From Escherichia phage A73: DNA of 64,000 bases. Both the position numbers and the translations under genes were made by a program. A model generated the notes under the pieces. That model was not told the origin of the DNA, made no database searches, and worked only from the letters and a program-made list of their open reading frames with translations. This document shows, piece after piece, positions 1 to 64,000 of the stretch. Position 1 is the stretch's first letter; every line of letters starts with the position of its first letter. The stretch is from sequence record OP778609; one strand, given 5' to 3'.

Positions 1-891
1 GTTTCAGGGATAGGCAACATTGATCAAGTCATCACCGATGATATCCGTGCTGGTAAAGTGACTTCCGGTAACACTGTTATCACTCGCACTGTCGGGTCTA
101 ATGACCCTGCTCTTGAAGTTCGTGGACCAGGTGAGATTCAGGGCGACCTTAATGTAACCGGAACTGTAACTGGTAACATCGACCTTAGCTCTCAGGACGT
201 TAACGTTGCTTCTATGACCTCAACGGGAACAATAAATGCCCTTTCCATTGAGTCTCGTACATCGGTAATTGGATTATCTGGTACATTCGGTGAAGATTAT
301 GAAGGTGCACCTACATACGGGATAACTTCTCTTTCCGGCGCAAACATCAACAAGAACCTTCGAGTTGGTGGAAACCTGACTGTTGTTGGTAACATCTCTG
401 GCAATATCGACTTGTCTGGAAAGGCGATCGAGCCTGCATCTTTGTCTACCACGACAGCTACGTTAACGACGGCGAACATAACAGACCTGACTGTAACTGG
501 TCAGTTTAATATCCCGACTGTACCGTTAAATGTTCAATCCCTTAGTTCTGAAAACGCTATTTCCGCAAGCAAGTTCAGCACCACACCAAAAGAAGTAAGC
601 ACCACCTCTTCTTCTTATATCCCAGACGGCTCAACGAGCATATATAACGTAAACGTTATAAATGATGTTGAAGTGAAAGCGCCGATTGGCCTGTTGAGTT
701 CAGGAAAAGGTGAGTCAGTATTCCTTTTCTTTGAACAGGATGGTACTGGTGGACATGCGGTAACATTCGGATCGGAGTTTGTTGTGCACGGTACTGAAAC
801 CATCAACACAGATGCAAACACTGTATCGGTAGTTAACATGGTTTATCGTGGCAAAGGCCCATTGATTGACGTATTCATCACTCGTCGCTAA
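1..891 (+). CDS. tail fiber-like protein, 5' partial (open at window start)
   Basis: Frame 1 is open from nt 1 to the stop at 889-891; repeated 'GNIxG/TGxV' beta-repeat pattern and Ser/Thr-rich stretches typical of phage fibers. Confidence 0.6.
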   Translation, partial: VSGIGNIDQVITDDIRAGKVTSGNTVITRTVGSNDPALEVRGPGEIQGDLNVTGTVTGNIDLSSQDVNVASMTSTGTINALSIESRTSVIGLSGTFGEDYEGAPTYGITSLSGANINKNLRVGGNLTVVGNISGNIDLSGKAIEPASLSTTTATLTTANITDLTVTGQFNIPTVPLNVQSLSSENAISASKFSTTPKEVSTTSSSYIPDGSTSIYNVNVINDVEVKAPIGLLSSGKGESVFLFFEQDGTGGHAVTFGSEFVVHGTETINTDANTVSVVNMVYRGKGPLIDVFITRR

Positions 892-894
892 TAG

Positions 895-919
895 AGGCCC
901 TTCGGGGCCTTTTCTTTTT
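895..919 (+). terminator. rho-independent terminator
   Basis: Hairpin AGGCCCTTCGGGGCCT followed by a T-run, directly after the stop. Confidence 0.7.
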
Positions 920-930
920 AGGAGGACAAC

Positions 931-2166
931 ATGATCCCTTTTCCAATTATTAATTTCGGTGGCGGTGTTCCACTACCTGTAGGCGTTACAATCAAGTATG
1001 CAGTAAGTACCAGCACCGGAAATATTTTTATTCTGCTTACCAATGGGCATCTATATGTAACCGGATCTAATTATCTAAACGGGCTTGGTAAAACAGGGAC
1101 CACAAATAATGCAACTTCGGGATGGTCACTTACTAACACAGGTGTTGAAGAAGTTTATGAGGTAGGAACAGAAAGTACACTGTACGGCGGTGTGTGGGTT
1201 AAGAAAAATAATAACCACTATGAATATATCTCTGCCGTAGTCTTTCCCACTGTTGACACAACTCTCCAAAACAGTTGGAACGTCTTGCCTGAATCCGCAT
1301 ACATCGTTGATGGTGTAAATATCTTATCTTCAGCAATACAAATAGCCAGATCATACGCGATCCAACCCGACGGCACTGTTTACAGACTGCTTCCAGAGGG
1401 GCCGCAAGTAGCTTGGCCTGAAAAAACAAAATACCTGTATTTTGCAAACTATAATGCCATTCGTGTCGAGGTGGATGGGACTTTAAAATACCGAGGCGAC
1501 AATGGTGTAGATCAAGTGGCAGGCACTTCTGCCGGAACAACATTATCAACTTGGACAACCATCGGGGATTCTTCTGTAAGGTATATTAGGGCAAAATGTG
1601 CTCGTGGTCAAGTGGCTAACACGAGTGGCGGTTCAGGTGCTCAATCTATTGTACTTGTTGTTGCACAGAGGGAAGATGGGTCATGGGATGCAGTTGGATC
1701 GACAGCAAGAGCAGGGATAAACTCAACCAACGTCCTCGGTCCTAATTTAGCACCTATGACAAGCATACCTGCGGGGGTTGAAGTTTATGTCACTAACCAG
1801 GTCAGTTATACAAACGCAAGTGTGGGAACAAGGGGAGCATTGCAAGTGTTCATCTCCGATAGGGTTAATGGCATCTATCAATCAACGGGTGGACAAGGTG
1901 GATACACCTATTCTTTATTTAGGAATCTTTCTATAACCACTAATGCAACATCTTTCGATAATATATCTGAAGATATTATAAACGATGGTGGTATCCTTCA
2001 CATGACGGGTTCATTATCCGATACTTTCAAAGTGATTGTTAGTGGTAATGGTAATCTTTACTGGACAGGGAGAGGATATTCAGGGGCTATGTACCCTGCT
2101 GACTTTACGGCCTCTAATACGATAGCTCAGAAGTTTAACTTGGAAGGTATAGTTATTCCAGCATAA
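931..2166 (+). CDS. RCC1-like beta-propeller repeat protein (putative fiber/host-interaction protein)
   Basis: 411 aa; repeated 'G.LY.TG.N..G.LG' motifs; paralogous to the three tandem genes at 58228-61726. Confidence 0.6.
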   Translation: MIPFPIINFGGGVPLPVGVTIKYAVSTSTGNIFILLTNGHLYVTGSNYLNGLGKTGTTNNATSGWSLTNTGVEEVYEVGTESTLYGGVWVKKNNNHYEYISAVVFPTVDTTLQNSWNVLPESAYIVDGVNILSSAIQIARSYAIQPDGTVYRLLPEGPQVAWPEKTKYLYFANYNAIRVEVDGTLKYRGDNGVDQVAGTSAGTTLSTWTTIGDSSVRYIRAKCARGQVANTSGGSGAQSIVLVVAQREDGSWDAVGSTARAGINSTNVLGPNLAPMTSIPAGVEVYVTNQVSYTNASVGTRGALQVFISDRVNGIYQSTGGQGGYTYSLFRNLSITTNATSFDNISEDIINDGGILHMTGSLSDTFKVIVSGNGNLYWTGRGYSGAMYPADFTASNTIAQKFNLEGIVIPA

Positions 2167-2200
2167 AGAAAAGGCGCTCAAATGAGCGCCTTTATTTTTA
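2166..2200. terminator. bidirectional rho-independent terminator
   Basis: AAGGCGCTCAAATGAGCGCCTT hairpin flanked by an A-run and a T-run, between converging genes. Confidence 0.7.
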
Positions 2201-2214
2201 TCTAAATTTTACGA

Positions 2215-3390
2215 TCAAAACGGAATATCGTCGTCAAAATCCATATCATCTACAGACATATTTACATGTCCTTCAATATCAGGGGTAGGTGAATCTTCTG
2301 CTGACGGAGTTAACTGCGGTTCCGGCTCAGGTTTCTTTTCCTCTTGCTTAGGAGTTGAAGCACCGTTACGGATCTTATCTTCCAATTGACAGATGAATCG
2401 GAAATTCTCTTCAGTCTTAGCAATAAAGGTTTCGATATTGTCACGACCCCAACGGGCAGAAAGAATGCCACACTGGCCTAAACGAGCACCGAAAGAGTAA
2501 TCATCCATAGATTTAAACTCTTCACGCAGTTTTGCTTTGATCGAATCCATCGCTGCAAGAACTTGTTCTACGATCACACCCTGATTTGCAATAGTTTCAT
2601 CAGGGAACATTGCATCGGTAATAGATAGTGCATTACCTAAACGAATAGGTAGATCATCTTTACCTTTACCTGAACGTGATCCTGTTCCAGTACTTGCACC
2701 TTTTGGACCGTAAGCTTTAAAGCCTGTAACCGTACCATCATCTGAACGAACACCTGCAATACGACCACCTTCTGTAATCTGACCCGTCTGTTCATCAGTG
2801 AGGTTTACAGTAACTTCTGTGCCGTCTTCCAGCTTAACAACTACCTTATTGCCTTCGATAGATGTGATATCACCATAAATCTTCTTAGCTGCACCACCAG
2901 ACGGCTTTTGCTGCTGTTGGGAACCACTTGATTGCTGCTGTTGCTGACGAGGCTCACGAGCACCGGATGCGTCAGTAATCTTGATACGTGCTTTCTTACC
3001 TTCTGTAGAAGAACCTTGACTACCATCTTGTTTGGTATAGGTCTTGATAACAACAGGTAAACGAATTTTCATACCCTCTTTAAGATCGGTGTAACCACCT
3101 TCAGGATTTTTAATCTGGAACTGATTCTCATACTTCAGATTTTTAACTTCACCCTCACCAAAAGAAATCCATGCTTGATCTTCACCTTCTTTAAGAAGAA
3201 CCGCATAGCGGTGGGTATTGTTAATGCTTTTCTGCTGACCAGTATTCTTGTCTTTGAAGGTAGTCACTCGTGGGCTACCATCTTCATTAATACGTTTGAT
3301 CATGATACGTTCAATCGTACCTGCTGCAATGTTTACTGTGGTATCGGAAACAGCATCGTATACAGCATTGATAACTTTAACTTCAGACAT
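2215..3390 (-). CDS. ssDNA-binding (SSB-like) protein with E. coli SSB-type acidic C-terminal tail
   Basis: 391 aa; C-terminus MDFDDDIPF matches the E. coli SSB tip; Gln/Gly/Ser-rich linker; N-terminal domain not confidently recognised as a canonical OB fold. Confidence 0.65.
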   Translation of the reverse strand: MSEVKVINAVYDAVSDTTVNIAAGTIERIMIKRINEDGSPRVTTFKDKNTGQQKSINNTHRYAVLLKEGEDQAWISFGEGEVKNLKYENQFQIKNPEGGYTDLKEGMKIRLPVVIKTYTKQDGSQGSSTEGKKARIKITDASGAREPRQQQQQSSGSQQQQKPSGGAAKKIYGDITSIEGNKVVVKLEDGTEVTVNLTDEQTGQITEGGRIAGVRSDDGTVTGFKAYGPKGASTGTGSRSGKGKDDLPIRLGNALSITDAMFPDETIANQGVIVEQVLAAMDSIKAKLREEFKSMDDYSFGARLGQCGILSARWGRDNIETFIAKTEENFRFICQLEDKIRNGASTPKQEEKKPEPEPQLTPSAEDSPTPDIEGHVNMSVDDMDFDDDIPF

Positions 3391-3473
3391 TTAAATCTCC
3401 TTTAACTATTGAACACACCACTTAAGGCCGAGAAACTATATTACAACTAACTTATTTGAATTGCAAACAACTT

Positions 3474-3854
3474 TTAGAGATAAACTCGCTTAACTTTTTC
3501 ATGAACATTATCAAACAAAGTGTTGATCATCTGCAAGTCTTTAATAAGTTCTTCCGTAAATTGTTCTTCTTTGTGAGCAAACACACGAGAACGGTCAATG
3601 TTTACAGGATCTGAACTTTGGTCGCCTGACAGATCGAAAATGTCGATACCGATACGAGCACGGCCTTTTTCAATCTTGTTGTTTTCATCAATACCGAAGA
3701 CACTCATGATTTGCATTTCACGATCTTCTTCACTGTTTGTGTAAATGATCGTCGTATTCAAATTCTTAACACCATCGTAAATGTGAATGTTACGTGTCGC
3801 AGAGATAGGAATCCAATCAGCAACCAAATAATCTTTACCGTCGAAAATACTCAT
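3474..3854 (-). CDS. hypothetical protein
   Basis: 126-aa ORF, co-oriented in the leftward block. Confidence 0.5.
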   Translation of the reverse strand: MSIFDGKDYLVADWIPISATRNIHIYDGVKNLNTTIIYTNSEEDREMQIMSVFGIDENNKIEKGRARIGIDIFDLSGDQSSDPVNIDRSRVFAHKEEQFTEELIKDLQMINTLFDNVHEKVKRVYL

Positions 3855-3908
3855 CTTCTTTCCTCTTTTGTTTAAGTGGGGCCATTATGCCCCACACTTA
3901 ACTTTCTG

Positions 3909-4481
3909 TCAAGGACGTTTCGGTGGACTAACGACACCTTTTTTAGATAAAGGTAATTCGTCTGCATCTTTTCCACGGAGAGATTCTAACCACTCATCTA
4001 AAGATAGAGGTACTTTGCCAACACCCTTGGACCATACAGATAAGCAATACAGGTCGTATGCAGATGGGCCAGCATCACCCTTGTCACCATACGGCCCTTT
4101 TAAACTCGCCAACCAATCCTTTTCATTCAGTGGGATAGTGCCTGGATCTTCTTGTCGAAGAACTCTTAGGTATGTTTCATAAGCAGACTCTCCACGGGGA
4201 CCCATTGGACCAGGTAAACCTTGCGGTCCCTTTGCATAGTCTAAATATGCAGACTTTGAACCATCATTGACCACTGAAACTTTATACAATGACCAAGCCA
4301 ACAGAACTATCCAACAAGCAAACAATGCAAGCGGGTAAGGGATCATTGAAGTAAAGAATGACAGGGCTAAAATTACAACCTTGTTCTTGTGATCACGACG
4401 GAAAGCGATGATCACAGGGGCTAACCAGATAGCAAAGATAACCCACGCAGATAAGATAAACAACCAACTAATGTATTCCAT
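3909..4481 (-). CDS. membrane protein with collagen-like Gly-X-Y repeats
   Basis: 190 aa; two N-terminal hydrophobic helices; GPQGLPGPMGPRGES and GPYGDKGDAGPS triplet repeats. Confidence 0.55.
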   Translation of the reverse strand: MEYISWLFILSAWVIFAIWLAPVIIAFRRDHKNKVVILALSFFTSMIPYPLALFACWIVLLAWSLYKVSVVNDGSKSAYLDYAKGPQGLPGPMGPRGESAYETYLRVLRQEDPGTIPLNEKDWLASLKGPYGDKGDAGPSAYDLYCLSVWSKGVGKVPLSLDEWLESLRGKDADELPLSKKGVVSPPKRP

Positions 4482-4669
4482 TAAGCCTCCTCAGTATCGT
4501 CTTTAAAGTAATCTAACATCCAACTCTCTACAGGTTTCGCATAGTAACCCGTTCGCCCTTTCTTTTGGAACTCCATAACAATTTCATTTGCAATACCTTT
4601 TGTGATTGCGATCCCGATCAGTGCACCACCAGGCCCCATTACTGCATGTGAACTAAGATCATTACTCAT
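4481..4669 (-). CDS. hypothetical small protein
   Basis: 62-aa ORF; Gly-zipper-like segment GPGGALIGIAITKG; start overlaps the upstream stop. Confidence 0.4.
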   Translation of the reverse strand: MSNDLSSHAVMGPGGALIGIAITKGIANEIVMEFQKKGRTGYYAKPVESWMLDYFKDDTEEA

Positions 4670-4961
4670 TTTTAACCCCCTTCATTTTATCTCTTAAACT
4701 TTGAGCATCCCACGTATAACCTGAGGAGATACCTTTTTCACGTTCACTATCTTTGAACTTGCAAATTACAGATTTTGCTTCACCATCAACAACAACCGCA
4801 TAACTGTTGTAGTAATTGTGTTGCTTCTTGCAAAATTCGTGTAACTCCTTGACCTCTATTGGCATCAGAGAAGGTAGATTTTTGTATCGCTTTGTCTGAT
4901 CATCTTCACCCTCTCCGCAACCAACAAGAAGAAGTATACATAAAATGATTAACCTTTTCAA
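4662..4961 (-). CDS. putative lipoprotein
   Basis: 99 aa; signal peptide with lipobox LLVGC; probable TTG start preceded by GGGGG. Confidence 0.55.
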   Translation of the reverse strand: MKRLIILCILLLVGCGEGEDDQTKRYKNLPSLMPIEVKELHEFCKKQHNYYNSYAVVVDGEAKSVICKFKDSEREKGISSGYTWDAQSLRDKMKGVKNE

Positions 4962-5109
4962 TAGCTACCCCCAAAATATTTTGTAGTCTCTACTGCAAAT
5001 ATTGTCCCAAGTATGAACCATGTCGCACTTAGCACGTTGAAAGGTAAAAACCTCGATCCTGCAAGAGAAACCATAATAAAAAACGTTACAAAAATCTCTG
5101 GAGGAATCA

Positions 5110-5511
5110 TCATTGTTTGATAGTCCCTTTGGCGATCATCTCGTCAAGTTCATCTTCCGCACGACACATGATTTGGTAGATAGTTTCTGGATTGTTTAAG
5201 AATTCTGTGTACTTCTTGATACGACAAACTAAACGTGCACGAACTTTACGCTCACGGGCCACATGATTAAAGTAATGTCCCTTTTGTCTGTAGACCCAAG
5301 CATAATATACAGTTTTTGCTCTCTGGCGATCAGAACCTAAACGTTCAGCTAATTCTGTGTACGGGTCATTGTTGGTTGGACCAAACAAAAATATTTCTGC
5401 AAAACTTTCCTTCATGATACGAGCTTCTTCATCCGTAACTCGCGGACATTCTTCAGAACCGTAACGTGGGGTTTTAGTGGCATTTGGCTTCTTAGGGTAT
5501 ACTTTACGCAT
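5110..5511 (-). CDS. hypothetical protein
   Basis: 133-aa basic ORF. Confidence 0.5.
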   Translation of the reverse strand: MRKVYPKKPNATKTPRYGSEECPRVTDEEARIMKESFAEIFLFGPTNNDPYTELAERLGSDRQRAKTVYYAWVYRQKGHYFNHVARERKVRARLVCRIKKYTEFLNNPETIYQIMCRAEDELDEMIAKGTIKQ

Positions 5512-5578
5512 TTCATCACTCCTCTAATTAAAACTCTTACTCCCGATGTGAGGAGCCTTTCGGCCCCTCCCTTAAATA

Positions 5579-6187
5579 TCAATCACAACTGCTTGAAGAA
5601 CTGCTACTGCTACTATCCGAAGAATAACTATCGTAAGATGATGAGCTATCATACGAACTTGATCGACTTGGAGAACAGTAAGAACTTGAACTACTTGTAC
5701 GATCTTCACTGGATGACATTACGGCAGCATACGTTGCCACACCACCTAAAGCTGCCACCTGAGGATCAACCTGGCTAGTCCCGTACCCGTTTGGGGAGTC
5801 GCTCATCTTACGTGGTGCTGCCCGACGTGCCTGATCAATATACTGTCGCTTTGCCTTCGGCGGTAATTTCTTACCTTGAGCATAGGACGGTAATTCAACG
5901 CCCTTCAGTTGTTCATCCAAGGACTTAGGCGGTGTAGCCTGAGCTTTTGGGCGTTCAATTGAGATATCTACAACCTTCATTGTTTTATCTTTAAGGTTTA
6001 CCCCTACCAACGCTTCATTTTCCTTTAGTGGTTCTTCTAAAGATCGTGTTTCAACTGGACTGAATTTAACGCTTGCAGTTTCTTGACGTTGTTCAGCTTG
6101 CTTTGCGATATACTTATCGATCGCCGCAGTTTCTACTTCCAGAGGAATAAATAATGATTTTACCCAAGCAACAAACTTCTTGATCAT
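5579..6187 (-). CDS. hypothetical protein with Ser-rich low-complexity C-terminal tail
   Basis: 202 aa; N-terminal hydrophobic segment; C-terminal poly-Ser/Tyr/Asp tract. Confidence 0.5.
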   Translation of the reverse strand: MIKKFVAWVKSLFIPLEVETAAIDKYIAKQAEQRQETASVKFSPVETRSLEEPLKENEALVGVNLKDKTMKVVDISIERPKAQATPPKSLDEQLKGVELPSYAQGKKLPPKAKRQYIDQARRAAPRKMSDSPNGYGTSQVDPQVAALGGVATYAAVMSSSEDRTSSSSSYCSPSRSSSYDSSSSYDSYSSDSSSSSSSSSCD

Positions 6188-6408
6188 ACTCTTTCTCCTT
6201 TTTCATCAATAACGATTAATGGCTCAATAACTAAAAGGCGCTGCTTCATAAGACTTTTTATAGTCTCATCGATATCAGATAGAAGAATATCTTTTTGACT
6301 TTCTATCCAATTACGTGCTGCCTTTTCTGAAACAAATGCAATACCTTCTTGACCAATATCCCATTCACAGAATACTTTATACACCATCATCTTCTCCCTT
6401 GTCAACAT
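6184..6408 (-). CDS. hypothetical protein
   Basis: 74-aa ORF; ATGA-type overlap with neighbour. Confidence 0.4.
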   Translation of the reverse strand: MLTREKMMVYKVFCEWDIGQEGIAFVSEKAARNWIESQKDILLSDIDETIKSLMKQRLLVIEPLIVIDEKGERV

Positions 6409-6694
6409 TTTTCGGATTAAGTTTCTTTTCTGCGGCCTTCAAAATAATATCCAGCTTTTCAATTTCCTTATGTAAAGGCTCAGATAATAACTTCTCACCA
6501 AAAAGCCAGAATTTCTTCATGCCTTTCTTAACGCACTTTCCCATAAAGCCCGCGAGGTCTTCTAGTCGCCAAGCAATAAAACTAAATATTGCAGCTAAAA
6601 GGTGAATCAAGGCCAGTAGTAAACGATGCGGGTTTAGTACAGCAAGGCACAGGATCATAAAGATTATTTTAGTAAAACCCCAAATAATTTTCAT
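6377..6694 (-). CDS. small membrane protein
   Basis: 105 aa; two predicted TM helices. Confidence 0.45.
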   Translation of the reverse strand: MKIIWGFTKIIFMILCLAVLNPHRLLLALIHLLAAIFSFIAWRLEDLAGFMGKCVKKGMKKFWLFGEKLLSEPLHKEIEKLDIILKAAEKKLNPKNVDKGEDDGV

Positions 6695-7077
6695 TCGTAA
6701 TTGATCTCCACTTTAACAATTTTACCAGTTTTATCATTGAATACTTCAATGTCATAGTATTCAACAACGCCTTCATCATCAAAAGAACTTTTTTGTTTGC
6801 AAGGTGATACCCAAAAACCGTGGATTACTGCCTCCTCCAGTCCGTCGGTATGTGATACAACACTCAATGTTGGGTAAGGGACCATAATAGGTTTTACCTC
6901 ACCACAACCACACGTACAGCAAAATACTTCATCTTCTTCCAGTTGGTACAGTCGCTTTTCTGGAACAAAGGTCAGATGCGCCAAAGGATATTTAGAGACG
7001 ATGGCATTAATATAAGGTTTTCCTGCCAAGCTGTCAATAAATTCATTAAACTCTTTTCTATTTTTTGATAAGCTCAT
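6691..7077 (-). CDS. hypothetical Cys-rich protein
   Basis: 128 aa; CCTCGCGE cluster. Confidence 0.5.
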   Translation of the reverse strand: MSLSKNRKEFNEFIDSLAGKPYINAIVSKYPLAHLTFVPEKRLYQLEEDEVFCCTCGCGEVKPIMVPYPTLSVVSHTDGLEEAVIHGFWVSPCKQKSSFDDEGVVEYYDIEVFNDKTGKIVKVEINYE

Positions 7078-7310
7078 CGAGTACCTCCAAAAATATTTAA
7101 AGCTTTAGAATAATCAATGTGACCTGGAACAGTGTGGGCCTCTTGTACAAGGCATTGCCGACAAATACGTGACACAACTGTTGTCTTGATCTCTTCTGTA
7201 TCGTAGAAGCGAGACATTACCTTTGTAACTTGATTGCATTGAGTAATAACAAAATCGTGTTTACAACTTGGTTTGTTTTCTTCAGTTTCTTTCTTTTTAA
7301 AAGGCCACAT
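7074..7310 (-). CDS. putative zinc-ribbon protein
   Basis: 78 aa; four Cys arranged C..C....C..C. Confidence 0.45.
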   Translation of the reverse strand: MWPFKKKETEENKPSCKHDFVITQCNQVTKVMSRFYDTEEIKTTVVSRICRQCLVQEAHTVPGHIDYSKALNIFGGTR

Positions 7311-7318
7311 GGTGACTC

Positions 7319-7501
7319 CTATTCTTCAACTATTTCGTATTCATCTTTCAAGAGCATAAATTGATAGCCCTTGCCCTTATTCGCAATAATAGTACCAGAC
7401 GCGCTCTCTTTTGTCACGAAAAGAATTGAATCTTTTTGGACACCGTAATACTTAAGTTGCTCAAGCAGTTTGGTCTTTGATTCTAAGATTTTGACTTTCA
7501 T
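7319..7501 (-). CDS. hypothetical protein
   Basis: 60-aa ORF. Confidence 0.35.
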   Translation of the reverse strand: MKVKILESKTKLLEQLKYYGVQKDSILFVTKESASGTIIANKGKGYQFMLLKDEYEIVEE

Positions 7502-7596
7502 TAGATATCAATTACTACGATTTCAAGCATTGAGTTTTCAACAGCTTCCTTATGTTTTGCTGAGTAAAATTTCATTTAATTATCCTCTCTGCCAGT

Positions 7597-7863
7597 TTAT
7601 AATTTTTCTTTGCCTAAAGTAAGACTAATTTCGAAAGTTTTTGTGATAACTTTATCGTCTTTGTCGAAGAAATCAAATTGGACATAACTCTCGGTCGAAC
7701 TGACAACCAGACCTACAGAGACAGTCCCTTCTGGTACGAGAGCCTTATATTCTTCTTTTAGCACAACGTCGTAAAAATACAACGCTCCACAATAAACTTC
7801 ATCCCAACCATCAAAAGATTCGATGAAAGCTTTTTCAATACCAACTAAAGTATTTTCTGACAT
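7597..7863 (-). CDS. hypothetical protein
   Basis: 88-aa ORF. Confidence 0.4.
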   Translation of the reverse strand: MSENTLVGIEKAFIESFDGWDEVYCGALYFYDVVLKEEYKALVPEGTVSVGLVVSSTESYVQFDFFDKDDKVITKTFEISLTLGKEKL

Positions 7864-7886
7864 TATATTATCCTCTTCGTTTCAAG

Positions 7887-8153
7887 TTAGATATAGTCTA
7901 CACCAGCTTGTTCCAACAAGTCAAGCCTTAATTTAAGTTCTTTTTCACGATAGTCGGAAACAAGTTTATCCTTTTTCTTTTCTTCTTCGTCGAACTGTTC
8001 GAGTGGAAGAATACGAATAATGTGCTCTGCCTTCATGTAGGACGTTGATCCGATAAGCTGAACATTACCATTTGGTAACAATCGACCCTTGATCACCCGA
8101 TAACGAGGGAACAAGTCATATTTAACAATCGCGGTAACTGCTAGATTACTCAT
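7887..8153 (-). CDS. hypothetical protein
   Basis: 88-aa ORF. Confidence 0.4.
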   Translation of the reverse strand: MSNLAVTAIVKYDLFPRYRVIKGRLLPNGNVQLIGSTSYMKAEHIIRILPLEQFDEEEKKKDKLVSDYREKELKLRLDLLEQAGVDYI

Positions 8154-8523
8154 GTGTATTCTCCATATCGCGAATTCGATCTTCTACCCAACCACGACGA
8201 TAAATGTTGAGGTAAGATTTACCTTTTGAACCATGATGGGCATATTCGTCAAAATCAAAATCAAAAGGCGTCTCGGTGTTAAGACCCGCATCAAAGAATT
8301 GATTCTTCATTTCGAATTGCACTTTCATGTCTGGATCATTTTTACCTAAAAATGAAGACAAATTAAAACAAAGGCCAGCACCTCGGTAAAAAGCCCCATC
8401 TTTTGGTGCACCGATATCTAACCATTTTTTATATTCTCGGTAGAAATTCAGAAGTTGCGGACTGCTTTTCATTTTGTTCTCCTCATTTGTTTTGATAGGA
8501 CTACTATAACATAGTCCTATCAA
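8146..8523 (-). CDS. hypothetical protein (paralog of 17858-18154)
   Basis: 125 aa; shares W-L-D-GAP, GLC, F(F/T)DAGL and FPFD motifs with the 98-aa protein at 17858-18154. Confidence 0.5.
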   Translation of the reverse strand: MIGLCYSSPIKTNEENKMKSSPQLLNFYREYKKWLDIGAPKDGAFYRGAGLCFNLSSFLGKNDPDMKVQFEMKNQFFDAGLNTETPFDFDFDEYAHHGSKGKSYLNIYRRGWVEDRIRDMENTHE

Positions 8524-8605
8524 CTTGTATACTATTTAATTAAAGATTTTATGAATGCTTGGTAGGACCCTTCTTTAAATACTCATCTGGATAATAAAAA
8601 TCATC

Positions 8606-8983
8606 CTATACTCCAAATGTGGATTTGATTTCAGCAATAACCTCATGCACATTGTTTTCGTTTACTTCAAATGTGTAGGACGTTGGTTTAAGGAACGTCT
8701 GAGGTGAAACATTAACAAAGAATTCAAATTCATCATTAAAAATTTCAAAGTATTTTCCAGGTGTTGATTCTTGGCTTTTGAAAACAGTACCATCTTCCAT
8801 AGTAACAGAAGAAACAGATTTTTCACCAAGGGTGTATGTTTTTAGCTCGTCAACAACGAAACTGGGGCCGTGGCGACGGAGTATTTCAACCATAGTTCGG
8901 TTAGCTCCACAAATACCAGTACGATTAATAAATAACTCTTCACACCGAGGATTGAGAATATAAGTTTTTCCTACTTGCATCAT
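8606..8983 (-). CDS. hypothetical protein, tandem paralog family member 1
   Basis: 125 aa; starts M(M)QVGKTYILNP; RBS AAGGAG; similar to the next two genes. Confidence 0.55.
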   Translation of the reverse strand: MMQVGKTYILNPRCEELFINRTGICGANRTMVEILRRHGPSFVVDELKTYTLGEKSVSSVTMEDGTVFKSQESTPGKYFEIFNDEFEFFVNVSPQTFLKPTSYTFEVNENNVHEVIAEIKSTFGV

Positions 8984-8993
8984 TACAATCTCC

Positions 8994-9353
8994 TTATGCT
9001 AAGTTAAATGTGGATTTGATCAGGTCAATAACCTCTTGTGCGTTGCTCTCCGACACAGATACCTGAATAATTTTAAGGTCGCTGACCTCTTCAAAGTATT
9101 CGAACTCAGATTCACGAAGTTCAAAGTACATTGCCCCACAGCCCACACTGAATGAATCACACCCTACAGCACCATCTTCTGTTGTGATGTTATTAACATA
9201 CTCATCACCTTCGATCATGCTCATGTTGTTAACAATAAATCGTGGCCCGTGCTCATCCAGAAAAGAAACAATCTCGTGATTGTAACTTGGGTCAGCCTGA
9301 ATAAATTCTTCTACGAGTTTTGGATTAAGTTTATAAGTTTTTCCGACTTCCAT
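8994..9353 (-). CDS. hypothetical protein, tandem paralog family member 2
   Basis: 119 aa; MEVGKTYKLNP ... HGPRFIVNN ... SNAQEVIDLIKSTFNLA. Confidence 0.55.
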   Translation of the reverse strand: MEVGKTYKLNPKLVEEFIQADPSYNHEIVSFLDEHGPRFIVNNMSMIEGDEYVNNITTEDGAVGCDSFSVGCGAMYFELRESEFEYFEEVSDLKIIQVSVSESNAQEVIDLIKSTFNLA

Positions 9354-9364
9354 CTTTGTTCTCC

Positions 9365-9739
9365 TTACGCCAGGTTAAAGGTAGCTTTAATCAAATCTAA
9401 AGTTTCTTGTGCATTACTACGAGAGACGGCAACCTGAATAATAACAGGGTCTTCATCTTCCCCGACTTCTTTGAAGAAGGGAAATTCACTCTCTGCAAGT
9501 TCAAAGTATACACACTTGTTACCTTCGCAGTCGTGAAAAACGTCACTACCTAAAGTACCATCTTCAAATATGACATTGTTAACATATGCAACATTATCAT
9601 AGAAGTGGGTGGTGTTGACAACAAATTTAGGACCGTGCTTATAAATAAGGTCAACCAATTCTTGATTGTAGCTAGGGTCCATATTGATAAAAGCTTTTTC
9701 TAAGTCTTTATTAAGAATGTAAGTTTTTCCGATTTCCAT
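9365..9739 (-). CDS. hypothetical protein, tandem paralog family member 3
   Basis: Start moved to the internal Met (MEIGKTYILN) with RBS GAGGAG by paralog alignment; track ORF extends to 9826. Confidence 0.5.
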   Translation of the reverse strand: MEIGKTYILNKDLEKAFINMDPSYNQELVDLIYKHGPKFVVNTTHFYDNVAYVNNVIFEDGTLGSDVFHDCEGNKCVYFELAESEFPFFKEVGEDEDPVIIQVAVSRSNAQETLDLIKATFNLA

Positions 9740-9816
9740 CTTTGCTCTCCTCTTCAGTTGATGGATACATCTTAGTTGATATAGACATGTCTTGTCAATA
9801 ACTTTTTGCACATAAA

Positions 9817-9840
9817 AGAAAACCACCCTTCGGGGTGGTT
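9817..9840 (-). terminator. rho-independent terminator
   Basis: ACCACCCTTCGGGGTGGT hairpin with a T-run on the minus strand, after the polymerase 3' segment. Confidence 0.6.
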
Positions 9841-9847
9841 TAAATTA

Positions 9848-9994
9848 CTAGTGGCACGCCCCCCAGTTCATCCCTGTGAGGTATTCACCTGTTATGTGGA
9901 CAGGAGATTTCATCATTCGTGCTGCTTGCTCTACACAACGAACAACCATCTCTCCAACTGGACAATACATGATCGTGTAGATTCCATTCTCATC
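9848..9994 (-). CDS. DNA polymerase A, C-terminal segment (motif C Asp-Glu to C-terminal His)
   Basis: The last 48 aa of track ORF 9848-10198 (DENGIYTIMYCPVGEMVV...GMNWGACH) match the remembered T7 gp5/Pol I C-terminus including the terminal His; continues exon 1, which ends ...YYH. Confidence 0.6.
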   Translation of the reverse strand, partial: DENGIYTIMYCPVGEMVVRCVEQAARMMKSPVHITGEYLTGMNWGACH

Positions 9995-10919
9995 AGGATC
10001 ACACTTAAACTTCCCTTCTTTCACACAATGACCATCCAAGATCATTTTCTTAGCCAAGCAAGCTTCTACAAATTTCTTCGCGTCAGCTTCGTTGTCAAAG
10101 GTCCAGGTCTTCTTGAACTTGTGCGGTACTTCAAGCTGGTATTCATCCAAAAGTTTAACGAGGTCGTTACTCTCGCCCACATCATTACATGTTGCCATAC
10201 GTTTTCACATATGGATCGGACTATATCACCATCCTTTTCAGGATGCTCCCCATTTCGACGGCACTTGCTCGCCTACGCCTCTCGGCTAGTCTCTGAACGT
10301 TAGGACCATGTGTAGTCACAAGAGATGTGTGTCCAGTTTTTACGGATTTTTATGGACCTTACCACGTTGTAAGGATAACCCATATCCCGAATCTGTGCAC
10401 TTCCATAACCTTGCCCCAGGAAGTTGCAAATCTCTCTAACCTCTTCTTCGGTAACTATACTTCTGGCGTTATCAACCCCTGTTGCTGAACGACATTTATC
10501 AGCAAAGGTTTTCTTGATATTTCCACCACGAGTTGTCCATTGGAGGTTTGAATAGTGGTTATTCCTTTTGTCAGGCCACTTATGATCAACCTCCGGCAAA
10601 CCTTCAGGGTTTGGTACAAAACACTCTGCCACCAAAACGTGAACAGCCTTTGTAGTCGTCCTTTTGTTGAGATACAGACTTACAATAAGATACCCACGTC
10701 CATTATCAACTGCCGCCATTGGTTTCCCTCGACGACCTATAATGGTCCCGTCTTCATAAACCTTGTAACCGAAATAATCTTTATATTCCACATGATCCTC
10801 TTCGCTGCTGATTAACATAGTCTCATACTAACTCACACTTGAATTAATATCAACCTTAGTCTTCCAGCAATTAAAGGAGTTTTCGATGTGAGTTACCTCA
10901 CAAAGCCACAATGTTACTT
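9995..10919 (-). mobile_element. intervening sequence splitting the polymerase gene (intron-like or free-standing homing endonuclease cassette)
   Basis: About 925 nt inserted between the His and Asp codons of polymerase motif C; contains an HNH endonuclease ORF. Confidence 0.55.
10300..10818 (-). CDS. HNH homing endonuclease
   Basis: 172 aa; NUMOD4-like N-terminus (YKVYEDGTIIG) and HNH motif (VDHKWPDKRNNHYSNLQW). Confidence 0.8.
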   Translation of the reverse strand: MLISSEEDHVEYKDYFGYKVYEDGTIIGRRGKPMAAVDNGRGYLIVSLYLNKRTTTKAVHVLVAECFVPNPEGLPEVDHKWPDKRNNHYSNLQWTTRGGNIKKTFADKCRSATGVDNARSIVTEEEVREICNFLGQGYGSAQIRDMGYPYNVVRSIKIRKNWTHISCDYTWS

Positions 10920-13250
10920 ATGGTAATAGATAATACGTCTAACGCCTTCATCATACCAACCTTTCTTGACCAACTGCCAGTGCAGGAGGATACCCACCAA
11001 GTCAAACAGTGCAGCACCACCATTCTGCTGATAAGCATTAAGCAATGAGTGTTTGGAACGAGTGTAGATCTTACGTCCATCAAGACCGTAGATGAATCGC
11101 TTACCGTTAGCTTCCCAAAACTTCTCTAATGCTTCTTTACGACCTTTCAAGCCGATGTTGCTATCCCAGAATGCGTCGATTACTGCCTGGGCCTTCTCAA
11201 GAGTGATCCCCAGCATTGATGCAATCTTCGCTGCCTGTGCCCCGTACATAATTCCGTATGTCACACCTTTACCTTCACCACGAGAAACCTTCTTCCCTGC
11301 CGCTTTGGTATACGCTTCTGCGTTTCGGGAGTGAGCATCTCCAGATTCCATGATACGAAGATAAGCACCGCCATCGAAATCATAAGCGCCCCATGCTGCG
11401 ATCATACCTTCTAGGTTTGAACCGTCGATACCTACCTGATATTTACCCTCAGAGGCTCTGAATAGTTCACGCATCTCTTTACCGAGAAGAACTTTCTCAT
11501 CCGGCTTAGGTACGTTTGCTACGATCGTATGCTTACGACGACCTGTGTTAGTTATTCCACTATAACGGGCCGGAAGTTTACCGTCAACTCGTAGACGTGG
11601 ATGGTTAAGCCATCCGGTATCAACCTTCTCTTCTTTCAGCGGGTCAAGAACAGATCGTCGGTTACGTAAAGACAGCCATTTAACAATCTGTTTAGCCATT
11701 TCACCATCTACTCGCTCAAGGTTAGGGCAAAGACCCTGTTGATCCTTAAGTTGTGGAGATGTAGGTAATGCACGAGCTTTCTTACGGAAAAACTTGAACA
11801 TCTTTTCTTTATCTGACCACTGCTTAGGTGTGATCGCCAAGCTTTTCAGAATCAGATCACGATACTCCGTCTGATCCAAATCTTCAATGTATTGACGAAC
11901 AATCAGATCAACTTCACTATCGGGACGTTGTTTCTTGAACTGATCTTTAGTTGCATCCTTTGTACGCCAAATTGTTGGGACCCATCCTGCATCACGGATC
12001 AGGAACTTCTTAACGTCGTCCTGGTTACCAATACGCATCGGAATCATAATGTCCGGCATCTTTTGTTCTTTGATATCCATCAAAGCACGAGCCATATCTT
12101 CCGGCGGCAAAGGAACAAGCCCTTGCTGCTTAACGTTTTGTGCACGGATAAAATCACCCATTTTGGATTCGTCCTCTACACCGTGTTCAACACAATACTT
12201 GATCGCGGCAGCAGTAAGAGATCCGTCAGCCTTAAACGGCTTACTTGGTGCACCTTTAAATTCCAAGGCTTCCCAATTGATATTATAACCTAACTTCTCT
12301 AACCATTTCCAACCTGTACCGGAAAGAGATCCATCACCCTTGAAAGGTTTGGATGGGAATGTCGGTTGTGCTGATTTCGACATCTCTTTCTTCGGCAACT
12401 TAGGTTCAACCTCTAACTCAATGTCAGTCATCATCTTATCGATACGATCACGAAGCTTGAGTGCTTTTTCTTCATCAAATGAAACACCCTGAATTTCTTG
12501 CTCAATCATCAGGTAGTCAGTCAACATACCTCGACGCAGGGCATTCTTCCAGTTGATCATTTTATACTTCTTCTGATCTTTGTCTGTTTCATCCTTAAAC
12601 ATGAAGCGTTTATCATCCGGCATGGATTCACAGGAGATCTCTTTCATCAGAGCATCCCACACCATTTCGTTGATAATTACGTCTTCAATAATACGATCGC
12701 AATACTTCCAAAGTGGAAGGCCACGCCAATCTTCAATCGCCACTTTCTGGTTAGCTACTCGCATACCCCAAGCTTCAAGCCCGTGTGGCCCTACAGGCTT
12801 CATTTTACCTGTGACGGGGTTCTTTACCATCTCAGGACAACCGCGAGGCAGAGGGCGATCTGGATACAATGTACGGGACATTGAAAGTGTATCGAAGATG
12901 GTTACTTGTTTACCATTGATCGTCCCCATGCAACCAGGGTCTGCAAACATATCGTAAGTTGTTCCTAGCATCTTCTTAAACAACTGGAGGTCATAGCCGA
13001 AGATGTTGTGGATAGCAACTGCTTTAGGCTCGGTAACGAACCATTCGTTTAATTCTTCAAGGGTGCGGATCTTGAAGTTTTTACCTTTAGATTGGATAAA
13101 TTTAACAGCTTGATCGTAACCTTCTCGCTGTGGATCAAGAAAGATGTTCCAGTTATCTTTTTTGTACTCTTTAAACAAGATGCAGTGGATTAGATCAACT
13201 TCTGTCAACAGACCATTAGCTTCCGCATCTCCAATAAATAAGCCTTTCAT
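10920..13250 (-). CDS. DNA polymerase A (T7 gp5-like), N-terminal exo domain plus polymerase domain through the His of motif C
   Basis: 3'-5' exo motif GDAEANGL; motif A GIDGSNLEGM; motif B KGVTYGIMYGA; tail GLDGRKIYTRS...NAYQQNGGAALFDL; the ORF stops two codons after the motif C His. Confidence 0.85.
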
Positions 13251-13416
13251 TTTTTCTCCTTCTTTTAAACTCCAACTAGACTAAAACAAAGCCTAGCCGG
13301 AGGTATGACCCTTCGGCTAGGTTATCAAAAGTGTCGGTATCCTTCATCAACAAAATAAAGTATTACCAAGATGGCAAACACGACACCCAAGAATATTAAT
13401 CCTAGTGAAGTTGGCA

Positions 13417-13650
13417 TCAGTCTTCTATTACCTCAAATTCATCATTAAAAGCTACGATAGTTTCACCGTAGCCCATGTTTAATCGGGCAGTTGTAGGTTT
13501 GCCATTCCTAGATAGATAGTACACCCTCGCTTCGTAAATGTCACCAACTTTTACACCGTAAGCCTGTAGGTCTTTGTTATTGATATCTTTATTTTCAGCA
13601 TTGATTATTCGAACACTGCTGATCTCTGAGTATACAGAATTATCTTTCAT
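13417..13650 (-). CDS. hypothetical protein
   Basis: Start set at the internal Met with RBS GAGGA; track ORF 13417-13692. Confidence 0.4.
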   Translation of the reverse strand: MKDNSVYSEISSVRIINAENKDINNKDLQAYGVKVGDIYEARVYYLSRNGKPTTARLNMGYGETIVAFNDEFEVIED

Positions 13651-13940
13651 CAGTATTTTTCCTCTGGACGGAAAACTCCACGGCAAGCCCACATACTTGC
13701 TTCTTTGAGGCGATCTTTAGCCTTAGATAAGCAATCAGATGCAAAAAGCACGGAATCTAGATCCCCTTCGGGAATCGAAGAGTCATTAGCCAGTCGATTA
13801 TATTCCTCAATAATCTCGTCTTCTAATGCTTTTAAAATAAGACCTAAACGAATTTCAGCATCTTTAATGGCATTCACCTTACCGATTTTTTCATCGGTGT
13901 GTGGTTTGTAGCCCTTAATGTCATCAATAGCCATTACCAA
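13650..13940 (-). CDS. hypothetical protein
   Basis: 96-aa ORF. Confidence 0.45.
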   Translation of the reverse strand: MVMAIDDIKGYKPHTDEKIGKVNAIKDAEIRLGLILKALEDEIIEEYNRLANDSSIPEGDLDSVLFASDCLSKAKDRLKEASMWACRGVFRPEEKY

Positions 13941-14422
13941 TCCTCTTCTGTTTGTTCATACTCGGAAGGGGTGATGAAGTAATTCTGCCCCCGCTTGCAC
14001 TGGTTGAAAGTCCCAACATACCAAGTACCGATATCCATGTTGATGAAAGTTTCTTCTTGAACAAAGATCAGATCAGTAAGATTATTGTCTGATCGTTGGG
14101 TCGCTAACAAAATATGCTCAAAATCTGCTAATGTTATGTTGTAACAGAAACCATCTTCGTCCTCCATAACTGCAACAACAGAGCTACGCCCTTGGGTGAA
14201 TTGACGAAACTGTAAACGTAAATGACGATGTTCATGTTCATTCGTCTTCACCTTTTTCCGATTTTCGAAATATTCTTCGGAATAATTTGGATGCTTTAAT
14301 TTCAGCTTTTCGATCTCTTCGGTAGAAAGAGCATCCTTATCCCAACCAGTAAACCATTTACCGTTATCATTAAATACCGCAGGGTATTTACGCTTACTCA
14401 AATCTTTAAACATTTGAATCAT
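13934..14422 (-). CDS. hypothetical protein
   Basis: 162-aa ORF. Confidence 0.5.
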   Translation of the reverse strand: MIQMFKDLSKRKYPAVFNDNGKWFTGWDKDALSTEEIEKLKLKHPNYSEEYFENRKKVKTNEHEHRHLRLQFRQFTQGRSSVVAVMEDEDGFCYNITLADFEHILLATQRSDNNLTDLIFVQEETFINMDIGTWYVGTFNQCKRGQNYFITPSEYEQTEEDW

Positions 14423-14732
14423 CTCCTTCAGCTAGGCTACGAATATACTTGAAAATTTCTTCATGATCATTACCAAATGCAACATATCCCTTTTCAGCAT
14501 CAAGTCCATAATTATGCTCTATTTTCTCTAAAAAGCAATTTCCGTAAGTAATTTTTTCAACCAGGGGATCGGATTCTGAAAAACCCAACCCAAAAGCTTT
14601 CCAGTGCTCACGTTTAAGCTCCACGTATTCCCACGGTTTATCTCCATCGTGGAATAACACAAGGGTGTCTTGATCTTTCTTTTCTACATTGACATGACCA
14701 TAAAATCCACTGGGCGATTTGTTAAATTTCAT
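14406..14732 (-). CDS. hypothetical protein
   Basis: Start set at the internal Met with RBS GGAG; track ORF 14406-14792. Confidence 0.45.
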   Translation of the reverse strand: MKFNKSPSGFYGHVNVEKKDQDTLVLFHDGDKPWEYVELKREHWKAFGLGFSESDPLVEKITYGNCFLEKIEHNYGLDAEKGYVAFGNDHEEIFKYIRSLAEGDDSNV

Positions 14733-15054
14733 AATCTTCTCCGTAAATATCTTTAATTTTTGAACTGAGGTATCCAGGATCGCAGCCATCATACCACACT
14801 TCTACGAAAACCTTTTGGGAATCTTTGATGATCTTTGCCCCGACTCTTTCAATCCCCTTGAAGAAAGATTGTAAGATGTAATCATCTAACACGTTTACTC
14901 CATAAGCATCGTGGAGGGATTTTTCATCGTGAACATACACAACCATCTTACCATCATACGTAACTTGAATGCAAGGGTCATCTTCCCAAGTAATAGCCGG
15001 AGAATCCGGCTCAAGCTTTGCAATAACACCAATAGTCAATCGGTTGTCACTCAC
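14722..15054 (-). CDS. hypothetical protein
   Basis: 110-aa ORF. Confidence 0.45.
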   Translation of the reverse strand: MSDNRLTIGVIAKLEPDSPAITWEDDPCIQVTYDGKMVVYVHDEKSLHDAYGVNVLDDYILQSFFKGIERVGAKIIKDSQKVFVEVWYDGCDPGYLSSKIKDIYGEDYEI

Positions 15055-16268
15055 TCTTTACCCCCTGCGATGCGTAACATTTGGATAGTTTTCTCCAGTT
15101 CTTTACGAGGTTTGGCAACTAAACGACGTTCGTGTCGCTTCAGGAAGCCTTCTAAGAACTCTAACGGTTTAAAGGATAACACTTCCTGTACTGATTCGTC
15201 AACAGCATACTCTTTCTGGACCATACGATAAACCGGATTTTTTACAGTTACAGGAGTATAACCCTTACTGATCGCCATTTGGGTAACAACACGCTTCTTG
15301 CCATCGGTCCATGAGTCATCGATCGGGAAAGAATCTTTACCGTATTTTTCAGAGAATAACTTAACTGCTGTTTTTGTCAAGTCATCCTGATCTTCTTGTG
15401 TTCGACTTTGACCCCAATAATAACCACCAGAGGTCTTAGCACGACGTTCCGAGAACAAAGCAAGGTCATCGTACTGCTCAAGAGCTAAACGCGCCAGAAG
15501 CTCGATATCGTCGCTTTCTGACAGCAGTCGGTTTGCTTCGTACTTAACTTCAAAAGTATTTGCACTATCACGATCACGGTCAAGGGTGAAAGCTTCTGGC
15601 TTGAAGTCGTAATCGAATTTAAAATTACCTGGAACACGAGTAACGAACAGTCCATTTACAAACAGGTTGCAGTCACCGCCTGTGATAGATCCATCCTCTT
15701 CTTCATTTTGGTATTCATCAGCCGCATTGTACAGCTTAGTATAAGCTTTGCCTCGATCATTCTGAATAACGACTGTACGTTCAGTTGTTGGTGCATAGTT
15801 ATCCATAATTTCTGACATAGCGTACTGAGGGATGTTTTCAATGATCACAGTTACAGTATTTGAATCACGGCCCGACAAAGCATTTTCATGGATATCTACA
15901 GCCAAAATGTTCTGTTCGTATGTGGTATCGTAAACCATATTTGGAATCCAAAGATCATTACCATTTTCGATAACGATATCTGCACCTTCACGAACAAGCA
16001 CTAAAAGACCTACTTTCAGACCTTCGCCAAACTTACCGATCTTACTGTCATCATCACGTTTGGTTGAAACACCCATCAAAAGGCCGGAGACAGGAACAAC
16101 GCCACCACGAGAGATGATTGTGATCTTGCCTTGATTACTGTCATCATTGCCAAAATAAATATTGAAATCTTCCGTATCGATAGCGTTTTGCATGAGTTCA
16201 CGAGCACCTTGCCACCATGACCAGTGGCTGACGTAATTTTCAGTGATGCTCAATTTAATCTGTTTCAT
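15051..16268 (-). CDS. GHKL-superfamily ATPase (MutL/MORC/Hsp90-type ATP-binding fold)
   Basis: 405 aa; N-box ELMQNAID and Gly-rich G2-like box GKFGEGLKVG. Confidence 0.6.
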   Translation of the reverse strand: MKQIKLSITENYVSHWSWWQGARELMQNAIDTEDFNIYFGNDDSNQGKITIISRGGVVPVSGLLMGVSTKRDDDSKIGKFGEGLKVGLLVLVREGADIVIENGNDLWIPNMVYDTTYEQNILAVDIHENALSGRDSNTVTVIIENIPQYAMSEIMDNYAPTTERTVVIQNDRGKAYTKLYNAADEYQNEEEDGSITGGDCNLFVNGLFVTRVPGNFKFDYDFKPEAFTLDRDRDSANTFEVKYEANRLLSESDDIELLARLALEQYDDLALFSERRAKTSGGYYWGQSRTQEDQDDLTKTAVKLFSEKYGKDSFPIDDSWTDGKKRVVTQMAISKGYTPVTVKNPVYRMVQKEYAVDESVQEVLSFKPLEFLEGFLKRHERRLVAKPRKELEKTIQMLRIAGGKE

Positions 16269-16280
16269 TTATTTACCCTC

Positions 16281-16997
16281 TTATTTGTTGTATTGATAAA
16301 TTGCTTCAGCTAAACCCCGTGGAGTTAGTGACCGGATCATCTTAGTTCTTGCTGACTTACCTCCCAACTTATTCTGCTGATCTGACCAACCAGGTGCAAC
16401 AGGAACCGGAGAGGTTTTTGGAATTATAAACCCATTTCCTGTCCAAAGTCCAGTCTTTTTCGGATAAGCATCCCGTGGTTTAATGTATTGAGGAAAATAA
16501 GGGTTAACATCATTTACCGGAAGGTAACCACCATATTCCCAAGGGTTAAAATATACAGTAGGTTTTCGCCATTGTCCAGCTAAAACACTTACTGGGTTTT
16601 CAATCATATACGGACAATCGAAAACAAATTCAGCAAGCCAGGCTGCAATCTTCGCAGTTCTTACCGCCTTGATCTGGAAGAAAGGATCTTTTGCTTTCTT
16701 CGATGCAAAGTGACGAGAACCACTAACAGCCATATCGGTACATGGAGGGTAGGCAAGGATCAGGTCCGGCGCAGGCAATCCTAAGTTCTCTACATTCTCC
16801 ATCCATTCAATATCGATAAAGGCGTTAACGTAAGTGATGTTGGGATGAATTTCCTTTACGCCTTCATAATCCCCGTGATCAGCATCATCATAGTTGAAGC
16901 AGTAGCATTTGTGCCCTGCCTTCGCCCAGGGAAGAACATCAATCCCTGAGCCAGAAAAGAGACTCCAGATAATCTTTTTATTCATCGTAGCATCCAT
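16281..16997 (-). CDS. DNA (cytosine-5)-methyltransferase-like protein, minimal
   Basis: 238 aa; motif I LFSGSG, motif IV PPCTDMAVSG (catalytic Pro-Cys), motif VI ENP, motif IX-like RSLTPRG; very short target-recognition region. Confidence 0.65.
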   Translation of the reverse strand: MDATMNKKIIWSLFSGSGIDVLPWAKAGHKCYCFNYDDADHGDYEGVKEIHPNITYVNAFIDIEWMENVENLGLPAPDLILAYPPCTDMAVSGSRHFASKKAKDPFFQIKAVRTAKIAAWLAEFVFDCPYMIENPVSVLAGQWRKPTVYFNPWEYGGYLPVNDVNPYFPQYIKPRDAYPKKTGLWTGNGFIIPKTSPVPVAPGWSDQQNKLGGKSARTKMIRSLTPRGLAEAIYQYNK

Positions 16998-17290
16998 ATA
17001 GTGGTTAATTTACAAATACACCAGAAAATCCCGATCAGTGTAGCAAGAGCAATAACACAAGTCAATGCCATAGGTAAGAATATTGTCATAATCACTGCAA
17101 ATACTGAAATACCTACGCTTGCAATAAGATCCGGTACGAAATAGTGAAATGGTTCTCTGGCCTTTTTAACGTTGTCCCATGTTATCACTACGGAGGTAAT
17201 AGCGAGCCAGAATAAAAAGTACAAAGTGCAAGAAAATAAAGTCATATTTGACTTAATCATATCAAACCACATGTTGTAGAATTCAATCAT
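16982..17290 (-). CDS. small multi-pass membrane protein
   Basis: 102 aa; about three hydrophobic helices. Confidence 0.45.
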   Translation of the reverse strand: MIEFYNMWFDMIKSNMTLFSCTLYFLFWLAITSVVITWDNVKKAREPFHYFVPDLIASVGISVFAVIMTIFLPMALTCVIALATLIGIFWCICKLTTIWMLR

Positions 17291-17610
17291 TCAGTTTTCC
17301 TCGGTACAGATGCAATAACAGCCTTTTCGACGAGACATACAATAAATCTCCCAATCCCTGCCAAAAGGAGAGCAAAGACTGTAAAAGGCAACCCATAAAT
17401 AAGAACTAGGGCCATCAATCCAAAACCAATGGCAAACAGGGTTTCTGTGCCTAGCCACATCTTAGAGTAATTGATATAATTATACCGCAATTTTAAAAAC
17501 AGTCCAGCAATAGAGCCTACAGAAAATATACCAATCAACCAAGGTGCGGTTACAAATGAACGACTGAACCCTTCCCAAAAAACAAAAACATTAATGATTG
17601 CTTCGATCAT
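17287..17610 (-). CDS. small multi-pass membrane protein
   Basis: 107 aa; three to four hydrophobic helices. Confidence 0.45.
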   Translation of the reverse strand: MIEAIINVFVFWEGFSRSFVTAPWLIGIFSVGSIAGLFLKLRYNYINYSKMWLGTETLFAIGFGLMALVLIYGLPFTVFALLLAGIGRFIVCLVEKAVIASVPRKTE

Positions 17611-17861
17611 AAACCATACCTCGCTTCATATAAGAATTCATCAAGATCTTTACTGTCGTCTGAACCTTCTACTGTCAGTGGCATTAGATGTTCTTTAAAA
17701 TAATAGCAAAGATTGCCGGAACTTGTTTCTACTAAACATGTTGTTTTGCAAACCATTTTAACCCTTACCGATAGTCCGGCATCTTCATGGCTGTGGACCA
17801 TTGCAAGGCAACCATCGTAAAGCTTATCCTCATAAGGTAAGCAAGGATCTGGATTTTTCAT
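17607..17861 (-). CDS. hypothetical protein
   Basis: 84-aa ORF. Confidence 0.4.
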   Translation of the reverse strand: MKNPDPCLPYEDKLYDGCLAMVHSHEDAGLSVRVKMVCKTTCLVETSSGNLCYYFKEHLMPLTVEGSDDSKDLDEFLYEARYGL

Positions 17862-18154
17862 TGGGAACTTTCCTCCTCTGCATGTTTACGTACCCAAGCT
17901 ACACGGGCCGGATTGAGGTGTTTCTTAGTGTCTTTATGATATGTATACCGGCCTTTATCAAAAGGGAACTCACAGCACAGTCCAGCGTCGGTAAACTGTT
18001 GTTGCATCTCTTCAGACAAATCAAAATTATAGTCCGGCCAATGGTCCAGTGAGTAACATAACCCCTTACGACGATTAAACGGATCGCGGTCAGGTGCGCC
18101 ATCGTCAAGCCACGCGGCATAGGCTTTATAGAATGCTTTAAGTTGCTCGCTCAT
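17858..18154 (-). CDS. hypothetical protein (paralog of 8146-8523)
   Basis: 98 aa; shared motifs with the 8146-8523 protein. Confidence 0.5.
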   Translation of the reverse strand: MSEQLKAFYKAYAAWLDDGAPDRDPFNRRKGLCYSLDHWPDYNFDLSEEMQQQFTDAGLCCEFPFDKGRYTYHKDTKKHLNPARVAWVRKHAEEESSQ

Positions 18155-18550
18155 TTATTCCTCCTCTGCATATGCAATCTTAGTCATGTAGTCAATACAA
18201 TCATATTGAACATTGTGGCTATTAAAAACAGCCTTGCCTTTGTAAATAACTTCCCAATAATTAATACTTTCAATTTCGGAAAGGTAGGCAACACACTCCC
18301 CCTTCGGATTAATAAGTTCAACCTGCTCAGTTTCTCGTAATTTCCAACCAGTAGGCAACTGAACAACTTGTTCCTTAAAAATCATAATATTGTCACGGTA
18401 ACCCGTTGCCCTTTTAAATGCTCGGAGTAATTCTTTGTATTCACGATATTTCACATAAAGGCCGTCCTCTGATTTTTCCATACGGGCTTCATTGATATTG
18501 CAATTACCATCCATATCTCCAACCAGGTCGTAACGATATACAGGTTTCAT
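18155..18550 (-). CDS. hypothetical protein
   Basis: 131-aa ORF. Confidence 0.5.
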   Translation of the reverse strand: MKPVYRYDLVGDMDGNCNINEARMEKSEDGLYVKYREYKELLRAFKRATGYRDNIMIFKEQVVQLPTGWKLRETEQVELINPKGECVAYLSEIESINYWEVIYKGKAVFNSHNVQYDCIDYMTKIAYAEEE

Positions 18551-18759
18551 TTTTTAACTTTCTCCTTTTTCTCAGGTTTTACATCGCAAACTTTTTGTTG
18601 ATAACTGATCGGTGTTACATAGCGCCACGTCTTTTTAAGGTTCTCAACGAGGATTCGCATTTGTTCCTCATCAGCACCCCAGCCTGCGGTATGTGCTATT
18701 TCATCAACACTCATCTGGCATTTAACGTACCATCTTGTAATTGTCTTCGATTGTATCAT
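18547..18759 (-). CDS. hypothetical protein
   Basis: 70-aa ORF. Confidence 0.4.
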   Translation of the reverse strand: MIQSKTITRWYVKCQMSVDEIAHTAGWGADEEQMRILVENLKKTWRYVTPISYQQKVCDVKPEKKEKVKK

Positions 18760-18786
18760 TATCGTTTCCTTGAGGTCAAGAGATTT

Positions 18787-19083
18787 TTATTTAATACCTA
18801 ATTCTTTTGCACTGTAAATATCATTACCTTCATAGCCTTTGTAGTAGATCAGGATATCTTTGACAATCTCTCCCGTCGGTCCGCTCCGGCGAGTACGTGG
18901 TCGCTGTGCATTGACCAAATAAACTTCACCACGAGTATTTATTTTTGTTGTACGATGGCCTTCGACAAAGGTCAAAGTTGTATATGCAGGAACCTTAACA
19001 AGAACTTCTACCTGGTCACCAGCAGTATTCTGTTGTTCATTTGCCATATCATCTTTAACAACAGTAGTCATAAGTTTGGTCAT
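18787..19083 (-). CDS. hypothetical protein
   Basis: 98-aa ORF. Confidence 0.45.
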   Translation of the reverse strand: MTKLMTTVVKDDMANEQQNTAGDQVEVLVKVPAYTTLTFVEGHRTTKINTRGEVYLVNAQRPRTRRSGPTGEIVKDILIYYKGYEGNDIYSAKELGIK

Positions 19084-19085
19084 TT

Positions 19086-19409
19086 TTATTCTCCTTTGTT
19101 CAGTGTGGATACGAATTCGATATAAGATTCTGCATTTCGTTTATGATAAATCTTAGGGTAACTTTCGGTTACTTTGCTGTATTTGATGTATCGCTCAAAC
19201 ATACCGACGACACCACCAATGGAATGCACAACAACGCCCTCTTCACCAACAAAGGTAACAACCTCTACGAATGGAGTATTATCGTAAGAGCGATTTACAA
19301 TCAGGTCGCCAACTTCAAATTCGATTTTATCATTTTGTGAGTAGTACATTTGTTTTCTCCTTTCTGTTTGGTATGGGAGAAGTATAGGGGAGTTTGATGA
19401 GGGTGTCAA
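19086..19409 (-). CDS. hypothetical protein
   Basis: 107-aa ORF. Confidence 0.45.
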   Translation of the reverse strand: MTPSSNSPILLPYQTERRKQMYYSQNDKIEFEVGDLIVNRSYDNTPFVEVVTFVGEEGVVVHSIGGVVGMFERYIKYSKVTESYPKIYHKRNAESYIEFVSTLNKGE

Positions 19410-19411
19410 TA

Positions 19412-19440
19412 GAAAAAACCGCCCGAAGGCGGTTTATTTT
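19412..19440 (-). terminator. rho-independent terminator (bidirectional-capable)
   Basis: AACCGCCCGAAGGCGGTT hairpin flanked by an A-run and a T-run, just downstream of the primase-helicase stop. Confidence 0.7.
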
Positions 19441-19445
19441 TAGGA

Positions 19446-21491
19446 TCAGAAAGGTGCGTCGTCGTCCCAATCATCCGGCTCTGTGTCCGGCACATCAGGA
19501 ATATCACCTGTGGATTCAACGATACTTTGTTGTTCCCACGTAGGTTCTTCTGAAGGTTGTTCCATTTCTTCCATAACCTTCTTGATCTCTTCCTCTTGCT
19601 CACGCAGGAAGTTATCATCCGGCTCAGGAATATCTTCCTCTTTAATATCTGAACGAGTGAGATCACTGTTTTGTTCAGACAGAGGTTGAATCTCTGCTGC
19701 TTTAGGCTTAAAGTCTGGAGAACGATGATCATCTTCTGGATGAGCGGCATACCACTCACGAAGAGTTTCATAAGGACTCTCTAAGAAGCCCTCTGGCGGT
19801 TCCAGATAATCACCCGTGTCAATGTCATAGAACACAGGGAATTTACCAGCACGACCGTGTTTACGGTCATCCAGAATAACAAAGTAAGAAGTGTTACGTT
19901 GTTTCATCGGGAGTTCTGGATCTTTGTTACGTTCAATACCCCACATGTAATAAGTGTTACGCATCATTGCACGGCTACCAGCAAACTGCGCTGACTGGAC
20001 TTGACCACCAAATTCATGAGGCTTACCAGATTCAGGCTTGTTAAGGTGACAGAAGCAATAATAGGTAAAGCCAAGCTCTTTTGCCAGTTTGGAGATCTCA
20101 TCAGAGAATCGTTCCAGTTCCTGGTTAGCTTCGGAAGCACTCATACCTTGCACAAGACGAGTGATTGGGTCAATAAAGATATCTTCACAACCTTCTACGA
20201 TCACTGCGTGACGGATAGCACCTTTCAGTTCATCCCATACTGCACGACCATAGTTGTTATAATAGATAACACTATCACCAACTTCATCAGTAGCCTTGAT
20301 CAGTTCTTCTTGCTTAAAGTAGCCACGTTGACCTTCAAATACTTCATTACCCCAAATGTCACGGAAAGTTCCATCTTCTTGAGGAATCATTACCTTTTCT
20401 GCGTTAACAAAGTCTTTATGATAACGCTTACCTGCGATCTTTTTACAGGTAATTTCGTTCTCTTCTTCAAACTTAAACACCGCAGCCTTTGACTTCTCAA
20501 TGCCTGTAATGTGTTCTACCATCTGGTTAAGAAGTTCACTCTTACCCATCTTGACCCCAGCCCCGATAAAGTAACCTTCACCTGGGCGACGGCCTAAAGT
20601 AAGCTTGGTCATGGTAGGCCAAGGGAATTTCTTACCAAGTTTAGGGATCTCATGGGCTTTTTCACGGAACTGTGAATAAGTCGAGAAACCATCCGGCACA
20701 TATTCCTTTGGCTTCATTGCAGCCCAAAACAACTGATCAGAAAGTCCTTTGTTATACATGTCGCAAGGGTCCATATCTTCTGGAATGTCCACGACTTTCA
20801 TTTGTGGAATTACAGAGTATACCGCTGCAACTGCATCTTTACCTTTCATGATCCCTTTGGCCTTCTCTGCCTCTGTTGCACGGTCAGCGTCGAAAGCTAC
20901 GATAATCTCTTCAAACTTACTCAGAAGCTTATAGTTATTCTTCTGTGATAAGTTTTGCACGGCATTGGATGTACCGTTAGAGATTGATACTACGGTGAAG
21001 TTAGGTTTACGGGTGGAACCATCCTTCGGTTTGTACTTCTCTGTCAATACCTGCCACAAGATTGCAGCATCATATTCACCTTCAGTGATAAAGATCATAC
21101 GTTTGGAAGACTTATTTGCACCTTCCAGCCCAAACATATCACAAGCCACAGATTGGAAACCAATAGTTGTAAAGTGACCTTTCTGTTGCTTAGGGATCGT
21201 AAGATCACGCTTCTTAAAACCTACAACCTTACCTTCCAATGTGTACGGAAAATAATGTGCTTCTGGAGTCATACCGTCTTTAGCTGACAACTTGGTACGA
21301 ATACCAAATCGTTTAGCTGTCTTTTCGTCGATACCACGCTCAGGGATACTTTTACACGGATAAGTCAATACGTCTTCAACTGTTTCTTCCACACGAGACA
21401 CACCACCACCATAATTACGTGCTACTGAAGCTTTAGGATTTTTATGTCCAAACTTATAACCGCCAAACAGACTTTCGCCAATAGTGCTCAT
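19446..21491 (-). CDS. T7 gp4-like primase-helicase (TOPRIM plus DnaB-like helicase) with acidic C-terminal tail
   Basis: 681 aa; TOPRIM ITEGEYDAAIL and FDADRAT; Walker A GAGVKMGKSE; CHLNKPESGKPHE; long acidic tail ending DDWDDDAPF; no N-terminal Cys4 zinc-binding domain. Confidence 0.85.
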   Translation of the reverse strand: MSTIGESLFGGYKFGHKNPKASVARNYGGGVSRVEETVEDVLTYPCKSIPERGIDEKTAKRFGIRTKLSAKDGMTPEAHYFPYTLEGKVVGFKKRDLTIPKQQKGHFTTIGFQSVACDMFGLEGANKSSKRMIFITEGEYDAAILWQVLTEKYKPKDGSTRKPNFTVVSISNGTSNAVQNLSQKNNYKLLSKFEEIIVAFDADRATEAEKAKGIMKGKDAVAAVYSVIPQMKVVDIPEDMDPCDMYNKGLSDQLFWAAMKPKEYVPDGFSTYSQFREKAHEIPKLGKKFPWPTMTKLTLGRRPGEGYFIGAGVKMGKSELLNQMVEHITGIEKSKAAVFKFEEENEITCKKIAGKRYHKDFVNAEKVMIPQEDGTFRDIWGNEVFEGQRGYFKQEELIKATDEVGDSVIYYNNYGRAVWDELKGAIRHAVIVEGCEDIFIDPITRLVQGMSASEANQELERFSDEISKLAKELGFTYYCFCHLNKPESGKPHEFGGQVQSAQFAGSRAMMRNTYYMWGIERNKDPELPMKQRNTSYFVILDDRKHGRAGKFPVFYDIDTGDYLEPPEGFLESPYETLREWYAAHPEDDHRSPDFKPKAAEIQPLSEQNSDLTRSDIKEEDIPEPDDNFLREQEEEIKKVMEEMEQPSEEPTWEQQSIVESTGDIPDVPDTEPDDWDDDAPF

Positions 21492-21649
21492 TACTGCTCC
21501 TTGATCATTGTCGCCAAATAAATAGTGTTACCGTTTGAATTAATGCCTGCTGTTACAGGACCCATCAATTTATAACCATAATCGTAATGCTTCAGTATAT
21601 ATTTTTGAAGAGACAACAAATTTGTATACGATAGGATCTTAATGTCCAT
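21491..21649 (-). CDS. hypothetical small protein
   Basis: 52-aa ORF absent from the track (<60 aa); RBS GGAGG; start and stop overlap the flanking genes. Confidence 0.35.
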   Translation of the reverse strand: MDIKILSYTNLLSLQKYILKHYDYGYKLMGPVTAGINSNGNTIYLATMIKEQ

Positions 21650-21957
21650 CAAAAACCTCCAGTTTCTTCATCAAATGCCTGACTTACTTGTGCATCACGG
21701 ACACGTTCTTCAATACAACGATACACTACTTCATACGGGATATCAAGAGCAATTTCTTCACCATCTTCATAAACAGTGATTGAAAAAATATCTAAGTAAT
21801 CTTCGGCATCCCAATCCGACTCCGCATCTGGAATACCTTTGTACATAACAACCTCTGCTTCAACAACTACCTCTTTACCGATCGCTTTATGAAAATGTGT
21901 GAATTCGAAGTTTACTGTACGCATTTTATTTTCTCCTGATAATTTATATTTATTCAA
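21649..21957 (-). CDS. hypothetical protein
   Basis: 102-aa acidic ORF. Confidence 0.45.
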   Translation of the reverse strand: MNKYKLSGENKMRTVNFEFTHFHKAIGKEVVVEAEVVMYKGIPDAESDWDAEDYLDIFSITVYEDGEEIALDIPYEVVYRCIEERVRDAQVSQAFDEETGGF

Positions 21958-21960
21958 TTC

Positions 21961-22152
21961 TTACTTTTTGGAAATGATATGCTCTTCACGAACCTGAAGC
22001 TTAGTGCCATCTGTCATCTCGACAAGGTAGGCATTGCAAAGAATGTATTCTTGCAGCATCAAGATCTTACCATCACCTTTCTTACCATACTTTTCGCCAA
22101 CCTGATCGAAGCTTACATCATCATTGATTGCGTATTTGAACACATTATTCAT
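21961..22152 (-). CDS. hypothetical protein
   Basis: 63-aa ORF. Confidence 0.4.
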   Translation of the reverse strand: MNNVFKYAINDDVSFDQVGEKYGKKGDGKILMLQEYILCNAYLVEMTDGTKLQVREEHIISKK

Positions 22153-22352
22153 GCGTATTCAACCTCACTAATCATTTCAAAACCATCATTTTGGATCAGT
22201 GTTTTAACAAAGCCGATATTACCCTCTTCTATGTTTCTATGCAACCACATATACCCTTCAGCACAGTAAAGATTAACACCGTAACCTAGTTTAGCTGCTC
22301 GTTCAAAATCACCACTTTCTTTCTTAACCAAACAACGAACCGTCTTTTTCAT
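22149..22352 (-). CDS. hypothetical protein
   Basis: 67-aa ORF. Confidence 0.4.
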   Translation of the reverse strand: MKKTVRCLVKKESGDFERAAKLGYGVNLYCAEGYMWLHRNIEEGNIGFVKTLIQNDGFEMISEVEYA

Positions 22353-22516
22353 CAGTCTTTCCCCTTATGATCAGGAACAACGTGTTTATTGATTACCTTA
22401 ACAAGACGTTCCCGTAATTGTTGTGTATGACCATACTTTGAAACAGTTTCCATAATCTCACCAATGTACTTATTGAACAGATGAGGTGGAATTTTTAACT
22501 TTTCAAGTTGGTCCAT
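22352..22516 (-). CDS. hypothetical protein
   Basis: Start set at the internal Met with RBS GAGGA; track ORF 22352-22582. Confidence 0.35.
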   Translation of the reverse strand: MDQLEKLKIPPHLFNKYIGEIMETVSKYGHTQQLRERLVKVINKHVVPDHKGKD

Positions 22517-22517
22517 A

Positions 22518-22742
22518 TCAATCCTCAATAATTTCAAGCTTACCGTTAATAGTATACAGAGTTGTCGCCTTCTCTTCAACAACTTTTAACGCGTTAATGA
22601 CAGAATCATAAAACTCTTCAGATTCCTTAACTTCTTGTTTGCACTTCTTGATATGGTCGGCACTAATATCACGAAGACTCAACAGTTGTGCACGATTAAG
22701 TACAGACAAGTCTACAGAAAAATCATCAACTTTAAAACTCAT
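22518..22742 (-). CDS. hypothetical protein
   Basis: 74-aa ORF. Confidence 0.4.
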   Translation of the reverse strand: MSFKVDDFSVDLSVLNRAQLLSLRDISADHIKKCKQEVKESEEFYDSVINALKVVEEKATTLYTINGKLEIIED

Positions 22743-22824
22743 ATTTAATCTCCTTGTTTGTGTTCAGTTACTTTATCACTTTGAGAGAAAGATGCAACAA
22801 GATTATCGCATCTTTTTTAATTAT

Positions 22825-24183
22825 TTACTGGTTATTGAAAATACTCGGGAACTTCTCGTGATAGAAGTCTACAACATCCTGATCAACGATGATATCTTTT
22901 ACTCGCAGACGCTTCATCAGGCGAAGACCTTCTACGGATGTGGCACGAGATAGCATGACGTAGGCTTGCCCAGGTGTAAAAGTACCAAAACCAAGATCAA
23001 TATTTACTTTACCCAAGGTAAGACCCTGCGCTTTATGACCCGTGATTGCATAACCTAACTTAAATGGGTACTGGATATACTCACCGATAGATTTATCAAC
23101 AAGAACAGTTTTTTCAACCATCTTCTTGATCGTCTTTTTGGTTCCGTCCGGCATATCCACCTCTTCCTCTTCAAGCATCATCTTTTTCTCAGGTACTTGA
23201 GCAACGTTGTTCCATGTTGCAGGGCCTATTGGGACCATCTTGCCATCGATATCTACAACAACAAAGGTTTTTGCGATACGACGAACAATGCCGACTGTAC
23301 CGTTGACATAATCAGGCACTTTCTTCTTCTGATCATTGTCGTTAACAACAATCATTACTTTAAGACCTTCCTTGAGAAAGAGTTTTTCATTAACTGGACG
23401 TTCAACAAACTCACCAGTAATACGGGCATTAAATTCATGCTGTTCAGCATTAATCTTTGCGTACTCTTTGTTGTTAATCTCTTCTGCCAGCTTGTTTGTG
23501 GTAGTTAAAGTTACTGCCCCGTCAAGTGGACGACCAAAGCAACGCTGGTTAAAGAAGTTAACGGCATCAGGGATGTTTTTCCCGATACGAATATTGTTCA
23601 GGTGTTCTGCAAACACTGGATCACTTTGACGATGAACTTTAGGAAGATAAGCATAGGTCAGATTCAAAGATTCCCAAGTTTCACACCCAAAAGGAATTTC
23701 TTTCCCGTGCAGTTCACGGAACAAAGGAACTTCTTCTTTCTTAAGTACAGGCTTGATCTGGAAGCCGTCACCAAACATGATGATCTGGAGTCCACCAAAA
23801 GGCTTATCGGATTTACGATGGTGGCGAAGTTTCATATCGATTTCTTTCAGTTTGTCACTTCTAGTCATACCGATCTCATCGAACACGATACCATCGAGTG
23901 CATCAGATGCCATAAGCATAGCTGCCTTTTTAGATTTTGCTTTATAATCCTCGGAAGTTGTGACACCAAAGGTTAAACCAAACGCTTTATGGGTAGTAAC
24001 ACCACGGATGTTTAATGATGCCACGCCTGTTGGACCAACAAACAGAAAACTATCAGCAAAGAAGTCACGCAGTGCTGCGATCATCATACTTTTACCACTA
24101 CCACCAGGTCCGGTGATAAAAACGTTTTCCCCATTCATGATTGCTTGCATTGCCGCTTCGTTACCGATCACTGTCTTAGTCAT
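22825..24183 (-). CDS. Dda/Pif1/RecD-like SF1B DNA helicase
   Basis: 452 aa; Walker A GPGGSGKS, motif II VFDEIGM, GDGFQ, HKAQGLT, YVMLSRAT. Confidence 0.8.
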   Translation of the reverse strand: MTKTVIGNEAAMQAIMNGENVFITGPGGSGKSMMIAALRDFFADSFLFVGPTGVASLNIRGVTTHKAFGLTFGVTTSEDYKAKSKKAAMLMASDALDGIVFDEIGMTRSDKLKEIDMKLRHHRKSDKPFGGLQIIMFGDGFQIKPVLKKEEVPLFRELHGKEIPFGCETWESLNLTYAYLPKVHRQSDPVFAEHLNNIRIGKNIPDAVNFFNQRCFGRPLDGAVTLTTTNKLAEEINNKEYAKINAEQHEFNARITGEFVERPVNEKLFLKEGLKVMIVVNDNDQKKKVPDYVNGTVGIVRRIAKTFVVVDIDGKMVPIGPATWNNVAQVPEKKMMLEEEEVDMPDGTKKTIKKMVEKTVLVDKSIGEYIQYPFKLGYAITGHKAQGLTLGKVNIDLGFGTFTPGQAYVMLSRATSVEGLRLMKRLRVKDIIVDQDVVDFYHEKFPSIFNNQ

Positions 24184-24373
24184 TATTTAGTTCCTCATAT
24201 TCGTATGGGTAGATTTGATACTCTTTGTTGTCTTTTAGTGCGACGGCTGTAACACTTTCAACGTAAAAATCATCATCATAGTGTATTTCCTCAATTACGA
24301 GAATATCACCTTTCTTTGGATGATCATCACGATCACTGAAATCATTTAATAGCTTTATTTTTACGTTTTTCAT
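24176..24373 (-). CDS. hypothetical protein
   Basis: 65-aa acidic ORF. Confidence 0.4.
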   Translation of the reverse strand: MKNVKIKLLNDFSDRDDHPKKGDILVIEEIHYDDDFYVESVTAVALKDNKEYQIYPYEYEELNND

Positions 24374-24554
24374 ACAACATCTCCGCTGCTACAAGTGATA
24401 AGATCATTGCCATATACATCACAATAGAGGTCACACTGATTTGAATGAATAGTTCATCAGTAACATGATTGAAGTAAACATTCTTTACATATCGAACCCC
24501 TATAAGCCAAAATGCCATCACCACAGCAAATGTTAGTATCATACGTTTTATCAT
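24342..24554 (-). CDS. holin-like small membrane protein
   Basis: 70 aa; two TM helices and a charged C-terminus EKRKNKAIK; ATGA overlap with the hydrolase gene. Confidence 0.45.
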   Translation of the reverse strand: MIKRMILTFAVVMAFWLIGVRYVKNVYFNHVTDELFIQISVTSIVMYMAMILSLVAAEMLYEKRKNKAIK

Positions 24555-25066
24555 TTCTTCTTCTCCTCTTTGTCTTTATAAAAGATGTGATTTTCTATGG
24601 TTACTGTTCTTTTTAGAAGTTTACGCCAAACGGGTTTAACCTTCTTCGTATGATAATACAGAGATCCATATGTCGGGTCAAACCTTTTGTACAAAATCTC
24701 GTTATTTTTTAGCTTATGTACGAATTTTGATATACTAAGAGCACCCTCCCAAGAATCTTTATCTGTTATATTATAGGAAGATTTGGTTAGTGTCCACGAG
24801 AACTGAGAGGCTTGATACACAACACCCTTCATAGTGGTTGGGAACTTATCATGCTTCATACGATTCATGGTTACAAATGCAACAGCCATCTGACCATTAA
24901 CAGTCTCACCTCTTGCTTCCATATAGACATTACAGGCTAAGGCATTTACAGAATTATCCTTTTTCGTACATTTATGAATAACCTTCTGTGCTCTCTCTTT
25001 GGCATAAGTGACACCTGGTGCCAGAGACAGAGTACAAATCAAACCACATAAAACTAATTTTTTCAT
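24551..25066 (-). CDS. secreted cell-wall hydrolase, SleB/CwlJ family (candidate endolysin)
   Basis: 171 aa; N-terminal signal peptide; YMEARGETVNGQMAVAFVTMNRMKHDKFP and GSLYYH match the SleB catalytic-domain signature. Confidence 0.7.
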   Translation of the reverse strand: MKKLVLCGLICTLSLAPGVTYAKERAQKVIHKCTKKDNSVNALACNVYMEARGETVNGQMAVAFVTMNRMKHDKFPTTMKGVVYQASQFSWTLTKSSYNITDKDSWEGALSISKFVHKLKNNEILYKRFDPTYGSLYYHTKKVKPVWRKLLKRTVTIENHIFYKDKEEKKK

Positions 25067-25112
25067 TTTTCCTCCAATTGAGGACCCAGCTTATCACTGG
25101 GTCACCCTCTTG

Positions 25113-25499
25113 TCAACTACCTTCGATATGCTTCTGAATTTGATCAGCAATGCCTTTCCATAAACCATTAAGGAAAGGGTTACTTGTGATGATTTCGCCC
25201 AACCAAGGGCCATACAGGCGGTATACGTAGTCATCTGTGATCGCATAGATACTTCCATCACGTACAGCAAGACCACGTACAAGGGAGGTTGTTACACGAC
25301 GACCTGCAAACCCCGTCTTTTGGTATTCCAGTTCAGAATGTTCAATATAACCTACCAGATTTACCAGATTTTGAGTTCCATCAATTGCAAACCCACATTT
25401 CTTTTCAAGGTCTTCTGAAATCTTACTGACCCCCTCTAATGCGAAGTTACCTCCAAATTTTAGGCCGTACTTAGCTGCAAGTTTATCGTGCGCTGTCAT
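25113..25499 (-). CDS. hypothetical protein
   Basis: 128-aa ORF. Confidence 0.5.
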   Translation of the reverse strand: MTAHDKLAAKYGLKFGGNFALEGVSKISEDLEKKCGFAIDGTQNLVNLVGYIEHSELEYQKTGFAGRRVTTSLVRGLAVRDGSIYAITDDYVYRLYGPWLGEIITSNPFLNGLWKGIADQIQKHIEGS

Positions 25500-25690
25500 T
25501 TTACACTTTCCTTGATCAGTTGTTCAAAAGTTTCAACATCCTGAGTGATATGTGCTGTACTTCCATCACGGAAGACAACAACGGTAGTTTCTTCACCAAA
25601 ATGATTACCTTCACGAAAGAGAAGAATCTCTTCTACACGTAGAGCAACTTTAAGACCACCCTCACCTGTCAAATTTGCTTTTACGAACAT
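25496..25690 (-). CDS. hypothetical protein
   Basis: 64-aa ORF. Confidence 0.4.
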   Translation of the reverse strand: MFVKANLTGEGGLKVALRVEEILLFREGNHFGEETTVVVFRDGSTAHITQDVETFEQLIKESVK

Positions 25691-25881
25691 TATAAACCTC
25701 CCATGCTACGAAGAATAACATCTTTCATACGAATAAGAATTTCATTCTTATCCACCTCAGGAAAAATTTCAACCAGTTTAATAAGTAAACTTCTTCCACT
25801 TTTATACTCACCCGATCTTGCAAGGTGTAGAACAGTTCTTGCAAACTCTAACTCGTCTAAAGGTACTTTTCCTTCAACCAT
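25690..25881 (-). CDS. hypothetical protein
   Basis: 63-aa ORF. Confidence 0.4.
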   Translation of the reverse strand: MVEGKVPLDELEFARTVLHLARSGEYKSGRSLLIKLVEIFPEVDKNEILIRMKDVILRSMGGL

Positions 25882-26093
25882 TCCGCAGCCTCCTTCAAGT
25901 TGTCAAACACTTTATAAGCAACACCTGTATATTCTGAATCCCAATCGTCACTTGGGTCATAATCCTCGTTAATCTCTTCTACATCAACATGATACTTATT
26001 TTCGTAGTCCTTTTCAACAAGAATACGAAGATCATGATAAACAGATGCTTCAACTTGGTCTGCTATTTTATCAAAGTAATCTCGATCTGTCAT
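25857..26093 (-). CDS. hypothetical protein
   Basis: Start set at the internal Met; track ORF 25857-26135. Confidence 0.4.
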   Translation of the reverse strand: MTDRDYFDKIADQVEASVYHDLRILVEKDYENKYHVDVEEINEDYDPSDDWDSEYTGVAYKVFDNLKEAAEWLKEKYL

Positions 26094-26095
26094 CT

Positions 26096-26347
26096 TTATA
26101 CCCCACAACGTTGGAGAAAAGCTTCGCAAATGCACAAAAAATCTTCTTTTTCTACATTCTTGATATCCATACCGATCTCTTTAAAAAGTTTAGGAAGATC
26201 AAGAGCCTTCGCGTCCTTTTCTAACTTGAAATAGCCGTTCTTATCATACGGAATTTTTTGGAGGAATAGAACATCTGGATTATCAGAGCCTTTTGTTTTT
26301 GTTGCTAGATAATCATAAATATCTTCACGAGGTACTGGCTTCTTCAT
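26096..26347 (-). CDS. hypothetical protein
   Basis: 83-aa ORF. Confidence 0.4.
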   Translation of the reverse strand: MKKPVPREDIYDYLATKTKGSDNPDVLFLQKIPYDKNGYFKLEKDAKALDLPKLFKEIGMDIKNVEKEDFLCICEAFLQRCGV

Positions 26348-26348
26348 A

Positions 26349-26792
26349 TTATTCTCCTGTCAAATTTAATTTGTCACCTTTTCGCATCTCAAGGAAGGCT
26401 TTGAGATCTCCAAACTTAGTTTCCGTAAACGCAGAACCTGCCGGAGCTTTGTTATAATCCCATGTTTCCTTTGCTTCGTCAATATCTCCCACACGAGATT
26501 CAATTTTCTTTCTGAATTCGTAAACGGAATACTTTGAACGAATAACTTTCGGCGGTACGTAACGCATAATGCCTGCGTCGCTTGATCTCTTTGATAATGA
26601 AACCTTTTGTTGATGCATTTTAACACATCTTAAAACGTACTCCTCGAATTCCTTTTTAAAAGCCAGGTGAATCAAGGATTCTGGTGCAGAGAAGTGAACC
26701 TTACGATAAGACCCATCATCATCCATAAGGTAACACACTTCTGGTTTTCCTGCAAAAACTTCAACATCAAAACTTTCAATCTGGAACTTCAT
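26349..26792 (-). CDS. hypothetical protein
   Basis: 147-aa ORF. Confidence 0.5.
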   Translation of the reverse strand: MKFQIESFDVEVFAGKPEVCYLMDDDGSYRKVHFSAPESLIHLAFKKEFEEYVLRCVKMHQQKVSLSKRSSDAGIMRYVPPKVIRSKYSVYEFRKKIESRVGDIDEAKETWDYNKAPAGSAFTETKFGDLKAFLEMRKGDKLNLTGE

Positions 26793-26836
26793 AAAGTAAA
26801 ACCCCCATCGGTTAGGATAGGGGTATATTACATTGG

Positions 26837-27031
26837 TTACTCTACAGAGTCAACCGTTTCAACAAAGATAATATCACCATATTTCAGCTTACGGCGGTTG
26901 TCACCTTTGTGGGTGTGGTCCACAGGGTTAAATGATCCAATATCATTGGAATGTTTCCAGCCAGATTTAACAGAAAACTGCTTAACAACAGCAGCAAAAT
27001 CTTCCGGCTTTAACTCAATCATATGCTCCAT
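26837..27031 (-). CDS. hypothetical protein
   Basis: 64-aa ORF. Confidence 0.4.
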   Translation of the reverse strand: MEHMIELKPEDFAAVVKQFSVKSGWKHSNDIGSFNPVDHTHKGDNRRKLKYGDIIFVETVDSVE

Positions 27032-27119
27032 TACATACTCCTTTCATAAGAAATTTCTCTATAGGGGCTTCATAGAGTAAAAACCCCTATTGATTAAGAT
27101 AGAACCTATTATCAGTTAT

Positions 27120-27509
27120 TTACTCGTCAACAACTTTCCAACTCCAAAGATAACCATCTTTAGGCATAGTGGAACCTTTAACAAATATCATTTCGTCATA
27201 AAGATCATTTTCGTTAGGCAAATCTTCTAGGAGTTTAAACTCAACATTGTTATACTCATTATAGATGATTTGTGCACGGAGTTTCTTGCCTACCTTAATG
27301 GAGTTAGTTTCTGATCGAACACATTCAATAATGTATCCCTTTTCATAAGAAATTTCTTCACGAGATACCTTATAGACCTTGACCAACGCAGGAAATTCCT
27401 TTTGTATTTTCAAAGCTGTATGCTGCGCTTCTTGTTCACTATCATAACCCTTGAAGAATTTAAAAACTTCACCTTCCCACTTGATCCAGACTTCATATTC
27501 TTTTTCCAT
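27120..27509 (-). CDS. hypothetical protein
   Basis: Start set at the internal Met (MEKEYEVW); track ORF 27120-27617 overlaps the upstream gene. Confidence 0.45.
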   Translation of the reverse strand: MEKEYEVWIKWEGEVFKFFKGYDSEQEAQHTALKIQKEFPALVKVYKVSREEISYEKGYIIECVRSETNSIKVGKKLRAQIIYNEYNNVEFKLLEDLPNENDLYDEMIFVKGSTMPKDGYLWSWKVVDE

Positions 27510-27519
27510 GTATCGCCTC

Positions 27520-27837
27520 TTAAGAAATAAGTTGGATTTTTGGACCTTTTTCTTTTTCTGCTTGACGCAGGCGTTCACGAACGTACAGTTCGATATCAGT
27601 TGGTCGCCACAATTCAACTATAACCACATCGAAACGGTTTTCGTGAGCACCAGGTTGTTTATTCATGTAGCTTGCCATCAGGTCTGCACTTTCTTGATCA
27701 GCAAATACAGCTTTTGCTACGATTGGCTTACCATCTTCAGTTTGTCCCATACTCATGCTCGGAATGTTGTGACCTGCATCATTATCACGAATAGCAAACA
27801 CAAGAGTAGTTTCAGCATTTTTCAGAAAGTCAGTCAT
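27520..27837 (-). CDS. hypothetical protein
   Basis: 105-aa ORF. Confidence 0.45.
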   Translation of the reverse strand: MTDFLKNAETTLVFAIRDNDAGHNIPSMSMGQTEDGKPIVAKAVFADQESADLMASYMNKQPGAHENRFDVVIVELWRPTDIELYVRERLRQAEKEKGPKIQLIS

Positions 27838-28063
27838 TAATAATCTCCACGTCAGAATTGATATCAGTTTTATAAAACAGTCCCAGAGTTTCTGCGACCC
27901 CTATCTCTATGAAAACAGCATCCTCATACACAACTGCATCAGAGGTTGCGTATACTTTATTATAAATTGGCTGGCCTGTAAAGTCACAATCAACAATATA
28001 TTTAAACTTTTGGCCTTTCTTTACATCACGGGCCTTGATCAGCTTAACATTAATCATCGGCAC
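27830..28063 (-). CDS. hypothetical protein
   Basis: 77-aa ORF. Confidence 0.4.
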   Translation of the reverse strand: MPMINVKLIKARDVKKGQKFKYIVDCDFTGQPIYNKVYATSDAVVYEDAVFIEIGVAETLGLFYKTDINSDVEIIND

Positions 28064-28745
28064 TCCCTATTTGTAATGGTACAATACCTAAAGCTTCCAA
28101 ACCTGCCTCCACGACCTTACGATTTACAGAAGCCTCAAACTCTGCTTGTGCTTTCGCCTTAACAACCTCGGAGTTTTCCTTAAACACGTTAATCGCATGT
28201 TGAGTGATATCCGGCAGCTTTGAATGAACACGAGTGATCTTATTCTTAAGTTCAGTCAATTCTTTCTTTGTTGCCTTACCTTTCTCAATAAGTTGCTGGA
28301 CTTCAATTACGGCTTCCAGATGGTCCTTTAAAAGATCTTTTAAGTCTTTATCCACGTTCAAGCCGATCATGTCAGAACTGTTTTGTTGTCCCTCAATGCC
28401 AGGAACATATCCATCGCCCTTGATATATCTTAATGTGATTGGTACGCCTTGTCCACTATGGGATGCCACTAACTCTGCCCATTGGTAAGATGTTAATTCA
28501 ATCTCAATGACACGAGAGTTTCGTGACGTATAATAAGACGGCAAACCATAAGAAATCTCCTGGTATGCGGTATCAATACGTAAACAAACACGTTGATTAT
28601 GGGTCGTGTCTGATCCGAACATTTCCACATTCCCACCAGTTGGGTGAGTGATTGATGCCAACCCATAAGCGGGGTGTGTCTGGATTACACGCTCAAATAC
28701 GCCAGCTTCAGACAATTTTACTTCGGGCTTCATTACGTTTCTCAT
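28050..28745 (-). CDS. hypothetical protein
   Basis: 231 aa; C-terminal coiled-coil-like region. Confidence 0.55.
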   Translation of the reverse strand: MRNVMKPEVKLSEAGVFERVIQTHPAYGLASITHPTGGNVEMFGSDTTHNQRVCLRIDTAYQEISYGLPSYYTSRNSRVIEIELTSYQWAELVASHSGQGVPITLRYIKGDGYVPGIEGQQNSSDMIGLNVDKDLKDLLKDHLEAVIEVQQLIEKGKATKKELTELKNKITRVHSKLPDITQHAINVFKENSEVVKAKAQAEFEASVNRKVVEAGLEALGIVPLQIGSADD

Positions 28746-28753
28746 AAAATCCC

Positions 28754-28954
28754 CTATTTTATTTTTACAATGTATTTAGAAGTTCTTCGGATTCTTTGGG
28801 TCCTTGTCCAAGTTGGGTCAACATACTCTATTTCTGCCAGACCCTTACTCGGGATGATTCTGGTGATAATCCCCTTAAATATAGTTTTACGATCGTCATA
28901 AGTAAAATCTACTTTGTCACCAACTTTCATCTCTATACCCATTAAATCTTTCAA
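28754..28954 (-). CDS. hypothetical protein
   Basis: 66-aa ORF. Confidence 0.4.
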   Translation of the reverse strand: MKDLMGIEMKVGDKVDFTYDDRKTIFKGIITRIIPSKGLAEIEYVDPTWTRTQRIRRTSKYIVKIK

Positions 28955-28958
28955 ATCA

Positions 28959-29183
28959 TCAACCCCGTCTTTCTTTCAGTTCCTGTAAGAATAACTCATC
29001 CGCAAGATTATTTAAACTATTTGCCAGATTTCGGGCTTGTTCACGAGTAACACGAATACCAACAGAATCACAACCTTCGCGATCGCAGTAGTCAATACCA
29101 ATCAGAATTTTACCTTTTTCAGTTGAAGGGGTGATGTTAATTTCTGCCTGATAATCTACACCAATATCTTGAAATGCCATCAT
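28959..29183 (-). CDS. hypothetical protein
   Basis: 74-aa ORF. Confidence 0.4.
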   Translation of the reverse strand: MMAFQDIGVDYQAEINITPSTEKGKILIGIDYCDREGCDSVGIRVTREQARNLANSLNNLADELFLQELKERRG

Positions 29184-29337
29184 TTTGTATATACCTCTTG
29201 TATTTCTGCGATTAATGTTTCAGAGGAACTGGCAATTTCTGCTCGGACTTCCTCTGCTTTTTCTTTATCTTCAAACAGGGTCGGATGAATTTGAGCATCC
29301 TCACCACAATGAAGACACAGTATAGCATAATACTTCA

Positions 29338-29700
29338 TCACTTATTACCTTTTTCTTCTTCATGCGGCTTAACAATAATCTCTTCAATAATCTCAGGATC
29401 AATGTTTTTAGTATACATAAAAGTATAAAGCGCCGTTTTCAAAGCGGCACGTTTACCATAGTAATGATCTGCGATGCCATTCTGTTTTGATAGTTTATGA
29501 ATCTCCACTATTTTGCTTTCAACTTCTTCGTTGGAGATCTCTATGTACTCGACTGCTGACATACGTTCAATAAATATTGCATTAAGACCGTATAACTTGG
29601 CATCTCGCTCCACGTATTCTTTGAATCGCTGCCACTCTACCTCATCTTTGATAAGGTCTGCAATTTTAAAGATTACTGGGTGCTTACGTGATTTGGTCAT
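29338..29700 (-). CDS. hypothetical protein
   Basis: 120-aa ORF. Confidence 0.5.
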   Translation of the reverse strand: MTKSRKHPVIFKIADLIKDEVEWQRFKEYVERDAKLYGLNAIFIERMSAVEYIEISNEEVESKIVEIHKLSKQNGIADHYYGKRAALKTALYTFMYTKNIDPEIIEEIIVKPHEEEKGNK

Positions 29701-29756
29701 TTATTCTCTCCTCGTTTGTTTTGATAGGGTCATATTACACAACCCTTGATATGGTG

Positions 29757-30014
29757 TCAACTAAAAATTAAAGAAACAACGTGGTAAATTACTTGGGGAA
29801 AGATAACTACGAAGTACAGATCAACAAATCCAGAGATAAAGTGATAAGCCTTCAGTTTTGTACGTTTACCTTTGTAAAAATCAGAGATGATTTTGAAATA
29901 TTTATAAAGATTCCTTAAAAGTGCAAAACCGATCAACCCCAACCCACTAAGAACCACAACAAAAAGTGAAAACTGGACGTCCGCACTAAAAACACCAATA
30001 ATAAGATCTAACAT
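29757..30014 (-). CDS. small membrane protein
   Basis: 85 aa; two or three hydrophobic helices. Confidence 0.45.
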   Translation of the reverse strand: MLDLIIGVFSADVQFSLFVVVLSGLGLIGFALLRNLYKYFKIISDFYKGKRTKLKAYHFISGFVDLYFVVIFPQVIYHVVSLIFS

Positions 30015-30289
30015 TAAATTTCCTCCAATTCAGACTCTACGATGTAAAAACCTTGTAATATTTCATAAACCCACGTATTAAAATGGTCAGAATATACTAT
30101 ACCCTTTACACTATAAGTTTTATTTTCAAACTTAACTGTTGGGTTATTGACCCTCACCACAGTATCACTTGCAAACTTGGGCATACCGTGCTTTGAAATT
30201 GCTTCACGATCAACTTTATAAACATTCCTCCCAAAGAACTTTTCCAGTGGGCAAAGATTATTCTCAAAATCAGTACCCATAGTCAACAT
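30014..30289 (-). CDS. hypothetical protein
   Basis: 91-aa ORF. Confidence 0.45.
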   Translation of the reverse strand: MLTMGTDFENNLCPLEKFFGRNVYKVDREAISKHGMPKFASDTVVRVNNPTVKFENKTYSVKGIVYSDHFNTWVYEILQGFYIVESELEEI

Positions 30290-30536
30290 CCCCTGTAATT
30301 ACTGAAGTGCTTTTCTTTGTCTTACCATTTGAAGTCTTGATATGAGTATCTGCATGAGGACAATACACCACATTCAGACTCATATCTCCTGGGTTAGCTT
30401 TGAGACGATAAATCTTACAACCTGCCTCTTTCATTTCTTGCGGTAAAATGTAATTAGTAGTCTTATCGACAACGCCCTTTTGATCACAACCGGAAATGAA
30501 ACATACCATAAAAATCGCAGCAATAATCTTTTTCAT
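30270..30536 (-). CDS. putative lipoprotein
   Basis: 88 aa; signal peptide with lipobox FISGC. Confidence 0.55.
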   Translation of the reverse strand: MKKIIAAIFMVCFISGCDQKGVVDKTTNYILPQEMKEAGCKIYRLKANPGDMSLNVVYCPHADTHIKTSNGKTKKSTSVITGDVDYGY

Positions 30537-30883
30537 TTTACCTCCATCATAAATACTTTAACTTTTCGTACCTCTAATCTTACTTTATTAGAGCCTTGAA
30601 GTCTATTTCTTTTTTCAATTGCGTCATTAATGTCGCCATAGAAGTAGTGATCCTTACCTATTGTTGGTATTCCATTGCCGCCTTGCATAGCCAGTGTATA
30701 CATTTCTTTTCCACCTTGCAACCCTTTTGATACTTTTTCTTCAAAATATTTATTGAATTGGGTTGGTGAAGTGTCAATTTCTACATCATCTTCCCATCCC
30801 ATAACTTTATCCCAAAAACGGTCAATCTTGTCAAGAACTTTGTTACTAATCTTTTTAATCTTCTTCAACATAATCTTCCCCAT
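30533..30883 (-). CDS. hypothetical protein
   Basis: 116-aa ORF. Confidence 0.45.
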   Translation of the reverse strand: MGKIMLKKIKKISNKVLDKIDRFWDKVMGWEDDVEIDTSPTQFNKYFEEKVSKGLQGGKEMYTLAMQGGNGIPTIGKDHYFYGDINDAIEKRNRLQGSNKVRLEVRKVKVFMMEVK

Positions 30884-31343
30884 TATTTATTTGGATACCG
30901 AAACGATTTTCATTAGTGGAAAAGAAACCATTTTCCATGCGGCGAATCTCTTCTTTCATCACTTCCTGCATCGTTAATTTAAGGATTTCTTTGTTTAATT
31001 TTGGCTTAACTTCACGGAGCTTGTCAAGAAGTTTTTCCATTTCTTCTTTTACTTTTTCTTCCTCATTTTCTACCTCTAATTGGTCCATTGCATCTTTACA
31101 AACACAGCAATGGCCCACAACTCTTAAAATATGATTTTGTATAGGTAATGCTTTTCTTCCACAATACCCACAAACAATAGACCCACCGGAGGACCGGGCA
31201 TCTATCGTCAATGTAGGCTTGGCCCCTTCTGCTTGAGAATGCCAAGTCTTTTTACCCTGGTAATCATACATAAAGAATTCGTAGGATCTTTCATCAACGT
31301 GGTCTTCGAGCATATGTAAAGTTCGTGTATTGAAATGTTTCAT
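30855..31343 (-). CDS. hypothetical zinc-finger protein
   Basis: 162 aa; CGYCGRK ... HCCVCK Cys cluster; Glu/Lys-rich coiled-coil-like C-terminus; first gene of the leftward block. Confidence 0.5.
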   Translation of the reverse strand: MKHFNTRTLHMLEDHVDERSYEFFMYDYQGKKTWHSQAEGAKPTLTIDARSSGGSIVCGYCGRKALPIQNHILRVVGHCCVCKDAMDQLEVENEEEKVKEEMEKLLDKLREVKPKLNKEILKLTMQEVMKEEIRRMENGFFSTNENRFGIQINNGEDYVEED

Positions 31344-31380
31344 TTTTAACTCCTCGTCGTTTGTATGTGCTAACTATACG

Positions 31381-31394
31381 AGAACTTGAGGGGA
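31381..31394. promoter_or_regulatory. GAGAACTTGAGGGG motif in divergent promoter region
   Basis: Same motif as the direct repeats at 40066-40240; lies between divergent gene starts at 31343 and 31464. Confidence 0.4.
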
Positions 31395-31404
31395 AGATCA
31401 ATAC

Positions 31405-31432
31405 TTGATTTGCATTTTATTTTCATTATACT
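31405..31432 (+). promoter_or_regulatory. sigma70-like promoter for the rightward block
   Basis: TTGATT-N16-TATACT upstream of the gene at 31464. Confidence 0.5.
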
Positions 31433-31463
31433 GTGCACATCTAAAACGAGAAGGAGATGACAA

Positions 31464-32027
31464 ATGAGTCAAGATAAAGAGTTAGCCATTGCGATATCCG
31501 TAGCTGCTTCTGCCCATGTTGACCAAGTAGATAAAGGGGGGAATATCTATATTCTTCATCCTTTGCAGGTGATGCAAACATTGCAGCAAAAGGGAAGGGA
31601 AGATTTAATGGCAGCAGGAGTTTTGCATGATGTGATTGAAGATACTGAAATCACTATGGAACACCTCTTTAAAAAGGGGATTTCAGAAAGAACCTTAGTG
31701 ATTGTCGATGCAGTGACAAAGAAACGTAAGCAATCTTCATCTGATTACCTAGAGGGGATTTTAGAGAGTGAGGGTGCTTGTCATGTTAAGCTTGCGGATC
31801 TTAAACACAACTTAGATATTCTGCGAACTTGTAGCACCACAGAAAAAGACTTGCAACGGGTCAGGAAGTATGTAACAATGCACTTGTTGATTACGGAGAT
31901 GGTTGATTGGTATGAAAGTATCGGAAGGTATCTCGATTATTGTGATTCTTTTGCCTATTCTAGCTATCTCGACGAACGTAAAGAATTTGTTCAGAAACTT
32001 ATTAAAAAATGGAAGGAGTTTAAATGA
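31464..32027 (+). CDS. small alarmone hydrolase (RelA/SpoT-type HD-domain (p)ppGpp hydrolase-like)
   Basis: 187 aa; HD-domain signature NIYILHPLQV ... AAGVLHDVIEDT ... IVDAVTKK ... HVKLADLKHN. Confidence 0.75.
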   Translation: MSQDKELAIAISVAASAHVDQVDKGGNIYILHPLQVMQTLQQKGREDLMAAGVLHDVIEDTEITMEHLFKKGISERTLVIVDAVTKKRKQSSSDYLEGILESEGACHVKLADLKHNLDILRTCSTTEKDLQRVRKYVTMHLLITEMVDWYESIGRYLDYCDSFAYSSYLDERKEFVQKLIKKWKEFK

Positions 32028-32557
32028 AAAAGGTATTGAGTATTGAGCCGTTCACAACAACATACTTTGACGATTTGGAACGTCATGGTGATTATGGGGT
32101 ACAAGACGCTGATGGTTGGAAAGAATTCCCTGAAGAAACAAAAGGTGACATTACAAAGCTCGGTTGTAAGATCAATGGATCTGAACCAAAAGGTGTTTAC
32201 ACCATGTTTTCTTTCCTTGAAGCTATGAACCCAACGTACAAGGGAGATCGGCAATTTGGTTTTTCTTTTGCATCATTCCTTACTTGTAGCTGTGGTCATG
32301 GGGGTTGTGCAGGCTATCATGATAATGTGGTTATTCGACGTAAAAAGAATACCGTGATGGTCATGGGTAAAAAGGAAGATGGTTATGACGAAGGTGTTGT
32401 ATTGACAGGTGAATCTGTTGTATACTTCGATAAAAAGCAGTGGGACGGTGTTCTAGAACACTACCTTAAACTCTTCAAAGAAAATCCTGATGGTGTTTTT
32501 GAAGATGCGGGTTTTATGTTTACTGGTCGTTGGGGGACTAAAAATTTTTCAAAATAA
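32024..32557 (+). CDS. hypothetical protein
   Basis: 177 aa; Cys/His cluster CSCGHGGCAGYHD; ATGA overlap with the upstream gene. Confidence 0.5.
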   Translation: MKKVLSIEPFTTTYFDDLERHGDYGVQDADGWKEFPEETKGDITKLGCKINGSEPKGVYTMFSFLEAMNPTYKGDRQFGFSFASFLTCSCGHGGCAGYHDNVVIRRKKNTVMVMGKKEDGYDEGVVLTGESVVYFDKKQWDGVLEHYLKLFKENPDGVFEDAGFMFTGRWGTKNFSK

Positions 32558-32627
32558 TTTAAAAACTTGTTGACTTAAGAAATAGAAAAGATATACTTAT
32601 CACATCAAAAACAAGAGGAGATATAAA

Positions 32628-33857
32628 ATGCAAGCAACTTATCAACGTATGGACCAAACCATGTTCAAAAAACGTATCAGTATCCGTGATATGGAACCAC
32701 TGATCCGTCTGGGCGCTTCCATCGGTAAGACCGTGTTCTTTTTTGGTGGTGCAGGTCTTGGTAAGTCTGAAAAAGTAAAACAGATCGCGGACTCTATGTT
32801 CCCACATCGTGTAGGAAATAACCTGTGTGATGTTCGTCTGTCCGATAAAGAGCCGCAAGATATTGCAGGTATTCCGATTCCGATCTCTTATCCAGATCCA
32901 AAGACTGGTGAAGAAGTTACCCGTACTGTATATGCTGTTCCAAACTTCTGGCCTACCGATCCTGATTGGGAAGGTATCGTGTTCCTGGATGAACTGCCGA
33001 ACGCACCATTGGGTACTCAGCACTCTGCATATCAGGTTATTCTTGATCACGTTGCAGGTGAACATAAGTTCCCGAAAGGTACTGTGTTTGTAGGTGCAGG
33101 TAACCGTGATACTGATGGCGCTGGGACAACATCTATGCCTGGTCCACTGGTTAACCGTATGATCATTGCAGAGGTCGATTATAATCTGGATGTGTGGATC
33201 GAAGATTATGCGATTCCGTTCCGTCTGCATCCGAACATTATTGGTTTCTTGAAGCAGTTTCCAGAGCATTTCTATACTGGTGACGTAGAAAACCGAAGCA
33301 CTCCGGTTTATTCATCTCCTCGCCAATGGAAAACCGCGTCTGACATTCTGTATAAGTACGATGCTGGCGAGATTAATGAATTTATCGCAGAGGTTGCCCT
33401 GGCAGGTACAGTTGGTGAAGGCTTGGAAGTGCAGATCCTTGCTTACCATTTACGTGCTAAAGAACTTCCTCCGATTGAAGATATCTTTAGTGGTGCAGTT
33501 AAAGAGCATAAACTTGATCGCAGCAAGAACGACCTTGTTTACGTACTGGCACAAACTGGTCTGCGTCGTATGGAAGATGAAGTTATGGATAACGATATGA
33601 CTGATGATAAGTTCCTTGAACGTGCAGGTAACTTCCTTACGTTCATGTACAATAACTATTATGCAAACAACAAGGATACGATGATTGCTTTGATCTTGGG
33701 CGTGTTCCGTGGTCCAAACGATAAGCCATCTATCCTGACTGTTAACCCGAAACGTCAGAAAATGATTCCGCTCATGCGTAAAAGTTGCCCGACTGTTTCT
33801 GCCGCAGTTATGGAATACATGACTCGCTATGGTCAACTGATTAAAGAATTCGAATAA
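32628..33857 (+). CDS. MoxR/CbbQ-like AAA+ ATPase (AAA_5 type)
   Basis: 409 aa; Walker A GGAGLGKSE, Walker B VFLDELPNAP; strong E. coli-like optimal codon usage (CGT, CTG, CCG, GGT). Confidence 0.75.
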   Translation: MQATYQRMDQTMFKKRISIRDMEPLIRLGASIGKTVFFFGGAGLGKSEKVKQIADSMFPHRVGNNLCDVRLSDKEPQDIAGIPIPISYPDPKTGEEVTRTVYAVPNFWPTDPDWEGIVFLDELPNAPLGTQHSAYQVILDHVAGEHKFPKGTVFVGAGNRDTDGAGTTSMPGPLVNRMIIAEVDYNLDVWIEDYAIPFRLHPNIIGFLKQFPEHFYTGDVENRSTPVYSSPRQWKTASDILYKYDAGEINEFIAEVALAGTVGEGLEVQILAYHLRAKELPPIEDIFSGAVKEHKLDRSKNDLVYVLAQTGLRRMEDEVMDNDMTDDKFLERAGNFLTFMYNNYYANNKDTMIALILGVFRGPNDKPSILTVNPKRQKMIPLMRKSCPTVSAAVMEYMTRYGQLIKEFE

Positions 33858-33937
33858 TCTCTTGACAACGAAAAACAGTTAACTTAATATAAGGGCATCT
33901 CGAAAGAGGTGTCCTTTTTTAATTTGGAGAAAATGAA

Positions 33938-35476
33938 ATGGCAAAACTTACGATTGAAGAAAGCAATATGATTGAAATGCAAGTCTCTGAAGCAGAGCGT
34001 ATCATCGAGGCTGCTAGTCTACAACTGATGCGGTTTAAGCCCTTCTACGGGGTAATGCTTTCGTCTATGCCTGTTAAAAAGGCGACGGAGTGGTGTAGTA
34101 CAATGGCGACTGATGGACGTAACCTGTATTACCATCCAGAGTTCGTTGCAGGTATGACAGAAGAACGTAAAAAATTGGTACTTGATCGACTTTCCAAAAC
34201 TGAGAAAGATCCTAAAAAGCTGAAAGAGTCCACTGAGTTTATTAATGTCTTCTATCGTCGCAAGACTGCCCGTGAGCTTGCTCTTATTCTTGAGCACGAA
34301 TGCGATCATGTGATCTCTGATCATGCCTCTCGCGGTAAAGGATTTAATCATGAACTTTACAACATTGCAGCGGATCATCGTATCAATACAACGGCGGTTC
34401 TTATTCACCAAAAGGGGGATGAGTTAGGTAAGGCATGGTTCCCTGCCGGAGAAAGAACAGTATTCGATAAGAATGCAGAATTTGGATTTATGGCCTGGTC
34501 TTACTGTGATTTCCGATTCAAAGATATGTATACTGAGCAGATCTATGAAATCCTGAATAAAGAGCAAGATGATAAAGAAAAATCCAAAGGGAAAGGTTCT
34601 GGTTCTGGAAGTGAAGAGGGTGATGGTGAAGAAGGTGGTCAAGGTCGTAAAGGTGTTGATCAGCACATGGATCAGAATGGTGATCCAGAAGATTCAGAAG
34701 GTGATGGTATCGAAGATGCACTAGGAATCGACCGTAAAGCGAAGCCTAAGCAAACAGCAGAGGAACGCCAGTATAACGATGGGGTTATGCGTCGAGCCAT
34801 TGAGAATGCCGTACAGGCAGCAGGAAGCGGTGCACCGGAAGATGCTCGTCGTTTTGTAGAAGCGGCGGGTAAACCAAAGATTAATTATCTTCGTTTGTTG
34901 CGTAAAACTATTGAACGTCTGTTCAAAGATGATGTATCATATCGTCGTTTGTCACGCCGTAGTCACTCGTTAACTCGGACTCTTCGTGGCTCGGGTTACT
35001 TATCTGGACGACAGACGATTGGTTTACCCTCAAAGAATAAACAGAAGACTATTCGTGCAGGTGTCTTCTTCGACGTATCGGGATCATTTAACGATGATCT
35101 ATTGCGTCCAACAATGCGTGAGATTCGTGGATTATGTAATCTTTACGACGAATTTGAGGTCACGATGGCTTGCTGGTCAACAAAGGTTGGTAACATCGAG
35201 ACGTATACGAAAAGAAACGTTGGTGAGATTGCTGACTATAAGATCAAAACGACATTTGGTACGGATGTTTCTTGTGTGTTTGAAGCATTAGATGAAATGA
35301 AAGACCCTATGGATCAGATCATCATCTATACTGACGGTTACTTTGCTGATGTATCCCAAAAGAAAGATTGGGCCAAAAAGTATGGTAAGAATGTTCTTTG
35401 GATCATCCTGGGTCGTGGGTCTTCGTTCACCCCACCTTTCGGTAAGGCAATTGATTTTGACAAGTATCTTAAATAA
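33938..35476 (+). CDS. vWA-domain protein with N-terminal HExxH putative metallopeptidase domain
   Basis: 512 aa; HECDH motif; acidic/Gly-rich linker; C-terminal vWA with MIDAS-like DVSGSF. Confidence 0.7.
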   Translation: MAKLTIEESNMIEMQVSEAERIIEAASLQLMRFKPFYGVMLSSMPVKKATEWCSTMATDGRNLYYHPEFVAGMTEERKKLVLDRLSKTEKDPKKLKESTEFINVFYRRKTARELALILEHECDHVISDHASRGKGFNHELYNIAADHRINTTAVLIHQKGDELGKAWFPAGERTVFDKNAEFGFMAWSYCDFRFKDMYTEQIYEILNKEQDDKEKSKGKGSGSGSEEGDGEEGGQGRKGVDQHMDQNGDPEDSEGDGIEDALGIDRKAKPKQTAEERQYNDGVMRRAIENAVQAAGSGAPEDARRFVEAAGKPKINYLRLLRKTIERLFKDDVSYRRLSRRSHSLTRTLRGSGYLSGRQTIGLPSKNKQKTIRAGVFFDVSGSFNDDLLRPTMREIRGLCNLYDEFEVTMACWSTKVGNIETYTKRNVGEIADYKIKTTFGTDVSCVFEALDEMKDPMDQIIIYTDGYFADVSQKKDWAKKYGKNVLWIILGRGSSFTPPFGKAIDFDKYLK

Positions 35477-35485
35477 GGAGGGTCT

Positions 35486-35857
35486 TTGAGCGAGTATACT
35501 TACAAGTTGTCAGTTGGTAGGCGTGGTGTGGTTATGACTATCAACATGATTAATGAGAGTGCGGAGGCTGTGAAGTGGTGGGCCTCCACCTTCAACGGGA
35601 AAGGTTTTACTTTATCGCGTCATAAGATTGAATCAGGAAAGCCGATAGATCTTGTCAAGGAGGACACTTTCTTGTATCCTGATCGTATCAGTGATGAAGA
35701 TATTGATTTCCTGTCCGCTACGGTTGGTAGTCTGTTAGATGAGGAGCCAGATATTGTAAGGTTGCTCTCTTTGCTTTCCGCAATGTGGTCAGCAGGTCAT
35801 GATGAGGAAAGTATGCATACGATGGTAAGGAATACGTTGAGACGTTGGTCTAAGTAA
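35486..35857 (+). CDS. hypothetical protein (TTG start)
   Basis: 123 aa; AGGAGG Shine-Dalgarno 5 nt upstream of TTG. Confidence 0.45.
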   Translation: MSEYTYKLSVGRRGVVMTINMINESAEAVKWWASTFNGKGFTLSRHKIESGKPIDLVKEDTFLYPDRISDEDIDFLSATVGSLLDEEPDIVRLLSLLSAMWSAGHDEESMHTMVRNTLRRWSK

Positions 35858-36177
35858 CAACATTTCCTTTATGCCCATTTAGGCATACAATACTATATTA
35901 GATGATAAACCCCTCAACCTGCTCGGTTGCTTCGACGGGGTTTATATATCTATTAAAAAATTAACCACACTCACATTCGTTCGGTACTTAATTTTTTAAG
36001 TCACCACAAAATTGTGTTGACACCACAATGAAACAGATGTAGAGTTAACAAGAGAAGGAAAGTCAATTGGATAAGTTTTACATATACTGTCTAACATTGG
36101 GATTGATCTTCATGATTGTTGGATCAGTGGGTAAAGTTTTACTCAATAGTTTTGGAATTTATTAAGAGGAGATCGTA

Positions 36178-36420
36178 ATGAGAGTACGTCAACATCGTGG
36201 TACATTGATCGAAAGTTTGAAAACTGTTAAACAGATTGAAAGTACAAAACAAGCTCTTGTGGATCATATCAACAAAGAGTTAGGTAAACCGTTTAACTTC
36301 TCTGTTGATTCGATCAGTATTGTGGAAAAAGGAGTTGATGAGCGTATCAACTGGAACAATCATCTCATCCTGATTGATGGATTTGGTGTATTTGGTTATT
36401 GTGATCAACATCCTGTTTAA
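36178..36420 (+). CDS. hypothetical protein
   Basis: 80 aa; RBS GAGGAG. Confidence 0.5.
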   Translation: MRVRQHRGTLIESLKTVKQIESTKQALVDHINKELGKPFNFSVDSISIVEKGVDERINWNNHLILIDGFGVFGYCDQHPV

Positions 36421-36540
36421 GAGGTGGTTATGGGTATTAAATGGTGGTTGTTTGTAGTTCCTGCAAATGATAATGCAGGTGGTGATGATAAACGTGCAGT
36501 CGCACAAACCTATGTCTATGGTCGTCGTTAAGGGGTTATT

Positions 36541-36948
36541 ATGGATGCTTTTTTGAGTATAGTCTTTGCACTAACAGTGGTTGATTGGGTATTTATCGGT
36601 ATCTATTTACTGTGTATTCCTTTTGTGATCTGGTTTTACATTGACCTTTTGGCAGGTACTGGCAAAGTAAGTGGGATGGACTACTTCATGTTTATTGTTG
36701 TGATCCTGATGGGACCTTTAGCTTTGTTGTCTTTCCTTATTGCAAACATTGTGGTAAGAGGGGGCGCTATCAAACAAGCCATTCTTTTAAAGGTGAGTGG
36801 AACTGATATCGGTAAGAAGATCATTGTCTGGAACATTACACGTAAGCTTAAGAAGACTGATACCAAATGGGTTAATCCTTTAGAGCGAGCCGTTCAGAAA
36901 CGTCACAAAGTCTTAATAGGGAGAAAACATGGGAAATACAATCCGTAA
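36541..36948 (+). CDS. membrane protein
   Basis: 135 aa; three hydrophobic helices. Confidence 0.5.
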   Translation: MDAFLSIVFALTVVDWVFIGIYLLCIPFVIWFYIDLLAGTGKVSGMDYFMFIVVILMGPLALLSFLIANIVVRGGAIKQAILLKVSGTDIGKKIIVWNITRKLKKTDTKWVNPLERAVQKRHKVLIGRKHGKYNP

Positions 36949-37089
36949 AATCAAGTGGAAGTTTTGGGAATACGCGTTGGTTGTTGCTGGATATCTTTTC
37001 GGATACGGTCATGAAGTGTACTATGGTGTGAAGCATAATCGAAACATGGCGTACTTCGCGTGGAAGTTTCCAGAGCGTAAGGAAAAGAA

Positions 37090-37611
37090 ATGAAAGTCAC
37101 AGAAAGCTTAGTTAAAAAGGTTCGAATAGAAGAACTCCAGGAAGAAAGGCTCGATCCTATCGAGGTTATCATTGAGAACTACGAGAATGGAAGAGGTAAG
37201 CTTATAGTCACCTCAAGTGGCAAGTCTTGGGTAGGCCAATGGAATGCAATGGGAGGTAGTGTAGAGTCCTTCATCCAACGTGTAGATAATGACTACCTTA
37301 TCGGATGTATGGGGCGAGCGCCTAAATTTATTGAAGATAAGGATGAAGATCCTGTTTTCATTAAGAAGATGATCTTGAAGCAACGCCGGACCGATTCAAT
37401 AACTAAAGGGCAGGCGAAATGGGCTTGGGATTATACGGAGACGTTTGCCCCTGACCGTGATCATATCTTTCATGGGGTTCCTTTTGCGCTTCAACCCTTG
37501 AGGGAGTTAGAAGAGCCTTGGCATCTTGACTGGCCTACAAAAATCAATACTGAATATACGCATCAAAGTGAGATTTTGGATGTTGTTCGTAAAGTTATAA
37601 AGCCAAATTAA
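37090..37611 (+). CDS. hypothetical protein
   Basis: 173-aa ORF. Confidence 0.5.
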   Translation: MKVTESLVKKVRIEELQEERLDPIEVIIENYENGRGKLIVTSSGKSWVGQWNAMGGSVESFIQRVDNDYLIGCMGRAPKFIEDKDEDPVFIKKMILKQRRTDSITKGQAKWAWDYTETFAPDRDHIFHGVPFALQPLRELEEPWHLDWPTKINTEYTHQSEILDVVRKVIKPN

Positions 37612-37681
37612 TCACAAAAGGGGTTGACGAGAGTCACCCCCTGAGCTAAACTTCAGTTATCAAAACAAAGAGGAGAAAGAA

Positions 37682-38302
37682 ATGGCTATATATGCAAAAC
37701 TGAAAGAAAGTAAGAAAAGTTATTTTATTTCAATGGACCCATCTAACCGACGTATGATTGAAAATCATGGTGATCGATTCATTGTTCGACCTTCTGAGAA
37801 TAACGATTCTTACTTACGTCCGGTGGGTCCACGTATTGAGGGTCAGTTCTTAACATCCAGAGATATCGAAGAGTATTTCACATTCTTCCCTCAATGGTCA
37901 GCGGAGTCGGCAGAATACATCGTTAACCTAGCGATCCCAAGGGGTGAAGTGGCTATTGATGATCAGTATCTGCTGGGGGATAAATGGGGTGACTACAAGA
38001 TCAAAACAAGTCATCCAAATATGTGGCGACTGTATAACTCCGATAATCCTGACGATTATGTTATGCTTAAGCAAAGTAATTTGGAAAAATACTTCACCTT
38101 GCAGGAAGATAGCTTAAAAAAAGCATTGGCTAAGTTTGATAATTACACTCCTGCACCTGTAGAAAAAGAACAGGAAGTTGTAGATACGGATGTTTTTGAA
38201 GTGAACATTAAGCGCACAGTCAGAGTTAAGGATGCGGAAGTCACAGAGGACAATCTGGATCAATTCATTGCACAGCTTACTAAACTGGTTAAAGGAGAAT
38301 AA
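37682..38302 (+). CDS. hypothetical protein
   Basis: 206 aa; RBS GAGGAG. Confidence 0.55.
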   Translation: MAIYAKLKESKKSYFISMDPSNRRMIENHGDRFIVRPSENNDSYLRPVGPRIEGQFLTSRDIEEYFTFFPQWSAESAEYIVNLAIPRGEVAIDDQYLLGDKWGDYKIKTSHPNMWRLYNSDNPDDYVMLKQSNLEKYFTLQEDSLKKALAKFDNYTPAPVEKEQEVVDTDVFEVNIKRTVRVKDAEVTEDNLDQFIAQLTKLVKGE

Positions 38303-38305
38303 AAG

Positions 38306-38620
38306 ATGATTATTGATGAAAGAACACAAGCAGTTATTGACAAGACTTTCAGTGTACGTAAAAGTATTGTTGCAGACATTAGTCTTGAGCGTATAACCGA
38401 AGAGGGTATCGATACTTCTGTAAACTACCCATTGGTGGAAGAAGACTTCTTACGTAAAATTATGAAGCAAAGTTTTACCGATCATGTGCAGGTAGAAACT
38501 AACGAAGAGATGTGGTTAGTCTTTAAACTATCTGCCGATACTGATCACGAACAAGAATTCAATGCGGCATTGGCATGGATTCTTAAATACTGTAATGACA
38601 ATGATCTGGAGGTGATGTAA
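38306..38620 (+). CDS. hypothetical protein
   Basis: 104-aa ORF. Confidence 0.5.
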   Translation: MIIDERTQAVIDKTFSVRKSIVADISLERITEEGIDTSVNYPLVEEDFLRKIMKQSFTDHVQVETNEEMWLVFKLSADTDHEQEFNAALAWILKYCNDNDLEVM

Positions 38621-38847
38621 TGCACAAGCTTCCAAAGAACTTTCGATTCTATCGTGATCTGAAATTAAAGTCTGTACTGTTTGTCGAGAATTTAGAGTTA
38701 GAGGAGTTTTATGGTTTTGAATGGTACAAAGGGGATATGGGAGAGATGAACTTAGAGAATGTTCTCAAATTTTGGGGCAATGATGATGGGGAAGGATACA
38801 GCCCCACACCAAAACACGAGCTTTCCCTTGTTGAGATTAGACAGTAA
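38620..38847 (+). CDS. hypothetical protein
   Basis: 75-aa ORF; ATGA overlap. Confidence 0.45.
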   Translation: MHKLPKNFRFYRDLKLKSVLFVENLELEEFYGFEWYKGDMGEMNLENVLKFWGNDDGEGYSPTPKHELSLVEIRQ

Positions 38848-38952
38848 CAAAAGAAGGGGCCTAAACAGGCCCCTATAAGCATAAACAAGCACAAGACGAT
38901 AAATGACCTTACCAAAGATAAAAGGTCCTCACAAACGCATACAGGAGCTTAC

Positions 38953-39771
38953 ATGGCCTATCGTAAATTTGACCCACTAATCATTTATGAAGTTGTCCCA
39001 ATGAGTGTCTCCAATCCTCATGGTTTGCAATCACCTACTCCACTTGACCATAAGACAATGATCAGGAATGCAGAGTACACCTTAAGAGATCTTGAGAACG
39101 AAGAGATTGAAAGTGCTGTGCATGGATTGAAAGACCTGATCCGTGAACTTGATACGGATGATTCTGTTCAAGAATATATTGAAAAGTCAGAGGCGCTAAT
39201 CACGAAGTTTCATGAGTACCGCACTAAGGTATCGCGTATTCTTGATGAAGCTTTTGATCCTTCATCAAAAGACCCGATAAATGATGACAAGGCAATAGCC
39301 TTACTCAGCCAAATAGCTGACGCTACTGACAGCATGGACCCTGGTTTTGTAAGGGCTGATCATACCTGTGTAGATCAGTTTCCTTTAGCCTATCTTAAAT
39401 CCAAAAAAGCATTTGGTAGTCTGGCTTTTGTCTGGGAGTATGAGAAAGATTCCCTTACTCGTTACATCAATCGGGTAGGTAAGAAAGATACTTCAGTTAC
39501 GTTAAATATCTTTTGTGATGGTTCCTTGATGGTCCATAACAACTGGACAAAAGAGAGCATCCTCTTTGGTAAAGAAAGAGATCAGAAATTTAAACTGGTA
39601 AACTATATCCGTTTCGCAACAGAGGATAGTAAAATGGGTAAGTCATTTAAAGAGGAGGACTTTAAAACTTTCTTTGAGGATTGGCTTTCCCCAACAGAAG
39701 AAGAGATCCAACTCTTCAAGGCTGTAAATGGGGATGTTTCATTTGACCTGTACACACTCTTTAACGAGTGA
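38953..39771 (+). CDS. hypothetical protein
   Basis: 272 aa; RBS CAGGAG. Confidence 0.55.
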   Translation: MAYRKFDPLIIYEVVPMSVSNPHGLQSPTPLDHKTMIRNAEYTLRDLENEEIESAVHGLKDLIRELDTDDSVQEYIEKSEALITKFHEYRTKVSRILDEAFDPSSKDPINDDKAIALLSQIADATDSMDPGFVRADHTCVDQFPLAYLKSKKAFGSLAFVWEYEKDSLTRYINRVGKKDTSVTLNIFCDGSLMVHNNWTKESILFGKERDQKFKLVNYIRFATEDSKMGKSFKEEDFKTFFEDWLSPTEEEIQLFKAVNGDVSFDLYTLFNE

Positions 39772-39800
39772 TATTTGTTTGCTAAAACAAATTCAGATTT

Positions 39801-39890
39801 CAGATTCAAAATCTATTTGAGATATTTCCCTGTGATATTTGTTTCATGGGGAATTTTCAGATTTCAATTTGAAATTCTATTTGAGATAAA
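39801..39890. repeat. two copies of a roughly 33-bp AT-rich element containing palindromes
   Basis: TTCAGATTTCAGATTCAAAATCTATTTGAGATA and TTCAGATTTCAATTTGAAATTCTATTTGAGATA; the second contains the perfect palindrome ATTTCAATTTGAAAT. Confidence 0.6.
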
Positions 39891-40065
39891 TTTAAGACTC
39901 TTGCCACCGTGTTACATCCATACTGTTTCATTCCTACATACCCCGCACCACTAGAACAACTAAGCTGATGCCTCGCTTACAGACACATCCTCCAGATTCA
40001 ATACGTTACTGTTCCAGTGTACATACGACACAAAGCAAACATACGACACCAGTGACCAAAATAAT

Positions 40066-40240
40066 TTGAGAACTTGAGGGGTTTTTCATTTTTTAGATCG
40101 TAACCTGAAAGTTGTGAACGAGAACTTGAGAGGTTTTTCGATAGAGAAATTAGGAACTTGAGAGGTTTTTCATTTTTAAGTTTGCATTTGAAATTGAGAA
40201 CTTGAGCTACAGGCCAGATACTTGAGGGGTTTTTCAAATT
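40066..40240 (+). repeat. iteron-like direct repeats (four to five copies of AACTTGAGRGGTTTTTC)
   Basis: Copies near 40068, 40120, 40153 and 40221, partial copy near 40196; one further copy near 31381. Confidence 0.65.
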
Positions 40241-40599
40241 TCAGTTTCATTTCAAAATTTAAAAATTTTTTATATGCACAAAAATATAGGGGTTGTCAAG
40301 GTCTTTGATAAGAAATTTTTCAGGGGGTGAGAATTATTCTCATTTTCAGAATAGCAGGCAGGGGTGGTGATTGCTTCGTGAAACCGTCCTCATCACCATG
40401 AATACATAATATCACCATTCTTGATCCGAAAGCAAGAACATTTTAAAAATATTTTTCGGTAAATTTTGGGCGAGCTACCGGCGATCCACCTTACAACCTG
40501 GCGGCGATGCCTGGTATGTTAGCCCCGCCTTTACGCCGTGGGGATGGCGATTGTTTTCCTATGCAGGTAGTATGGCCCCTGGCGGGGCCGTTGTCAACA

Positions 40600-40884
40600 T
40601 TATTTTTTATTTTCTTGCCAGGAAAGAACGCCTAACCAAAAATGCACGTTGCCCCGAGCGTCCTGCGGTATCTTGCTTTCTTTACCGCCACCACACGCCC
40701 AAAGATAACCATCGGTAAACGTATCAAGGTAGTCCATATCTTCCACCTTTCGATCCGCCAGGTTAAGGATAGTATTAACGTCTAAGCCTGTTGCGCTTGC
40801 TAACTGGTAGACCGTGCCGCCTTGCCAGCCTAACGAGTGCATAAGATGCAAAGTAGTAGTAGTAGCAGTAGTGATGGTAGTCAT
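40600..40884 (-). CDS. hypothetical protein (isolated antisense ORF in a locally GC-rich segment)
   Basis: 94-aa ORF; RBS AAGGG; surrounding 500 bp visibly more GC-rich than flanking sequence. Confidence 0.35.
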   Translation of the reverse strand: MTTITTATTTTLHLMHSLGWQGGTVYQLASATGLDVNTILNLADRKVEDMDYLDTFTDGYLWACGGGKESKIPQDARGNVHFWLGVLSWQENKK

Positions 40885-40998
40885 GGTGTCGCCCTTTCTT
40901 CTGTTGTTGTGCGCCCTGGTTGGCGCGGTAAAAAGACTATAAATGATCTTCCTTTATATGGCAAGGAAAAAGAAAATTAAAAAAGATTGAAAATAATG

Positions 40999-41027
40999 TT
41001 GACGTGGTGAATCTGGTAGCGTAGTAT
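40999..41027 (+). promoter_or_regulatory. sigma70-like promoter (first of the early cluster)
   Basis: TTGACG-N17-TAGTAT followed by a CATCTCATCG leader. Confidence 0.55.
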
Positions 41028-41084
41028 TCATCTCATCGAACGGCGACATGCCAACAAGTAAACAAATAAAAGGGCAACAACAAA

Positions 41085-41270
41085 ATGAATAAAAGAATTA
41101 CAAACGTAAATCCTGGCGAACGTTTCCAACATGAGGGGCATTTGCACACTGTAGTAAGCAACAAAGAGCATACTGTAAGAGTAAATAGAAATATCTTGCA
41201 ACTTCGCGATCGTTTTGGTATCGTACAGACTTACACTTTCGAAGCAAATAAAACAGTTAAAACTTTCTGA
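41085..41270 (+). CDS. hypothetical early protein
   Basis: 61-aa ORF downstream of a promoter. Confidence 0.45.
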   Translation: MNKRITNVNPGERFQHEGHLHTVVSNKEHTVRVNRNILQLRDRFGIVQTYTFEANKTVKTF

Positions 41271-41281
41271 GGATTTTTAAA

Positions 41282-41617
41282 ATGGCACTAGTCACTAAGT
41301 ATTTCATTGAAGGCCAGCAAGCGGCGCAACAAGGTTACAGCCGTGTTACTCGTTATAAGAAAGAAGAAAACAAGATTGAATTTTTCAAGGGTTACGATAG
41401 TGTAAACCGTGATGCAATGGTCCTACGCTTCGAATCCGATCCAGTGGGCAAGCCTGTTACCTCTTACCAGGCATCACCGCAGATTGTTTATGTTGGTACT
41501 GTTAAAGAATGTAACGACAAGTTAATCACTTTGAAGCAGGCCGATCGTGCGGGTTACTTTGTTGTTTACACTGCTGACGGTAAGCCTTACCAGTACGAAA
41601 GCAAATATTTTAAATAA
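41282..41617 (+). CDS. hypothetical early protein
   Basis: 111 aa; RBS GAGGA. Confidence 0.5.
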   Translation: MALVTKYFIEGQQAAQQGYSRVTRYKKEENKIEFFKGYDSVNRDAMVLRFESDPVGKPVTSYQASPQIVYVGTVKECNDKLITLKQADRAGYFVVYTADGKPYQYESKYFK

Positions 41618-41707
41618 AAAGTATTGACAGAAAGAAAGAAGTAAATTAAATTATACCACGTAACGCCGCAATCGTGCGGCAATAAAAACTGATAGGAATT
41701 GAACAAA

Positions 41708-41920
41708 ATGGCTAAAATCATCATTAAAAAATCCCGTGTATCTTCTGTTGCTCGCGTCGAAATGGTAAACACTATGCCAGGTTACCGGACTCGCGAGGAA
41801 GCCCGAAGCGTTGCAAAACAGATTAAAGCCCGTGGCTTAACTGTAAGTGCACCGACCAAAACACAAGAAGGATGGAAGGTATCTATTAAATCCGGTACAC
41901 TGTCAATCAATAAACACTAA
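41708..41920 (+). CDS. hypothetical early protein
   Basis: 70 aa from the ATG (track start is an upstream TTG at 41699); RBS AGGAA; basic protein. Confidence 0.45.
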   Translation: MAKIIIKKSRVSSVARVEMVNTMPGYRTREEARSVAKQIKARGLTVSAPTKTQEGWKVSIKSGTLSINKH

Positions 41921-41983
41921 TAGCCAAAACATTAACGGGGCAACTTTGCCCCTCATTAAATAACATTATCCAGGAGTATTAAC

Positions 41984-42142
41984 ATGACTAGCCAAAACAC
42001 TAACATTGAAAAAATCAACATTACTAAAGAGCGTAAAGCATGGAATGAAACATTAAATCTCAAAGGTAAGAAGCTAAATAAAACTAAACGCGATCGCAGT
42101 ACAAAGCGGGCCTTTTGTGAATTTACAGCGGATCAAGAATGA
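41984..42142 (+). CDS. hypothetical small basic protein
   Basis: 52-aa ORF absent from the track; preceded by GGGGCAACTTTGCCCC hairpin and RBS CAGGAG. Confidence 0.4.
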   Translation: MTSQNTNIEKINITKERKAWNETLNLKGKKLNKTKRDRSTKRAFCEFTADQE

Positions 42143-42438
42143 TGATTAAAGTTATTGCACTTACTACTTTATTGTGTATACCATTTTTGGCGCACGGTAC
42201 TAAGTTTTACGGTGCTAACTTGATAGATTGTAAAGCTCATATGCTGGACCATGAAACAGGCAACAAATTTGTTAAGCCTTTCCAGATCAATCCAGCGGCA
42301 TTTAGTGACGGTGTTTTGTATCAGGAAGGTAAAGCCAGTACGCTGATAATCCATTACGATCCAGCGACAAAGAAAGGTAGCTTATCAATCCAGATTGAAG
42401 GCGCGGAAGAGTTTTCAGGTAAAATAATCTGCAATTAA
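42139..42438 (+). CDS. secreted small protein
   Basis: 99 aa; N-terminal signal peptide (ALTTLLCIPFLAHG). Confidence 0.5.
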   Translation: MMIKVIALTTLLCIPFLAHGTKFYGANLIDCKAHMLDHETGNKFVKPFQINPAAFSDGVLYQEGKASTLIIHYDPATKKGSLSIQIEGAEEFSGKIICN

Positions 42439-42444
42439 TATGTT

Positions 42445-42476
42445 AAGGCCCGCCATTGTGCGGGCCTTTCTTTTAT
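42445..42476 (+). terminator. rho-independent terminator
   Basis: GGCCCGCCATTGTGCGGGCC hairpin plus TTTCTTTTAT. Confidence 0.7.
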
Positions 42477-42498
42477 GAAAATAATTTTGAAAATGTTG

Positions 42499-42526
42499 TT
42501 GACAGCACCGATTAAAAGCGTATAAT
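42499..42526 (+). promoter_or_regulatory. sigma70-like promoter with leader hairpin and no downstream ORF
   Basis: TTGACA-N16-TATAAT; leader hairpin CGGGGAACCAAACAAGTAACTCCCCG near 42541-42566; no ORF before the next promoter. Confidence 0.55.
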
Positions 42527-42616
42527 GTATTACATCAGGACGGGGAACCAAACAAGTAACTCCCCGTTAAGTAGTCCAGGAGTAAGACATACGAAAACCT
42601 CCCCTGATAAAATAGT

Positions 42617-42644
42617 TTGACAATAGTTTTTAGTACTGTATAAT
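42617..42644 (+). promoter_or_regulatory. sigma70-like promoter plus leader hairpin
   Basis: TTGACA-N16-TATAAT; hairpin GGGGAGAATAGTTCTCCCC near 42657-42675. Confidence 0.6.
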
Positions 42645-42695
42645 ACATTACATCAAGGGGAGAATAGTTCTCCCCACATCAAAGGAATCAAAACA

Positions 42696-42923
42696 ATGGC
42701 TATCGTAATCACTCGCGTATCTGGTACAGTTGGCAATGCGGCAGTAGTAGCGGTTATCACTAACAAGAAAGGTGCGGAACTACATTTTGCAATGTATAAC
42801 TGGTCAGTTGATGAGTTTGGTCAGTACGCTAGTGTAGAATACATTGAAACCTATCAAGTGCCGTCGATTAGTTTAACTGATTTGGGCGTTGAGCGTATCC
42901 TTTGCCTGGATGAATTAAATTAA
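42696..42923 (+). CDS. hypothetical early protein
   Basis: 75-aa ORF with promoter, hairpin and RBS. Confidence 0.5.
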   Translation: MAIVITRVSGTVGNAAVVAVITNKKGAELHFAMYNWSVDEFGQYASVEYIETYQVPSISLTDLGVERILCLDELN

Positions 42924-42931
42924 AAAAGTAC

Positions 42932-42959
42932 TTGCAAAGTAAGTCGGATAAAGTATAAT
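42932..42959 (+). promoter_or_regulatory. sigma70-like promoter plus leader hairpin
   Basis: TTGCAA-N16-TATAAT; hairpin GGGGAGAAATGATTCTCCCC. Confidence 0.55.
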
Positions 42960-43008
42960 ACATTACATCAAGGGGAGAAATGATTCTCCCCACTAAAAGG
43001 AAACTAAA

Positions 43009-43152
43009 ATGAAAACTTGTCAGTGTGGTAAAAAGTCTATTACTGGTCTGCGTCGCGGTGTTGCTTTATGCCAGTATCATTACAATAGTCAAGTATGGGG
43101 TAAAACGTGGGCTGACCAGGTTGAAGCAGCAAATAAAGCAAAAAGTAATTGA
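43009..43152 (+). CDS. small zinc-ribbon-like protein
   Basis: 47-aa ORF absent from the track; CQCG ... CQYH; own promoter, hairpin and RBS. Confidence 0.45.
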   Translation: MKTCQCGKKSITGLRRGVALCQYHYNSQVWGKTWADQVEAANKAKSN

Positions 43153-43176
43153 CAGTAAGAAGAAAAAGAGTAAACT
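43149..43176 (+). promoter_or_regulatory. sigma70-like promoter plus leader hairpin
   Basis: TTGACA-N16-TAAACT; hairpin GCGGCAATAGCGCCGC. Confidence 0.55.
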
Positions 43177-43227
43177 GTATTACGTAGAGCGGCAATAGCG
43201 CCGCCACATCAAAGAGAGAGAATCAAA

Positions 43228-43440
43228 ATGGCTAATATCCGCACTGCACTGAAAAATGCAAAACAAGTTTTATTCTCTGACGAGGAAGTATTTAATAAAG
43301 ATATTACAGGCGTTCGAAATCTTAAAGATATCTATGACATTTTCAGTATACGCATGAATATGAAACGTGTTGGAACGTTCGGGAATAAAGTACTGTATCA
43401 GAACGGTGATTATAATTTTACACTGACTATTATTAGTTGA
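43228..43440 (+). CDS. hypothetical early protein
   Basis: 70-aa ORF. Confidence 0.5.
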   Translation: MANIRTALKNAKQVLFSDEEVFNKDITGVRNLKDIYDIFSIRMNMKRVGTFGNKVLYQNGDYNFTLTIIS

Positions 43441-43533
43441 AAGTTTTAGTCTAGCGCTATTGACTTAAACCGATAGTGCTGGCATAATAACTTTTATCAA
43501 GTAGTACAAATCAAACAAAGAGAGAATACAATC

Positions 43534-43773
43534 ATGGCTAATAACAAAACTTTCAACGGTCACAAAAACAAAACTCATTGGAATGTTTCCTTGTGGATTA
43601 ATAACGATGCATCACTGTATCGACTGGCTAATGATTTCATCGCCGCTAACACTAATCGTAACGATGCGGCCCGTCATATGATGTTATTTTTAGAACAAAC
43701 CGGACAACATAAAACACCGGACGGATTCAAGTATAGTACTACTGCAATCCGTGCCGCGATGGTTGGAATGTAA
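43534..43773 (+). CDS. hypothetical early protein
   Basis: 79-aa ORF; promoter-like TTGACT ... CATAAT upstream. Confidence 0.5.
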   Translation: MANNKTFNGHKNKTHWNVSLWINNDASLYRLANDFIAANTNRNDAARHMMLFLEQTGQHKTPDGFKYSTTAIRAAMVGM

Positions 43774-43787
43774 AAAGAAAAAAGTAG

Positions 43788-43816
43788 TTGACACAAACAA
43801 GCAAAACAAGTAAATT
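43788..43816 (+). promoter_or_regulatory. sigma70-like promoter plus leader hairpin
   Basis: TTGACA-N17-TAAATT; hairpin GCGGGGAATGGCCCCGC. Confidence 0.55.
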
Positions 43817-43866
43817 AATCACATCAGGCGGGGAATGGCCCCGCTAAAAGAGAAGAGAGAAATCAA

Positions 43867-44196
43867 ATGGGCTTTTTATCTATCGTACAGACTAACTTCG
43901 AAAATGATTTTATTGCTCAAGCTATCAACATTGACAAAGGTATCCCAAATATCAATTTTGGTTTCAATAGTGGTGGTTATGAGAGATACCAGTATTTTGT
44001 AACTGACGATGGAAGTGTTTTAGGTATCAATACGGTGATGGCTAATATCCAAAACATTAATTTCAATGATCCCGATGAGCGCTCATTCTATATCGTCGGT
44101 GTCCAGGTGAACTACAATGATGACTCTTTAATCGATGATTACACTGGCGAGACGTTAGAAAGTGCTTACAGTGATGAATCAGAAGAAGAAAACTAA
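43867..44196 (+). CDS. hypothetical early acidic protein
   Basis: 109 aa; strongly acidic C-terminus. Confidence 0.5.
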   Translation: MGFLSIVQTNFENDFIAQAINIDKGIPNINFGFNSGGYERYQYFVTDDGSVLGINTVMANIQNINFNDPDERSFYIVGVQVNYNDDSLIDDYTGETLESAYSDESEEEN

Positions 44197-44210
44197 TATT
44201 AAAAAAGTAG

Positions 44211-44239
44211 TTGACTGAAAGAGTATAAAGAAGTAAGAT
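44211..44239 (+). promoter_or_regulatory. sigma70-like promoter plus leader hairpin
   Basis: TTGACT-N17-TAAGAT; hairpin GGGGGAACATTTCCCCC. Confidence 0.55.
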
Positions 44240-44294
44240 AATTAACGAATAGGGGGAACATTTCCCCCGTAAACAAAAGAAAGAGAGATTAAAA

Positions 44295-44477
44295 ATGACA
44301 GAACTGATTGCAACTACAAAGATCGAAGGCGTTAACGATGTTACTTTGTCCTATGATCCTTCTACTCTGGTTTATGTTGTGAAATATGGCAGAATGATCG
44401 CAGAACTTGATTGCATTGATGAGGCTTTCGAAAAATATTTCGAACTTATCAATATTGCTTATGATGACTACCGTTAA
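44295..44477 (+). CDS. hypothetical early protein
   Basis: 60-aa ORF. Confidence 0.45.
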   Translation: MTELIATTKIEGVNDVTLSYDPSTLVYVVKYGRMIAELDCIDEAFEKYFELINIAYDDYR

Positions 44478-44507
44478 TATACAACGCAAAAATAGGAAGG
44501 TGATAAA

Positions 44508-44717
44508 ATGATCAATGAAAAAACAATCAATGACGTTCGAGAGGAAGTTTTAGCCGTTGCCGTAGAATCTGGCGCACGTCAGGCATTTTGGAAAGCTACT
44601 GATCTTTACCCTGAGCAAGCCGAAAATATTCTCAATCAGGTCAGCGTTAAACTTGAACAAATGGGAAAACTGAAAACAAGTGAGCGCCTCGACCAAATCA
44701 TTAAAGAAAGTTTTTGA
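44508..44717 (+). CDS. hypothetical early protein
   Basis: 69 aa; RBS AGGAAGG. Confidence 0.5.
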   Translation: MINEKTINDVREEVLAVAVESGARQAFWKATDLYPEQAENILNQVSVKLEQMGKLKTSERLDQIIKESF

Positions 44718-44781
44718 TTGACTTTTAACATTGCCCCTATTAGTATTCAGGGGCAAGATTAAAAGAAACAAGGACACAAAG

Positions 44782-45093
44782 ATGAACGATATTGTTAGCA
44801 TCATAGGTTTACTGGGCATAGGTTACATCGCCACATCAATTACAATGAGTTACTTCAATAAAAGGCGTGATAAAATGTTTTGTTACTTTGAGTATCGTTA
44901 CCGTGGTAAGGTTGGATCATCCCGTGACTATGGTCCGATGTTAGAGATTGATGCGGTTGGCGCTATGCAGTATCGCCAGTCACTAGGGGCTGAAATAATT
45001 TTTGAAGTGTACCGCAGTACAGAAGAAGAGATCCACGACATTATTGACGAGCGTCAATATTACCACGAACAACAAACTAAACGCAGGGCTTAA
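44782..45093 (+). CDS. small membrane protein
   Basis: Start set at the ATG with RBS AAGGA; N-terminal TM helix (IVSIIGLLGIGYIATSI); track ORF begins at 44731. Confidence 0.5.
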   Translation: MNDIVSIIGLLGIGYIATSITMSYFNKRRDKMFCYFEYRYRGKVGSSRDYGPMLEIDAVGAMQYRQSLGAEIIFEVYRSTEEEIHDIIDERQYYHEQQTKRRA

Positions 45094-45096
45094 CAT

Positions 45097-45237
45097 ATGA
45101 CTAATACAAACCGACAAAAAATCATCAAAACTAAAAAACTTGATTTCGATACTTATCAAGAATGTAAGAAGAAGAAAGTAAAAGATAAGCGAGAGAACAA
45201 GCGGCACGAATGGATCACTAATACAATCGATCTTTAA
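45097..45237 (+). CDS. hypothetical small basic protein
   Basis: 46-aa Lys-rich ORF absent from the track; weak RBS. Confidence 0.3.
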   Translation: MTNTNRQKIIKTKKLDFDTYQECKKKKVKDKRENKRHEWITNTIDL

Positions 45238-45284
45238 CAATCAAGGCCCGCTATAATGTGGGCCTTTCTTTATGGAGAACAGAC

Positions 45285-45512
45285 ATGATTAATATTCTTT
45301 CACTTACAGAAGTGATCCGCTTCCTCAAAAACAACGCCCTGGGAACGTCTATAACGTATCTAATCCCTCAAGGTAAGGATTATGCCAGTGTTACACGTTC
45401 AATCACTGCTACGGCCTCCAGAGAAGAAATAAAGGTCAGTGTAAGCCAATTGCTCATCGTTGATCCTTCCTCCTGTGAAACAATCCAGGCTGTAAAGATA
45501 ATTAGAAAATAA
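45285..45512 (+). CDS. hypothetical early protein
   Basis: Start set at the ATG with RBS GGAGA; the track GTG start at 45258 lies inside the terminator hairpin. Confidence 0.45.
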   Translation: MINILSLTEVIRFLKNNALGTSITYLIPQGKDYASVTRSITATASREEIKVSVSQLLIVDPSSCETIQAVKIIRK

Positions 45513-45597
45513 TTTAAAAAACTTATTGCATCCATTATCGAGAAGATGTACATTAGTTTCATCAAGACGAGATGAAGATAACCCAAAGGTGATTGCT

Positions 45598-45891
45598 ATG
45601 TTATACGAAGTTTTTGCAGGTTTCTGTTTTTATGGTGCTGCCGCCGTTCGCCAGTGTGATGACTATGTAGTTGAGTCATTCGATGATCCTTTGGCGTGTG
45701 AGATTGTTACTACAGCTTATGAGCAAGATCGCCGTTGGATTAATCCAGCCTGTATCGCATCGCCTGAGGTTGAACCTATGCCGGAAGGTGAGGAATTAAC
45801 AGAGGAAGACTTGCAAGAAGTAAAAGAAGTTATGAGCTACATGATTGATAATCTGGACGCTGAAAACTTACAACGTGCATTGCAAAAATAA
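45598..45891 (+). CDS. hypothetical early acidic protein
   Basis: 97 aa from the internal ATG with RBS AAAGGTGA; the track start at 45526 lies inside the promoter. Confidence 0.45.
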   Translation: MLYEVFAGFCFYGAAAVRQCDDYVVESFDDPLACEIVTTAYEQDRRWINPACIASPEVEPMPEGEELTEEDLQEVKEVMSYMIDNLDAENLQRALQK

Positions 45892-45905
45892 TTTTAAAAA
45901 AGTAG

Positions 45906-45934
45906 TTGACTCGAAGAAACAAAACAATTAAATT
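45906..45934 (+). promoter_or_regulatory. sigma70-like promoter plus leader hairpin
   Basis: TTGACT-N17-TAAATT; hairpin GCGGGGAATGGCCCCGC, near-identical to the module at 43788. Confidence 0.55.
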
Positions 45935-45984
45935 AATCACATGAGGCGGGGAATGGCCCCGCTGAACAAAAAGAGATTATGAAA

Positions 45985-46359
45985 ATGGCTAAAAATACTA
46001 ACGTTTGTGATTACGCTGATCTGGTTACTCTGAATGCAGATTCTAAAATCAACCTGTCAAACGTGGAAGCGGTGCACGTCCTGGCCCGCCGCTGGTTCCA
46101 AAAGTTATATGGTAATACTTATTTCTCTTTAAGTGTAGATGTGGAGATCGCTGGTAAATTGGTAGAAGTAGTTAACGTCCCGTTTAAATATGGTTATGGT
46201 GATCATTTCGATACCGTGGCACTGGAAGAATTTAGCAAGGTTATCAACATGGAAGGAAAAGAGTTTTCAGAGTATAGTTACCTTTCCCGTTTTTGCCGTG
46301 ACAATAACATCCCTGTTTATTCGAACGCTGTTGATGTTAAACGCAAAAAAGATATGTAA
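45985..46359 (+). CDS. hypothetical early protein
   Basis: Start taken at the second ATG (MAKNTNV); track start 45979. Confidence 0.5.
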   Translation: MAKNTNVCDYADLVTLNADSKINLSNVEAVHVLARRWFQKLYGNTYFSLSVDVEIAGKLVEVVNVPFKYGYGDHFDTVALEEFSKVINMEGKEFSEYSYLSRFCRDNNIPVYSNAVDVKRKKDM

Positions 46360-46365
46360 TTATTA

Positions 46366-46393
46366 TTGACAGTACATAGAAAACAAGTAAACT
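46366..46393 (+). promoter_or_regulatory. sigma70-like promoter plus leader hairpin
   Basis: TTGACA-N16-TAAACT; hairpin AGCGGGAACACTTCCCGCT. Confidence 0.55.
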
Positions 46394-46446
46394 GTATTAC
46401 ATAGAAAGCGGGAACACTTCCCGCTTATATTCCAGGAGTAAGAGAA

Positions 46447-46698
46447 ATGATCGAACAAATCAAAACTACGACGGCTAATGTAACGGGTACAGTATCGCAC
46501 TTCATTAGTGATGAATCACGGGGCGTTCCTTATTGTGCAGTACATATAAACAAAAATGGCGACTACTGGTTAACGGCGTATGGATCTTATTCTTTCGGAC
46601 GTAGTGCACACCAAAAGATCCTAGATAAAGTACAGCCAACGGGTAAAAATATTACCGCTGAGATGTTTAATAAATCACTTGCAAAGTTAAAAGCGTAA
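46447..46698 (+). CDS. hypothetical early protein
   Basis: 83 aa; RBS CAGGAG. Confidence 0.5.
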   Translation: MIEQIKTTTANVTGTVSHFISDESRGVPYCAVHINKNGDYWLTAYGSYSFGRSAHQKILDKVQPTGKNITAEMFNKSLAKLKA

Positions 46699-46759
46699 AG
46701 TATAATACATCACATCAGGCGGGGAGTGTTTCCCCGCCACAAAACGAAAGGCCAACAAA

Positions 46760-46930
46760 ATGAAAGCAAGCATGATGGTAGCGACTGTAAACATTATCAT
46801 TGGTAACGGAACTGGACACCACGAAATCATAAAAAACAAGGCTTACTCTATTAGCTCCCTCAAAAACGACATGCGTTTATCTTTGGGCCAAATCCGCGCT
46901 TACTTTCGTGAAGGCTATCAGAAAAAGTAG
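46760..46930 (+). CDS. hypothetical small protein
   Basis: 56-aa ORF absent from the track; preceded by a TATAAT element and GCGGGGAGTGTTTCCCCGCC hairpin. Confidence 0.4.
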   Translation: MKASMMVATVNIIIGNGTGHHEIIKNKAYSISSLKNDMRLSLGQIRAYFREGYQKK

Positions 46931-46998
46931 CAAATTAATAGTTGACGCAAAGGTCATTTTAATTTAATCTATAACAAATCGACAAATGAGGCATAATC

Positions 46999-47301
46999 AT
47001 GTTTACCAAAGCAAATGAGTATTTCTTTTTAGATTTACTTGATGAAAGTATCTTTGTAGCTATGGGCAAAAAGTCAATGGTCTTTAAACGCAAAAAAGAT
47101 AATGGTGAATTTGAAGATAGCGAAGCCGTGCTAACAGTCAAGGAAGGTAAAGAACCTGCAACGTCTGTTTTAATCTACACCTTGACCAACGGCGGTGAAG
47201 TTATCGCATCAGGTAGTAGCCATCCGATCCCAAAATCGGAAGTGAACACTGTAATTATTGGTTTTGTTGCAGCTTGTTTCTACGAGGAAAAAAGCAAATG
47301 A
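46999..47301 (+). CDS. hypothetical early protein
   Basis: 100 aa; RBS GAGG. Confidence 0.5.
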   Translation: MFTKANEYFFLDLLDESIFVAMGKKSMVFKRKKDNGEFEDSEAVLTVKEGKEPATSVLIYTLTNGGEVIASGSSHPIPKSEVNTVIIGFVAACFYEEKSK

Positions 47302-47462
47302 ATCCGCAAAATTTATCTTATGTAAACTGGCCCAATAAGGCTGAGAAGAAAGAAAACTTGAAACGTCTGGTTAACTTTTATCGTGAAGCTGGTCATAGTA
47401 AAGTAACAGCGGTTAAAATGGCAAAGCGCCACCTTAACAAGCCAAGTACTAAACTAATTTAA
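47298..47462 (+). CDS. hypothetical small basic protein
   Basis: Start at the ATG overlapping the upstream stop (ATGA); track ORF 47274. Confidence 0.4.
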   Translation: MNPQNLSYVNWPNKAEKKENLKRLVNFYREAGHSKVTAVKMAKRHLNKPSTKLI

Positions 47463-47534
47463 AAAACTTGTTGACGTTGGCTTGTGCCGTACCTATAATG
47501 GACGGCATAGGCAAACGAAATAGGATTTATAGAA

Positions 47535-47741
47535 ATGAAAAAGAAAATTGTATATAATATTATTAGCTTTATCGCAACTATCCTCCTGGCTATTGCTGGT
47601 CTATCTTTGATTGTTGCAGTAGGATCTCTGTTTCCTGGGGCAATAAGTATTAGCATAGCTTTCGCCGCATTGTCTGTTTTTACAGGGTATGCAGGGATTA
47701 AAGTTACTTACTGGTCAGAAGATTACAAATATTCAAACTAA
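47535..47741 (+). CDS. small membrane protein (two TM helices)
   Basis: 68 aa, hydrophobic; promoter TTGACG-N17-TATAAT upstream. Confidence 0.5.
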   Translation: MKKKIVYNIISFIATILLAIAGLSLIVAVGSLFPGAISISIAFAALSVFTGYAGIKVTYWSEDYKYSN

Positions 47742-47754
47742 ATTGAGGTGTAAG

Positions 47755-47904
47755 ATGTACAAGCTATTAACCTGGGAAACAGAATCATCGTCACCGATCA
47801 GCCGGACCTTTTTTGATTTGTGCACGGCTTACAGGCTGGCAAAGGGAGGATATCATAAGGCCCAAATCATTGATGAATTTAATGTTATCCTTTATGAATT
47901 TTAA
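47755..47904 (+). CDS. hypothetical small protein
   Basis: 49 aa from the ATG with RBS GAGGTG; the track ORF starts inside the previous gene. Confidence 0.4.
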   Translation: MYKLLTWETESSSPISRTFFDLCTAYRLAKGGYHKAQIIDEFNVILYEF

Positions 47905-48033
47905 TCAATTCATACACTTAAAAGAAAGTTAGAAAAAGTTTTAAAAAGTGGTTGCAACAGGTATTGGATAGTAGTATAGTACTTTCAACGGGGCGAGATG
48001 GCCCAAAACGAAAAAACTTGAAAGGTGATTATC

Positions 48034-48129
48034 ATGATGGCAATTTTCTTAGTTTCTCTTCTGGTTGCTGTATGTTCTGCCACTGCTGCCGCTGTACTTT
48101 ATGACACTCGCTACAATGAGGAATAATAA
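48034..48129 (+). CDS. small hydrophobic peptide
   Basis: 31-aa ORF absent from the track; promoter TTGCAA-N17-TATAGT and RBS AAGGTGA. Confidence 0.35.
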
Positions 48130-48131
48130 AA

Positions 48132-48350
48132 ATGAATATTGTCAACATTACAGGTAAGACCGAGATCCTTAAGAATCTTGCACCAGGTGAGTCCACCGTA
48201 TGGATCTGCAAAGATGGAGAAGTAGAAAAACAAATGAGATTGTTTACCGCTATTTGTTGTCGGTTAAACATGAAAGTTACACAAATCCGGTCGATGATTG
48301 TTAGTGTGGGAAACATTCCGACTGAATGCATAATTCTTACAAAGATTTAA
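48132..48350 (+). CDS. hypothetical early protein
   Basis: 72 aa; RBS GAGGAA. Confidence 0.5.
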   Translation: MNIVNITGKTEILKNLAPGESTVWICKDGEVEKQMRLFTAICCRLNMKVTQIRSMIVSVGNIPTECIILTKI

Positions 48351-48426
48351 AAATAGCTTTACAACAACGATAAAATCAGTACAATACAAATCAGGCAATA
48401 AAGCCGACTAAAGAAAGGTAAAGACC

Positions 48427-48666
48427 ATGCAAACTATTATCACTAAATTTCTTCCTCCTACTAATACCCGTGGCGCTCGCATCAAAGCAAAATGTTGGTT
48501 GACAGATATCACTATCGCCTATCCGGTAGCCGAGATCAACGAAGCCCATAAACTGGCGGCAGAAGTGTTAATTACAAAATTGAAGATGACAACAGATATT
48601 GATTGGAATATCGTTGCAAGCGGTGAAACACCGGACGGCAGCGGCTACGCTTTCATTATCAAATAA
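48427..48666 (+). CDS. hypothetical early protein
   Basis: 79 aa; RBS AAAGG. Confidence 0.5.
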   Translation: MQTIITKFLPPTNTRGARIKAKCWLTDITIAYPVAEINEAHKLAAEVLITKLKMTTDIDWNIVASGETPDGSGYAFIIK

Positions 48667-48720
48667 TCATAAAGCGGCGGGAATAGTTCCCGCCTTATTA
48701 AAGAGAAAAGAGAAGATATC

Positions 48721-48999
48721 ATGACTATTACTAAATTATCCACCGAAGAGATCACCAACATTCTGACTACTAATCTTGAAGATTGGAAGCGTGAAGCTGA
48801 TTTGCAAGCAACCTGTAAGCTGAATACAGAGCTAACATCAGACGATATTGAAACGATCGTCCATGCTGATTTCTATGATGCTTTGCATGATGATTCTATC
48901 ATCCTTGAAACGATGCTAGATAATGCCTGGATTAATCCCGATTTGGCGGCGTATGGTCGTAGCACCTTTATCACTATCCACAATATTTATAACCGTTAA
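48721..48999 (+). CDS. hypothetical early protein (paralog of 49671-49949)
   Basis: 92 aa; MTI(T/A)KLSTEEI ... TTNLE(D/Q)WKREAD ... FITIH(N/D)IYN shared with the other copy. Confidence 0.55.
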   Translation: MTITKLSTEEITNILTTNLEDWKREADLQATCKLNTELTSDDIETIVHADFYDALHDDSIILETMLDNAWINPDLAAYGRSTFITIHNIYNR

Positions 49000-49126
49000 G
49001 AGGCGATAAATGGTCCTGTAACAGCCTAAAACGGCGAAAGTATGCAATCACCTTACTTGACGATATTCTACGCACTGGCTTACACTGGGGCTTTTAAAAG
49101 GGCACAAAATAATTCGAAAAAAGTAG

Positions 49127-49154
49127 TTGACGGCAATTAATAATCTGGTAAAGT
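49127..49154 (+). promoter_or_regulatory. sigma70-like promoter plus leader hairpin
   Basis: TTGACG-N16-TAAAGT; hairpin GGCGGCAATAGCGCCGCC. Confidence 0.55.
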
Positions 49155-49201
49155 GTACCACGTAAGGCGGCAATAGCGCCGCCATTAAAGAGATAAACGA
49201 A

Positions 49202-49588
49202 ATGAAACAAGAAATCATCAATGAAATTATTAGCGGTTACAAAGAAGCCTTTATTTTCGCTGAATCAGCAACAGATCAGCACGGGGAGTATATCGATAAC
49301 CTTGATCCTTATGACTTCTCCCAGGATGCAAACGACCGGATCGCCCAGGATGTGACAGCCTTTATCAATGCTAATGTTGCCGCTATCTCTGAAGCGATGA
49401 GCGACGGCGCTACAGCCAACCAGATCGGGAATGATTTACATTTTACCCGTAACGGTCACGGTGTAGGCTTTTGGGATCGCCCTGAAATATACACCACTAA
49501 CACGGCTAACCGTTTGAGCAATGCCGCTAAATTAATGCCTAACGTGTCAGCTTACATTGGGAAAGATAATCTGATTTATATTGAATAA
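49202..49588 (+). CDS. hypothetical early protein
   Basis: 128-aa ORF. Confidence 0.5.
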   Translation: MKQEIINEIISGYKEAFIFAESATDQHGEYIDNLDPYDFSQDANDRIAQDVTAFINANVAAISEAMSDGATANQIGNDLHFTRNGHGVGFWDRPEIYTTNTANRLSNAAKLMPNVSAYIGKDNLIYIE

Positions 49589-49594
49589 AAAGTA

Positions 49595-49622
49595 TTGACA
49601 AGCTGAATCAACCTGATAAGAT
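49595..49622 (+). promoter_or_regulatory. sigma70-like promoter plus leader hairpin
   Basis: TTGACA-N16-TAAGAT; hairpin GGGGCGACAAGCGCCCC. Confidence 0.55.
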
Positions 49623-49670
49623 GTATCACATAGGGGCGACAAGCGCCCCGCCTAACAGAGAGATAGAATC

Positions 49671-49949
49671 ATGACCATCGCCAAATTATCCACCGAAGAA
49701 ATCGAACAAGTGTTAACTACTAACCTGGAACAATGGAAACGTGAGGCAGATATACAATCAGCAAAATGGCTTAACGAGAAGTTAACACCGGATGATCTGA
49801 GTAAGATTATAGATCCTCAATTCTATGAAGATATTCACGACACGGCGTTATCCGTTGAGGATGTACTCGATAAGCATTACATTGCTACTGATTTGCAGGT
49901 TTACGGGCGTAAAAACTTTATTACTATTCACGACATTTACAATAACTAA
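49671..49949 (+). CDS. hypothetical early protein (paralog of 48721-48999)
   Basis: 92 aa; see 48721-48999. Confidence 0.55.
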   Translation: MTIAKLSTEEIEQVLTTNLEQWKREADIQSAKWLNEKLTPDDLSKIIDPQFYEDIHDTALSVEDVLDKHYIATDLQVYGRKNFITIHDIYNN

Positions 49950-49984
49950 GGGCGGCAACGCCCTACAACTAAAAGGGTAATATT

Positions 49985-50179
49985 ATGACGTTAGCAACAT
50001 GCACCGGATCAAAAATTGCTTGCTTTGAGTTTATGGAAGACTATGAAACGACAGCTATCACCGATCAATATATCACCGTGATCACGCGTGACGGTATCGC
50101 CTGGCATGTTCCGGTTTATGATGGGGATACCTATGAAGTCACCGACAGCGGCGGCAATACAGCTATCTTTGTTGTCTAA
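49985..50179 (+). CDS. hypothetical early protein
   Basis: 64-aa ORF. Confidence 0.45.
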   Translation: MTLATCTGSKIACFEFMEDYETTAITDQYITVITRDGIAWHVPVYDGDTYEVTDSGGNTAIFVV

Positions 50180-50192
50180 GGGGGGAAACACT

Positions 50193-50420
50193 ATGCACAA
50201 TAACATCATTACCGATCGTGCCGCTACTATGCGCCCTGGCGATCGGGCACGTTTACAGATCGGCGCTTATCCGTTCCCTACCTATGACTTTTGCAAAGTA
50301 ACCGCTATCGAAAACAATCCCTTTGATCCTGATACCGTGATCATCTGGTACGAAGGAAAGGGAAATAAATTTGAAGACATTTTGGGGCGGGATGAGCATA
50401 TCAATATTATTCGTTACTAA
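50193..50420 (+). CDS. hypothetical early protein
   Basis: 75 aa from the ATG with RBS AAGGGGGG; the track ORF 50088 starts inside the previous gene. Confidence 0.45.
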   Translation: MHNNIITDRAATMRPGDRARLQIGAYPFPTYDFCKVTAIENNPFDPDTVIIWYEGKGNKFEDILGRDEHINIIRY

Positions 50421-50538
50421 TCGCCACCTAACAGCCTAAATAGTAGGAGGCAATGCAATCCCCTACTCAATGAGAATGGAGCGCCCTGGCTTATGCTGGG
50501 GCGTTCTACGTTACAGCAAAATAATTTTAAAAATACAC

Positions 50539-50567
50539 TTGACGTTCGCCAGGTGAGCGGGTATATT
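50539..50567 (+). promoter_or_regulatory. sigma70-like promoter plus leader hairpin
   Basis: TTGACG-N17-TATATT; hairpin GGGCGGCAATAGTGCCGCTC. Confidence 0.55.
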
Positions 50568-50616
50568 TTATCACGTAGGGCGGCAATAGTGCCGCTCACT
50601 GACTGGAGCTATCATT

Positions 50617-51018
50617 ATGGCCTTTACAATCACCTCTTACACTGACGTTGCCAACATTGCTAAAACTTTCGGCCCTGAAGCCCTTAAGTATGCGGTATCC
50701 AATGGTAAACTAACGAAAGAGCAATGTTACCTGATTGGAAGCTGTAAACGTTGGGCGGCATCTCGTAACATCGAGATTGAAAACGTAAATGATGGTAACA
50801 TCGAGTATAGCGTTGATGCAGTATTCAAGGCCGTGTATTTGGGCGGTATCTACAATACCAATCTTAATGATGTTCGTATCGTTCGCACTGGTTTTGGGGC
50901 TTATGATGTTCCAGTCCGCGAAGCTATGGAAAAAGGTTATATTAATCCAGCTATTTTAAGTATGATCATGACTGAGGCCAAAGAACGTAACGAAGTACGG
51001 GCCATCCTGGGCCTGTAA
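50617..51018 (+). CDS. hypothetical early protein
   Basis: 133-aa ORF. Confidence 0.5.
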   Translation: MAFTITSYTDVANIAKTFGPEALKYAVSNGKLTKEQCYLIGSCKRWAASRNIEIENVNDGNIEYSVDAVFKAVYLGGIYNTNLNDVRIVRTGFGAYDVPVREAMEKGYINPAILSMIMTEAKERNEVRAILGL

Positions 51019-51039
51019 TGAAATATTAATCGAAAACTA

Positions 51040-51067
51040 TTGACACGGATCGTCAATATGCTAATAT
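51040..51067 (+). promoter_or_regulatory. sigma70-like promoter plus leader hairpin
   Basis: TTGACA-N16-TAATAT; hairpin GGGCGGCAATATCGCCGC. Confidence 0.55.
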
Positions 51068-51122
51068 TTATCACGTAGGGCGGCAATATCGCCGCTCACC
51101 CCTTAAAAGAGCGAGATCTAAA

Positions 51123-51338
51123 ATGGCGTTAACAAAACAAGAAATCATCGACCGCATCAAAGAGTCAACTGGCGAGAATATTGGTAATGGTTTAATTGTT
51201 AAAGTTCTTGATTATTCAAATAATCCCCTGGCACCGGAACCAGTGGCTTACAAATTATCCTGGATATCCGTATTTAGTGGTAAGCGTACAAGATGCGTAT
51301 ACTATCCGAACACCGTGGGGCGTCAGTACTGTAAATAA
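51123..51338 (+). CDS. hypothetical early protein
   Basis: 71-aa ORF. Confidence 0.45.
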   Translation: MALTKQEIIDRIKESTGENIGNGLIVKVLDYSNNPLAPEPVAYKLSWISVFSGKRTRCVYYPNTVGRQYCK

Positions 51339-51398
51339 AGGGCACTTTAATATTAATAAGGGGCGGCAACGCCCCAGGTCAACCAAAGGGAAACAACA

Positions 51399-51605
51399 AT
51401 GAGTATTGCAATGATTAGCTCATCCGACATTAAAAAGGCTTTATCTGTATTGCGCTATCACCATAGAAGGAAGGTAATCAATGACGAGAGCTATCTAGAT
51501 TCATCGTTAGAAAGCGATACGTTGGAAGCCATTTCAAAATTATCTGATTTGCATAAACGCATGACCGAAAGCAACCGATCCGACTTCATAGGGGGCGAAA
51601 TATGA
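51399..51605 (+). CDS. hypothetical early protein
   Basis: 68-aa ORF. Confidence 0.45.
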   Translation: MSIAMISSSDIKKALSVLRYHHRRKVINDESYLDSSLESDTLEAISKLSDLHKRMTESNRSDFIGGEI

Positions 51606-51862
51606 GTATTGCAATGTTAATCAATACCGTAGAAGAGGCGAAAGCATTAAAGTTACGTGTTGAACTGATTGATCAACCAGGTGGAGATCTCCTTGTACAA
51701 ATCTATCCCCCAAAGGATGATTCTGGCGCTTATGATTGGTGCTACTCTGACACGTTCGAACAAGTAGACATTAAAGCAATAACATCATTTATCAACAGGG
51801 CTATACTTGAGCAAACGATAGAACTTAACGGGATGTTAAAAACACCCTGGCACATTTACTGA
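51602..51862 (+). CDS. hypothetical early protein
   Basis: 86 aa; ATGA overlap; starts MSIAM like the upstream gene. Confidence 0.45.
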   Translation: MSIAMLINTVEEAKALKLRVELIDQPGGDLLVQIYPPKDDSGAYDWCYSDTFEQVDIKAITSFINRAILEQTIELNGMLKTPWHIY

Positions 51863-51871
51863 GTTCGACAA

Positions 51872-51900
51872 AAGGGCTTGACTTGTTCAGCCCTTTTTTG
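51872..51900 (+). terminator. rho-independent terminator
   Basis: AAGGGCT ... AGCCCTT stem followed by TTTTTT. Confidence 0.7.
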
Positions 51901-52038
51901 CTATTCTTATCAAACGGGCGGCACCTGGGAACAGGGGGAGGTAATCACTGGACGACTCCGCTATACAGTGATAGTAAATAGCTATCAATAATCTCCAAAA
52001 ATAAAATAAAACCTATCGAGTCTTTACAATTCTTTCTG

Positions 52039-52067
52039 TTGACACAACAACCGCATTACAGTATTAT
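52039..52067 (+). promoter_or_regulatory. sigma70-like promoter with conserved leader and no downstream ORF for about 300 nt
   Basis: TTGACA-N17-TATTAT and TTATCTCGTAGGG leader; stop codons dense in all three forward frames until the next promoter. Confidence 0.55.
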
Positions 52068-52341
52068 TTATCTCGTAGGGCAGCGAAGCAGTGATGTAAA
52101 GTAGTTACTCTATGATGTAAGTTCTGAGAAGTCGAATCCGATAAAGTATCAGAAAGTTTCTAAGTTTTCGAATCGTCCAGATGAAAAAGGCTGGCAAGTG
52201 TTGAGAAAGGGCACGTTGAGTAAGTCCTGAACAGGGGCGCTCCTAGACACCTTCTACTGAGATTGCGATCGAAGTGTTAAACTGTGAGAAACAAAAGAGC
52301 GCTAGGAAAGAAAGAAACAAGAAAAGAAGTTAAAAAGATTG

Positions 52342-52371
52342 TTGACACAAAAGTAAGTTGTATACTATTAT
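52342..52371 (+). promoter_or_regulatory. sigma70-like promoter
   Basis: TTGACA-N18-TATTAT with TCTCGTAGGG leader. Confidence 0.55.
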
Positions 52372-52415
52372 ATCTCTCGTAGGGCAAACATTCAAAACAT
52401 CAAAAAGGGTACAAA

Positions 52416-52691
52416 ATGTTACAACTTAACGCTAAATTAGACAAAGAAATCACTGAATTTTGGGATATGGTAGTAGCTACTGATGTGGACGGTGTAGCAA
52501 GTCCTTACCTCAATAACATCGAGTATCACAATGTTGCCGCTATCAATGCAGAACACAAAGAGAAAGGCGGTGCTGATAAATTTGCTAAAAGCAATGGCTT
52601 CACTGATGCTAATCACATGATGCAATCAGTATTGTGGCAAGCTCAAGAAGATTTCGAAGAAAAAACTCTTGAATTTGCCAGACGCTCATAA
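52416..52691 (+). CDS. hypothetical early protein
   Basis: 91-aa ORF; followed by GGGCCGAAAGGCCC hairpin. Confidence 0.5.
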   Translation: MLQLNAKLDKEITEFWDMVVATDVDGVASPYLNNIEYHNVAAINAEHKEKGGADKFAKSNGFTDANHMMQSVLWQAQEDFEEKTLEFARRS

Positions 52692-52746
52692 TAGAATAAT
52701 CAAACGGGCCGAAAGGCCCACTAACTGACCTAACAGGATTAACATC

Positions 52747-53016
52747 ATGAATCGCATCGACCAGCTTAAAGTAGTTCAGCATATGGCTTACCGTATCCTT
52801 GAAGTTCAGAAAGGGAGCAAAAAAGAAGTATGTGAGAAGGCTTATAAGGTATTCAGCCACAAAGCTGATGATTGGAAGTTGCAGAAAGTCAAAAAGGCCG
52901 ATATCCTGGGCTACCTTGAGGATGAGATCCGCCTTGCGGAGCAAAAACAGATTCGTCGTGATGAGGCAGAACATAACCAGGCCTGGCAGGAGTGGTTTAA
53001 AGGGTATACTAAGTAA
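52747..53016 (+). CDS. hypothetical early protein
   Basis: 89-aa Lys/Glu-rich ORF. Confidence 0.5.
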   Translation: MNRIDQLKVVQHMAYRILEVQKGSKKEVCEKAYKVFSHKADDWKLQKVKKADILGYLEDEIRLAEQKQIRRDEAEHNQAWQEWFKGYTK

Positions 53017-53026
53017 TATCGAAAAC

Positions 53027-53052
53027 GGGGGGTTATATGCCCCCTTTGTAAA
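53027..53052 (+). terminator. rho-independent terminator
   Basis: GGGGGGTTATATGCCCCC hairpin followed by a T-rich tract. Confidence 0.6.
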
Positions 53053-53079
53053 TATTCCATTAATTTACAATTCCCTCTA

Positions 53080-53109
53080 TTGACAAGAAAGTCAATTTTG
53101 CAGTATAGT
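53080..53109 (+). promoter_or_regulatory. sigma70-like promoter
   Basis: TTGACA-N18-TATAGT. Confidence 0.55.
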
Positions 53110-53149
53110 TATATCTCTAGCAGCAAACAACAAAACAAAGGACAACGAC

Positions 53150-53569
53150 ATGAACATCAAATCAACTAATCCGGCTTACTCTTTCGATAACGCTTTTTGT
53201 CACGGTAGTGCCGCCAAAGGTTTTGAAATTGATGGTAAACTGGTTATCGTCAATGTTGATGGGGAAGAGGTTGCAGTTTATCCAGTGGCAGACGTTAAAA
53301 GCCGTTTACAATGCCGCATGGATGTTAACGAATACCGCCTTGATCCGGTTCGTGTCGTTGCCCTGGTACTGGAAGAAGAAATTAAAGCAATGCAGCACAG
53401 CAACAAATTTATCGGCGATGCACAGGACAACATGAAAGTAAGCCGCCACAAAGTTAATGAAGCACTGAAAGATTTTGGCTTTAAAGATCTAGTTATCAAA
53501 CGTGATGAAAAATTTCGCTTTCGTAATGATCTGGCAAATCGCTACTATGAAATCTATGAAGCACTTTAA
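53150..53569 (+). CDS. hypothetical early protein
   Basis: 139-aa ORF. Confidence 0.5.
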   Translation: MNIKSTNPAYSFDNAFCHGSAAKGFEIDGKLVIVNVDGEEVAVYPVADVKSRLQCRMDVNEYRLDPVRVVALVLEEEIKAMQHSNKFIGDAQDNMKVSRHKVNEALKDFGFKDLVIKRDEKFRFRNDLANRYYEIYEAL

Positions 53570-53584
53570 GAGGTAAGACAACAA

Positions 53585-53608
53585 GGGGCCGCAATAGCGG
53601 CCTTTTCT
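53585..53608 (+). terminator. rho-independent terminator
   Basis: GGCCGCAATAGCGGCC hairpin plus TTTT, immediately before the next promoter. Confidence 0.65.
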
Positions 53609-53609
53609 A

Positions 53610-53638
53610 TTGACACCTGCTAATCATTCCTTTAATAT
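53610..53638 (+). promoter_or_regulatory. sigma70-like promoter
   Basis: TTGACA-N17-TAATAT. Confidence 0.55.
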
Positions 53639-53689
53639 GTACCTTGTAGGGCAAGCAATAACGCAAGCCCATAAATAGGACAAACTATC

Positions 53690-53887
53690 ATGACCATCGC
53701 TAATGAACTGATCGCTGTATTGAATGAAGCCAAATCTAATCAGATCGATGTACAGATCAAAGAATTGCCCAATGGCCTGATCGGTTGCACTTGCACCTGC
53801 TTCGGAAGTGACTACACAGAGGTAAGCTCTCTAGAATCTCTCATTCGTCACTTGAAATCAATAGTTGAAGATTGGAGAATCATCTAA
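53690..53887 (+). CDS. hypothetical early protein (last gene of the early cluster)
   Basis: 65 aa; followed by GGGCCGCAATAGTGGCCC hairpin. Confidence 0.5.
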   Translation: MTIANELIAVLNEAKSNQIDVQIKELPNGLIGCTCTCFGSDYTEVSSLESLIRHLKSIVEDWRII

Positions 53888-54379
53888 TCAACCAGGGGCC
53901 GCAATAGTGGCCCTTGTCATATCCATCGGCGTGACTCTCCCAACTCTATTAATCCCTTCCCCATTTGGATCATCATAACTTACCTCATCTAATCATTAAT
54001 CTAATCCCCTTTGGAATCTCTCCCCCACAAATCTAAACTAATCTGATAGCTTACCATAACATAATCCACAAAGAAAGAACTATTTTGCCCACAATGAAAG
54101 GCAGTTTTAAAGAGATACCATTGCCAGAGTATGGAGGTGGCGCGACCGTAGGGAGCGACACTATAAAACGAGTATACCCCTCCTACCGCTATGCGGTCAT
54201 CGGTGATAACCGATATCGTTACACGCTATCTGTTCTCTTCGTTTCCTCGTTTTATAGTGTCTATATGTAGTAATCTTTTATTCTTTGTCAATACATTATC
54301 GAAGATAATATTGAATTATTTAATGCTTTGTTATTCATATAAAGTGAATAGCTAGTCAATAGGAAGGCCGTTAGTGTGA

Positions 54380-54440
54380 CCACACAAAGAGGCTATGCAC
54401 CACAAAGAGAGGCCGTACTTGCCCACAAAAGGAGCAAACA
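54380..54440. repeat. three spaced copies of CCACAAAGAGG-like motif
   Basis: GACCACACAAAGAGG, CACCACAAAGAGAGG, GCCCACAAAAGGAGC at roughly 20-bp spacing. Confidence 0.55.
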
Positions 54441-54503
54441 AGCAAGGCGGTACGCCAGTTTGCTAATGAGCGTAGCTCTTTTGCTAGACAAAACTCTCTT
54501 CTC

Positions 54504-54661
54504 TCTTCTTTCCCAAAATAAATTTTTTCTTGCTTTTATTGCCAGAGTATGGCGGGGGGAATGTTGAAAAAATAGATCTTGACTGGTCAACATACGATAC
54601 ATCCTATCTTCTTTCCCAAAATAAATTTTTTCTTGCTTTTATTGCCAGAGTATGGCGGGGG
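54504..54661. repeat. perfect 55-bp direct repeat, two copies (about 54504-54558 and 54607-54661)
   Basis: TCTTCTTTCCCAAAATAAATTTTTTCTTGCTTTTATTGCCAGAGTATGGCGGGGG present twice; partial third copy TTGCCAGAGTATGGAGGTGGCG near 54121. Confidence 0.75.
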
Positions 54662-55344
54662 CGCTCAGGCTATTGATGGCCCTGATGGAGTCGCTCCTGT
54701 ACAGTTGGAATAGTTCACAGTTGGATAGTAACAAGTTGGTATTATTCTTCCCACAAGTTGGAGCAGGCCAGAACTGGCGGGGCTTAGAGTCGCCTCACTT
54801 GTTGGACTGGAAGGAGGGCGCTTGCGGTGCGTATAAGTTGTATTATGTTAAATGCAGATCGAAATCGGTATTCTAAACCAGATTCAGAAGTCAATAGAAA
54901 TCTTTAACTTTATTGTTGGGGCAGCACAACATTTTTCTTGACAAGTCGAATCAAAGATGTATTGTGGATTGAAAATAAATGAAGATAATGCTTGACTTCT
55001 TGGATATTTTGAAAACATCGGACCCCCTCCCCCTCCCCCACGGTCGCCGTGCCTGGCAGCAGTGCCAACGCACTAGACAAAAAAGATGCTTTCTTGCTGA
55101 CGAAGAACAAGGTCAACAGACAACAGACAAGGCTGGTTAGACTGGTTAGCCTCTTCAGGCCAGTACCCTTTGGATATATTTGGGCAGGTACAGAAAAGGA
55201 CCCACCCCGTCATTAGTGACTCAAAATTTTGGCGGGAGGGTAAAATAACTAAAAAGTGGTCGTTTAAAATTCAGGCTGGAGGTCCACTCAGAGTAGACGT
55301 ATACTGGAAATTATAAACTACAAGACGAGTGGATGTATGGACGT

Positions 55345-55690
55345 GACTCCGTGGCATGAATGCCACTCTGTGGACAATAGGCATTACTCTGTGGCAAGAG
55401 AGGAGCCTCTGTGGACAATCGGAGTGCCTCGATAGGCAGAATGGACTTGACTCTGTGGGCAAAGTAGTGTGTCTCAGTAGGCCAACAGTGGTTACTCTTT
55501 AGGCAAACTACCTAATTTTGGGATGAACTGATATTTGTGGGAATCATTGTACGATATTTGGGCATTATTGTAGGTGGAGTACAACAGTTTGGAAGGACGA
55601 TATAGTTTGGTGGGCACAACATTTTGGGATGAGCAGATGAGTTTGGTTGCAATCCAGATGCAAAAAGCACCCACTTTTGGGGTGCTCTCT
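55345..55690. repeat. array of about 16 degenerate 18-23-bp tandem repeats
   Basis: Cores (C)TCTGTGG(A/G)CAA in about six units, then TTTGGG/TTTGGNGG in about ten units, phased at roughly 21 bp. Confidence 0.7.
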
Positions 55691-55701
55691 GTAGTTCAGG
55701 A

Positions 55702-64000: not shown

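Follow-up and report, generated by a model that had tools for sequence, protein, structure and literature searches.

A 171-aa hydrolase with a complete SleB/CwlJ-type catalytic domain and a predicted export signal is encoded immediately ahead of a 70-aa protein with two transmembrane (TM) segments, in a tightly packed gene string that runs into a replication helicase. The window (the whole 64,000-nt stretch of DNA analysed here) comes from a Septuagintavirus (Vequintavirinae) myophage of E. coli. We give an even chance to the reading that the two proteins are an auxiliary exported muralytic enzyme and a holin-like partner, acting within a dispersed lysis system. The arrangement itself is already known, having been described in 2020 for the sister genus Certrevirus (PMC7344957), and the genus paper on Septuagintavirus already lists the hydrolase under "Lysis". 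The locus adds little alone, the hydrolase being an annotated protein (100% identical to A73_73 of Escherichia phage A73). The more general question concerns the division of labour, and the timing, between exported SleB-type hydrolases and classical cytoplasmic endolysins in large Gram-negative phages.

An earlier note on this DNA had claimed a 171-aa protein with a signal peptide and the SleB/CwlJ signature, an ATGA-overlapping 70-aa two-TM protein with a charged C-terminus, and a position between a helicase and early genes. All three descriptions were borne out: both ORFs lie where it had placed them, on the minus strand, the first encoding a full Hydrolase_2 domain with Sec-type signal features and the second two TM domains (TMDs) and a +3 tail, and they are followed by a 65-aa ORF and then a PIF1/Dda-type helicase gene, each overlapping its neighbour. 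The features of the locus, in window coordinates, are as follows.

25080..25116, minus strand: stem-loop and TTGACA element upstream of the hydrolase gene (RNA fold; conservation)
25071..25075, minus strand: Shine–Dalgarno GGAGG of the hydrolase gene (read from the sequence)
24551..25066, minus strand: hydrolase CDS, 171 aa (ORF; PF07486; PHROG 938; 4F55/4FET matches; AF2 and Foldseek)
25001..25066, minus strand: predicted signal peptide, hydrolase residues 1–22, MKKLVLCGLICTLSLAPGVTYA (signal peptidase I site predicted after T-Y-A)
24917..24919, minus strand: codon of Glu50, predicted catalytic, 'YMEARGE' motif (alignment with SleB 4FET/4F55; invariance)
24563..24568, minus strand: Shine–Dalgarno-like GAGGAG within the 3' end of the hydrolase gene, 8 nt before the start of the 70-aa gene (read from the sequence)
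24551..24554, minus strand: ATGA stop/start overlap of the hydrolase and 70-aa genes (read from the sequence; 'tcat' on the plus strand)
24342..24554, minus strand: 70-aa membrane protein CDS (ORF; TM segments; charge distribution)
24176..24373, minus strand: 65-aa CDS, acidic and soluble (ORF; phrog_14198, E = 3e-10)
22825..24183, minus strand: PIF1/Dda-like DNA helicase CDS, 452 aa (PF05970, E = 6e-22; phrog_30356 and phrog_325)

The hydrolase and its gene string

The hydrolase matches the whole of the Pfam Hydrolase_2 model (PF07486; positions 1–100 of 100, E = 2.2e-23, 83.2 bits against a cut-off of 27) over residues 53–163, as well as PHROG 938, labelled 'endolysin' (E = 4e-27). Searching PDB sequences returned 4F55 and 4FET, both SleB catalytic domains, and the same two entries were the sole significant PDB matches (probability 1.0, TM 0.73–0.74) when Foldseek was run with an AlphaFold (AF2) model built with an alignment of database homologues (pLDDT 87.5). 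In the alignment with SleB (4FET/4F55), Glu50 of 'YMEARGE' pairs with the first Glu of 'GESRGE', which we take from the SleB structure papers to be the catalytic residue (E151 in B. anthracis). This Glu is invariant in an alignment spanning nine phage clades (A1) and in another of 34 sequences (A2). Homology to SleB makes it probable that the hydrolase is a lytic transglycosylase whose catalytic acid is Glu50.

Like Bacillus SleB, a germination-specific cortex-lytic enzyme, the window's protein has the catalytic-domain fold and the Glu-containing motif, but it is without an N-terminal PG_binding_1 domain and is ~25% identical. With the spore_SleB equivalog model (TIGR02869, NCBIfam), whose cut-off is 236.5 bits, it scores 64.7 bits, and the C-terminal catalytic part alone aligns; these scores indicate a protein that shares the SleB domain but is not a SleB orthologue. 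Since the E. coli host has no muramic-δ-lactam cortex, its substrate must be ordinary Gram-negative peptidoglycan.

On inspection, the N-terminus (MKK-LVLCGLICTLSL-APGVTYA↓KE) is laid out like a signal peptidase I (SPase I) substrate, with a basic n-region, a hydrophobic h-region and small residues at −3 and −1 of the c-region. Residues 4–22 have a Kyte–Doolittle value of 1.82, residues 1–24 are disordered in the AF2 model, and a site of the form [A/V/S]-x-[A/S]↓K-[E/D] occupies the same position in 13 of 13 close relatives. The protein thus has the features of Sec/SPase I secretion, with cleavage predicted at TYA↓KE to leave a mature hydrolase of 149 aa and pI 9.85. In the alignment, the Cys33/Cys45 pair is kept in the Vequintavirinae and Phapecoctavirus while other clades have a different Cys pair, which fits a periplasmic, disulfide-bonded enzyme.

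Downstream, the ATGA overlap together with the GAGGAG indicates that the hydrolase and 70-aa genes are translationally coupled. The 65-aa gene shares 32 nt with the 70-aa gene and 8 nt with the helicase gene, and so joins the pair to the helicase in a single tightly packed gene string. A homologue of the 65-aa protein stands at the equivalent position in one metagenomic relative (L014), and the synteny from SleB-like gene to helicase, which here lies directly downstream of the 65-aa ORF, is kept in four metagenomic relatives. The pair's place beside a replication helicase, in one overlapping string, suggests that its expression is early or middle, which is unusual for holin and endolysin genes. 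The T4-type late promoter motif TATAAATA was not enriched and a scan for consensus promoters rose barely over shuffled expectation; with these scans indecisive, expression timing is read from gene packing.

Upstream of the hydrolase gene, a hairpin core GACCCAG-N7-CTGGGTC (25083–25103) is directly preceded by TTGACA (25111–25116), and the element folds as RNA with a dG of −21.2 kcal/mol (z = −3.87). It occurs once in the window and is kept in phages UPEC06 and A7_1; two metagenomic relatives (57% protein identity) also have it, there with T-runs and a single compensatory change of a base pair. Standing at the head of the string from hydrolase to helicase, the element may be a terminator/promoter junction. 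We rejected the hairpin as an intrinsic terminator in this phage, where it has no T-run and a terminator scan gave no call; T-runs are a feature of the relatives.

The 70-aa membrane protein and its positional counterparts

The hydrophobic segments of the 70-aa protein cover approximately residues 5–23 and 37–57 (Kyte–Doolittle 2.0, more precisely 2.03 for TMD1, and 2.1), and charge is distributed as +2 at the N-terminus, 0 in the loop and +3 in the C-terminal tail 'EMLYEKRKNKAIK'. Its topology is predicted by the positive-inside rule to be N-in/C-in. With two TMDs, a basic tail and a coupled muralytic gene, the protein has, as far as sequence can tell, a class II holin-like architecture. Its only three Pfam hits, to unrelated membrane families, all fell below the gathering cut-off, and searches of PHROG and NCBIfam gave no family; it matched no described holin family. 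A search against 1.84 billion representatives turned up its own cluster alone; the protein is a sequence orphan, present in just five phage records. Its first residues, Met1-Ile-Lys-Arg-Met5, resemble a dual-start motif (M-x-K-R-M) and are kept in UPEC06, but the sole Shine–Dalgarno sequence lies 8 nt from ATG1 and ~20 nt from ATG5, which makes dual starts doubtful.

The S21-68 protein of phage 21 is small (68–71 aa) and has two TMDs, both ends cytoplasmic, a basic C-terminus and a SAR-type TMD1. The 70-aa protein is like the S21 class II holins/pinholins in its small size, two TMDs, predicted cytoplasmic ends and basic C-terminus and in adjoining an exported muralytic enzyme, as predicted here. 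Unlike S21 with its SAR endolysin, the enzyme gene comes first and the membrane protein second, the signal appears cleavable and there is no holin-family similarity. An S21-type pinholin was rejected as a candidate, TMD1 being strongly hydrophobic (G/A/S/T fraction 0.25) and not SAR-like, and the partner enzyme having a predicted cleavable signal.

Two-TM partners recur in relatives. A small two-TM ORF lies directly downstream of a signal-peptide SleB-like gene in a Seunavirus-like Salmonella phage (57 aa) and in an Erwinia Henunavirus (76 aa), the pair in both genomes being directly upstream of rIIA. Two metagenomic relatives have two-TM ORFs of 71 and 73 aa directly downstream of the SleB-like gene, and such an ORF is reported in most Certrevirus genomes (PMC7344957). 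The family phrog_10205 matches the partners of two metagenomic relatives, not the window's 70-aa protein. We considered homology among the partners across genera and do not claim it: alignment gave just ~20% identity, as composition alone gives in TM segments, and for the same reason we claim no homology between the 70-aa protein and its positional analogues. The partner is absent from an rV5-like genome, where the SleB-like gene abuts rIIA, and from one metagenomic relative (L016), where it abuts the helicase, and is replaced by a 139-aa single-TM protein in another (L017). No TM partner was found in the T5-like or Phapecoctavirus genomes examined, nor in the other clades sampled. Gene content across these genomes indicates that the two-TM partner is dispensable in evolution.

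In the Pectobacterium phage CB7 (Certrevirus), CB7_83 is a SleB-like protein with a signal peptide, and the overlapping CB7_82 encodes a protein of 65 aa with two TM segments and N-in/C-in topology, put forward as a 'class II holin candidate' (Buttimer et al. 2020, PMC7344957). Expression of CB7_83 in E. coli was reported to be toxic (given there as 'data not shown'; PMC7344957). The window's locus shares with CB7 a signal-peptide hydrolase gene followed by an overlapping two-TM gene, within the same subfamily and the same genome layout, and also the dispersal of the lysis genes, the CB7 M15 peptidase lying elsewhere and Rz/Rz1 adjoining the terminase (PMC7344957). The small membrane proteins of the two loci show no detectable sequence similarity, and the 70-aa protein finds no Certrevirus record (tblastn, E <= 1).

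Other lysis genes and the role of the pair

Judging from the close relative A7_1, the pair is not the phage's only lysis equipment. A7_1 encodes a cytoplasmic M15 peptidase endolysin (PF13539; phrog_465, E = 8e-66) at 115.9 kb and an Rz/Rz1 spanin pair, adjoining the terminase, at 144.1 kb, its hydrolase/membrane-protein pair being at 57.4–58.2 kb. The M15 gene is ~58 kb from that pair and, like the spanins, falls outside the window, where a regex search for the M15 zinc motif found none. The neighbours of the A7_1 M15 gene are all soluble, with no adjacent holin; over 97–145 kb of A7_1, small TM proteins were checked just around the M15 and spanin genes. There are many other small membrane proteins in the genome. 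One of them, the A71_132 homologue, a three-TM protein of 152 aa encoded in the late tail module, is kept in 106 Vequintavirinae records, which makes it at least an equal holin candidate to the 70-aa protein. No holin family was matched among the membrane proteins examined in the genome.

The earlier note had suggested that the pair might be the lysis cassette, or else that the hydrolase might be secreted to serve some other function, and that a canonical cassette elsewhere, combined with a lack of lytic activity, would speak against the lysis reading. The canonical components do exist in A7_1, in the form of the M15 endolysin and Rz/Rz1, but are scattered and form no cassette, so the genomic part of that objection holds only in part. 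A contiguous holin–endolysin–spanin cassette was not found: the lysis genes of A7_1 are dispersed, and the pair belongs to the helicase gene string.

As an auxiliary muralytic enzyme, the hydrolase would be exported by the Sec pathway, freed into the periplasm after SPase I cleavage at TYA↓KE, and would build up there, while the 70-aa protein would build up in the inner membrane with both ends cytoplasmic. Triggering of the latter would depolarise or permeabilise the membrane and free the cytoplasmic M15 endolysin for full attack on the sacculus, after which the Rz/Rz1 spanins would disrupt the outer membrane. Here we infer from the sequence the signal cleavage, the enzymatic specificity, the holin activity, the timing and any functional tie that the two proteins may have.

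How a cleaved, soluble periplasmic hydrolase would be restrained until triggering is an unexplained point against this reading. Lys44 of the Oenococcus phage fOg44 has a cleavable signal peptide, and its action is thought to depend on holin depolarisation. The window's hydrolase resembles Lys44 in being an endolysin-type enzyme with a (predicted) cleavable signal peptide; unlike it, Lys44 serves a Gram-positive host and belongs to another catalytic family.

Lysis may not be the role at all, a reading that we take seriously while judging it on balance improbable. The hydrolase would then be made with the replication genes and act in the periplasm during infection, for example to loosen or remodel the sacculus, take apart structures that span the envelope, or exclude superinfection; lysis would fall to the M15 endolysin, another holin and the spanins, and the 70-aa protein would be unrelated, or a regulatory or immunity membrane protein, coupled by chance. 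Such a role would suit the single overlapping gene string shared with the helicase and the conserved TTGACA/hairpin upstream, which resembles a host-type promoter/terminator junction. The SleB-like homologue is moreover a second peptidoglycan hydrolase in several large-phage clades (here beside M15) and, in the clades examined, lies among DNA-metabolism or early genes, often without a TM partner; a T7-like Roseobacter phage has it at the early, far-left end of its genome. However, in at least five Vequintavirinae lineages the gene is coupled to a small two-TM protein, and in others it adjoins rIIA, which points to lysis control; the toxicity reported on expressing the CB7 homologue is also consistent with a lytic enzyme. 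None of the phage Hydrolase_2 proteins has a documented non-lytic role, and the timing invoked is read from gene packing.

A broader proposal, offered tentatively and which we think unlikely, is that exported Hydrolase_2 enzymes are widespread early or middle periplasmic effectors of large lytic Gram-negative phages, beside a classical endolysin. Their role may then be envelope remodelling, sacculus priming or superinfection exclusion, not terminal lysis; in some Vequintavirinae the small two-TM partner may control or restrain the enzyme, and the TTGACA/hairpin and helicase overlap may reflect expression with the replication genes.

It is decidedly unlikely that the pair forms the primary, self-sufficient cassette, with a Sec-secreted endolysin, a pinholin-like depolarising protein and M15 as an accessory. 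Nowhere else in the genome is a gene for a muralytic enzyme physically joined to one for a small membrane protein, and the hydrolase family is labelled 'endolysin' by PHROG, but the M15 protein itself strongly matches a canonical endolysin family (the phrog_465 match given above) and, being cytoplasmic, needs a large-hole holin. In the 70-aa protein TMD1 is strongly hydrophobic, which sets it apart from the S21 pinholin with its SAR-type TMD1, and the hydrolase signal appears cleavable and not a SAR anchor, so that there is no obvious tethered inactive state. Relatives retain the SleB-like gene yet lose the TM partner, and T5-like phages with a holin-adjacent M15C (PMC11180984) keep the SleB-like gene elsewhere.

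That the hydrolase stays membrane-bound, as a lipoprotein or an uncleaved SAR-type signal-anchor enzyme, is highly improbable: Cys7 and Cys11 do lie within the hydrophobic segment, 7 of 13 close relatives have a lipobox-like L/I/V-x-A just before the equivalent Cys, and Pakpunavirus and Aeromonas-phage homologues have N-terminal TM-like anchors with no obvious cleavage site, but the lipobox [LVI][ASTVI][GAS]C is absent from the window's protein (L or I precedes each Cys), Ser replaces Cys in three relatives, the Cys is just 10–12 residues from the N-terminus, the segment is Leu-rich (G/A/S/T fraction 0.37, L/I/V/F/M 0.42) and not SAR-like, and the AXA↓K[ED] site downstream of it is kept in all 13 relatives. 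The missing lipobox led us to reject a lipoprotein, and the G/A/S/T fraction and the conserved AXA-type site after the segment a SAR endolysin.

SleB-type genes across Gram-negative phages

The earlier note had called SleB-type enzymes unusual as Gram-negative phage endolysins, which does not stand: tblastn detected hydrolase homologues in 1285 phage records, all host genera tallied being Gram-negative, and in a published survey Hydrolase_2 is one of the catalytic domains said to have 'dominated among G-' phage lysins (PMC8223927). Nor is the location atypical, as had been supposed, since homologues lie among DNA-metabolism or early genes in T5-like phages, Phapecoctavirus, Pakpunavirus, rV5-like phages and other Vequintavirinae.

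SleB-type domains usually accompany a classical cytoplasmic endolysin. In T5-like phages the M15C endolysin gene adjoins the holin gene (PMC11180984), and the SleB-like gene is kept away from both. Elsewhere the SleB-like homologue accompanies GH24 (Phapecoctavirus; PMC10793346), GH19 (phage LNA4; PMC12031403) or an M15 or lysozyme-like enzyme (Certrevirus; PMC7344957). The window's hydrolase resembles the 'second endolysin' of T5-like phages and Phapecoctavirus, a signal-peptide Hydrolase_2 protein encoded far from the holin/endolysin genes with another endolysin in the genome. Unlike the window's, the SleB-domain loci of these two groups have no downstream two-TM ORF, and their proteins are 35–38% identical to the window's hydrolase.

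Our literature search found no biochemical or genetic study of a Hydrolase_2 enzyme from a phage of a Gram-negative host, and a scan of viral contigs with back-translated hydrolase peptides gave nothing confirmable. Septuagintavirus phages grow on E. coli K-12 MG1655 and so offer a convenient system for knockouts and timed expression. An answer to how the exported and cytoplasmic enzymes share their work would bear on the reading of "endolysin" annotations (PHROG 938) and on the choice of enzymes for enzybiotic work.

A signal-peptide SleB-like hydrolase and its two-TM partner

The two genes are arranged as follows:

24551..25066, minus strand: ORF for the 171-aa hydrolase
24342..24554, minus strand: ORF for the 70-aa protein

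The hydrolase, 100% identical to protein A73_73 of Escherichia phage A73, covers the entire Pfam Hydrolase_2 model (PF07486, SleB/CwlJ domain; E=2.2e-23) and has a further match in PHROG 938 (label "endolysin"). Two SleB catalytic-domain structures, 4F55 and 4FET, were matched at the sequence level and were the only PDB matches (probability 1.0, TM 0.73) of its AlphaFold model, which was built on a 34-homologue alignment and has a pLDDT of 87.5, with residues 1-24 disordered. Within its YMEARGE motif, Glu50 aligns to the first Glu of SleB GESRGE, which we take to be the catalytic residue, and is invariant in alignments of nine phage clades and of 34 database homologues. On inspection, the N-terminus (MKK/LVLCGLICTLSL/APGVTYA↓KE) is laid out in three parts like a substrate of signal peptidase I, and [A/V/S]-x-[A/S]↓K-[E/D] is kept at the same position in 13 of 13 close relatives; we infer that signal peptidase I would cleave at TYA↓KE. 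A conserved Cys33/Cys45 pair suggests a periplasmic disulfide. A lipobox-like L/I/V-x-A-C motif was seen inside the signal peptide (residues 7-12) in 7 of the 13 close relatives (rows P0004, P0006, P0009 and P0012-P0015 of the 34-homologue alignment); it is absent from the window's hydrolase and five others, Ser replacing Cys in three. This motif is probably incidental, and some relatives might be lipoproteins.

The two genes have 24551-24554 in common (ATGA on the coding strand), and GAGGAG lies 8 nt upstream of the start codon of the 70-aa gene. Its product has two strongly hydrophobic segments (residues ~5-23 and ~37-57) and charges of +2 at the N-terminus, 0 in the loop and +3 in the tail (EMLYEKRKNKAIK), with a predicted N-in/C-in topology by the positive-inside rule. 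This architecture and the coupling to the hydrolase gene fit a class II holin. Several observations tell against that assignment, among them the loss of the partner in some relatives and rival candidates in the genome (both below). None of the Pfam (gathering cut-off), PHROG or NCBIfam families matched the protein, only five phage records contain it, and searching 1.84 billion representatives exhaustively turned up nothing beyond its own cluster. Identity with positional analogues is ~20%, too low for homology to be claimed. For two reasons the pair does not follow the pinholin/SAR-endolysin paradigm: TMD1 is strongly hydrophobic and not SAR-like, and the partner hydrolase is of the cleavable type, with no SAR anchor. 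Met1-Ile-Lys-Arg-Met5 resembles a dual-start motif, but the sole SD is positioned for Met1.

What the earlier note had observed is thus confirmed: a SleB/CwlJ hydrolase with a signal-peptide layout (its cleavage being predicted), followed across an ATGA overlap by a two-TM protein with a charged C-terminus.

Genomic setting and other lysis genes

Identity of the region with Escherichia phages A5-4, A7_1, W70, UPEC06 and LTH01 is 92-97%; these phages and A73 belong to Septuagintavirus or its close relatives (subfamily Vequintavirinae). The complete A7_1 genome has its structural genes on the plus strand at 1-34 kb, followed at 34-64 kb by a long minus-strand block containing DNA polymerase, primase/helicase, a Dda/PIF1-like helicase and the pair. 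An unbroken string of overlapping genes runs in the window from the hydrolase through the 70-aa gene and a 65-aa ORF to the helicase, and the order SleB-like gene, small ORF(s), PIF1 helicase is conserved in four metagenomic relatives (hydrolases 51-57% identical).

24176-24373, minus strand: acidic, soluble 65-aa ORF, overlapping the 70-aa gene by 32 nt and the helicase gene by 8 nt

This ORF matched phrog_14198 (labelled 'exonuclease', E=3e-10), has a homologue at the same position in a metagenomic relative, and is annotated in UPEC06 and left unannotated in A7_1.

Elsewhere, A7_1 encodes a 127-aa cytoplasmic peptidase (A71_42, 115.9 kb; Pfam Peptidase_M15_4, E=5e-15; phrog_465 "endolysin", E=8e-66). 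No holin adjoins it: the neighbouring genes all code for soluble products, namely PhoH, a 136-aa and a 76-aa protein, and one whose CxxC motif makes it look like a glutaredoxin. Directly upstream of the large terminase lie A71_101 and A71_102, an i-spanin (N-terminal TMD) and an o-spanin (lipobox LVGC) with overlapping stop and start codons, matching phrog_4297 and phrog_1267. These M15 endolysin and spanin genes are scattered and outside the window. The earlier note would have counted a canonical cassette elsewhere, combined with a lack of lytic activity of the hydrolase, against its reading; the genomic part of this holds only by half, a canonical endolysin and spanins being present but neither a cassette nor an assigned holin. 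None of the many small membrane proteins examined elsewhere in the genome matched any holin family, and those predicted in the window matched no known holin or other annotated family. Membrane-protein genes include:

16982-17610 and 29757-30014 (examples), minus strand: small predicted membrane proteins (57-135 aa, 1-3 TMDs) among early/unknown-function genes
36541-36948, 43025-43198 and 47535-47741 (examples), plus strand: the same class (57-135 aa, 1-3 TMDs) among early/unknown-function genes
A7_1 28578-29365, outside the window: overlapping membrane-protein genes A71_131 and A71_132 in the late tail/baseplate module

A71_131 (110 aa; phrog_5345) has an N-terminal TMD, a coiled-coil-like region and weak Rz-like matches; A71_132 (phrog_7451), with 152 aa and three TMDs, is conserved across 106 records of Vequintavirinae. 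Both are possible holin or antiholin candidates, and for A71_132 a holin role is no less plausible than for the 70-aa protein.

SleB-like genes in other phages and the role of the pair

Homologues of the hydrolase were detected by tblastn in 1285 phage records, all tallied host genera being Gram-negative, and a phage lysin survey places Hydrolase_2 among the catalytic domains dominating in Gram-negative phages (PMC8223927). Contrary to the earlier note, such enzymes are not unusual there, nor is the location atypical: in the clades examined, SleB-like genes usually lie among DNA-metabolism or early genes and their products usually carry a signal peptide or N-terminal anchor. All large-phage clades that were sampled, or for which a description was found, have a classical endolysin as well, the SleB-like gene being a second hydrolase. 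That endolysin is M15C in T5-like phages (adjoining the holin, whereas the SleB-like gene is far away; PMC11180984), GH24 in Phapecoctavirus, GH19 in phage LNA4 and an M15 or lysozyme-like enzyme in Certrevirus (PMC7344957). A small two-TM ORF directly follows a signal-peptide SleB-like gene in four further lineages: a Seunavirus-like Salmonella phage (57 aa, then rIIA), an Erwinia Henunavirus (76 aa, then rIIA) and two metagenomic relatives (71 and 73 aa). The TM partner is absent from an rV5-like genome and one metagenomic relative, and replaced by a 139-aa single-TM protein in another.

The arrangement is already on record for Pectobacterium phage CB7 of the sister genus Certrevirus (Buttimer et al., 2020; PMC7344957). 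Its SleB-like protein CB7_83 carries a signal peptide and proved toxic when expressed in E. coli (data not shown by the authors); the gene for CB7_82, a two-TM protein of 65 aa that they proposed as a class II holin, overlaps that of CB7_83. They saw no classical cassette in CB7, where the spanins adjoin the terminase and the M15 peptidase lies elsewhere. Septuagintavirus has both an M15C peptidase and a SleB-like hydrolase (Cortés-Martín et al., 2024; PMC11370258), and the "Lysis" list of that genus paper holds exactly two enzymes, "Cell wall hydrolase, SleB" and "Endolysin". We found no functional test in the literature of CB7_83/CB7_82 or of the Septuagintavirus M15C and SleB-like proteins. 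The pair is ordinary for Vequintavirinae and already published. How exported SleB-type hydrolases and classical endolysins share the work is a question that reaches beyond this locus to large Gram-negative phages in general, and this E. coli K-12 system would allow it to be tested.

Directly seen are an export-type signal, an intact SleB-family catalytic domain, a gene for a two-TM protein coupled to that of the hydrolase and, in a close relative, a cytoplasmic M15 endolysin and spanins encoded elsewhere. The earlier note's interpretation is partly supported. We give roughly even chances to an auxiliary periplasmic hydrolase, the holin-like 70-aa protein, the M15 endolysin and the spanins acting jointly in lysis. 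The hydrolase, probably a lytic transglycosylase by analogy with SleB, would be cleaved and set free in the periplasm as an auxiliary muralytic enzyme; the 70-aa protein would build up in the inner membrane and, once triggered, depolarise or permeabilise it, which would lead to release of the M15 peptidase and full degradation, spanins acting as the last step. A non-lytic periplasmic role for the hydrolase is less likely; in its favour are that the SleB-like gene is always the "second hydrolase", sits here in a replication block and has a TM partner that is dispensable in evolution. We consider it improbable that the pair is a self-sufficient primary cassette, and highly improbable that the hydrolase is membrane-anchored or a lipoprotein.

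Further features of the window and related loci

In other Vequintavirinae, an rIIA homologue lies directly downstream of the SleB-like gene, with or without the two-TM ORF:

2712 onward: Seunavirus-like Salmonella phage locus
2757 onward: Erwinia Henunavirus locus
2495-4477: rV5-like locus

A PIF1/Dda helicase occupies this position in the window and its closest metagenomic relatives. The rII link may point to lysis-timing control. The T7-like genome of Roseobacter phage CRP-113 (Autographiviridae) has at its far left (early) end, upstream of the integrase and RNA polymerase genes, a SleB-like gene (749-1141 of its locus) whose product lacks an N-terminal export signal; this is an odd position for an endolysin gene.

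25080-25116, minus strand: element upstream of the hydrolase gene with a stable stem-loop, GACCCAG-N7-CTGGGTC core (dG -21.2 kcal/mol, z = -3.9)

This element lies between a 128-aa ORF (25113..25499) and the hydrolase gene, in the order TTGACA, hairpin, hydrolase RBS, and is conserved in UPEC06 and A7_1. It also occurs, with T-runs, in two metagenomic relatives (hydrolases only 57% identical), where one base pair is changed in a compensatory way (A-U to G-C) and one copy has TTGACA-16-TATACT. The element may mark the junction of a terminator and a host-type promoter at the head of the gene string from hydrolase to helicase. Where the plus-strand block begins after the divergent junction, at ~31,200-33,500 of the window as placed by comparison with UPEC06 118229-120622, the UPEC06 annotation has a MoxR-type ATPase and a GTP pyrophosphokinase of the RelA/SpoT-like small alarmone synthetase type, which may represent a host-takeover or anti-defence module.

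Follow-up and report, generated by a model that had tools for sequence, protein, structure and literature searches.

Genes and signals around the divergent junction

The window analysed here is a stretch of 64,000 nucleotides from Escherichia phage A73 (sequence record OP778609), an E. coli myovirus of the Vequintavirinae. Within it, the first rightward gene beyond a divergent intergenic region of 120 bp (31344-31463) is an open reading frame that starts with ATG, ends with TGA and encodes a protein of 187 aa, referred to here as SAH for small alarmone hydrolase (Table 1). The protein is 95-100% conserved in five phage isolates. The first-pass annotation had described the gene as the first after the divergent promoter; this is correct, and the position is kept in relatives, as SAH is the first rightward gene past the junction in three lineages, i.e., the clade of the window and the phages L006 and L010, whose proteins are 50% and 41% identical to SAH, respectively.

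The junction contains two sigma-70-like promoter candidates arranged back to back. In the distant phage L006, the -35 hexamer of the rightward candidate is invariant and the -10 hexamer is kept as TATTCT, and the positions of the leftward candidate read TTGACT and TAAATT. Sigma-70-like matches are not enriched across the region overall (15 observed vs. 13.3 expected), yet each of the SAH operon's three intergenic gaps on the plus strand has such a site (rough Poisson P ~0.016). The Shine-Dalgarno motif of SAH is common to all four aligned phages. From the promoter matches we infer that SAH may be expressed early.

SAH is followed by a gene for a protein of 177 aa, for which no match was found in Pfam, the PDB or PADLOC. 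A large protein search yielded only two homologues, and the AF2 model computed on that thin alignment has a pLDDT of 35. The gene is a frequent but not obligatory neighbor of SAHs with a long C-terminus and was seen in several phage genera; it is missing beside SAH in L006, is separated from SAH by three other genes in L010, and has no homologue in the Salmonella phage PVP-SE1. When the five genes surrounding the junction were scanned with PADLOC, only insignificant matches resulted. Further downstream lies a gene for a MoxR-type ATPase, which is 39% identical to gp225 of PVP-SE1.

Table 1. Features of the SAH locus (positions in the window; residue numbers refer to SAH unless stated otherwise).
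Feature	Position	Strand	Basis or remark
First leftward gene from the junction	30855-31343	-	ORF list
Leftward sigma-70-like promoter candidate, TTGATC-17-TATAGT	31373..31401	-	back to back with the rightward candidate
Rightward sigma-70-like promoter candidate, TTGATT-16-TATACT	31405..31432	+	9/12 consensus matches
Shine-Dalgarno motif, AAGGAG	31451..31456	+	7 nt 5' of the SAH ATG
SAH coding sequence (Aph1/PbcSpo-like HD hydrolase)	31464..32027	+	ORF, translation, profile, model; stop included
D23 codon (Aph1 D24), predicted base-specificity determinant	31530..31532	+	Arg in Rel/SpoT (p)ppGpp hydrolases
N-terminal metal/catalytic codons: H32 (31557-59), H55-D56 (31626-31), E59-D60 (31638-43)	31557..31643	+	alignment
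G98 codon (Aph1 R96 position)	31755..31757	+	alignment; sole signature residue lost
K109, D112 (fourth metal ligand) and N116 codons, KLADLKHN motif	31788..31811	+	alignment
D118 and R121 codons (Aph1 D116, R119), predicted base-specificity determinants	31815..31826	+	alignment
K135-Y136 codons (Aph1 K133-Y134, Aph signature)	31866..31871	+	alignment
C-terminal extension, residues 144-187	31893..32024	+	prolonged helix 8 and ninth helix (162-186), not in Aph1
177-aa gene (phrog_8242), translationally coupled to SAH	32024..32557	+	ATG overlaps the SAH stop (ATGA)
MoxR-type ATPase gene (phrog_1297)	32628..33857	+	annotated MoxR ATPase in UPEC06
Hairpin past the MoxR-type ATPase gene	33891-33916		terminator-like site

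Family assignment, active site and predicted fold

SAH matches the Pfam family HD_4 with 32.5 bits (E 8.6e-8; curated cut-off 27.2 bits) and PHROG 990, 'metal-dependent phosphohydrolase', at E 1.4e-52, while its match to TIGR00691 (spoT_relA) covers only positions 1-85 of 687, which is the hydrolase end of that model. No synthetase family was matched in the Pfam search, RelA_SpoT (PF04607) included. In both sequence and fold searches, the PDB matches are Rel, SpoT and MESH1 together with SAH structures. [quoted passage not shown] By comparison, MESH1 is matched at E 5e-7, and Rel enzymes at E 5e-12 or weaker, with the two best of these covering the N-terminal half only. The resemblance of SAH to RelA/SpoT-type HD hydrolases is thus far above chance.

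The catalytic site is complete. Residues H32, H55-D56 and E59-D60 of SAH align with H53, H77-D78 and E81-D82 of RelSeq, and D112 and N116 with D144 and N148. In a set of 70 homologues, H32, H55, E59, D60, K109, D112 and N116 are invariant, and D56 is kept in all but one (69/70). The HD fold with its metal and catalytic residues is common to SAH and the hydrolase domains of Rel, SpoT and MESH1, and Aph1 has the same HD/ED catalytic set. The first-pass annotation had proposed a RelA/SpoT-type HD hydrolase without a synthetase domain, and the motifs it had quoted (ILHPLQV, AAGVLHDVIEDT and KLADLKHN) are all found in the translation. Its proposal is borne out by the profiles, the PDB matches, the fold and the intact site, and the His and Asp ligands, the loss of which it had regarded as speaking against the assignment, are all present (H32, H55-D56, D112). 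Sequence analysis confirms that the reading frame is real and that it encodes a stand-alone HD hydrolase of the RelA/SpoT superfamily. Given the intact site and the fold, we predict that SAH is probably a catalytically competent, metal-dependent hydrolase.

The AF2 model of SAH (pLDDT 91.6) is a single all-helical domain, for which Foldseek returned Aph1 as top match (7SMG; target TM 0.91, rmsd 1.3-1.7 Å). MESH1 follows with a target TM of ~0.66, represented by structures with NADPH and with PAPS. In the C-terminal part, the model contains two helices, residues 127-157 and 162-186, with pLDDT values of 69-95. The C-terminal extension, which prolongs the first of these and adds the second, is missing from Aph1 and from most homologues, which have 130-150 aa, and is found, according to the alignment, in the homologue P0002 and also in the SAH of L010; in the phages CR3, CR8 and phiTE, SAH aligns as far as residues 181-185. 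We had considered a basic, RNA-binding character of this extension and dropped the idea, as it carries 8 K/R and 9 D/E and thus a net charge of about -1. Aph1, in contrast, consists of eight helices and forms a tetramer that an added C-terminal helix would block (Ahmad et al. 2023). Since the eight-helix protomer is a trait of the founding member and not a criterion of the family, we do not hold the predicted ninth helix of SAH against membership. This helix and a glycine at the position of Aph1 R96 are all that distinguishes SAH from Aph1.

Substrate-specificity residues and phage relatives

Aph enzymes carry a signature of residues that, in Aph1, comprises D24, R96, D116, R119, K133 and Y134 (Ahmad et al. 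2023). SAH keeps five of these six, with D23 and R121 among them. The position of D23 is occupied by Asp in SAH, in gp220 of PVP-SE1, in Aph1 and in 65 of the 70 homologues, where RelSeq has R44. Likewise, D118 is Asp in 52/70 homologues and corresponds to RelSeq R150. R121 is an arginine in 66/70; the RelSeq residue at this position is K153 in the HMMER alignment or T151 in the MAFFT alignment, and Arg in neither. Lysine is found at the position of K135 in 61/70 homologues, and tyrosine at that of Y136 in all 70. Rel, SpoT and MESH1, unlike SAH, have Arg at the positions of both D23 and D118, as well as an insertion of ~10 residues ahead of the KLAD helix; their substrate is (p)ppGpp, to which MESH1 adds NADPH, and the long RSHs have synthetase and regulatory domains in addition. 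The residue lost in SAH is the one corresponding to Aph1 R96, which has been described as 'highly conserved' yet distant from the active site (Ahmad et al. 2023). Here SAH and gp220 of PVP-SE1 have Gly, and Arg occurs in 41/70 homologues. As Arg at this position is thus frequent but not universal, we do not take the glycine of SAH as excluding it from the Aph enzymes.

Activity of Aph1 towards ppGpp is not detectable, the double mutant D24R/R119A acquires ppGpp hydrolysis, and removal of R119 is needed for guanine to fit (Ahmad et al. 2023). Of twelve Aph homologues tested in the same study, all cleave ppApp, two cleave ppGpp modestly, and ten do not cleave it at all; in the cluster tree of the authors (A-L), some ppGpp activity was seen in clusters E and I. 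The authors set Aph enzymes apart from ppGpp hydrolases by the C-terminal, non-HD segment Y90-E143 of Aph1; this 54-aa segment matches SAH in BLASTP at E 1e-8, with 44% identity over 39 aa. Because five of the six specificity residues are kept, (p)ppApp, and probably also 3'-pyrophosphorylated tRNA, would be likelier substrates of SAH than ppGpp.

Closer to SAH in lineage is gp220 (YP_004894027) of PVP-SE1, which, like the source phage, belongs to the Vequintavirinae. The two proteins share 47% identity over 154 aa (E 1e-44). Jimmy et al. (2020) reported that the SAH of PVP-SE1, which they placed in the PbcSpo subfamily, neutralized five toxSAS toxins in E. coli, namely CapRel, PhRel, PhRel2, FaRel2 and FaRel. 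Four of these five act through tRNA 3'-pyrophosphorylation, which SAHs can reverse. The main text of that study gives no accession; however, gp220 is the only SAH-like locus of the PVP-SE1 genome, from which we infer that gp220 is the protein tested. For SAH itself, the 47% identity to gp220 serves as a proxy for membership in PbcSpo, which we consider putative. The likeness extends beyond overall identity: gp220 also has Aph1 as its best PDB match, agrees with SAH in all six residues of the signature, Gly in place of R96 among them, and is encoded close behind a divergent promoter region and 5' of a MoxR ATPase gene. It differs from SAH in its length of 169 aa, in lacking the last helix, in having its DUF2201 partner gene across the junction, and in being the second gene, behind a thymidylate kinase, where SAH is the first. 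An identity of 47% to the tested phage enzyme also leaves room for a specificity of SAH that may have shifted.

Three further systems frame the comparison. Aph1 is phage-borne like SAH, as it resides in a prophage, but this is a temperate element, whereas the phage of SAH belongs to a lytic myovirus group. Furthermore, Aph1 is an immunity protein whose gene lies downstream of that for the MuF-fused (p)ppApp synthetase toxin Apk2, and no toxin was found for SAH in the ORFs scanned. ATfaRel of Cellulomonas marina, a PbcSpo-type enzyme and type IV antitoxin of FaRel, is likewise a stand-alone small alarmone hydrolase, likened to SAH by its description only; unlike SAH, it is part of a bacterial three-gene toxin-antitoxin operon. 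It neutralizes all tested toxSAS by hydrolysis of their products, tRNA 3'-pyrophosphate included, and has been described as promiscuous, with ppGpp lowered in vivo. Finally, the PaSpo enzyme of Salmonella phage SSU5, also likened by description, is a stand-alone phage SAH that neutralizes toxSAS and strips the tRNA modification made by FaRel2; in the Atkinson/Hauryliuk classification, PaSpo is a SAH subfamily separate from PbcSpo. One homologue (H47) that we had considered as a PaSpo-type comparison was rejected, as it proved to be a truncated SAH from an Avunavirus.

Proposed role in counter-defense and competing explanations

Systems of the toxSAS type, such as CapRel, are established anti-phage defenses. 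An obvious escape from them, proposed in 2020, would be SAHs encoded by phages. We regard it as the probable, though by no means secure, role of SAH that it is an adenosine-specific hydrolase of the Aph1/PbcSpo type, which serves from an early operon in counter-defense against toxic alarmone synthetases; substrate preference, timing and role in infection are the deduced parts of this proposal. The phage would produce SAH from the first position of the operon under a host-type promoter. SAH would then remove the 3'-pyrophosphate from adenosine-based substrates, namely the toxic alarmones (p)ppApp and, probably, tRNA pyrophosphorylated at its 3' CCA end, with little or no activity towards (p)ppGpp. 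In this way, toxSAS of bacteria or prophages (FaRel, CapRel) and MuF/Apk toxins, which would abort the infection if left unopposed, would have their products undone. The first-pass annotation had offered two roles, of which countering alarmone toxins is favored by the Aph1-like signature and by the 47% identity to gp220 of a phage whose SAH neutralizes toxSAS, while a blunting of the host stringent response now seems less likely. In the literature searched, we found no report of a phage SAH that protects the phage during infection; the published neutralization relates to plasmid co-expression.

If SAH were mainly a (p)ppGpp hydrolase, it would lower ppGpp, shut off the stringent response of the host and sustain a productive cell. 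Phages can be restricted by this response, which at least one of them counters by another route. SAH does belong to the RelA/SpoT hydrolase superfamily with catalytic residues as in Rel and SpoT, the PbcSpo-type ATfaRel has lowered ppGpp in vivo, and two of the twelve tested Aph homologues show modest ppGpp cleavage. However, the guanine-contacting Arg of Rel is Asp (D23) in SAH, R121 is present, and the C-terminal half resembles Aph1 and not Rel, SpoT or MESH1; moreover, ppGpp activity is undetectable in Aph1 and absent from the ten remaining homologues. Homologues are labeled in databases as 'GTP pyrophosphokinase', 'ppGpp pyrophosphohydrolase', 'guanosine-3',5'-bis(diphosphate) 3'-pyrophosphohydrolase' or 'hypothetical protein', and the third of these names would point to ppGpp, but such names stem from automatic annotation and not from tests. 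We thus consider a ppGpp-directed function unlikely. Even less probable, in our view, is a broader phosphohydrolase that acts on other 2'- or 3'-phosphorylated adenosine compounds (NADPH, pAp/PAPS-like molecules or a defense signal) to manage pools or degrade the signal. Such a role is suggested by the next structural matches, human MESH1 with NADPH and with PAPS, by the reported NADPH phosphatase activity of MESH1, by bacterial 'orphan' SAHs, which can be metabolically promiscuous (PMC9765508), and by the nucleotide-metabolism genes in which the phage lineage is rich (NT5C, ribonucleotide reductases, thymidylate synthase). Yet Aph1 is much closer to SAH than MESH1, both by fold (target TM 0.91 vs. 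0.66) and by sequence (E 6e-22 vs. 5e-7), five of the six signature residues are those of an Aph enzyme, and the SAH of PVP-SE1 neutralized toxSAS toxins.

Aph1 and ATfaRel both share operons with a cognate RSH toxin, which raises the question of whether SAH is a type IV antitoxin for a (p)ppApp toxin of its own phage, as Aph1 is for Apk2. The 177-aa gene would be the candidate partner, as its start overlaps the SAH stop and as it recurs near long-form SAHs of several phage genera. To find a synthetase, we scanned 120 ORFs above ~93-120 aa, other than the annotated tail-fibre genes: neither a RelA_SpoT synthetase (PF04607) nor a MuF domain was detected by Pfam in the 66 ORFs of the window, nor in 54 ORFs from the remainder of the 97%-identical phage A5-4. 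As no RSH synthetase was found in the scanned ORFs, we rejected the idea that SAH protects against a (p)ppApp synthetase of its own phage, and counter-defense is the best reading. Nor does the 177-aa gene gain support as a cryptic partner or toxin, given the lack of any family, PDB or PADLOC match and its non-obligatory synteny (not beside SAH in L006, three genes off in L010, no homologue in PVP-SE1); besides, most Aph homologues are not adjacent to a toxin (Ahmad et al. 2023). We therefore hold an antitoxin function to be very improbable. Scarcely any weight remains for an inactive or decaying remnant without an enzymatic role. That the gene can be lost is shown by the Vequintavirinae phage Avunavirus 19-1-2, whose version is truncated to 103 aa, but in SAH the catalytic residues are all intact, the sequence is conserved among the five isolates, the ribosome-binding site is strong, and the fold is complete and confidently predicted.

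Beyond the counter-defense role as such, we tentatively put forward, as a possibility that we would not expect to hold, that the long-form phage Aph enzymes (SAH and those of L006, L010 and phages like CR3/CR8/phiTE) act primarily in tRNA 3'-end repair and not in the scavenging of alarmones. They would strip the pyrophosphate that CapRel-type toxins add to A76, and the extra helix would give an assembly different from that of Aph1 and suited to tRNA. Made early, together with a phage CCA-adding enzyme and an RlaP-type nucleotidyltransferase, they might set the host range on strains with toxSAS. Should this prove true, long-form phage Aph enzymes would be a dedicated counter-defense against CapRel-type toxSAS.

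The enzyme family, its occurrence in phages and toxin neutralization by a phage SAH of the same subfamily have already been published, so SAH opens no new category. Our adenosine-specific call, albeit sequence-based, would correct database labels of its homologues such as 'GTP pyrophosphokinase', 'ppGpp pyrophosphohydrolase' and 'hypothetical protein'. Close relatives of the source phage have been isolated on E. coli K-12 MG1655. To our knowledge, this strain has no toxSAS, and growth on it suggests that the SAH gene is dispensable on some hosts. In an E. coli phage with K-12-growing relatives, SAH is a clean and probably active representative, which could serve as a practical test case for escape from toxSAS.

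Domain assignment and probable substrate preference

The open reading frame is real, its translation contains the three motifs quoted for it in the first-pass annotation, and 7 nt separate its ATG from a preceding AAGGAG ribosome-binding site. The assignment of this small alarmone hydrolase (SAH) to the RelA/SpoT-type HD hydrolases without a synthetase domain likewise holds: its Pfam HD_4 score exceeds the gathering score, PHROG 990 ('metal-dependent phosphohydrolase') matches with E 1.4e-52, the spoT_relA model (687 positions) covers it with its N-terminal 85 positions only, and the profile search matched no synthetase domain. Profile recognition of the SAH is thus well beyond chance. The catalytic set H32, H55, D56, E59, D60, K109, D112 and N116 is complete; in the alignment all of these are invariant except D56, which is found in 69 of the 70 homologues.

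The best solved relative is Aph1 from Bacteroides caccae (PDB 7SMG, deposited under the name '(p)ppApp hydrolase'; E 6e-22, residues 8-143), whereas Rel, SpoT and MESH1 hydrolases score E 5e-12 or weaker, with the two best Rel matches confined to the N-terminal half. An AlphaFold2 model built from 57 sequences (pLDDT 91.6) again has 7SMG as its top structural match (target TM 0.91, rmsd 1.3-1.7 Å, 33-34% identity), followed by MESH1 with a target TM of about 0.66. Aph1 cuts (p)ppApp and has undetectable (p)ppGpp activity (Ahmad et al., PMC10083569); all 12 tested homologues cut ppApp and two of them also ppGpp, modestly, while the double substitution D24R/R119A confers ppGpp hydrolysis on Aph1 (PMC10083569). 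Six residues distinguish the Aph family, D24, R96, D116, R119, K133 and Y134 (PMC10083569). To compare the specificity positions, the query was aligned with 70 database homologues, gp220 of Salmonella phage PVP-SE1, Aph1 and RelSeq. The SAH keeps five of the six (D23, D118, R121, K135 and Y136); RelSeq has Arg at the D23 and D118 positions and a residue other than Arg at the R121 position. The position of Aph1 R96 is Gly in the SAH and in gp220, and Arg in 41/70 homologues. Furthermore, the Aph1 C-terminal segment, which delimits the family in Ahmad et al. (PMC10083569), matches the SAH with E 1e-8. The SAH is of the Aph1 (and probable PbcSpo) type, with adenosine 3'-pyrophosphates as its probable preferred substrates.

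Compared with Aph1, the SAH is ~45 residues longer, and in the AlphaFold2 model helix 8 extends to residue 157 and a ninth helix occupies residues 162-186. Aph1 can form its tetramer because its eight helices are compact; the C-terminal ninth helix that dimeric SAHs have would collide with this assembly (PMC10083569). Hence, the quaternary structure of the modelled SAH may differ from that of Aph1. The extension is absent from gp220 and common to a subset of phage proteins, namely the long-form homologue P0002 of metagenomic phage L006 and those of L010 and of CR3-, CR8- and phiTE-like phages.

Probable role in counter-defence

When the stand-alone SAHs of two Salmonella phages, PVP-SE1 (PbcSpo subfamily) and SSU5 (PaSpo), were tested in E. 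coli, each neutralised all five toxic small alarmone synthetases (toxSAS) (Jimmy et al. 2020, PMC7229694); these authors proposed that phages evade alarmone-based defence with such hydrolases (PMC7229694). Four of the five toxins pyrophosphorylate the tRNA CCA end, a modification that SAHs can reverse, and CapRel is an established anti-phage system. The only SAH-like locus of PVP-SE1, a member of the Vequintavirinae, is gp220, which is 47% identical to our SAH (E 1e-44), likewise has Aph1 as its best match (E 7e-27), and is located shortly past a divergent promoter region, with a MoxR ATPase 39% identical to that of the window a few genes downstream. The SAH therefore has a divergent relative, encoded in a similar neighbourhood by a phage of its own subfamily, that is probably the SAH assayed by co-expression.

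Of the two roles proposed in the first-pass annotation, countering alarmone-based toxins agrees with the activity of the PVP-SE1 protein, whereas blunting of the stringent response fares less well: the PbcSpo-type antitoxin ATfaRel lowered ppGpp in vivo (PMC7229694) and two Aph homologues have some ppGpp activity, yet the specificity residues of the SAH argue against ppGpp as its main substrate. It is also unlikely that the SAH confers immunity to a toxin of the phage itself. Aph1 and ATfaRel are each encoded together with a cognate toxin, and the start of a 177-aa gene overlaps the SAH stop codon (ATGA); however, neither a RelA_SpoT synthetase nor a MuF domain was found in 66 window ORFs or in 54 ORFs spanning the rest of phage A5-4. 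Moreover, Pfam, PDB and PADLOC gave no match for the 177-aa gene, which is not a constant neighbour, being not beside the SAH in L006, three genes away from it in L010 and without a PVP-SE1 homologue. Counter-defence against toxSAS-type toxins is thus better supported than either stringent-response control or self-immunity. This concept and a relative from the same subfamily were published in 2020, and the structural and specificity framework in 2023. Beyond these there are only minor points, namely the additional helix, the substitution at R96 and proof at the level of infection; we found none of them in the literature searched.

Outside the window, the near-identical phage A5-4 (locus L008) encodes a CCA-adding enzyme (L008:11729-12979), an RlaP-family RNA-repair nucleotidyltransferase and five tRNA genes, which fit a tRNA-centred role of the SAH as weak evidence; the 64-kb window itself contains no tRNA genes. 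The same locus also holds a NADAR domain protein (E 6e-37), an NT5C nucleotidase and a Clp protease.

Distribution and gene order

Across the SAH region the window shares 95-97% identity with the Escherichia phages A5-4, A7_1, LTH01, W70 and UPEC06, 137-145 kb myoviruses filed under Vequintavirinae. In their records the gene appears as 'hypothetical protein' or is mislabelled 'GTP pyrophosphokinase'. Phage SAHs are common, given that 292 phage records contain homologues, among them Klebsiella, Cronobacter, Pectobacterium, T4-like Aeromonas and temperate Streptococcus phages. In Escherichia phage 19-1-2 (Avunavirus, Vequintavirinae) only a 103-aa N-terminal fragment is annotated (L009:1402-1713), owing either to decay of the gene or to a frameshift introduced in sequencing.

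Coordinates of the SAH gene, the candidate promoters of the divergent junction and the genes downstream
Feature	Position	Strand	Description
SAH ORF	31464-32027	+	ATG start, TGA stop, 187 aa
Candidate sigma-70-like promoter	31405-31432	+	TTGATT-16-TATACT
Candidate sigma-70-like promoter	31401-31373	-	TTGATC-17-TATAGT; back to back with the plus-strand one
177-aa protein, phrog_8242	32024-32557	+	LTCSCGxxGCAGY motif conserved; translationally coupled to SAH
MoxR-type ATPase	32628-33857	+	Pair with DUF2201
DUF2201 protein	33938-35476	+	Putative metallopeptidase and VWA-like domain

As described initially, the SAH is the first gene after a divergent promoter: a 120-bp gap separates it from a leftward gene (30855-31343), and in L006 and L010 (SAH 50% and 41% identical) it likewise heads the rightward genes behind such a junction, and MoxR and DUF2201 genes come after it. 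The promoter hexamers and the Shine-Dalgarno sequence are kept in L006 despite this divergence. On the plus strand, a promoter-like site is present in each of the three gaps between genes as far as DUF2201 (rough Poisson P about 0.016). These host-type promoters suggest that the SAH is transcribed early. The intergenic region 31343-31463 is quasi-symmetric, with two imperfect inverted repeats (19-20 nt, 74-75% complementary) and mirror-image 5' leaders, AAACGA..GGAG preceding both start codons. The leftward block (1-31343) includes family-A DNA polymerase as well as DnaB-like and PIF1-like helicase domains, placing the SAH at the boundary of the replication module; among the ORFs of this block are three matches to the phage FRD2 family, the best with E 3e-20.

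The 177-aa protein (AF2 model pLDDT 35) is encoded near long-form SAHs in CR3, CR8, P7_Pc, SSBI34 and L010; the ~165-kb coliphages JSE and Phi1 have it as well. The conserved MoxR/DUF2201 pair follows the SAH in both L006 and L010; in PVP-SE1 its two genes lie on opposite sides of the junction. The PHROGs label 'HNH endonuclease' for the DUF2201 family looks like a mislabel. An HNH homing endonuclease gene separates MoxR from DUF2201 in A5-4 (L002:6470-6964) and A7_1, and is absent from W70, LTH01, UPEC06 and the window (gap 33858-33937).

Repeats and other features of the window

Four direct copies of the 20-nt element GAGAACTTGAGRGGTTTTTC (40068-40235; spacing 52, 32 and 64 nt) sit inside a gene-poor stretch (39772-40600), and none of 100 shuffles gave four matches. 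Its core, GAGAACTTGAGGGG, occurs once in the divergent promoter region of the SAH (31379-31392) and is kept in the distant phage L006. These elements could represent iterons, a replication origin or sites bound by a phage regulator. The same gene-poor region contains two 33-nt direct repeats, TTCAGATTTCA...CTATTTGAGATA (39792-39888; 88% alike, 64 nt apart), and a third, weaker copy lies at 40233. Finally, the right-half ORF set includes three members with RCC1-like repeat/WD40_RLD matches (best E 2e-25); we putatively attribute these matches to three large, adjacent minus-strand ORFs of 380, 414 and 399 aa (58228-61726), which, if correct, would form an unusual block of beta-propeller proteins.

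Follow-up and report, generated by a model that had tools for sequence, protein, structure and literature searches.

A MoxR-class ATPase and its VWA/HExxH partner in Escherichia phage A73: a codon-optimised motor gene and a possible role in counter-defence

Phage A73 carries side by side the genes for a MoxR-type ATPase and for a protein with a VWA domain, and the ATPase gene resembles highly expressed E. coli genes in its codon choice. Which task does this pair perform for the phage, and what does the codon usage of the ATPase gene reflect? Both genes were studied within the window, i.e. the whole 64,000-nt stretch of sequence record OP778609 that was analysed; all features described below lie on its plus strand. 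Few AAA+ systems are as poorly understood as the MoxR/VWA pairs, and the phage family is very large. The initial annotation stated that their function in phages is unknown, which is outdated: the pair is already known from jumbo phages, for which a role was proposed in 2021 (PMC7824862), and knock-out data for an rV5-like orthologue, the first experimental handle on the phage family, came with a preprint in 2025 (10.1101/2025.11.20.689424).

Domain composition of the two proteins

The ATPase gene (32628..33857) is a complete open reading frame for 409 aa, comprising an AAA+ core with lid (residues ~1-290) and a family-specific helical C-terminal extension (~290-409). Alignment of 30 homologues revealed invariant catalytic motifs. 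In the Walker A motif GGAGLGKS (residues 40-47; 32745..32768) G40, G43, G45, K46 and S47 are invariant, as are the Walker B motif IVFLDE (residues 117-122 with D121 and E122; 32976..32993), the sensor-1 motif AGNR (N159/R160; 33096-33107), N176/R177 (33153-33158) and the sensor-2-like P231/R232 (33318-33323). Candidates for the arginine finger are found among the invariant arginines R160, R177 and R232.

The protein matches PHROG 1297 (E 7.5e-101), and the best solved-structure match of its family profile are the AAA domains of midasin (5e-13). Pfam returned no family even at E<=10, hence also no CobS_N, CobT or chelatase match, and NCBIfam gave no match either; among the 30 family members, AAA_5 was matched by only two (best 3e-5) and bpMoxR, weakly, by six (best 2e-4). 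The initial label of a 'classic' AAA_5 protein thus receives no support from profile searches. In the AlphaFold model (pLDDT 88.4), β-hairpins at residues 82-103 (strands 82-89/96-103) and 142-147 (strands 142-143/146-147) lie where the helix-2 insert and the pre-sensor-1 hairpin of clade-7 AAA+ proteins would be expected. Foldseek searches with this model retrieved NorQ (5e-8 to 1e-7; TM 0.56-0.65 by target length), CbbQ (6L1Q, 3.8e-7) and CHU_0153 (2R44, 1.8e-6), with NorQ-NorD complexes also among the best matches. Three results, namely the invariant catalytic motifs, the midasin match of the family profile and the NorQ- and CbbQ-like fold, assign the 409-aa protein to the MoxR-class AAA+ ATPases (clade 7, CbbQ/NorQ-like). 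Its gene has the lowest dN/dS and the lowest pN within its neighbourhood. One homologue is mislabelled 'ribosomal protein uS19' in databases.

The partner gene (33938..35476) encodes 512 aa, organised into an N-terminal zincin-like domain (~1-215), a disordered acidic/Gly-rich linker, a helical region and a C-terminal VWA domain (~372-512). The protein belongs to the DUF2201 family (PF13203 and PF09967), as had been suspected initially: the scores for DUF2201_N (91.5 bits, E 9e-26) and DUF2201 (33.0 bits, E 7e-8) lie above the Pfam gathering thresholds of 23.2 and 26.4 bits, respectively, and both domains were present in 58/58 clusters of partner homologues. The putative metallopeptidase motif HECDH noticed earlier was found at residues 120-124, within a predicted helix (111-127); together with two further invariant residues, H129 and R132, it makes up the segment HECDHVISDHASR (34295..34333). 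H120, E121, H124, H129 and R132 were invariant across 30 partner homologues with identities down to 23%, making H129 a candidate third zinc ligand. The profile of the N-terminal domain aligns a strand and the HExxHxxxxH segment to M48 peptidases and minigluzincins, namely BepA (1.6e-3), MJ1213 (2e-3), HtpX and Ste24, but this alignment is weak (E ~2e-3, ranging from 1.6e-3 to 0.4) and spans only ~50 residues. Thus, the partner carries a putative HExxH metallopeptidase-like domain, for which peptidase activity is predicted.

The low-complexity linker (~residues 205-270; 34550..34747) varies in length among the homologues, and residues 219-248 have pLDDT values <50 in the structure model. In the VWA domain, the MIDAS motif DVSGS (D379, S381, S383; 35072..35086) is completed by T442 (35258-35263) and D466 (35330-35338), and D379, S381, G382, S383, G441, T442, T465 and D466 are invariant among the homologues. 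Fold searches with the full-length model returned VWA matches only, including NorD, Rea1-MIDAS and BchD. Altogether, the invariant motifs, the midasin profile, the NorQ/CbbQ fold and the MIDAS site of the partner support a MoxR-type ATPase paired with a VWA protein.

Codon usage and expression signals of the ATPase gene

According to the initial annotation, the ATPase gene uses CGT, CTG, CCG, GGT, ATC and AAC almost exclusively, like highly expressed host genes. Host-optimal usage was clearly detected: the codon adaptation index (CAI) of 0.481, compared to an expected 0.273, corresponds to z=8.5 and ranks first among 126 window ORFs by z. However, 'almost exclusively' overstates the case, since the shares of the named codons in their families range between 0.44 and 0.81 (CGT 0.81, AAC 0.79, GGT 0.77, CTG 0.50, ATC 0.50, CCG 0.44). 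Against the remainder of the window, five of these six families showed significant enrichment (Fisher p between 9e-5 and 6e-3), with ATC as the exception (p=0.34), and the Asp, Tyr and His codons lean the opposite way. Rare codons account for 4.4% in this gene compared to 11.7% elsewhere, and the bias was seen in 4/4 quarters of the gene. In the whole genome of the 97%-identical phage W70, the ATPase gene (z=7.9) ranked 2 of 228; only the major capsid protein scored higher, and the tail sheath was on a par. A phage-internal index built on the capsid, decoration and sheath genes likewise placed it second of 225. The codon usage of the partner gene is average. The codon shift of the ATPase gene is thus real and well beyond chance, but moderate rather than extreme. 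It was also found in the Certrevirus phages CR8 and POP15 and is missing in rV5-like phages (orthologue z=1.55). The bias is common to the W70 group, CR8 and POP15 and therefore predates the split of those genera.

The gene is framed by its own expression signals. A σ70-like promoter (32570..32597; TTGACT, 16-nt spacer, TATACT; 10/12 matches) is followed by the start codon 31 nt on, and a Shine-Dalgarno sequence AGGAG (32616..32620) is located 7 nt upstream of the ATG. Despite diverged surrounding sequence, CR8 (TTGACT-17-TATAAT) and POP15 (TTGACA-16-TATAAT) have a like promoter in the same place, together with GGAG-containing Shine-Dalgarno sites. Between the two genes, an intrinsic-terminator-like hairpin (33891..33922) consists of an 11-bp stem, a GAAA loop and a T6 run; its folding energy of -16.5 kcal/mol (z -4.4) was reached by 0/200 shuffled sequences. 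CR8 and POP15 possess a hairpin with a T-run as well, with a different stem sequence, so that the function of both the ATPase promoter and the hairpin appears conserved although the sequences diverged. A second σ70-like promoter (33862..33890; TTGACA, 17-nt spacer, TAATAT), ending at the first base of the hairpin, presumably drives the partner gene; its POP15 counterpart (TTGACA-16-TAAAAT) is found in the same place.

The initial annotation had offered very high expression or recent acquisition as reasons for the codon bias. High expression is a reasonable reading in view of the promoter, the Shine-Dalgarno sequence, the terminator and the sheath-like codons. Recent horizontal transfer, be it from the host or from a different donor, could draw on the slightly higher GC content (0.445 vs ~0.40 in the surroundings), but is already contradicted and deserves hardly any credence: GC3 (0.389) is close to the genome mean (0.376, SD 0.062), blastn found no match among 5,426 complete E. 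coli genomes, orthologues occur across the Vequintavirinae and have diverged from the rV5-like ones as far as the partner has (37% identity each), CR8 and POP15 have the gene in the same place with the same bias, and the shift goes specifically to translationally optimal codons, T-ending ones included. A different proposal is that the bias reflects timing instead of abundance, i.e. that the gene has to be translated within the first minutes and is adapted to the host tRNA pool while this is still unaltered by phage tRNAs and host shut-off. The σ70-like promoter, the scarcity of rare codons and the low share of GGA/GGG (6% vs 33% in the rest), which are read by the phage tRNA-Gly(TCC), would fit, but many neighbours with equally strong σ70-like promoters show ordinary codon usage, and there is no avoidance of CCA and CAA, for which phage tRNAs exist as well. 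We consider timing an unlikely cause of the bias; as such, it would be compatible with a counter-defence function.

Distribution of the pair and comparison with known systems

Both genes are conserved throughout the Vequintavirinae, with position and order unchanged in Certrevirus, and head a rightward region that is rich in σ70-like promoters and away from the structural genes. They are adjacent in the W70 group, in Certrevirus (CR8, POP15), in Aeromonas phage 4L372XY, in an environmental phage-like contig and in a bacterial MAG, and co-occur at separate places in rV5-like, Seunavirus-like, N4-like and jumbo phages. In rV5-like phages, 3.6 kb separate the two genes, which lie on opposite strands, with the ATPase gene three genes upstream of and on the same strand as rIIA/rIIB, which counter Rex exclusion (PMC11879866). 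Reciprocal searches between the window and the rV5-like phages Bas53 and nomo gave a single match each way, and the gene order of Bas54 equals that of Bas53; the orthology to Bas53/Bas54 is thus reciprocal and unique (ATPase 36.7%, partner 36.9% identity over 98-99% of the length). By tblastn, the window proteins are tied to the jumbo phages GAP32, PBECO4-like and Atu_ph07 at 21-28% identity, and the phage family comprises 841 phage records. In metagenomes it forms ~17,000 clusters at 50% identity; the representatives that match at E<=1e-10 number >12,000. The 123-aa gene downstream of the pair shows no conservation relative to the gene behind the ATPase gene in rV5-like phages, and the flanking genes contain no Pfam domain of a β-propeller or effector third component. 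A bacterial DUF2201 pair adjoins genes for Mrr-like proteins and SNF2 helicases. Databases list the partner as 'HNH endonuclease' or 'anti-sigma factor', and such misleading labels are spreading.

Among characterized systems, NorQ/NorD and CbbQ/CbbO provide the best structural matches of the phage ATPase. NorD has the same layout as the phage partner, i.e. an N-domain, a disordered linker and a VWA domain with MIDAS, and in systems of this type a hexamer is bound by one adaptor, whose MIDAS engages an acidic patch of the target (PMC9976466; PMC13036017). By analogy, the Arg-rich, low-confidence residues 330-371 of the partner are a candidate for a pore-inserting VWA 'finger'. However, the sequences are only 15-17% identical to the NorQ/CbbQ systems, a helical C-terminal extension of ~120 aa is added in the phage ATPase, the N-domain of the phage adaptor is HExxH peptidase-like, unlike that of NorD or CbbO, and a denitrification or Rubisco context is missing. 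Aerobic cobaltochelatase CobS/CobT was considered and dismissed, as there was no Pfam match to CobS_N or CobT and the partner belongs to DUF2201, not to CobT. Midasin/Rea1 resembles the pair in combining an AAA_5-type ring with a MIDAS domain and pulls proteins off a complex, but it is a giant eukaryotic single polypeptide with six fused AAA modules and no peptidase. The MoxR-vWA ternary conflict systems (Kaur et al. 2020, PMC7159879) have the MoxR and vWA core in common with the A73 pair, which in contrast has no linked third effector or β-propeller and resides in a phage instead of a bacterial immunity locus.

Other counterparts come from viruses. For group 2.2 jumbo phages, Iyer et al. (2021) described a MoxR and metallopeptidase-vWA pair and proposed virion assembly with proteolytic processing (PMC7824862). 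The domain set of the two proteins is the same as in A73, although A73 is a 137-kb Vequintavirinae phage and not a jumbo phage, and the proposal matches the present data poorly. The MoxR-vWA chaperone system of Acidianus two-tailed virus, cited in the same article as needed for tail assembly, is, as far as that description goes, similar in consisting of a virus-encoded MoxR ATPase and a VWA partner and different in belonging to an archaeal virus, in having a partner without a peptidase domain and in acting in tail development. The same subfamily and two-protein composition as in A73 is found in Bas54, annotated in the HIDEN-SEQ preprint as 'MoxR ATPase' (bas54_0063) and 'putative metallopeptidase' (bas54_0055). 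Differences are the separate location of the two Bas54 genes, the ATPase gene, which is not codon-optimised, and an extra gene, bas54_0140.

Possible functions of the pair

We give even chances to the view that the pair is a two-part MoxR/VWA remodelling machine with a host-acting accessory function, most likely the neutralisation of an anti-phage defence protein. The 409-aa protein would act as a ring-forming AAA+ motor, presumably a hexamer, while the VWA domain of the 512-aa adaptor would dock on the ring and its MIDAS metal site would grip an acidic patch of the target. The N-terminal HExxH domain of the adaptor may add target recognition and probably cleavage, so that the defence protein would be neutralised through ATP-driven remodelling and/or cleavage. 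The motor gene is organised like a self-contained transcription unit, with a predicted promoter for the host RNA polymerase (σ70-type), a strong ribosome-binding site, sheath-level codons and its own terminator, from which we infer that the motor is made early and in bulk, well above the adaptor. Such an excess would agree with the ratio of six motors to one adaptor in NorQ/NorD, a 6:1 stoichiometry that may apply here as well.

The functional data come from Bas54 (10.1101/2025.11.20.689424, preprint). On K-12, both orthologues tolerate transposons, with 60/64 and 81/86 TA sites disrupted. The MoxR knock-out, dispensable on K-12, was sensitive to the defence system DS-28, and in a comparison on a clinical isolate the log2FC was -7.23 (q=0) for MoxR and -2.20 (q=0.009) for the metallopeptidase partner. 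The two resampling tables of the preprint are numerically identical, which renders the strain behind the depletion of the partner ambiguous. Bas54 needs a second gene against DS-28, bas54_0140; tblastn with bas53_0136 gave nothing at E<1 in the window, in whole W70 or at the CR8 and POP15 loci.

Several points speak against a counter-defence role. The functional evidence stems from a preprint and from an orthologue that is only 37% identical, and this rV5-like orthologue is remote from its partner, on the other strand and without the codon bias. The lack of a bas54_0140 homologue in the sequences searched points in the same direction, and for the expression of the motor gene codon bias and consensus motifs are indirect evidence. 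The nearest solved relatives, NorQD and CbbQO, are maturation or activase chaperones and not protein destroyers, and the M48 similarity of the adaptor, whose peptidase role is putative, is weak.

Two other functions were weighed against neutralisation of a defence protein. The pair could be a virion-assembly chaperone that includes a maturation protease and acts on the folding, assembly and trimming of structural proteins. This has been proposed for the same domain pair in jumbo phages by analogy with the Acidianus two-tailed virus system, and the codon usage of the ATPase gene, which equals that of abundant structural proteins, would suit a chaperone serving hundreds of subunits. However, the genes are located outside the structural module (1-34 kb in W70), behind σ70-like promoters among early-type small genes, and N4-like phages carry them at ~10-21 kb among non-structural genes. 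Moreover, with ~94% of TA sites disrupted, the Bas54 orthologues are non-essential on K-12, which is hard to square with a core role, and we regard an assembly function as rather improbable. Still less probable appears metal-cofactor insertion or enzyme activation, in which a NorQD-, CbbQO- or CobST-like machine would open a phage or host metalloenzyme, for instance a phage ribonucleotide reductase, so that its cofactor is loaded or reset. This idea is in line with NorQ, CbbQ and the NorD VWA domain being the closest solved folds and with the presence of class Ia and class III ribonucleotide reductases in the relative W70. But the adaptor N-domain is a conserved HExxH peptidase-like module and not of the NorD/CbbO/CobT type, Pfam matches to CobS_N, CobT or chelatases are lacking, there is no genomic linkage to reductase genes, and the orthologue phenotype depends on the host strain and is tied to a defence system.

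A more specific form of the counter-defence reading, which we put forward only tentatively and hold to be on the doubtful side, is that of an 'unfoldase plus metalloprotease' that would be made immediately and massively and would take apart or cut an immune protein or complex of the host, of the DS-28 type or others. If true, this would represent an undescribed class of anti-defence, based on ATP-driven destruction and not on stoichiometric inhibition or modification, and clade-specific codon optimisation would mark those lineages in which the activity limits fitness. Given the >12,000 cluster representatives, the pair could then rank among the most widespread counter-defence machines of tailed phages. 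The A73 locus, with a motor gene arranged as a tidy unit beside an ordinary adaptor gene, offers a testable picture in which a motor made early and abundantly works with fewer copies of a protease-VWA adaptor on a host target, and the W70/Certrevirus clade is a good system to hunt for the substrate.

A divergent MoxR-like ATPase and its DUF2201 partner

The ORF listing places the ATPase gene at 32628-33857 (+), encoding 409 aa. For this protein no match was found in Pfam even at E<=10, in NCBIfam or, using phmmer, among PDB sequences, and PHROG 1297 ('ATPase') was the only direct profile match. A PADLOC match to DolB of only 0.01 over 50 residues was disregarded. When the family was aligned (30 homologues taken from 77 homologue clusters), the full AAA+ catalytic set proved invariant, comprising GGAGLGKS (40-47), DE (121-122), AGNR (157-160), NR (176-177) and PR (231-232); motif coordinates of the ATPase and its partner were verified by translation. 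The family profile matched midasin AAA modules at 5e-13, and the AlphaFold model (pLDDT 88.4) found its best PDB fold matches in NorQ, NorQ-NorD complexes and the Rubisco activase CbbQ, followed by dynein and RFC. Scanned singly, six of the 30 homologues matched Pfam bpMoxR and two AAA_5. Based on the motifs, the midasin profile, the fold and these member scans, the 'MoxR-like AAA+' part of the initial annotation was right, whereas its 'classic AAA_5' was not. Since the alignments to NorQ and CbbQ span at most 292 columns, the last ~120 residues of the modelled protein probably form a family-specific helical extension.

The ATPase is a member of a divergent, mostly viral MoxR branch. Among 1.84 billion cluster representatives, the profile search recovered 16,916 members at E<=1e-3, and 12,311 when the cut-off was set to E<=1e-10. 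By tblastn, the branch occurs in 841 phage records, among them N4-like and jumbo phages, a cyanophage and a Thermus phage. The homologue of Salmonella phage SSBI34 is misnamed 'ribosomal protein uS19' in the database.

The partner (33938-35476, +; 512 aa according to the ORF listing) had been described as a vWA/HExxH protein of DUF2201 type, which was borne out by Pfam (DUF2201_N, 9e-26; DUF2201, 7e-8; both exceed gathering scores), while phmmer against PDB sequences returned noise only. In 30 partner homologues with identities as low as 23%, H120, E121, H124, H129 and R132 were kept (HECDHVISDHASR), as was the complete MIDAS motif (D379, S381, G382, S383, T442, D466). In the partner model (pLDDT 78) the HExxH lies within helix 111-127, and the acidic, Gly-rich stretch, whose length differs among homologues, is disordered (pLDDT <50 for residues 219-248). 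Searches with the full model did not see the N-terminal domain. A profile made for this domain alone aligned a strand and HExxHxxxxH with M48 peptidases and a minigluzincin (BepA, 1.6e-3; MJ1213, 2e-3; HtpX; Ste24), a weak but consistent sequence likeness. Altogether, the structural interpretation of the pair was right, but a single-sequence Pfam scan cannot show it.

Wrong labels for partner and ATPase homologues are spreading through databases: the partner is misannotated as 'HNH endonuclease' in PHROG 1314, the Certrevirus phage CR8 and several other phage records, and its orthologues in rV5-like phages are misnamed 'putative anti-sigma factor'. Literature searches found nothing relevant for 'DUF2201' and none for N4-like combined with von Willebrand.

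Codon usage of the ATPase gene and its age

For the codon test, ORFs were called mechanically by greedy, non-overlapping choice of the longest ORFs that start with ATG and encode 60 aa or more, and CAI weights followed the published Sharp & Li E. coli table. The ATPase reached a CAI of 0.481, other ORFs of the window lying mostly at 0.2-0.4 with one 139-aa ORF nominally above. Its own protein sequence combined with the synonymous frequencies of the other genes predicts 0.273, which results in z=8.5, a value that no other of the 126 ORFs reached; in the same test, z was 0.6 for the partner. The host-like codon usage claimed for the gene is thus real but was overstated. The shares of the six named codons within their families (CGT 81%, CTG 50%, CCG 44%, GGT 77%, ATC 50%, AAC 79%) exceed those in the rest of the window (48%, 18%, 20%, 50%, 41% and 41%, respectively) but fall short of 'almost exclusively'; five of the six were individually significant, the exception being ATC, and for Asp, Tyr and His the trend is opposite. 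Each of the four gene quarters showed the bias. A CAI of 0.48 is moderate beside E. coli ribosomal-protein genes, so that the wording 'like highly expressed E. coli genes' was generous.

Because the window contains no structural genes, the test was repeated on the complete genome of the close relative W70, in which the ATPase took fourth place among 228 ORFs in raw CAI and second place in z (7.9). There, the major head protein was above it (CAI 0.694, z 12) and the tail sheath level with it (0.472, z 7.8), both gene identities being confirmed with PHROGs. With a host-independent index built on the W70 capsid, decoration and sheath genes, the ATPase was second among the 225 ORFs that remained.

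Five tRNA genes (Met-CAT, Tyr-GTA, Gly-TCC, Gln-TTG, Pro-TGG) are present in W70 at 34737-36447, as against none in the window. GGA/GGG, read by tRNA-Gly(TCC), make up 6% in the ATPase vs 33% elsewhere; CCA and CAA are not avoided. In raw CAI, the window is led by the 139-aa ORF at 53150-53569 (0.489; + strand; PHROG 12277, E 3e-87), which has its own TTGACA-18-TATAGT promoter and may likewise be an early gene with high expression.

Recent acquisition, offered by the initial annotation as one explanation of the bias, was rejected: GC3 of the ATPase is normal (0.389; genome mean 0.376) and blastn against 5,426 complete E. coli genomes returned no match. ATPase and partner are also equally far from their rV5-like orthologues (37% each; single reciprocal hits). 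The Certrevirus ATPases of CR8 (CAI 0.544, z 8.0, 1st of 86) and POP15 (0.571, 8.8, 1st of 67), at 74-76% protein identity to the ATPase of the window, share the bias, which is absent in that of the rV5-like phage nomo (0.302, 1.55, 14th of 75). Together with the normal GC3 and the missing E. coli match, this marks the bias as an old trait that has been maintained in the W70 and Certrevirus lineage. Judged by substitutions, the ATPase is also the most constrained gene nearby, with dN/dS of 0.022 vs 0.05-0.09 in neighbours and a nonsynonymous difference to CR8 of 0.16 vs 0.26-0.45.

Gene order and expression signals

Over 3.5 kb around the pair, the window shares 97.4% identity with Escherichia phage W70 and 94-95% with phages A5-4, LTH01, A7_1 and UPEC06; these five are E. 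coli phages of 137-145 kb and belong to the unclassified Vequintavirinae. The window shares with Certrevirus (Cronobacter phage CR8, Pectobacterium phage POP15) the order HD-domain protein, small ORFs, 177-aa protein, ATPase, partner and ~125-aa protein; in the POP15 record, the annotators point to similarity with Synechocystis Sll7029 and Sll7028. No conserved third partner emerged: the gene downstream of the pair (123 aa; 35486-35857) showed no similarity to the gene after the ATPase in rV5-like phages.

A sigma70-like promoter motif (TTGACT-16-TATACT) ends 31 nt and a Shine-Dalgarno motif (AGGAG) lies 7 nt 5' of the ATPase ATG. At the matching place in CR8 and POP15, promoters close to the consensus are present, although the surrounding sequence has diverged. 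Between ATPase and partner, an 11-bp stem followed by T6 is predicted (-16.5 kcal/mol, z -4.4); in CR8 and POP15 this hairpin is retained as a structure, whereas the stem sequence differs. The foot of the hairpin coincides exactly with the end of a second promoter-like site, and transcripts starting from that site, missing the 5' arm, could read through into the partner. By this arrangement the motor would be insulated from the adaptor and probably made in excess. As 23 strong intergenic sigma70-like sites are found in the window, most preceding small rightward ORFs at 41-54 kb, the pair probably lies in a region that is read early by the host polymerase. The literature search for Vequintavirinae transcriptome or proteome data covering the ATPase gene found none, and the data of the CRISPRi-ART paper do not cover it.

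Several further features of these genomes were recorded. The small rightward ORFs at 41600-53700 (+) each have a strong sigma70-like promoter (>=10/12 matches) 40-56 nt upstream, a layout suggestive of an array of early genes that each have a promoter of their own, and TTGACA-16-TATAAT at 42617-42644 is perfect. The HD-domain gene (31464-32027, +) opens the rightward unit after the divergence point at ~31.4 kb; its 187-aa product is similar to the hydrolase portion at the N terminus of RelA/SpoT (Pfam HD_4, 8.6e-8; TIGR00691, 2.7e-15 over residues 10-94), is kept in CR8 (gp111) and POP15, where it is labelled ppGpp pyrophosphohydrolase, and could be a phage alarmone hydrolase. In A5-4 (1834-2328), and likewise in A7_1, ATPase and partner are separated by a free-standing gene of 495 nt for an HNH homing endonuclease, located at the equivalent of ~33925-33938 of the window, 3' of the hairpin; it uses the partner's ribosome-binding site, and its own stop codon overlaps the partner start codon. 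The single intact 681-aa ORF at 19446-21491 (-) appears to be interrupted in W70, where a 197-aa primase/helicase fragment is annotated beside an HNH homing endonuclease (52084-53399), the positions being equated by coordinate offset only.

Possible function of the pair

The function of such pairs in phages had been called unknown, which no longer holds. Drawing on the analogy of Acidianus two-tailed virus, Iyer et al. proposed a role in virion assembly that includes proteolytic processing (PMC7824862), and the HIDEN-SEQ preprint reports transposon sequencing of the rV5-like phage Bas54 (10.1101/2025.11.20.689424). Orthology between the Bas54 'MoxR ATPase' and the ATPase studied here was confirmed via the sibling phage Bas53. 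On K-12, both bas54_0063 (MoxR ATPase; 60/64 TA sites hit) and bas54_0055 (putative metallopeptidase, the DUF2201 orthologue; 81/86) were non-essential, whereas a clean MoxR knock-out rendered Bas54 sensitive to DS-28, a predicted two-gene defence system from a clinical isolate (CFE311), as did that of the unrelated 99-aa bas54_0140 (10.1101/2025.11.20.689424). Resampling log2FC values were -7.23 for MoxR (q=0), -2.20 for the metallopeptidase (q=0.009) and -5.48 for bas54_0140, the strain being ambiguous as the sheets of both isolates are identical (10.1101/2025.11.20.689424). A literature search on what DS-28 is found nothing.

An assembly chaperone fits poorly, as both Bas54 orthologues are dispensable on K-12 and the genes of the pair lie outside the structural module. 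A chaperone for cofactor insertion would agree with the nearest folds but conflicts with the peptidase-like adaptor, the genomic context and the host-dependent phenotype.

NorD shares the partner's layout of N-domain, disordered linker and VWA (PMC9976466). Mechanistically, one NorD is bound per NorQ hexamer (PMC9976466), a stoichiometry with which the presumed motor excess of the phage pair agrees; this excess and an insulated adaptor would also suit the published NorQD-type mechanism, in which the VWA finger enters the pore, the MIDAS holds the acidic patch of the target and the motor strains the adaptor linker (PMC13036017). In the phage partner, an Arg-rich segment (residues 330-371) is a candidate for such a finger.

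We favour a counter-defence or host-directed remodelling machine, because of the position of the genes, the early-type promoter, the demand for fast and abundant synthesis and the only genetic data at hand. In rV5-like genomes, the counter-exclusion genes rIIA/rIIB (PMC11879866) share the strand of the ATPase, which is located three genes upstream of them. The molecular identity of the pair is near-certain, whereas an anti-defence role has about even odds, since the tested orthologue is distant, without codon bias and differently arranged (partner 3.6 kb from the ATPase on the opposite strand, as against adjacent on the same strand in the window), and its co-factor gene bas54_0140 has no homologue in the window, W70 or the CR8 and POP15 loci (tblastn). 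Identity and role combined, the statement may equally well hold or fail.

Contigs encoding distant homologues provided other contexts of the pair. In the bacterial MAG GCA_900524185.1 (396-6257), an AAA_3 MoxR (366 aa) and a DUF2201 protein (418 aa), with a 14-base gene overlap, directly follow genes for a 1,168-aa SNF2/ResIII helicase and an Mrr-like nuclease, a neighbourhood that resembles a defence island. On an environmental phage-like contig the AAA gene is immediately upstream of DUF2201.

Altogether, the pair is of a kind already described, whose function is starting to emerge. What is added here is the lineage-specific 'high-output' design of the motor gene beside an ordinary adaptor gene, which leads to a clear, testable model.

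Follow-up and report, generated by a model that had tools for sequence, protein, structure and literature searches.

We analysed a stretch of 64,000 nucleotides from Escherichia phage A73 (sequence record OP778609), hereafter the window, which belongs to Septuagintavirus in the Vequintavirinae and has phage W70 as its closest relative. The subject of this study is an array of short direct repeats in a non-coding control region that heads the right-terminal early-gene block. A sequence-only reading had placed these repeats in a 1.3-kb intergenic region. This extent has to be revised, because the interval contains a real minus-strand gene at 40600-40884 (PHROG 19316, E = 7.5e-49), and the non-coding stretch proper spans 39772-40599.

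The array of Box A repeats

Repeat analysis recovered four exact copies of ACTTGAGRGGTTTTTC, at 40072, 40124, 40156 and 40220, along with the truncated copy at 40196, in agreement with the direct repeats reported from the sequence-only reading. The repeat, which we call Box A, is 16-20 nt long and occurs in 4.5 copies inside 168 bp, on the plus strand throughout. Its consensus is ACTTGAGRGG followed by a T-tract. Copy 1, GAGAACTTGAGGGGTTTTTC (40068-40087), is the first element of the canonical array unit 1, and copy 2, GAGAACTTGAGAGGTTTTTC (40120-40139), is a lineage-specific additional copy within the same unit. Copy 3, AGGAACTTGAGAGGTTTTTC (40152-40171), opens unit 2 and copy 5, AGATACTTGAGGGGTTTTTC (40216-40235), opens unit 3. 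Between these two lies the truncated copy GAGAACTTGAG (40196-40206), which is without the GG-TTTTTC half and gives a match to AACTTGAG at 40199. The three units also emerged as a family of 48-nt repeats (family D1) with starts at 40072, 40156 and 40220.

The start-to-start spacings in the A73 array are 52, 32, 44 and 20 bp, roughly multiples of 10.5; those in Erwinia phage Hena1 (76 and 69 bp) and Cronobacter phage CR3 (78 and 63 bp) are both out of phase. Box A is asymmetric and does not have the dyad symmetry usual for dimeric repressors, and the copies in the array overlap no recognisable promoters. The repeats are confirmed as real DNA elements that resemble binding sites.

A remote copy in the promoter of the replication operon

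One further copy, GAGAACTTGAGGGG, lies on the plus strand 8.7 kb from the array, where the expected number of exact matches to this 14-mer in 137 kb is 0.0014 from base composition. The sequence-only reading had recorded it at 31381, about 25 bp upstream of a -35 element. The copy exists, but it occupies 31380-31393, and the plus-strand -35 hexamer begins 11 bp past its end rather than 25. What the copy fills is the spacer of a promoter on the other strand. This leftward, putative sigma-70-type promoter (31373-31401), as read from the sequence, consists of a -35 hexamer TTGATC (31401-31396), a 17-bp spacer and a -10 hexamer TATAGT (31378-31373). The copy falls wholly within the spacer, at promoter positions -27 to -14, which is an operator position. 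The operon under this promoter begins with a gene for a four-cysteine protein (30855-31343) and continues with replication genes.

Both hexamers are invariant among the relatives, and the remote copy is kept in all five of them, namely W70, UPEC06, LTH01, and A5-4 and A7_1 (100% / 99.5% identity). The homologous promoters read TTGATT-17-TATAGT in CR3 and TTGCTT-16-TATAGT in Hena1.

Conservation and co-variation among relatives

A genome-wide motif scan with a test for enrichment had been set in advance as the means of challenging the sequence-only reading. The motif came out above chance, with the observed repeat counts reached by none of 100 dinucleotide shuffles, and no match beyond the array and the remote copy was found in the 137-kb genome of W70. 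Conservation in related phages was likewise borne out, as the motif is conserved in the close relatives and in Hena1, where the same motif is confined to the syntenic region, and is replaced by lineage versions elsewhere. Among the close relatives, which are ~92% identical so that the test has limited statistical power, 4 of 91 columns were variable in the repeats compared with 11 of 87 outside (p = 0.06), and two of the four changes in the repeats hit the degenerate R position. Copy 1 showed no variation across five relatives apart from the R position, and the truncated copy was invariant.

A control region with a three-unit array is present in Vequintavirinae, Stephanstirmvirinae and metagenomic relatives. 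In about 15 lineages the array is found at a constant distance from a conserved anchor sequence, with units of 65-85 bp. Every array unit of the relatives contains GAAAAAATTTTT tracts, and the units also hold short inverted repeats. Searches for similarity of the region to plasmids or E. coli genomes returned no matches, and on this basis a plasmid or host derivation was rejected.

Box A is uniform inside each genome and different between lineages, as exemplified by GGTCTCGATCG in CR3. The lineage versions recur at the promoter: ACTTGAGRGG is found in both array and promoter in A73, and GTCTCGATCG in both places in CR3. In the 149 kb of CR3 this 10-mer is found only four times: the array has three copies, and the fourth, with unchanged orientation, is in the spacer of the homologous promoter. 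We calculate a chance of ~8/4^10 = 8e-6 for such a placement. That Box A changes in step at array and operator implies a sequence-specific, trans-acting DNA-binding protein. No Box A was found in the corresponding promoter of Hena1 or of Klebsiella phage KNP2 (46 kb scanned) despite their arrays, so that neither phage extends the pairing of array and promoter to a third lineage; the sequence of a further locus, L076, stops before the promoter. Since Hena1 and KNP2 have arrays without a promoter Box A, the putative operator link is restricted to some lineages.

Other elements of the control region

An AT-rich tract (40236-40292, 81% A+T) adjoins the array on its right. It contains minus-strand promoter-like sequences, which were indistinguishable from AT-rich background. 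A 64-bp tandem duplication lies at 39768-39895, with copies at 39768-39831 and 39832-39895 that are identical at 45 of 64 positions; each copy contains GTGATATTTGTTT and an AT-rich element TTCAGATTTCA...CTATTTGAGATA. The duplication is 75% identical to non-coding DNA in Cronobacter phages CR3, CR8 and PBES02. A duplicated 33-bp AT-rich element carrying a perfect palindrome had been described here. The two 33-nt elements (39792-39824 and 39856-39888) were found and are 88% identical, but the perfect palindrome ATTTCAATTTGAAAT (39861-39875) is present in the second only.

The other palindrome noted earlier, GAGAATTATTCTC at 40329-40341, is also present and forms the core of TGAGAATTATTCTCA (40328-40342), which we regard as a Fur-box-like candidate operator. 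Fur boxes of Enterobacteria have the consensus GATAATGATAATCATTATC and a 7-1-7 motif TGATAATnATTATCA. The A73 palindrome fits this motif at 13 of 14 specified positions, and two related loci, L022 and L030, have an exact TGATAATCATTATCA. The element occurs once in A73 and in 1-5 copies in relatives. In most relatives the element is placed in the spacer of a promoter, TTGAAT-18-CAGAAT, as would suit a Fur box; this promoter has a score of only ~9 in our matrix. In A73 the CAGAAT is found at 40347-40352 and the -35 hexamer is degenerate. Unlike Fur boxes, most copies carry a symmetric T-to-G / A-to-C change, and there are up to five tandem copies in phi92-like phages; the array of PHB05 has five boxes.

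Two conserved promoters predicted from scoring are directed leftward into non-coding DNA. P_L1 (TTGCTT-18-TATTAT, 40406-40435, minus strand) has no downstream gene. At its position a minus-strand promoter scores at least 9 in 28 of 36 distinct loci, compared with 3 of 36 for the plus strand. P_L2 (TTGACA-17-CATACT, 40569-40597, minus strand) reaches a score of at least 11 in 34 of the 36 loci against one on the plus strand, and in one relative (L026) it is the perfect consensus TTGACA-17-TATAAT.

A conserved, putatively structured element at 40463-40560 comprises an 18-mer, a covarying hairpin and a pseudoknot-like stem pair. The 18-mer CTACCGGCGATCCACCTT (40475-40492) is shared by 18 of the 19 aligned sequences; this count has to be read with the fact that the same 18-mer served as the search pattern. 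Rfam gave no hit at gathering score in the whole window and nothing relevant at E <= 1 in 38500-42500. Since the MFE z-scores (-0.5 to +0.95) give no thermodynamic support, the case for the structure is the covariation alone. A link to the mapped origin of phage ICP1 was considered and rejected, as the contigs of ~120 kb that have the structured element belong to Aeromonas phages and not to ICP1.

Search for the binding protein

We attempted to find the protein that may recognise Box A. A Pfam search of 140 ORFs of the window revealed no helix-turn-helix family, and a Rep-type initiator was found neither in the flanking genes nor among the 140 ORFs (Pfam, PHROGs). Hena1 encodes a winged-helix (HTH_36) protein, gp130, for which there is no homologue in the A73 window. 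The 272-aa neighbour was dismissed as the binder on account of its acidic character and of a similarity pattern that fails to track the Box A class. No DksA/TraR match was obtained for the four-cysteine protein encoded downstream of the operator. It is present in A73 and CR3 and cannot be the universal array binder because it is absent from Hena1. Three proteins common to A73 and Hena1 and missing from CR3 (405, 245 and 122 aa) had no DNA-binding signature; the family of the 405-aa protein is widespread. Candidates for a Box A binder are, besides the four-cysteine protein, the basic proteins encoded at 41085-41270, 41282-41617 and 41699-41920.

Known host factors were considered as well. Each repeat has a -35-like TTGAGR, but there is no conserved -10 at 16-18 bp, and the repeats were rejected as individual sigma-70 promoters. 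Inspection by eye found a sigma-32-like resemblance in unit 3 of Hena1 only and a sigma-E-like GGAACTT in copy 3 only, neither of them in other copies. Matches to the IHF and DnaA consensus sequences were poor.

Interpretation of the Box A repeats

With slightly better than even confidence, we favour Box A as a set of operator- or iteron-type putative sites for a sequence-specific DNA-binding protein, which is most likely phage-encoded. The proposal from the sequence-only reading that the repeats are sites for a phage regulator is supported by several features of the motif: it is confined to the array and the remote locus, it is conserved while the spacers vary, it is homogenised within genomes and specific to lineages, and it occupies the 17-bp spacer of the promoter in A73 and CR3. 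A protein on spacer positions -27 to -14 would be expected to block RNA polymerase, and for this reason we infer that the factor may repress or time the replication-gene operon. In the array, the clustered sites on AT-rich DNA may assemble a multi-protein complex. Such a complex could be a high-affinity reservoir, or it could obstruct transcription from P_L1 and P_L2, the leftward promoters that have no gene, and it may also mark an origin. These functions of the array are suggestions from its layout.

If correct, this interpretation provides a testable regulatory link, in which the same factor binds the array as well as an operator within the replication-operon promoter. For therapy and biocontrol, rV5-like and phi92-like phages are isolated widely, and the literature searched gave no account of how they are regulated or of their origin of replication. 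The present analysis offers a first map of cis-elements in a control region conserved across two subfamilies. Knowing the factor would show how expression of the replication-gene operon is timed in these phages, and could provide phage engineering with an origin or with an orthogonal operator-repressor pair. The map also indicates sites to avoid in genome cutting or insert loading.

Alternative explanations

The main competitor, also put forward in the sequence-only reading, overlaps with the operator/iteron reading and is in our view rather unlikely. Here the Box A units would be iterons of a replication origin, recognised by an initiator with autoregulatory control over the replication operon. 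DNA would unwind at the 81% AT tract, and transcription from the leftward promoters that have no gene would activate the origin or prime it with RNA, in the manner of the T7 and T4 origins. The array is similar to iteron origins such as lambda ori with its O protein or P1 oriR-RepA with the incA control array in that direct repeats of 16-20 bp in the same orientation adjoin an AT-rich tract, the repeat sequence co-evolves with an inferred cognate protein, and a further copy is located in a replication-related operon promoter, which is the arrangement known from autoregulated iteron initiators, P1 RepA among them. There are also parallels to the T7 primary origin, in which the tandem promoters 1.1A and 1.1B and an AT-rich region are directly followed by gene 1.1. 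The conserved P_L2 and P_L1 are likewise tandem promoters directed into AT-rich non-coding DNA. Its position is in the terminal 7-15% of a genome whose direct terminal repeats are short, relatives use T7-type packaging, and the replisome resembles that of T7, primase-helicase and Pol A genes being annotated in W70 and rV5. A homologue of T7 gene 1.1 is found 1.4 kb to the right of the region. Against an origin, no initiator-like protein was found among the flanking genes or the 140 window ORFs, and no rep gene contains or adjoins the array. The distance between basic units is 65-85 bp instead of ~22 bp, and there is no helical phasing in Hena1 and CR3. The A73 promoters, unlike those of T7, are of the host sigma-70 type and oppose the flanking genes; a repeat array and a co-varying operator are both absent from T7, and a T7-type origin requires no iterons. 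GC skew shifts only at 31 kb, where the direction of transcription switches, and the rV5 authors described the same behaviour. Replication data for the phage group of A73 were not found in the literature searched.

The remaining explanations appear much less probable. The repeats might act as RNA-level modules, for example as a protein sponge, in a leftward non-coding RNA from P_L1/P_L2 or from the array-adjacent AT-rich promoter. Conserved leftward promoters without a downstream gene and the short inverted repeats in the units of relatives are in keeping with an RNA, which we nonetheless view as improbable: the remote copies in A73 and CR3 are in a promoter spacer upstream of the start site, a DNA-level context, and the promoter nearest the array cannot be told from AT-rich background. 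Control of DNA entry, with the array at the inner boundary of a first-entering terminal segment as in the injection stop signal of T5, seems to us a shade less probable again. As in T5, the A73 region is ~8% of the genome from an end and beside early genes; it borders a block of small early genes and corresponds to a position 7% from the annotated right end in Hena1. High daunorubicin sensitivity is common to Vequintavirinae and T5-like phages, and in the T5-like phage studied the drug acts early in infection. However, no report of two-step entry is known for these myoviruses. In T5, the signal is inside a 10-kb terminal repeat with paired DnaA boxes; terminal repeats in the group of A73 are 459-519 bp and located elsewhere, and by eye there is no DnaA-box array but only partial strings (TTTTTCAAA, 8/9). 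No promoter-spacer copy of the T5 repeats is known, and DNA entry leaves the operator copy in a promoter 8.7 kb away unexplained. One elaboration, to which we attach equally little probability, combines such a checkpoint with a pulling module. The right-terminal 10-14 kb with the small early genes would enter first, a complex on the Box A array would pause entry, and P_L2 and P_L1, as strong and conserved inward sigma-70 promoters that have no gene, would let host RNA polymerase pull in the rest, gated by the Fur-box-like operator and the structured RNA. In T7, host RNA polymerase pulls the genome into the cell from promoters A1-A3.

A genome terminus or packaging signal, that is a terminal repeat or pac site, was suggested by the GenBank record of LTH01, which was opened at the equivalent of window position 40475/40476, and by the frequent occurrence of repeats near the ends of phages with short terminal repeats. 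This is very improbable and was rejected, because the ends determined in Gotham and KPP-1 and annotated in Hena1 map by synteny to ~53.6-56.3 kb of the window rather than 40 kb, in another non-coding region, a convergent one, on the far side of the small-gene block, and because the ends of the LTH01 record have no terminal repeat. The repeats could, with the least credibility of all, be part of a protein-coding gene, a 79-aa minus-strand ORF at 39998-40237. Five of the six genomes keep it open, and the records of W70, A5-4, A7_1 and LTH01 list it as a hypothetical protein. Coding was rejected since the variable columns are distributed 9:8:10 across the three codon positions and so carry no coding signature; the ORF also starts with TTG, is truncated in UPEC06 and has no counterpart in CR3.

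The operator/iteron reading has a precedent in the operators of the phage P1 C1 repressor, a set of asymmetric 17-bp sites scattered around the P1 genome. A73 is virulent, unlike the temperate P1 with its C1-maintained lysogeny, and there is no sequence similarity between the two sets of sites. Like the C1 operators, Box A is asymmetric and non-palindromic, and it occurs at loci far apart, as a single copy within a promoter and as a cluster.

Box A repeats and their conservation

The window derives from a Septuagintavirus-type member of the Vequintavirinae (rV5-like myoviruses), with 98.5% identity to W70 over 25 kb and 94-96% to A5-4, A7_1, UPEC06 and LTH01. A minus-strand gene block (2.2-31.3 kb), which includes the DNA polymerase and primase/helicase genes, meets a plus-strand block at a divergent junction (31.34-31.46 kb). 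The plus-strand block encodes an HD hydrolase, an ATPase, a VWA protein and others, and its last member is a 272-aa gene ending at 39771. Non-coding DNA occupies 39772-40599 and is followed by a real 94-aa gene on the minus strand (40600-40884) and then, up to ~53.6 kb, by dozens of small plus-strand genes. This control region is mentioned neither in the paper describing the Septuagintavirus clade nor in the literature searched.

The sequence-only reading had reported irregularly spaced direct repeats in this region and one remote copy, and both were borne out. The repeat ACTTGAGRGGTTTTTC, here called Box A, occurs exactly at 40072, 40124, 40156 and 40220, with a truncated copy, GAGAACTTGAG, at 40196 and the remote copy, GAGAACTTGAGGGG, at 31380. 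The observed repeat counts were reached by no shuffle. Enrichment over chance held in a scan of the complete 137-kb W70 genome, where the 14-mer matched at the homologous places only, against 0.0014 matches expected from base composition. The palindromes and duplicated AT-rich elements lay where they had been placed, bar small corrections. The repeats are also conserved in related phages. Across six genomes the spacers between them vary, with all four bases seen at one position, while the repeats are essentially invariant: variable columns make up 4 of 91 in the repeats versus 11 of 87 elsewhere (p = 0.06). The degenerate R position accounts for two of the four changes within repeats.

Cronobacter phage CR3, Erwinia phage Hena1 and PHB05, a phi92-like phage, have a non-coding region of 0.8-1.3 kb in synteny with that of the window. 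The 18-mer CTACCGGCGATC[N]ACCTT (window 40475-40492) served as search pattern and coordinate anchor and yielded 20 stretches from viruses and 66 from metagenomes; the true element was found in 44 loci in total, with the window and PHB05 counted. The order of elements is constant across lineages with enough upstream sequence: AT-rich elements bearing the GTGATATTTG motif, a variable stretch, three units, each 65-85 bp long, whose starts lie upstream of the anchor by ~440/365/300 or 405/330/260 bp, then between one and five Fur-box-like palindromes and a structured element. Copies 1, 3 and 5 of the window are the canonical units, and copies 2 and 4 are additions specific to its lineage. A 64-bp tandem duplication (39768-39895) with motifs GTGATATTTG and TTCAGATTTCA...TTTGAGAT extends over the stop codon of the 272-aa gene. 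This duplication (2974-3094 in stretch L012) has 75% identity to non-coding DNA of Cronobacter phages CR3, CR8 and PBES02, and it may represent a second, putative family of binding sites.

Every unit opens with Box A, which is the same across the three units of one genome and different among lineages. It reads ACTTGAGRGG-TTTTTC in the window, Hena1 and stretch L023 and GG(G)TWCTCGATCG-(N)TTTTC in CR3, PVP-SE1, KNP2, Av-05 and others, with further versions in PHB05 and stretches L083, L031 and L021. Such uniformity within genomes and divergence between lineages is what one would predict if the sites were read by a trans-acting factor that co-evolves with them. Since E. coli phages carry differing Box A classes, a host factor is argued against as the reader. 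The class is at odds with overall relatedness, as the window and Hena1 have the same Box A, yet the window's proteins are much nearer to those of CR3 (62% for CR3 versus 40% for Hena1 in the case of the VWA protein, for example).

A Box A copy at an operator position in the replication-operon promoter

The remote Box A (31380-31393) falls exactly between the two hexamers of a minus-strand promoter, within its 17-bp spacer (-35 TTGATC, 31401-31396; -10 TATAGT, 31378-31373). The promoter, like every promoter described here, was called as a consensus match. It lies upstream of the first gene in the leftward operon that runs into the replication genes. The copy and both hexamers are kept in all five relatives, with variation at R positions only. 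The core of CR3's own Box A, GTCTCGATCG, is found at four sites in 149 kb. The array accounts for three of them; the fourth (69047-69056) has the same orientation and lies within the spacer, also 17 bp, of the CR3 homologue of this promoter (TTGATT 69065-69060, TATAGT 69042-69037). By our own arithmetic, the chance of a given 10-mer falling in that spacer is about 8e-6. Since the array-plus-operator arrangement is common to two lineages with unlike Box A sequences, this co-variation strongly supports, from sequence, the recognition of Box A by a single factor at the DNA level.

Box A was absent from the homologous promoter or junction in Hena1 and in the 46 kb of KNP2 scanned. Both phages have, in the gene block upstream of the array, a small HTH_36 winged-helix protein that carries the annotation "replication initiation protein" (Hena1 stretch L017, 32005-32289; KNP2 stretch L113, 21483-21761); the domain was confirmed in Hena1 gp130. 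These phages have the initiation protein and no promoter Box A, and the opposite combination is seen in the window and CR3, a comparison of two phages with two. The operon's first gene, downstream of the operator (30855-31343, minus strand; CR3 68477-69004), encodes an acidic protein with a four-cysteine motif (CxxC...CCxC) and a charged helical tail, 39% identical between the window and CR3. It was undetected in Hena1 and the 46 kb of KNP2, both of which lack the operator, and had no Pfam match. Several approaches found no Box A-binding protein.

Promoters, palindromes and a structured element

Two sigma-70 promoters on the minus strand, conserved in position, are directed leftward at the palindrome and array, into non-coding DNA and against the flanking plus-strand genes. 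P_L2 (40597-40569, TTGACA-17-CATACT) scored at least 11 in 34 of 36 distinct loci versus 1 of 36 for the plus strand; P_L1 (40435-40406, TTGCTT-18-TATTAT) scored at least 9 in 28 versus 3. A third promoter-like site, adjoining the array, was indistinguishable from AT-rich background.

The palindrome TGAGAATTATTCTCA (40328-40342) is the window's version of AATGAGAATCATTCTCATT, an element with one to five copies per relative. The copies in stretches L022 and L030 match the Fur 7-1-7 box exactly, and CR3 and PHB05 carry four to five tandem copies of the Fur-box-like element (L014, 2763-2876; L012, 3490-3608). In most relatives the element lies within the spacer of a modest plus-strand promoter-like sequence (TTGAAT-18-CAGAAT), which hints at an early phage promoter under the control of host iron status.

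Between P_L1 and P_L2 is a structured element of ~95 nt (40463-40560), composed of the anchor 18-mer, a hairpin and two short stems in a pseudoknot-like arrangement, where the loop of the third stem pairs with the second. The anchor, itself the search pattern, is identical in 18 of 19 aligned sequences. In 19 diverse sequences 89.5% of pairing cells were paired, compared to 33-51% with partners slid. Compensatory changes occur in eight pairs of the element; for the hairpin after the anchor the count is five of seven pairs. The covariation score was matched by none of 500 shuffles. Wobble evidence is evenly split between the strands, MFE z-scores are near zero, and Rfam had no match. The element is present in Vequintavirinae, Stephanstirmvirinae, metagenomes and Aeromonas phages, the last without the array. 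It is a candidate for a new phage small RNA or leader.

Possible functions of Box A

The comparisons establish the Box A sites and their specificity, conservation and co-variation, and they place the remote copy at an operator position. We lean modestly toward Box A being a binding site and operator for a putative protein ligand. A phage-encoded protein would bind Box A; on the promoter spacer, between -27 and -14, it would keep RNA polymerase out, so that the operon would be repressed or timed. On the AT-rich DNA of the array, multiple copies would assemble, and the array could serve as a reservoir, a block to transcription from P_L1 and P_L2 or an origin. That the Box A region is a replication origin is compatible with this operator function, and we consider it rather unlikely: the AT tract, the promoters without genes, a T7-like replisome and a homologue of T7 gene 1.1 speak for it, but the initiator is missing and the unit spacing is unusual. 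The homologue, a 52-aa protein (41984-42142, plus strand; Pfam Phage_1_1, E = 8e-9, above the gathering score), is the product of the fourth gene rightward of this region.

RNA-level action of the repeats and a T5-like entry stop are minor alternatives to the proposed protein-bound operator, as are coding and a terminus. A 79-aa minus-strand ORF over the repeats (39998-40237) is carried as a hypothetical protein in the W70, A5-4, A7_1 and LTH01 annotations. It was rejected as coding, with substitutions of 9:8:10 by codon position and truncation in UPEC06, and is probably a mis-annotation. The control region was also rejected as a genome end, as the ends of Gotham, KPP-1 and Hena1 map elsewhere by synteny. 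Their direct terminal repeats are short (459, 514 and, as annotated, 519 bp, respectively), and all three lie across the small-gene block, at its far end, in a separate convergent region of non-coding DNA. End-proximal genes of Gotham match window 51.4-53.0 kb, KPP-1 has a 34-nt match at 54137-54170, and the Hena1 homologue of the control region is 10.6 kb (7%) from the right end. By this synteny, a direct terminal repeat of ~0.5 kb and the physical genome ends should lie at ~53600-56300, a convergent region with sparse coding. The LTH01 record (PP430345.1, position 1) opens at window 40475/40476, exactly the first base of the anchor. No terminal repeat was found at its ends, and its start probably just reflects where a circular assembly was arbitrarily opened.

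In a Pfam search of 140 small ORFs across the whole window, one hit was to the Acb2/Tad1 hairpin domain, known from an anti-defence sponge (E = 1.5e-16). Others were three proteins of the FRD2 family, a phage Tudor domain and, weakly, the phage late-transcription coactivator family.
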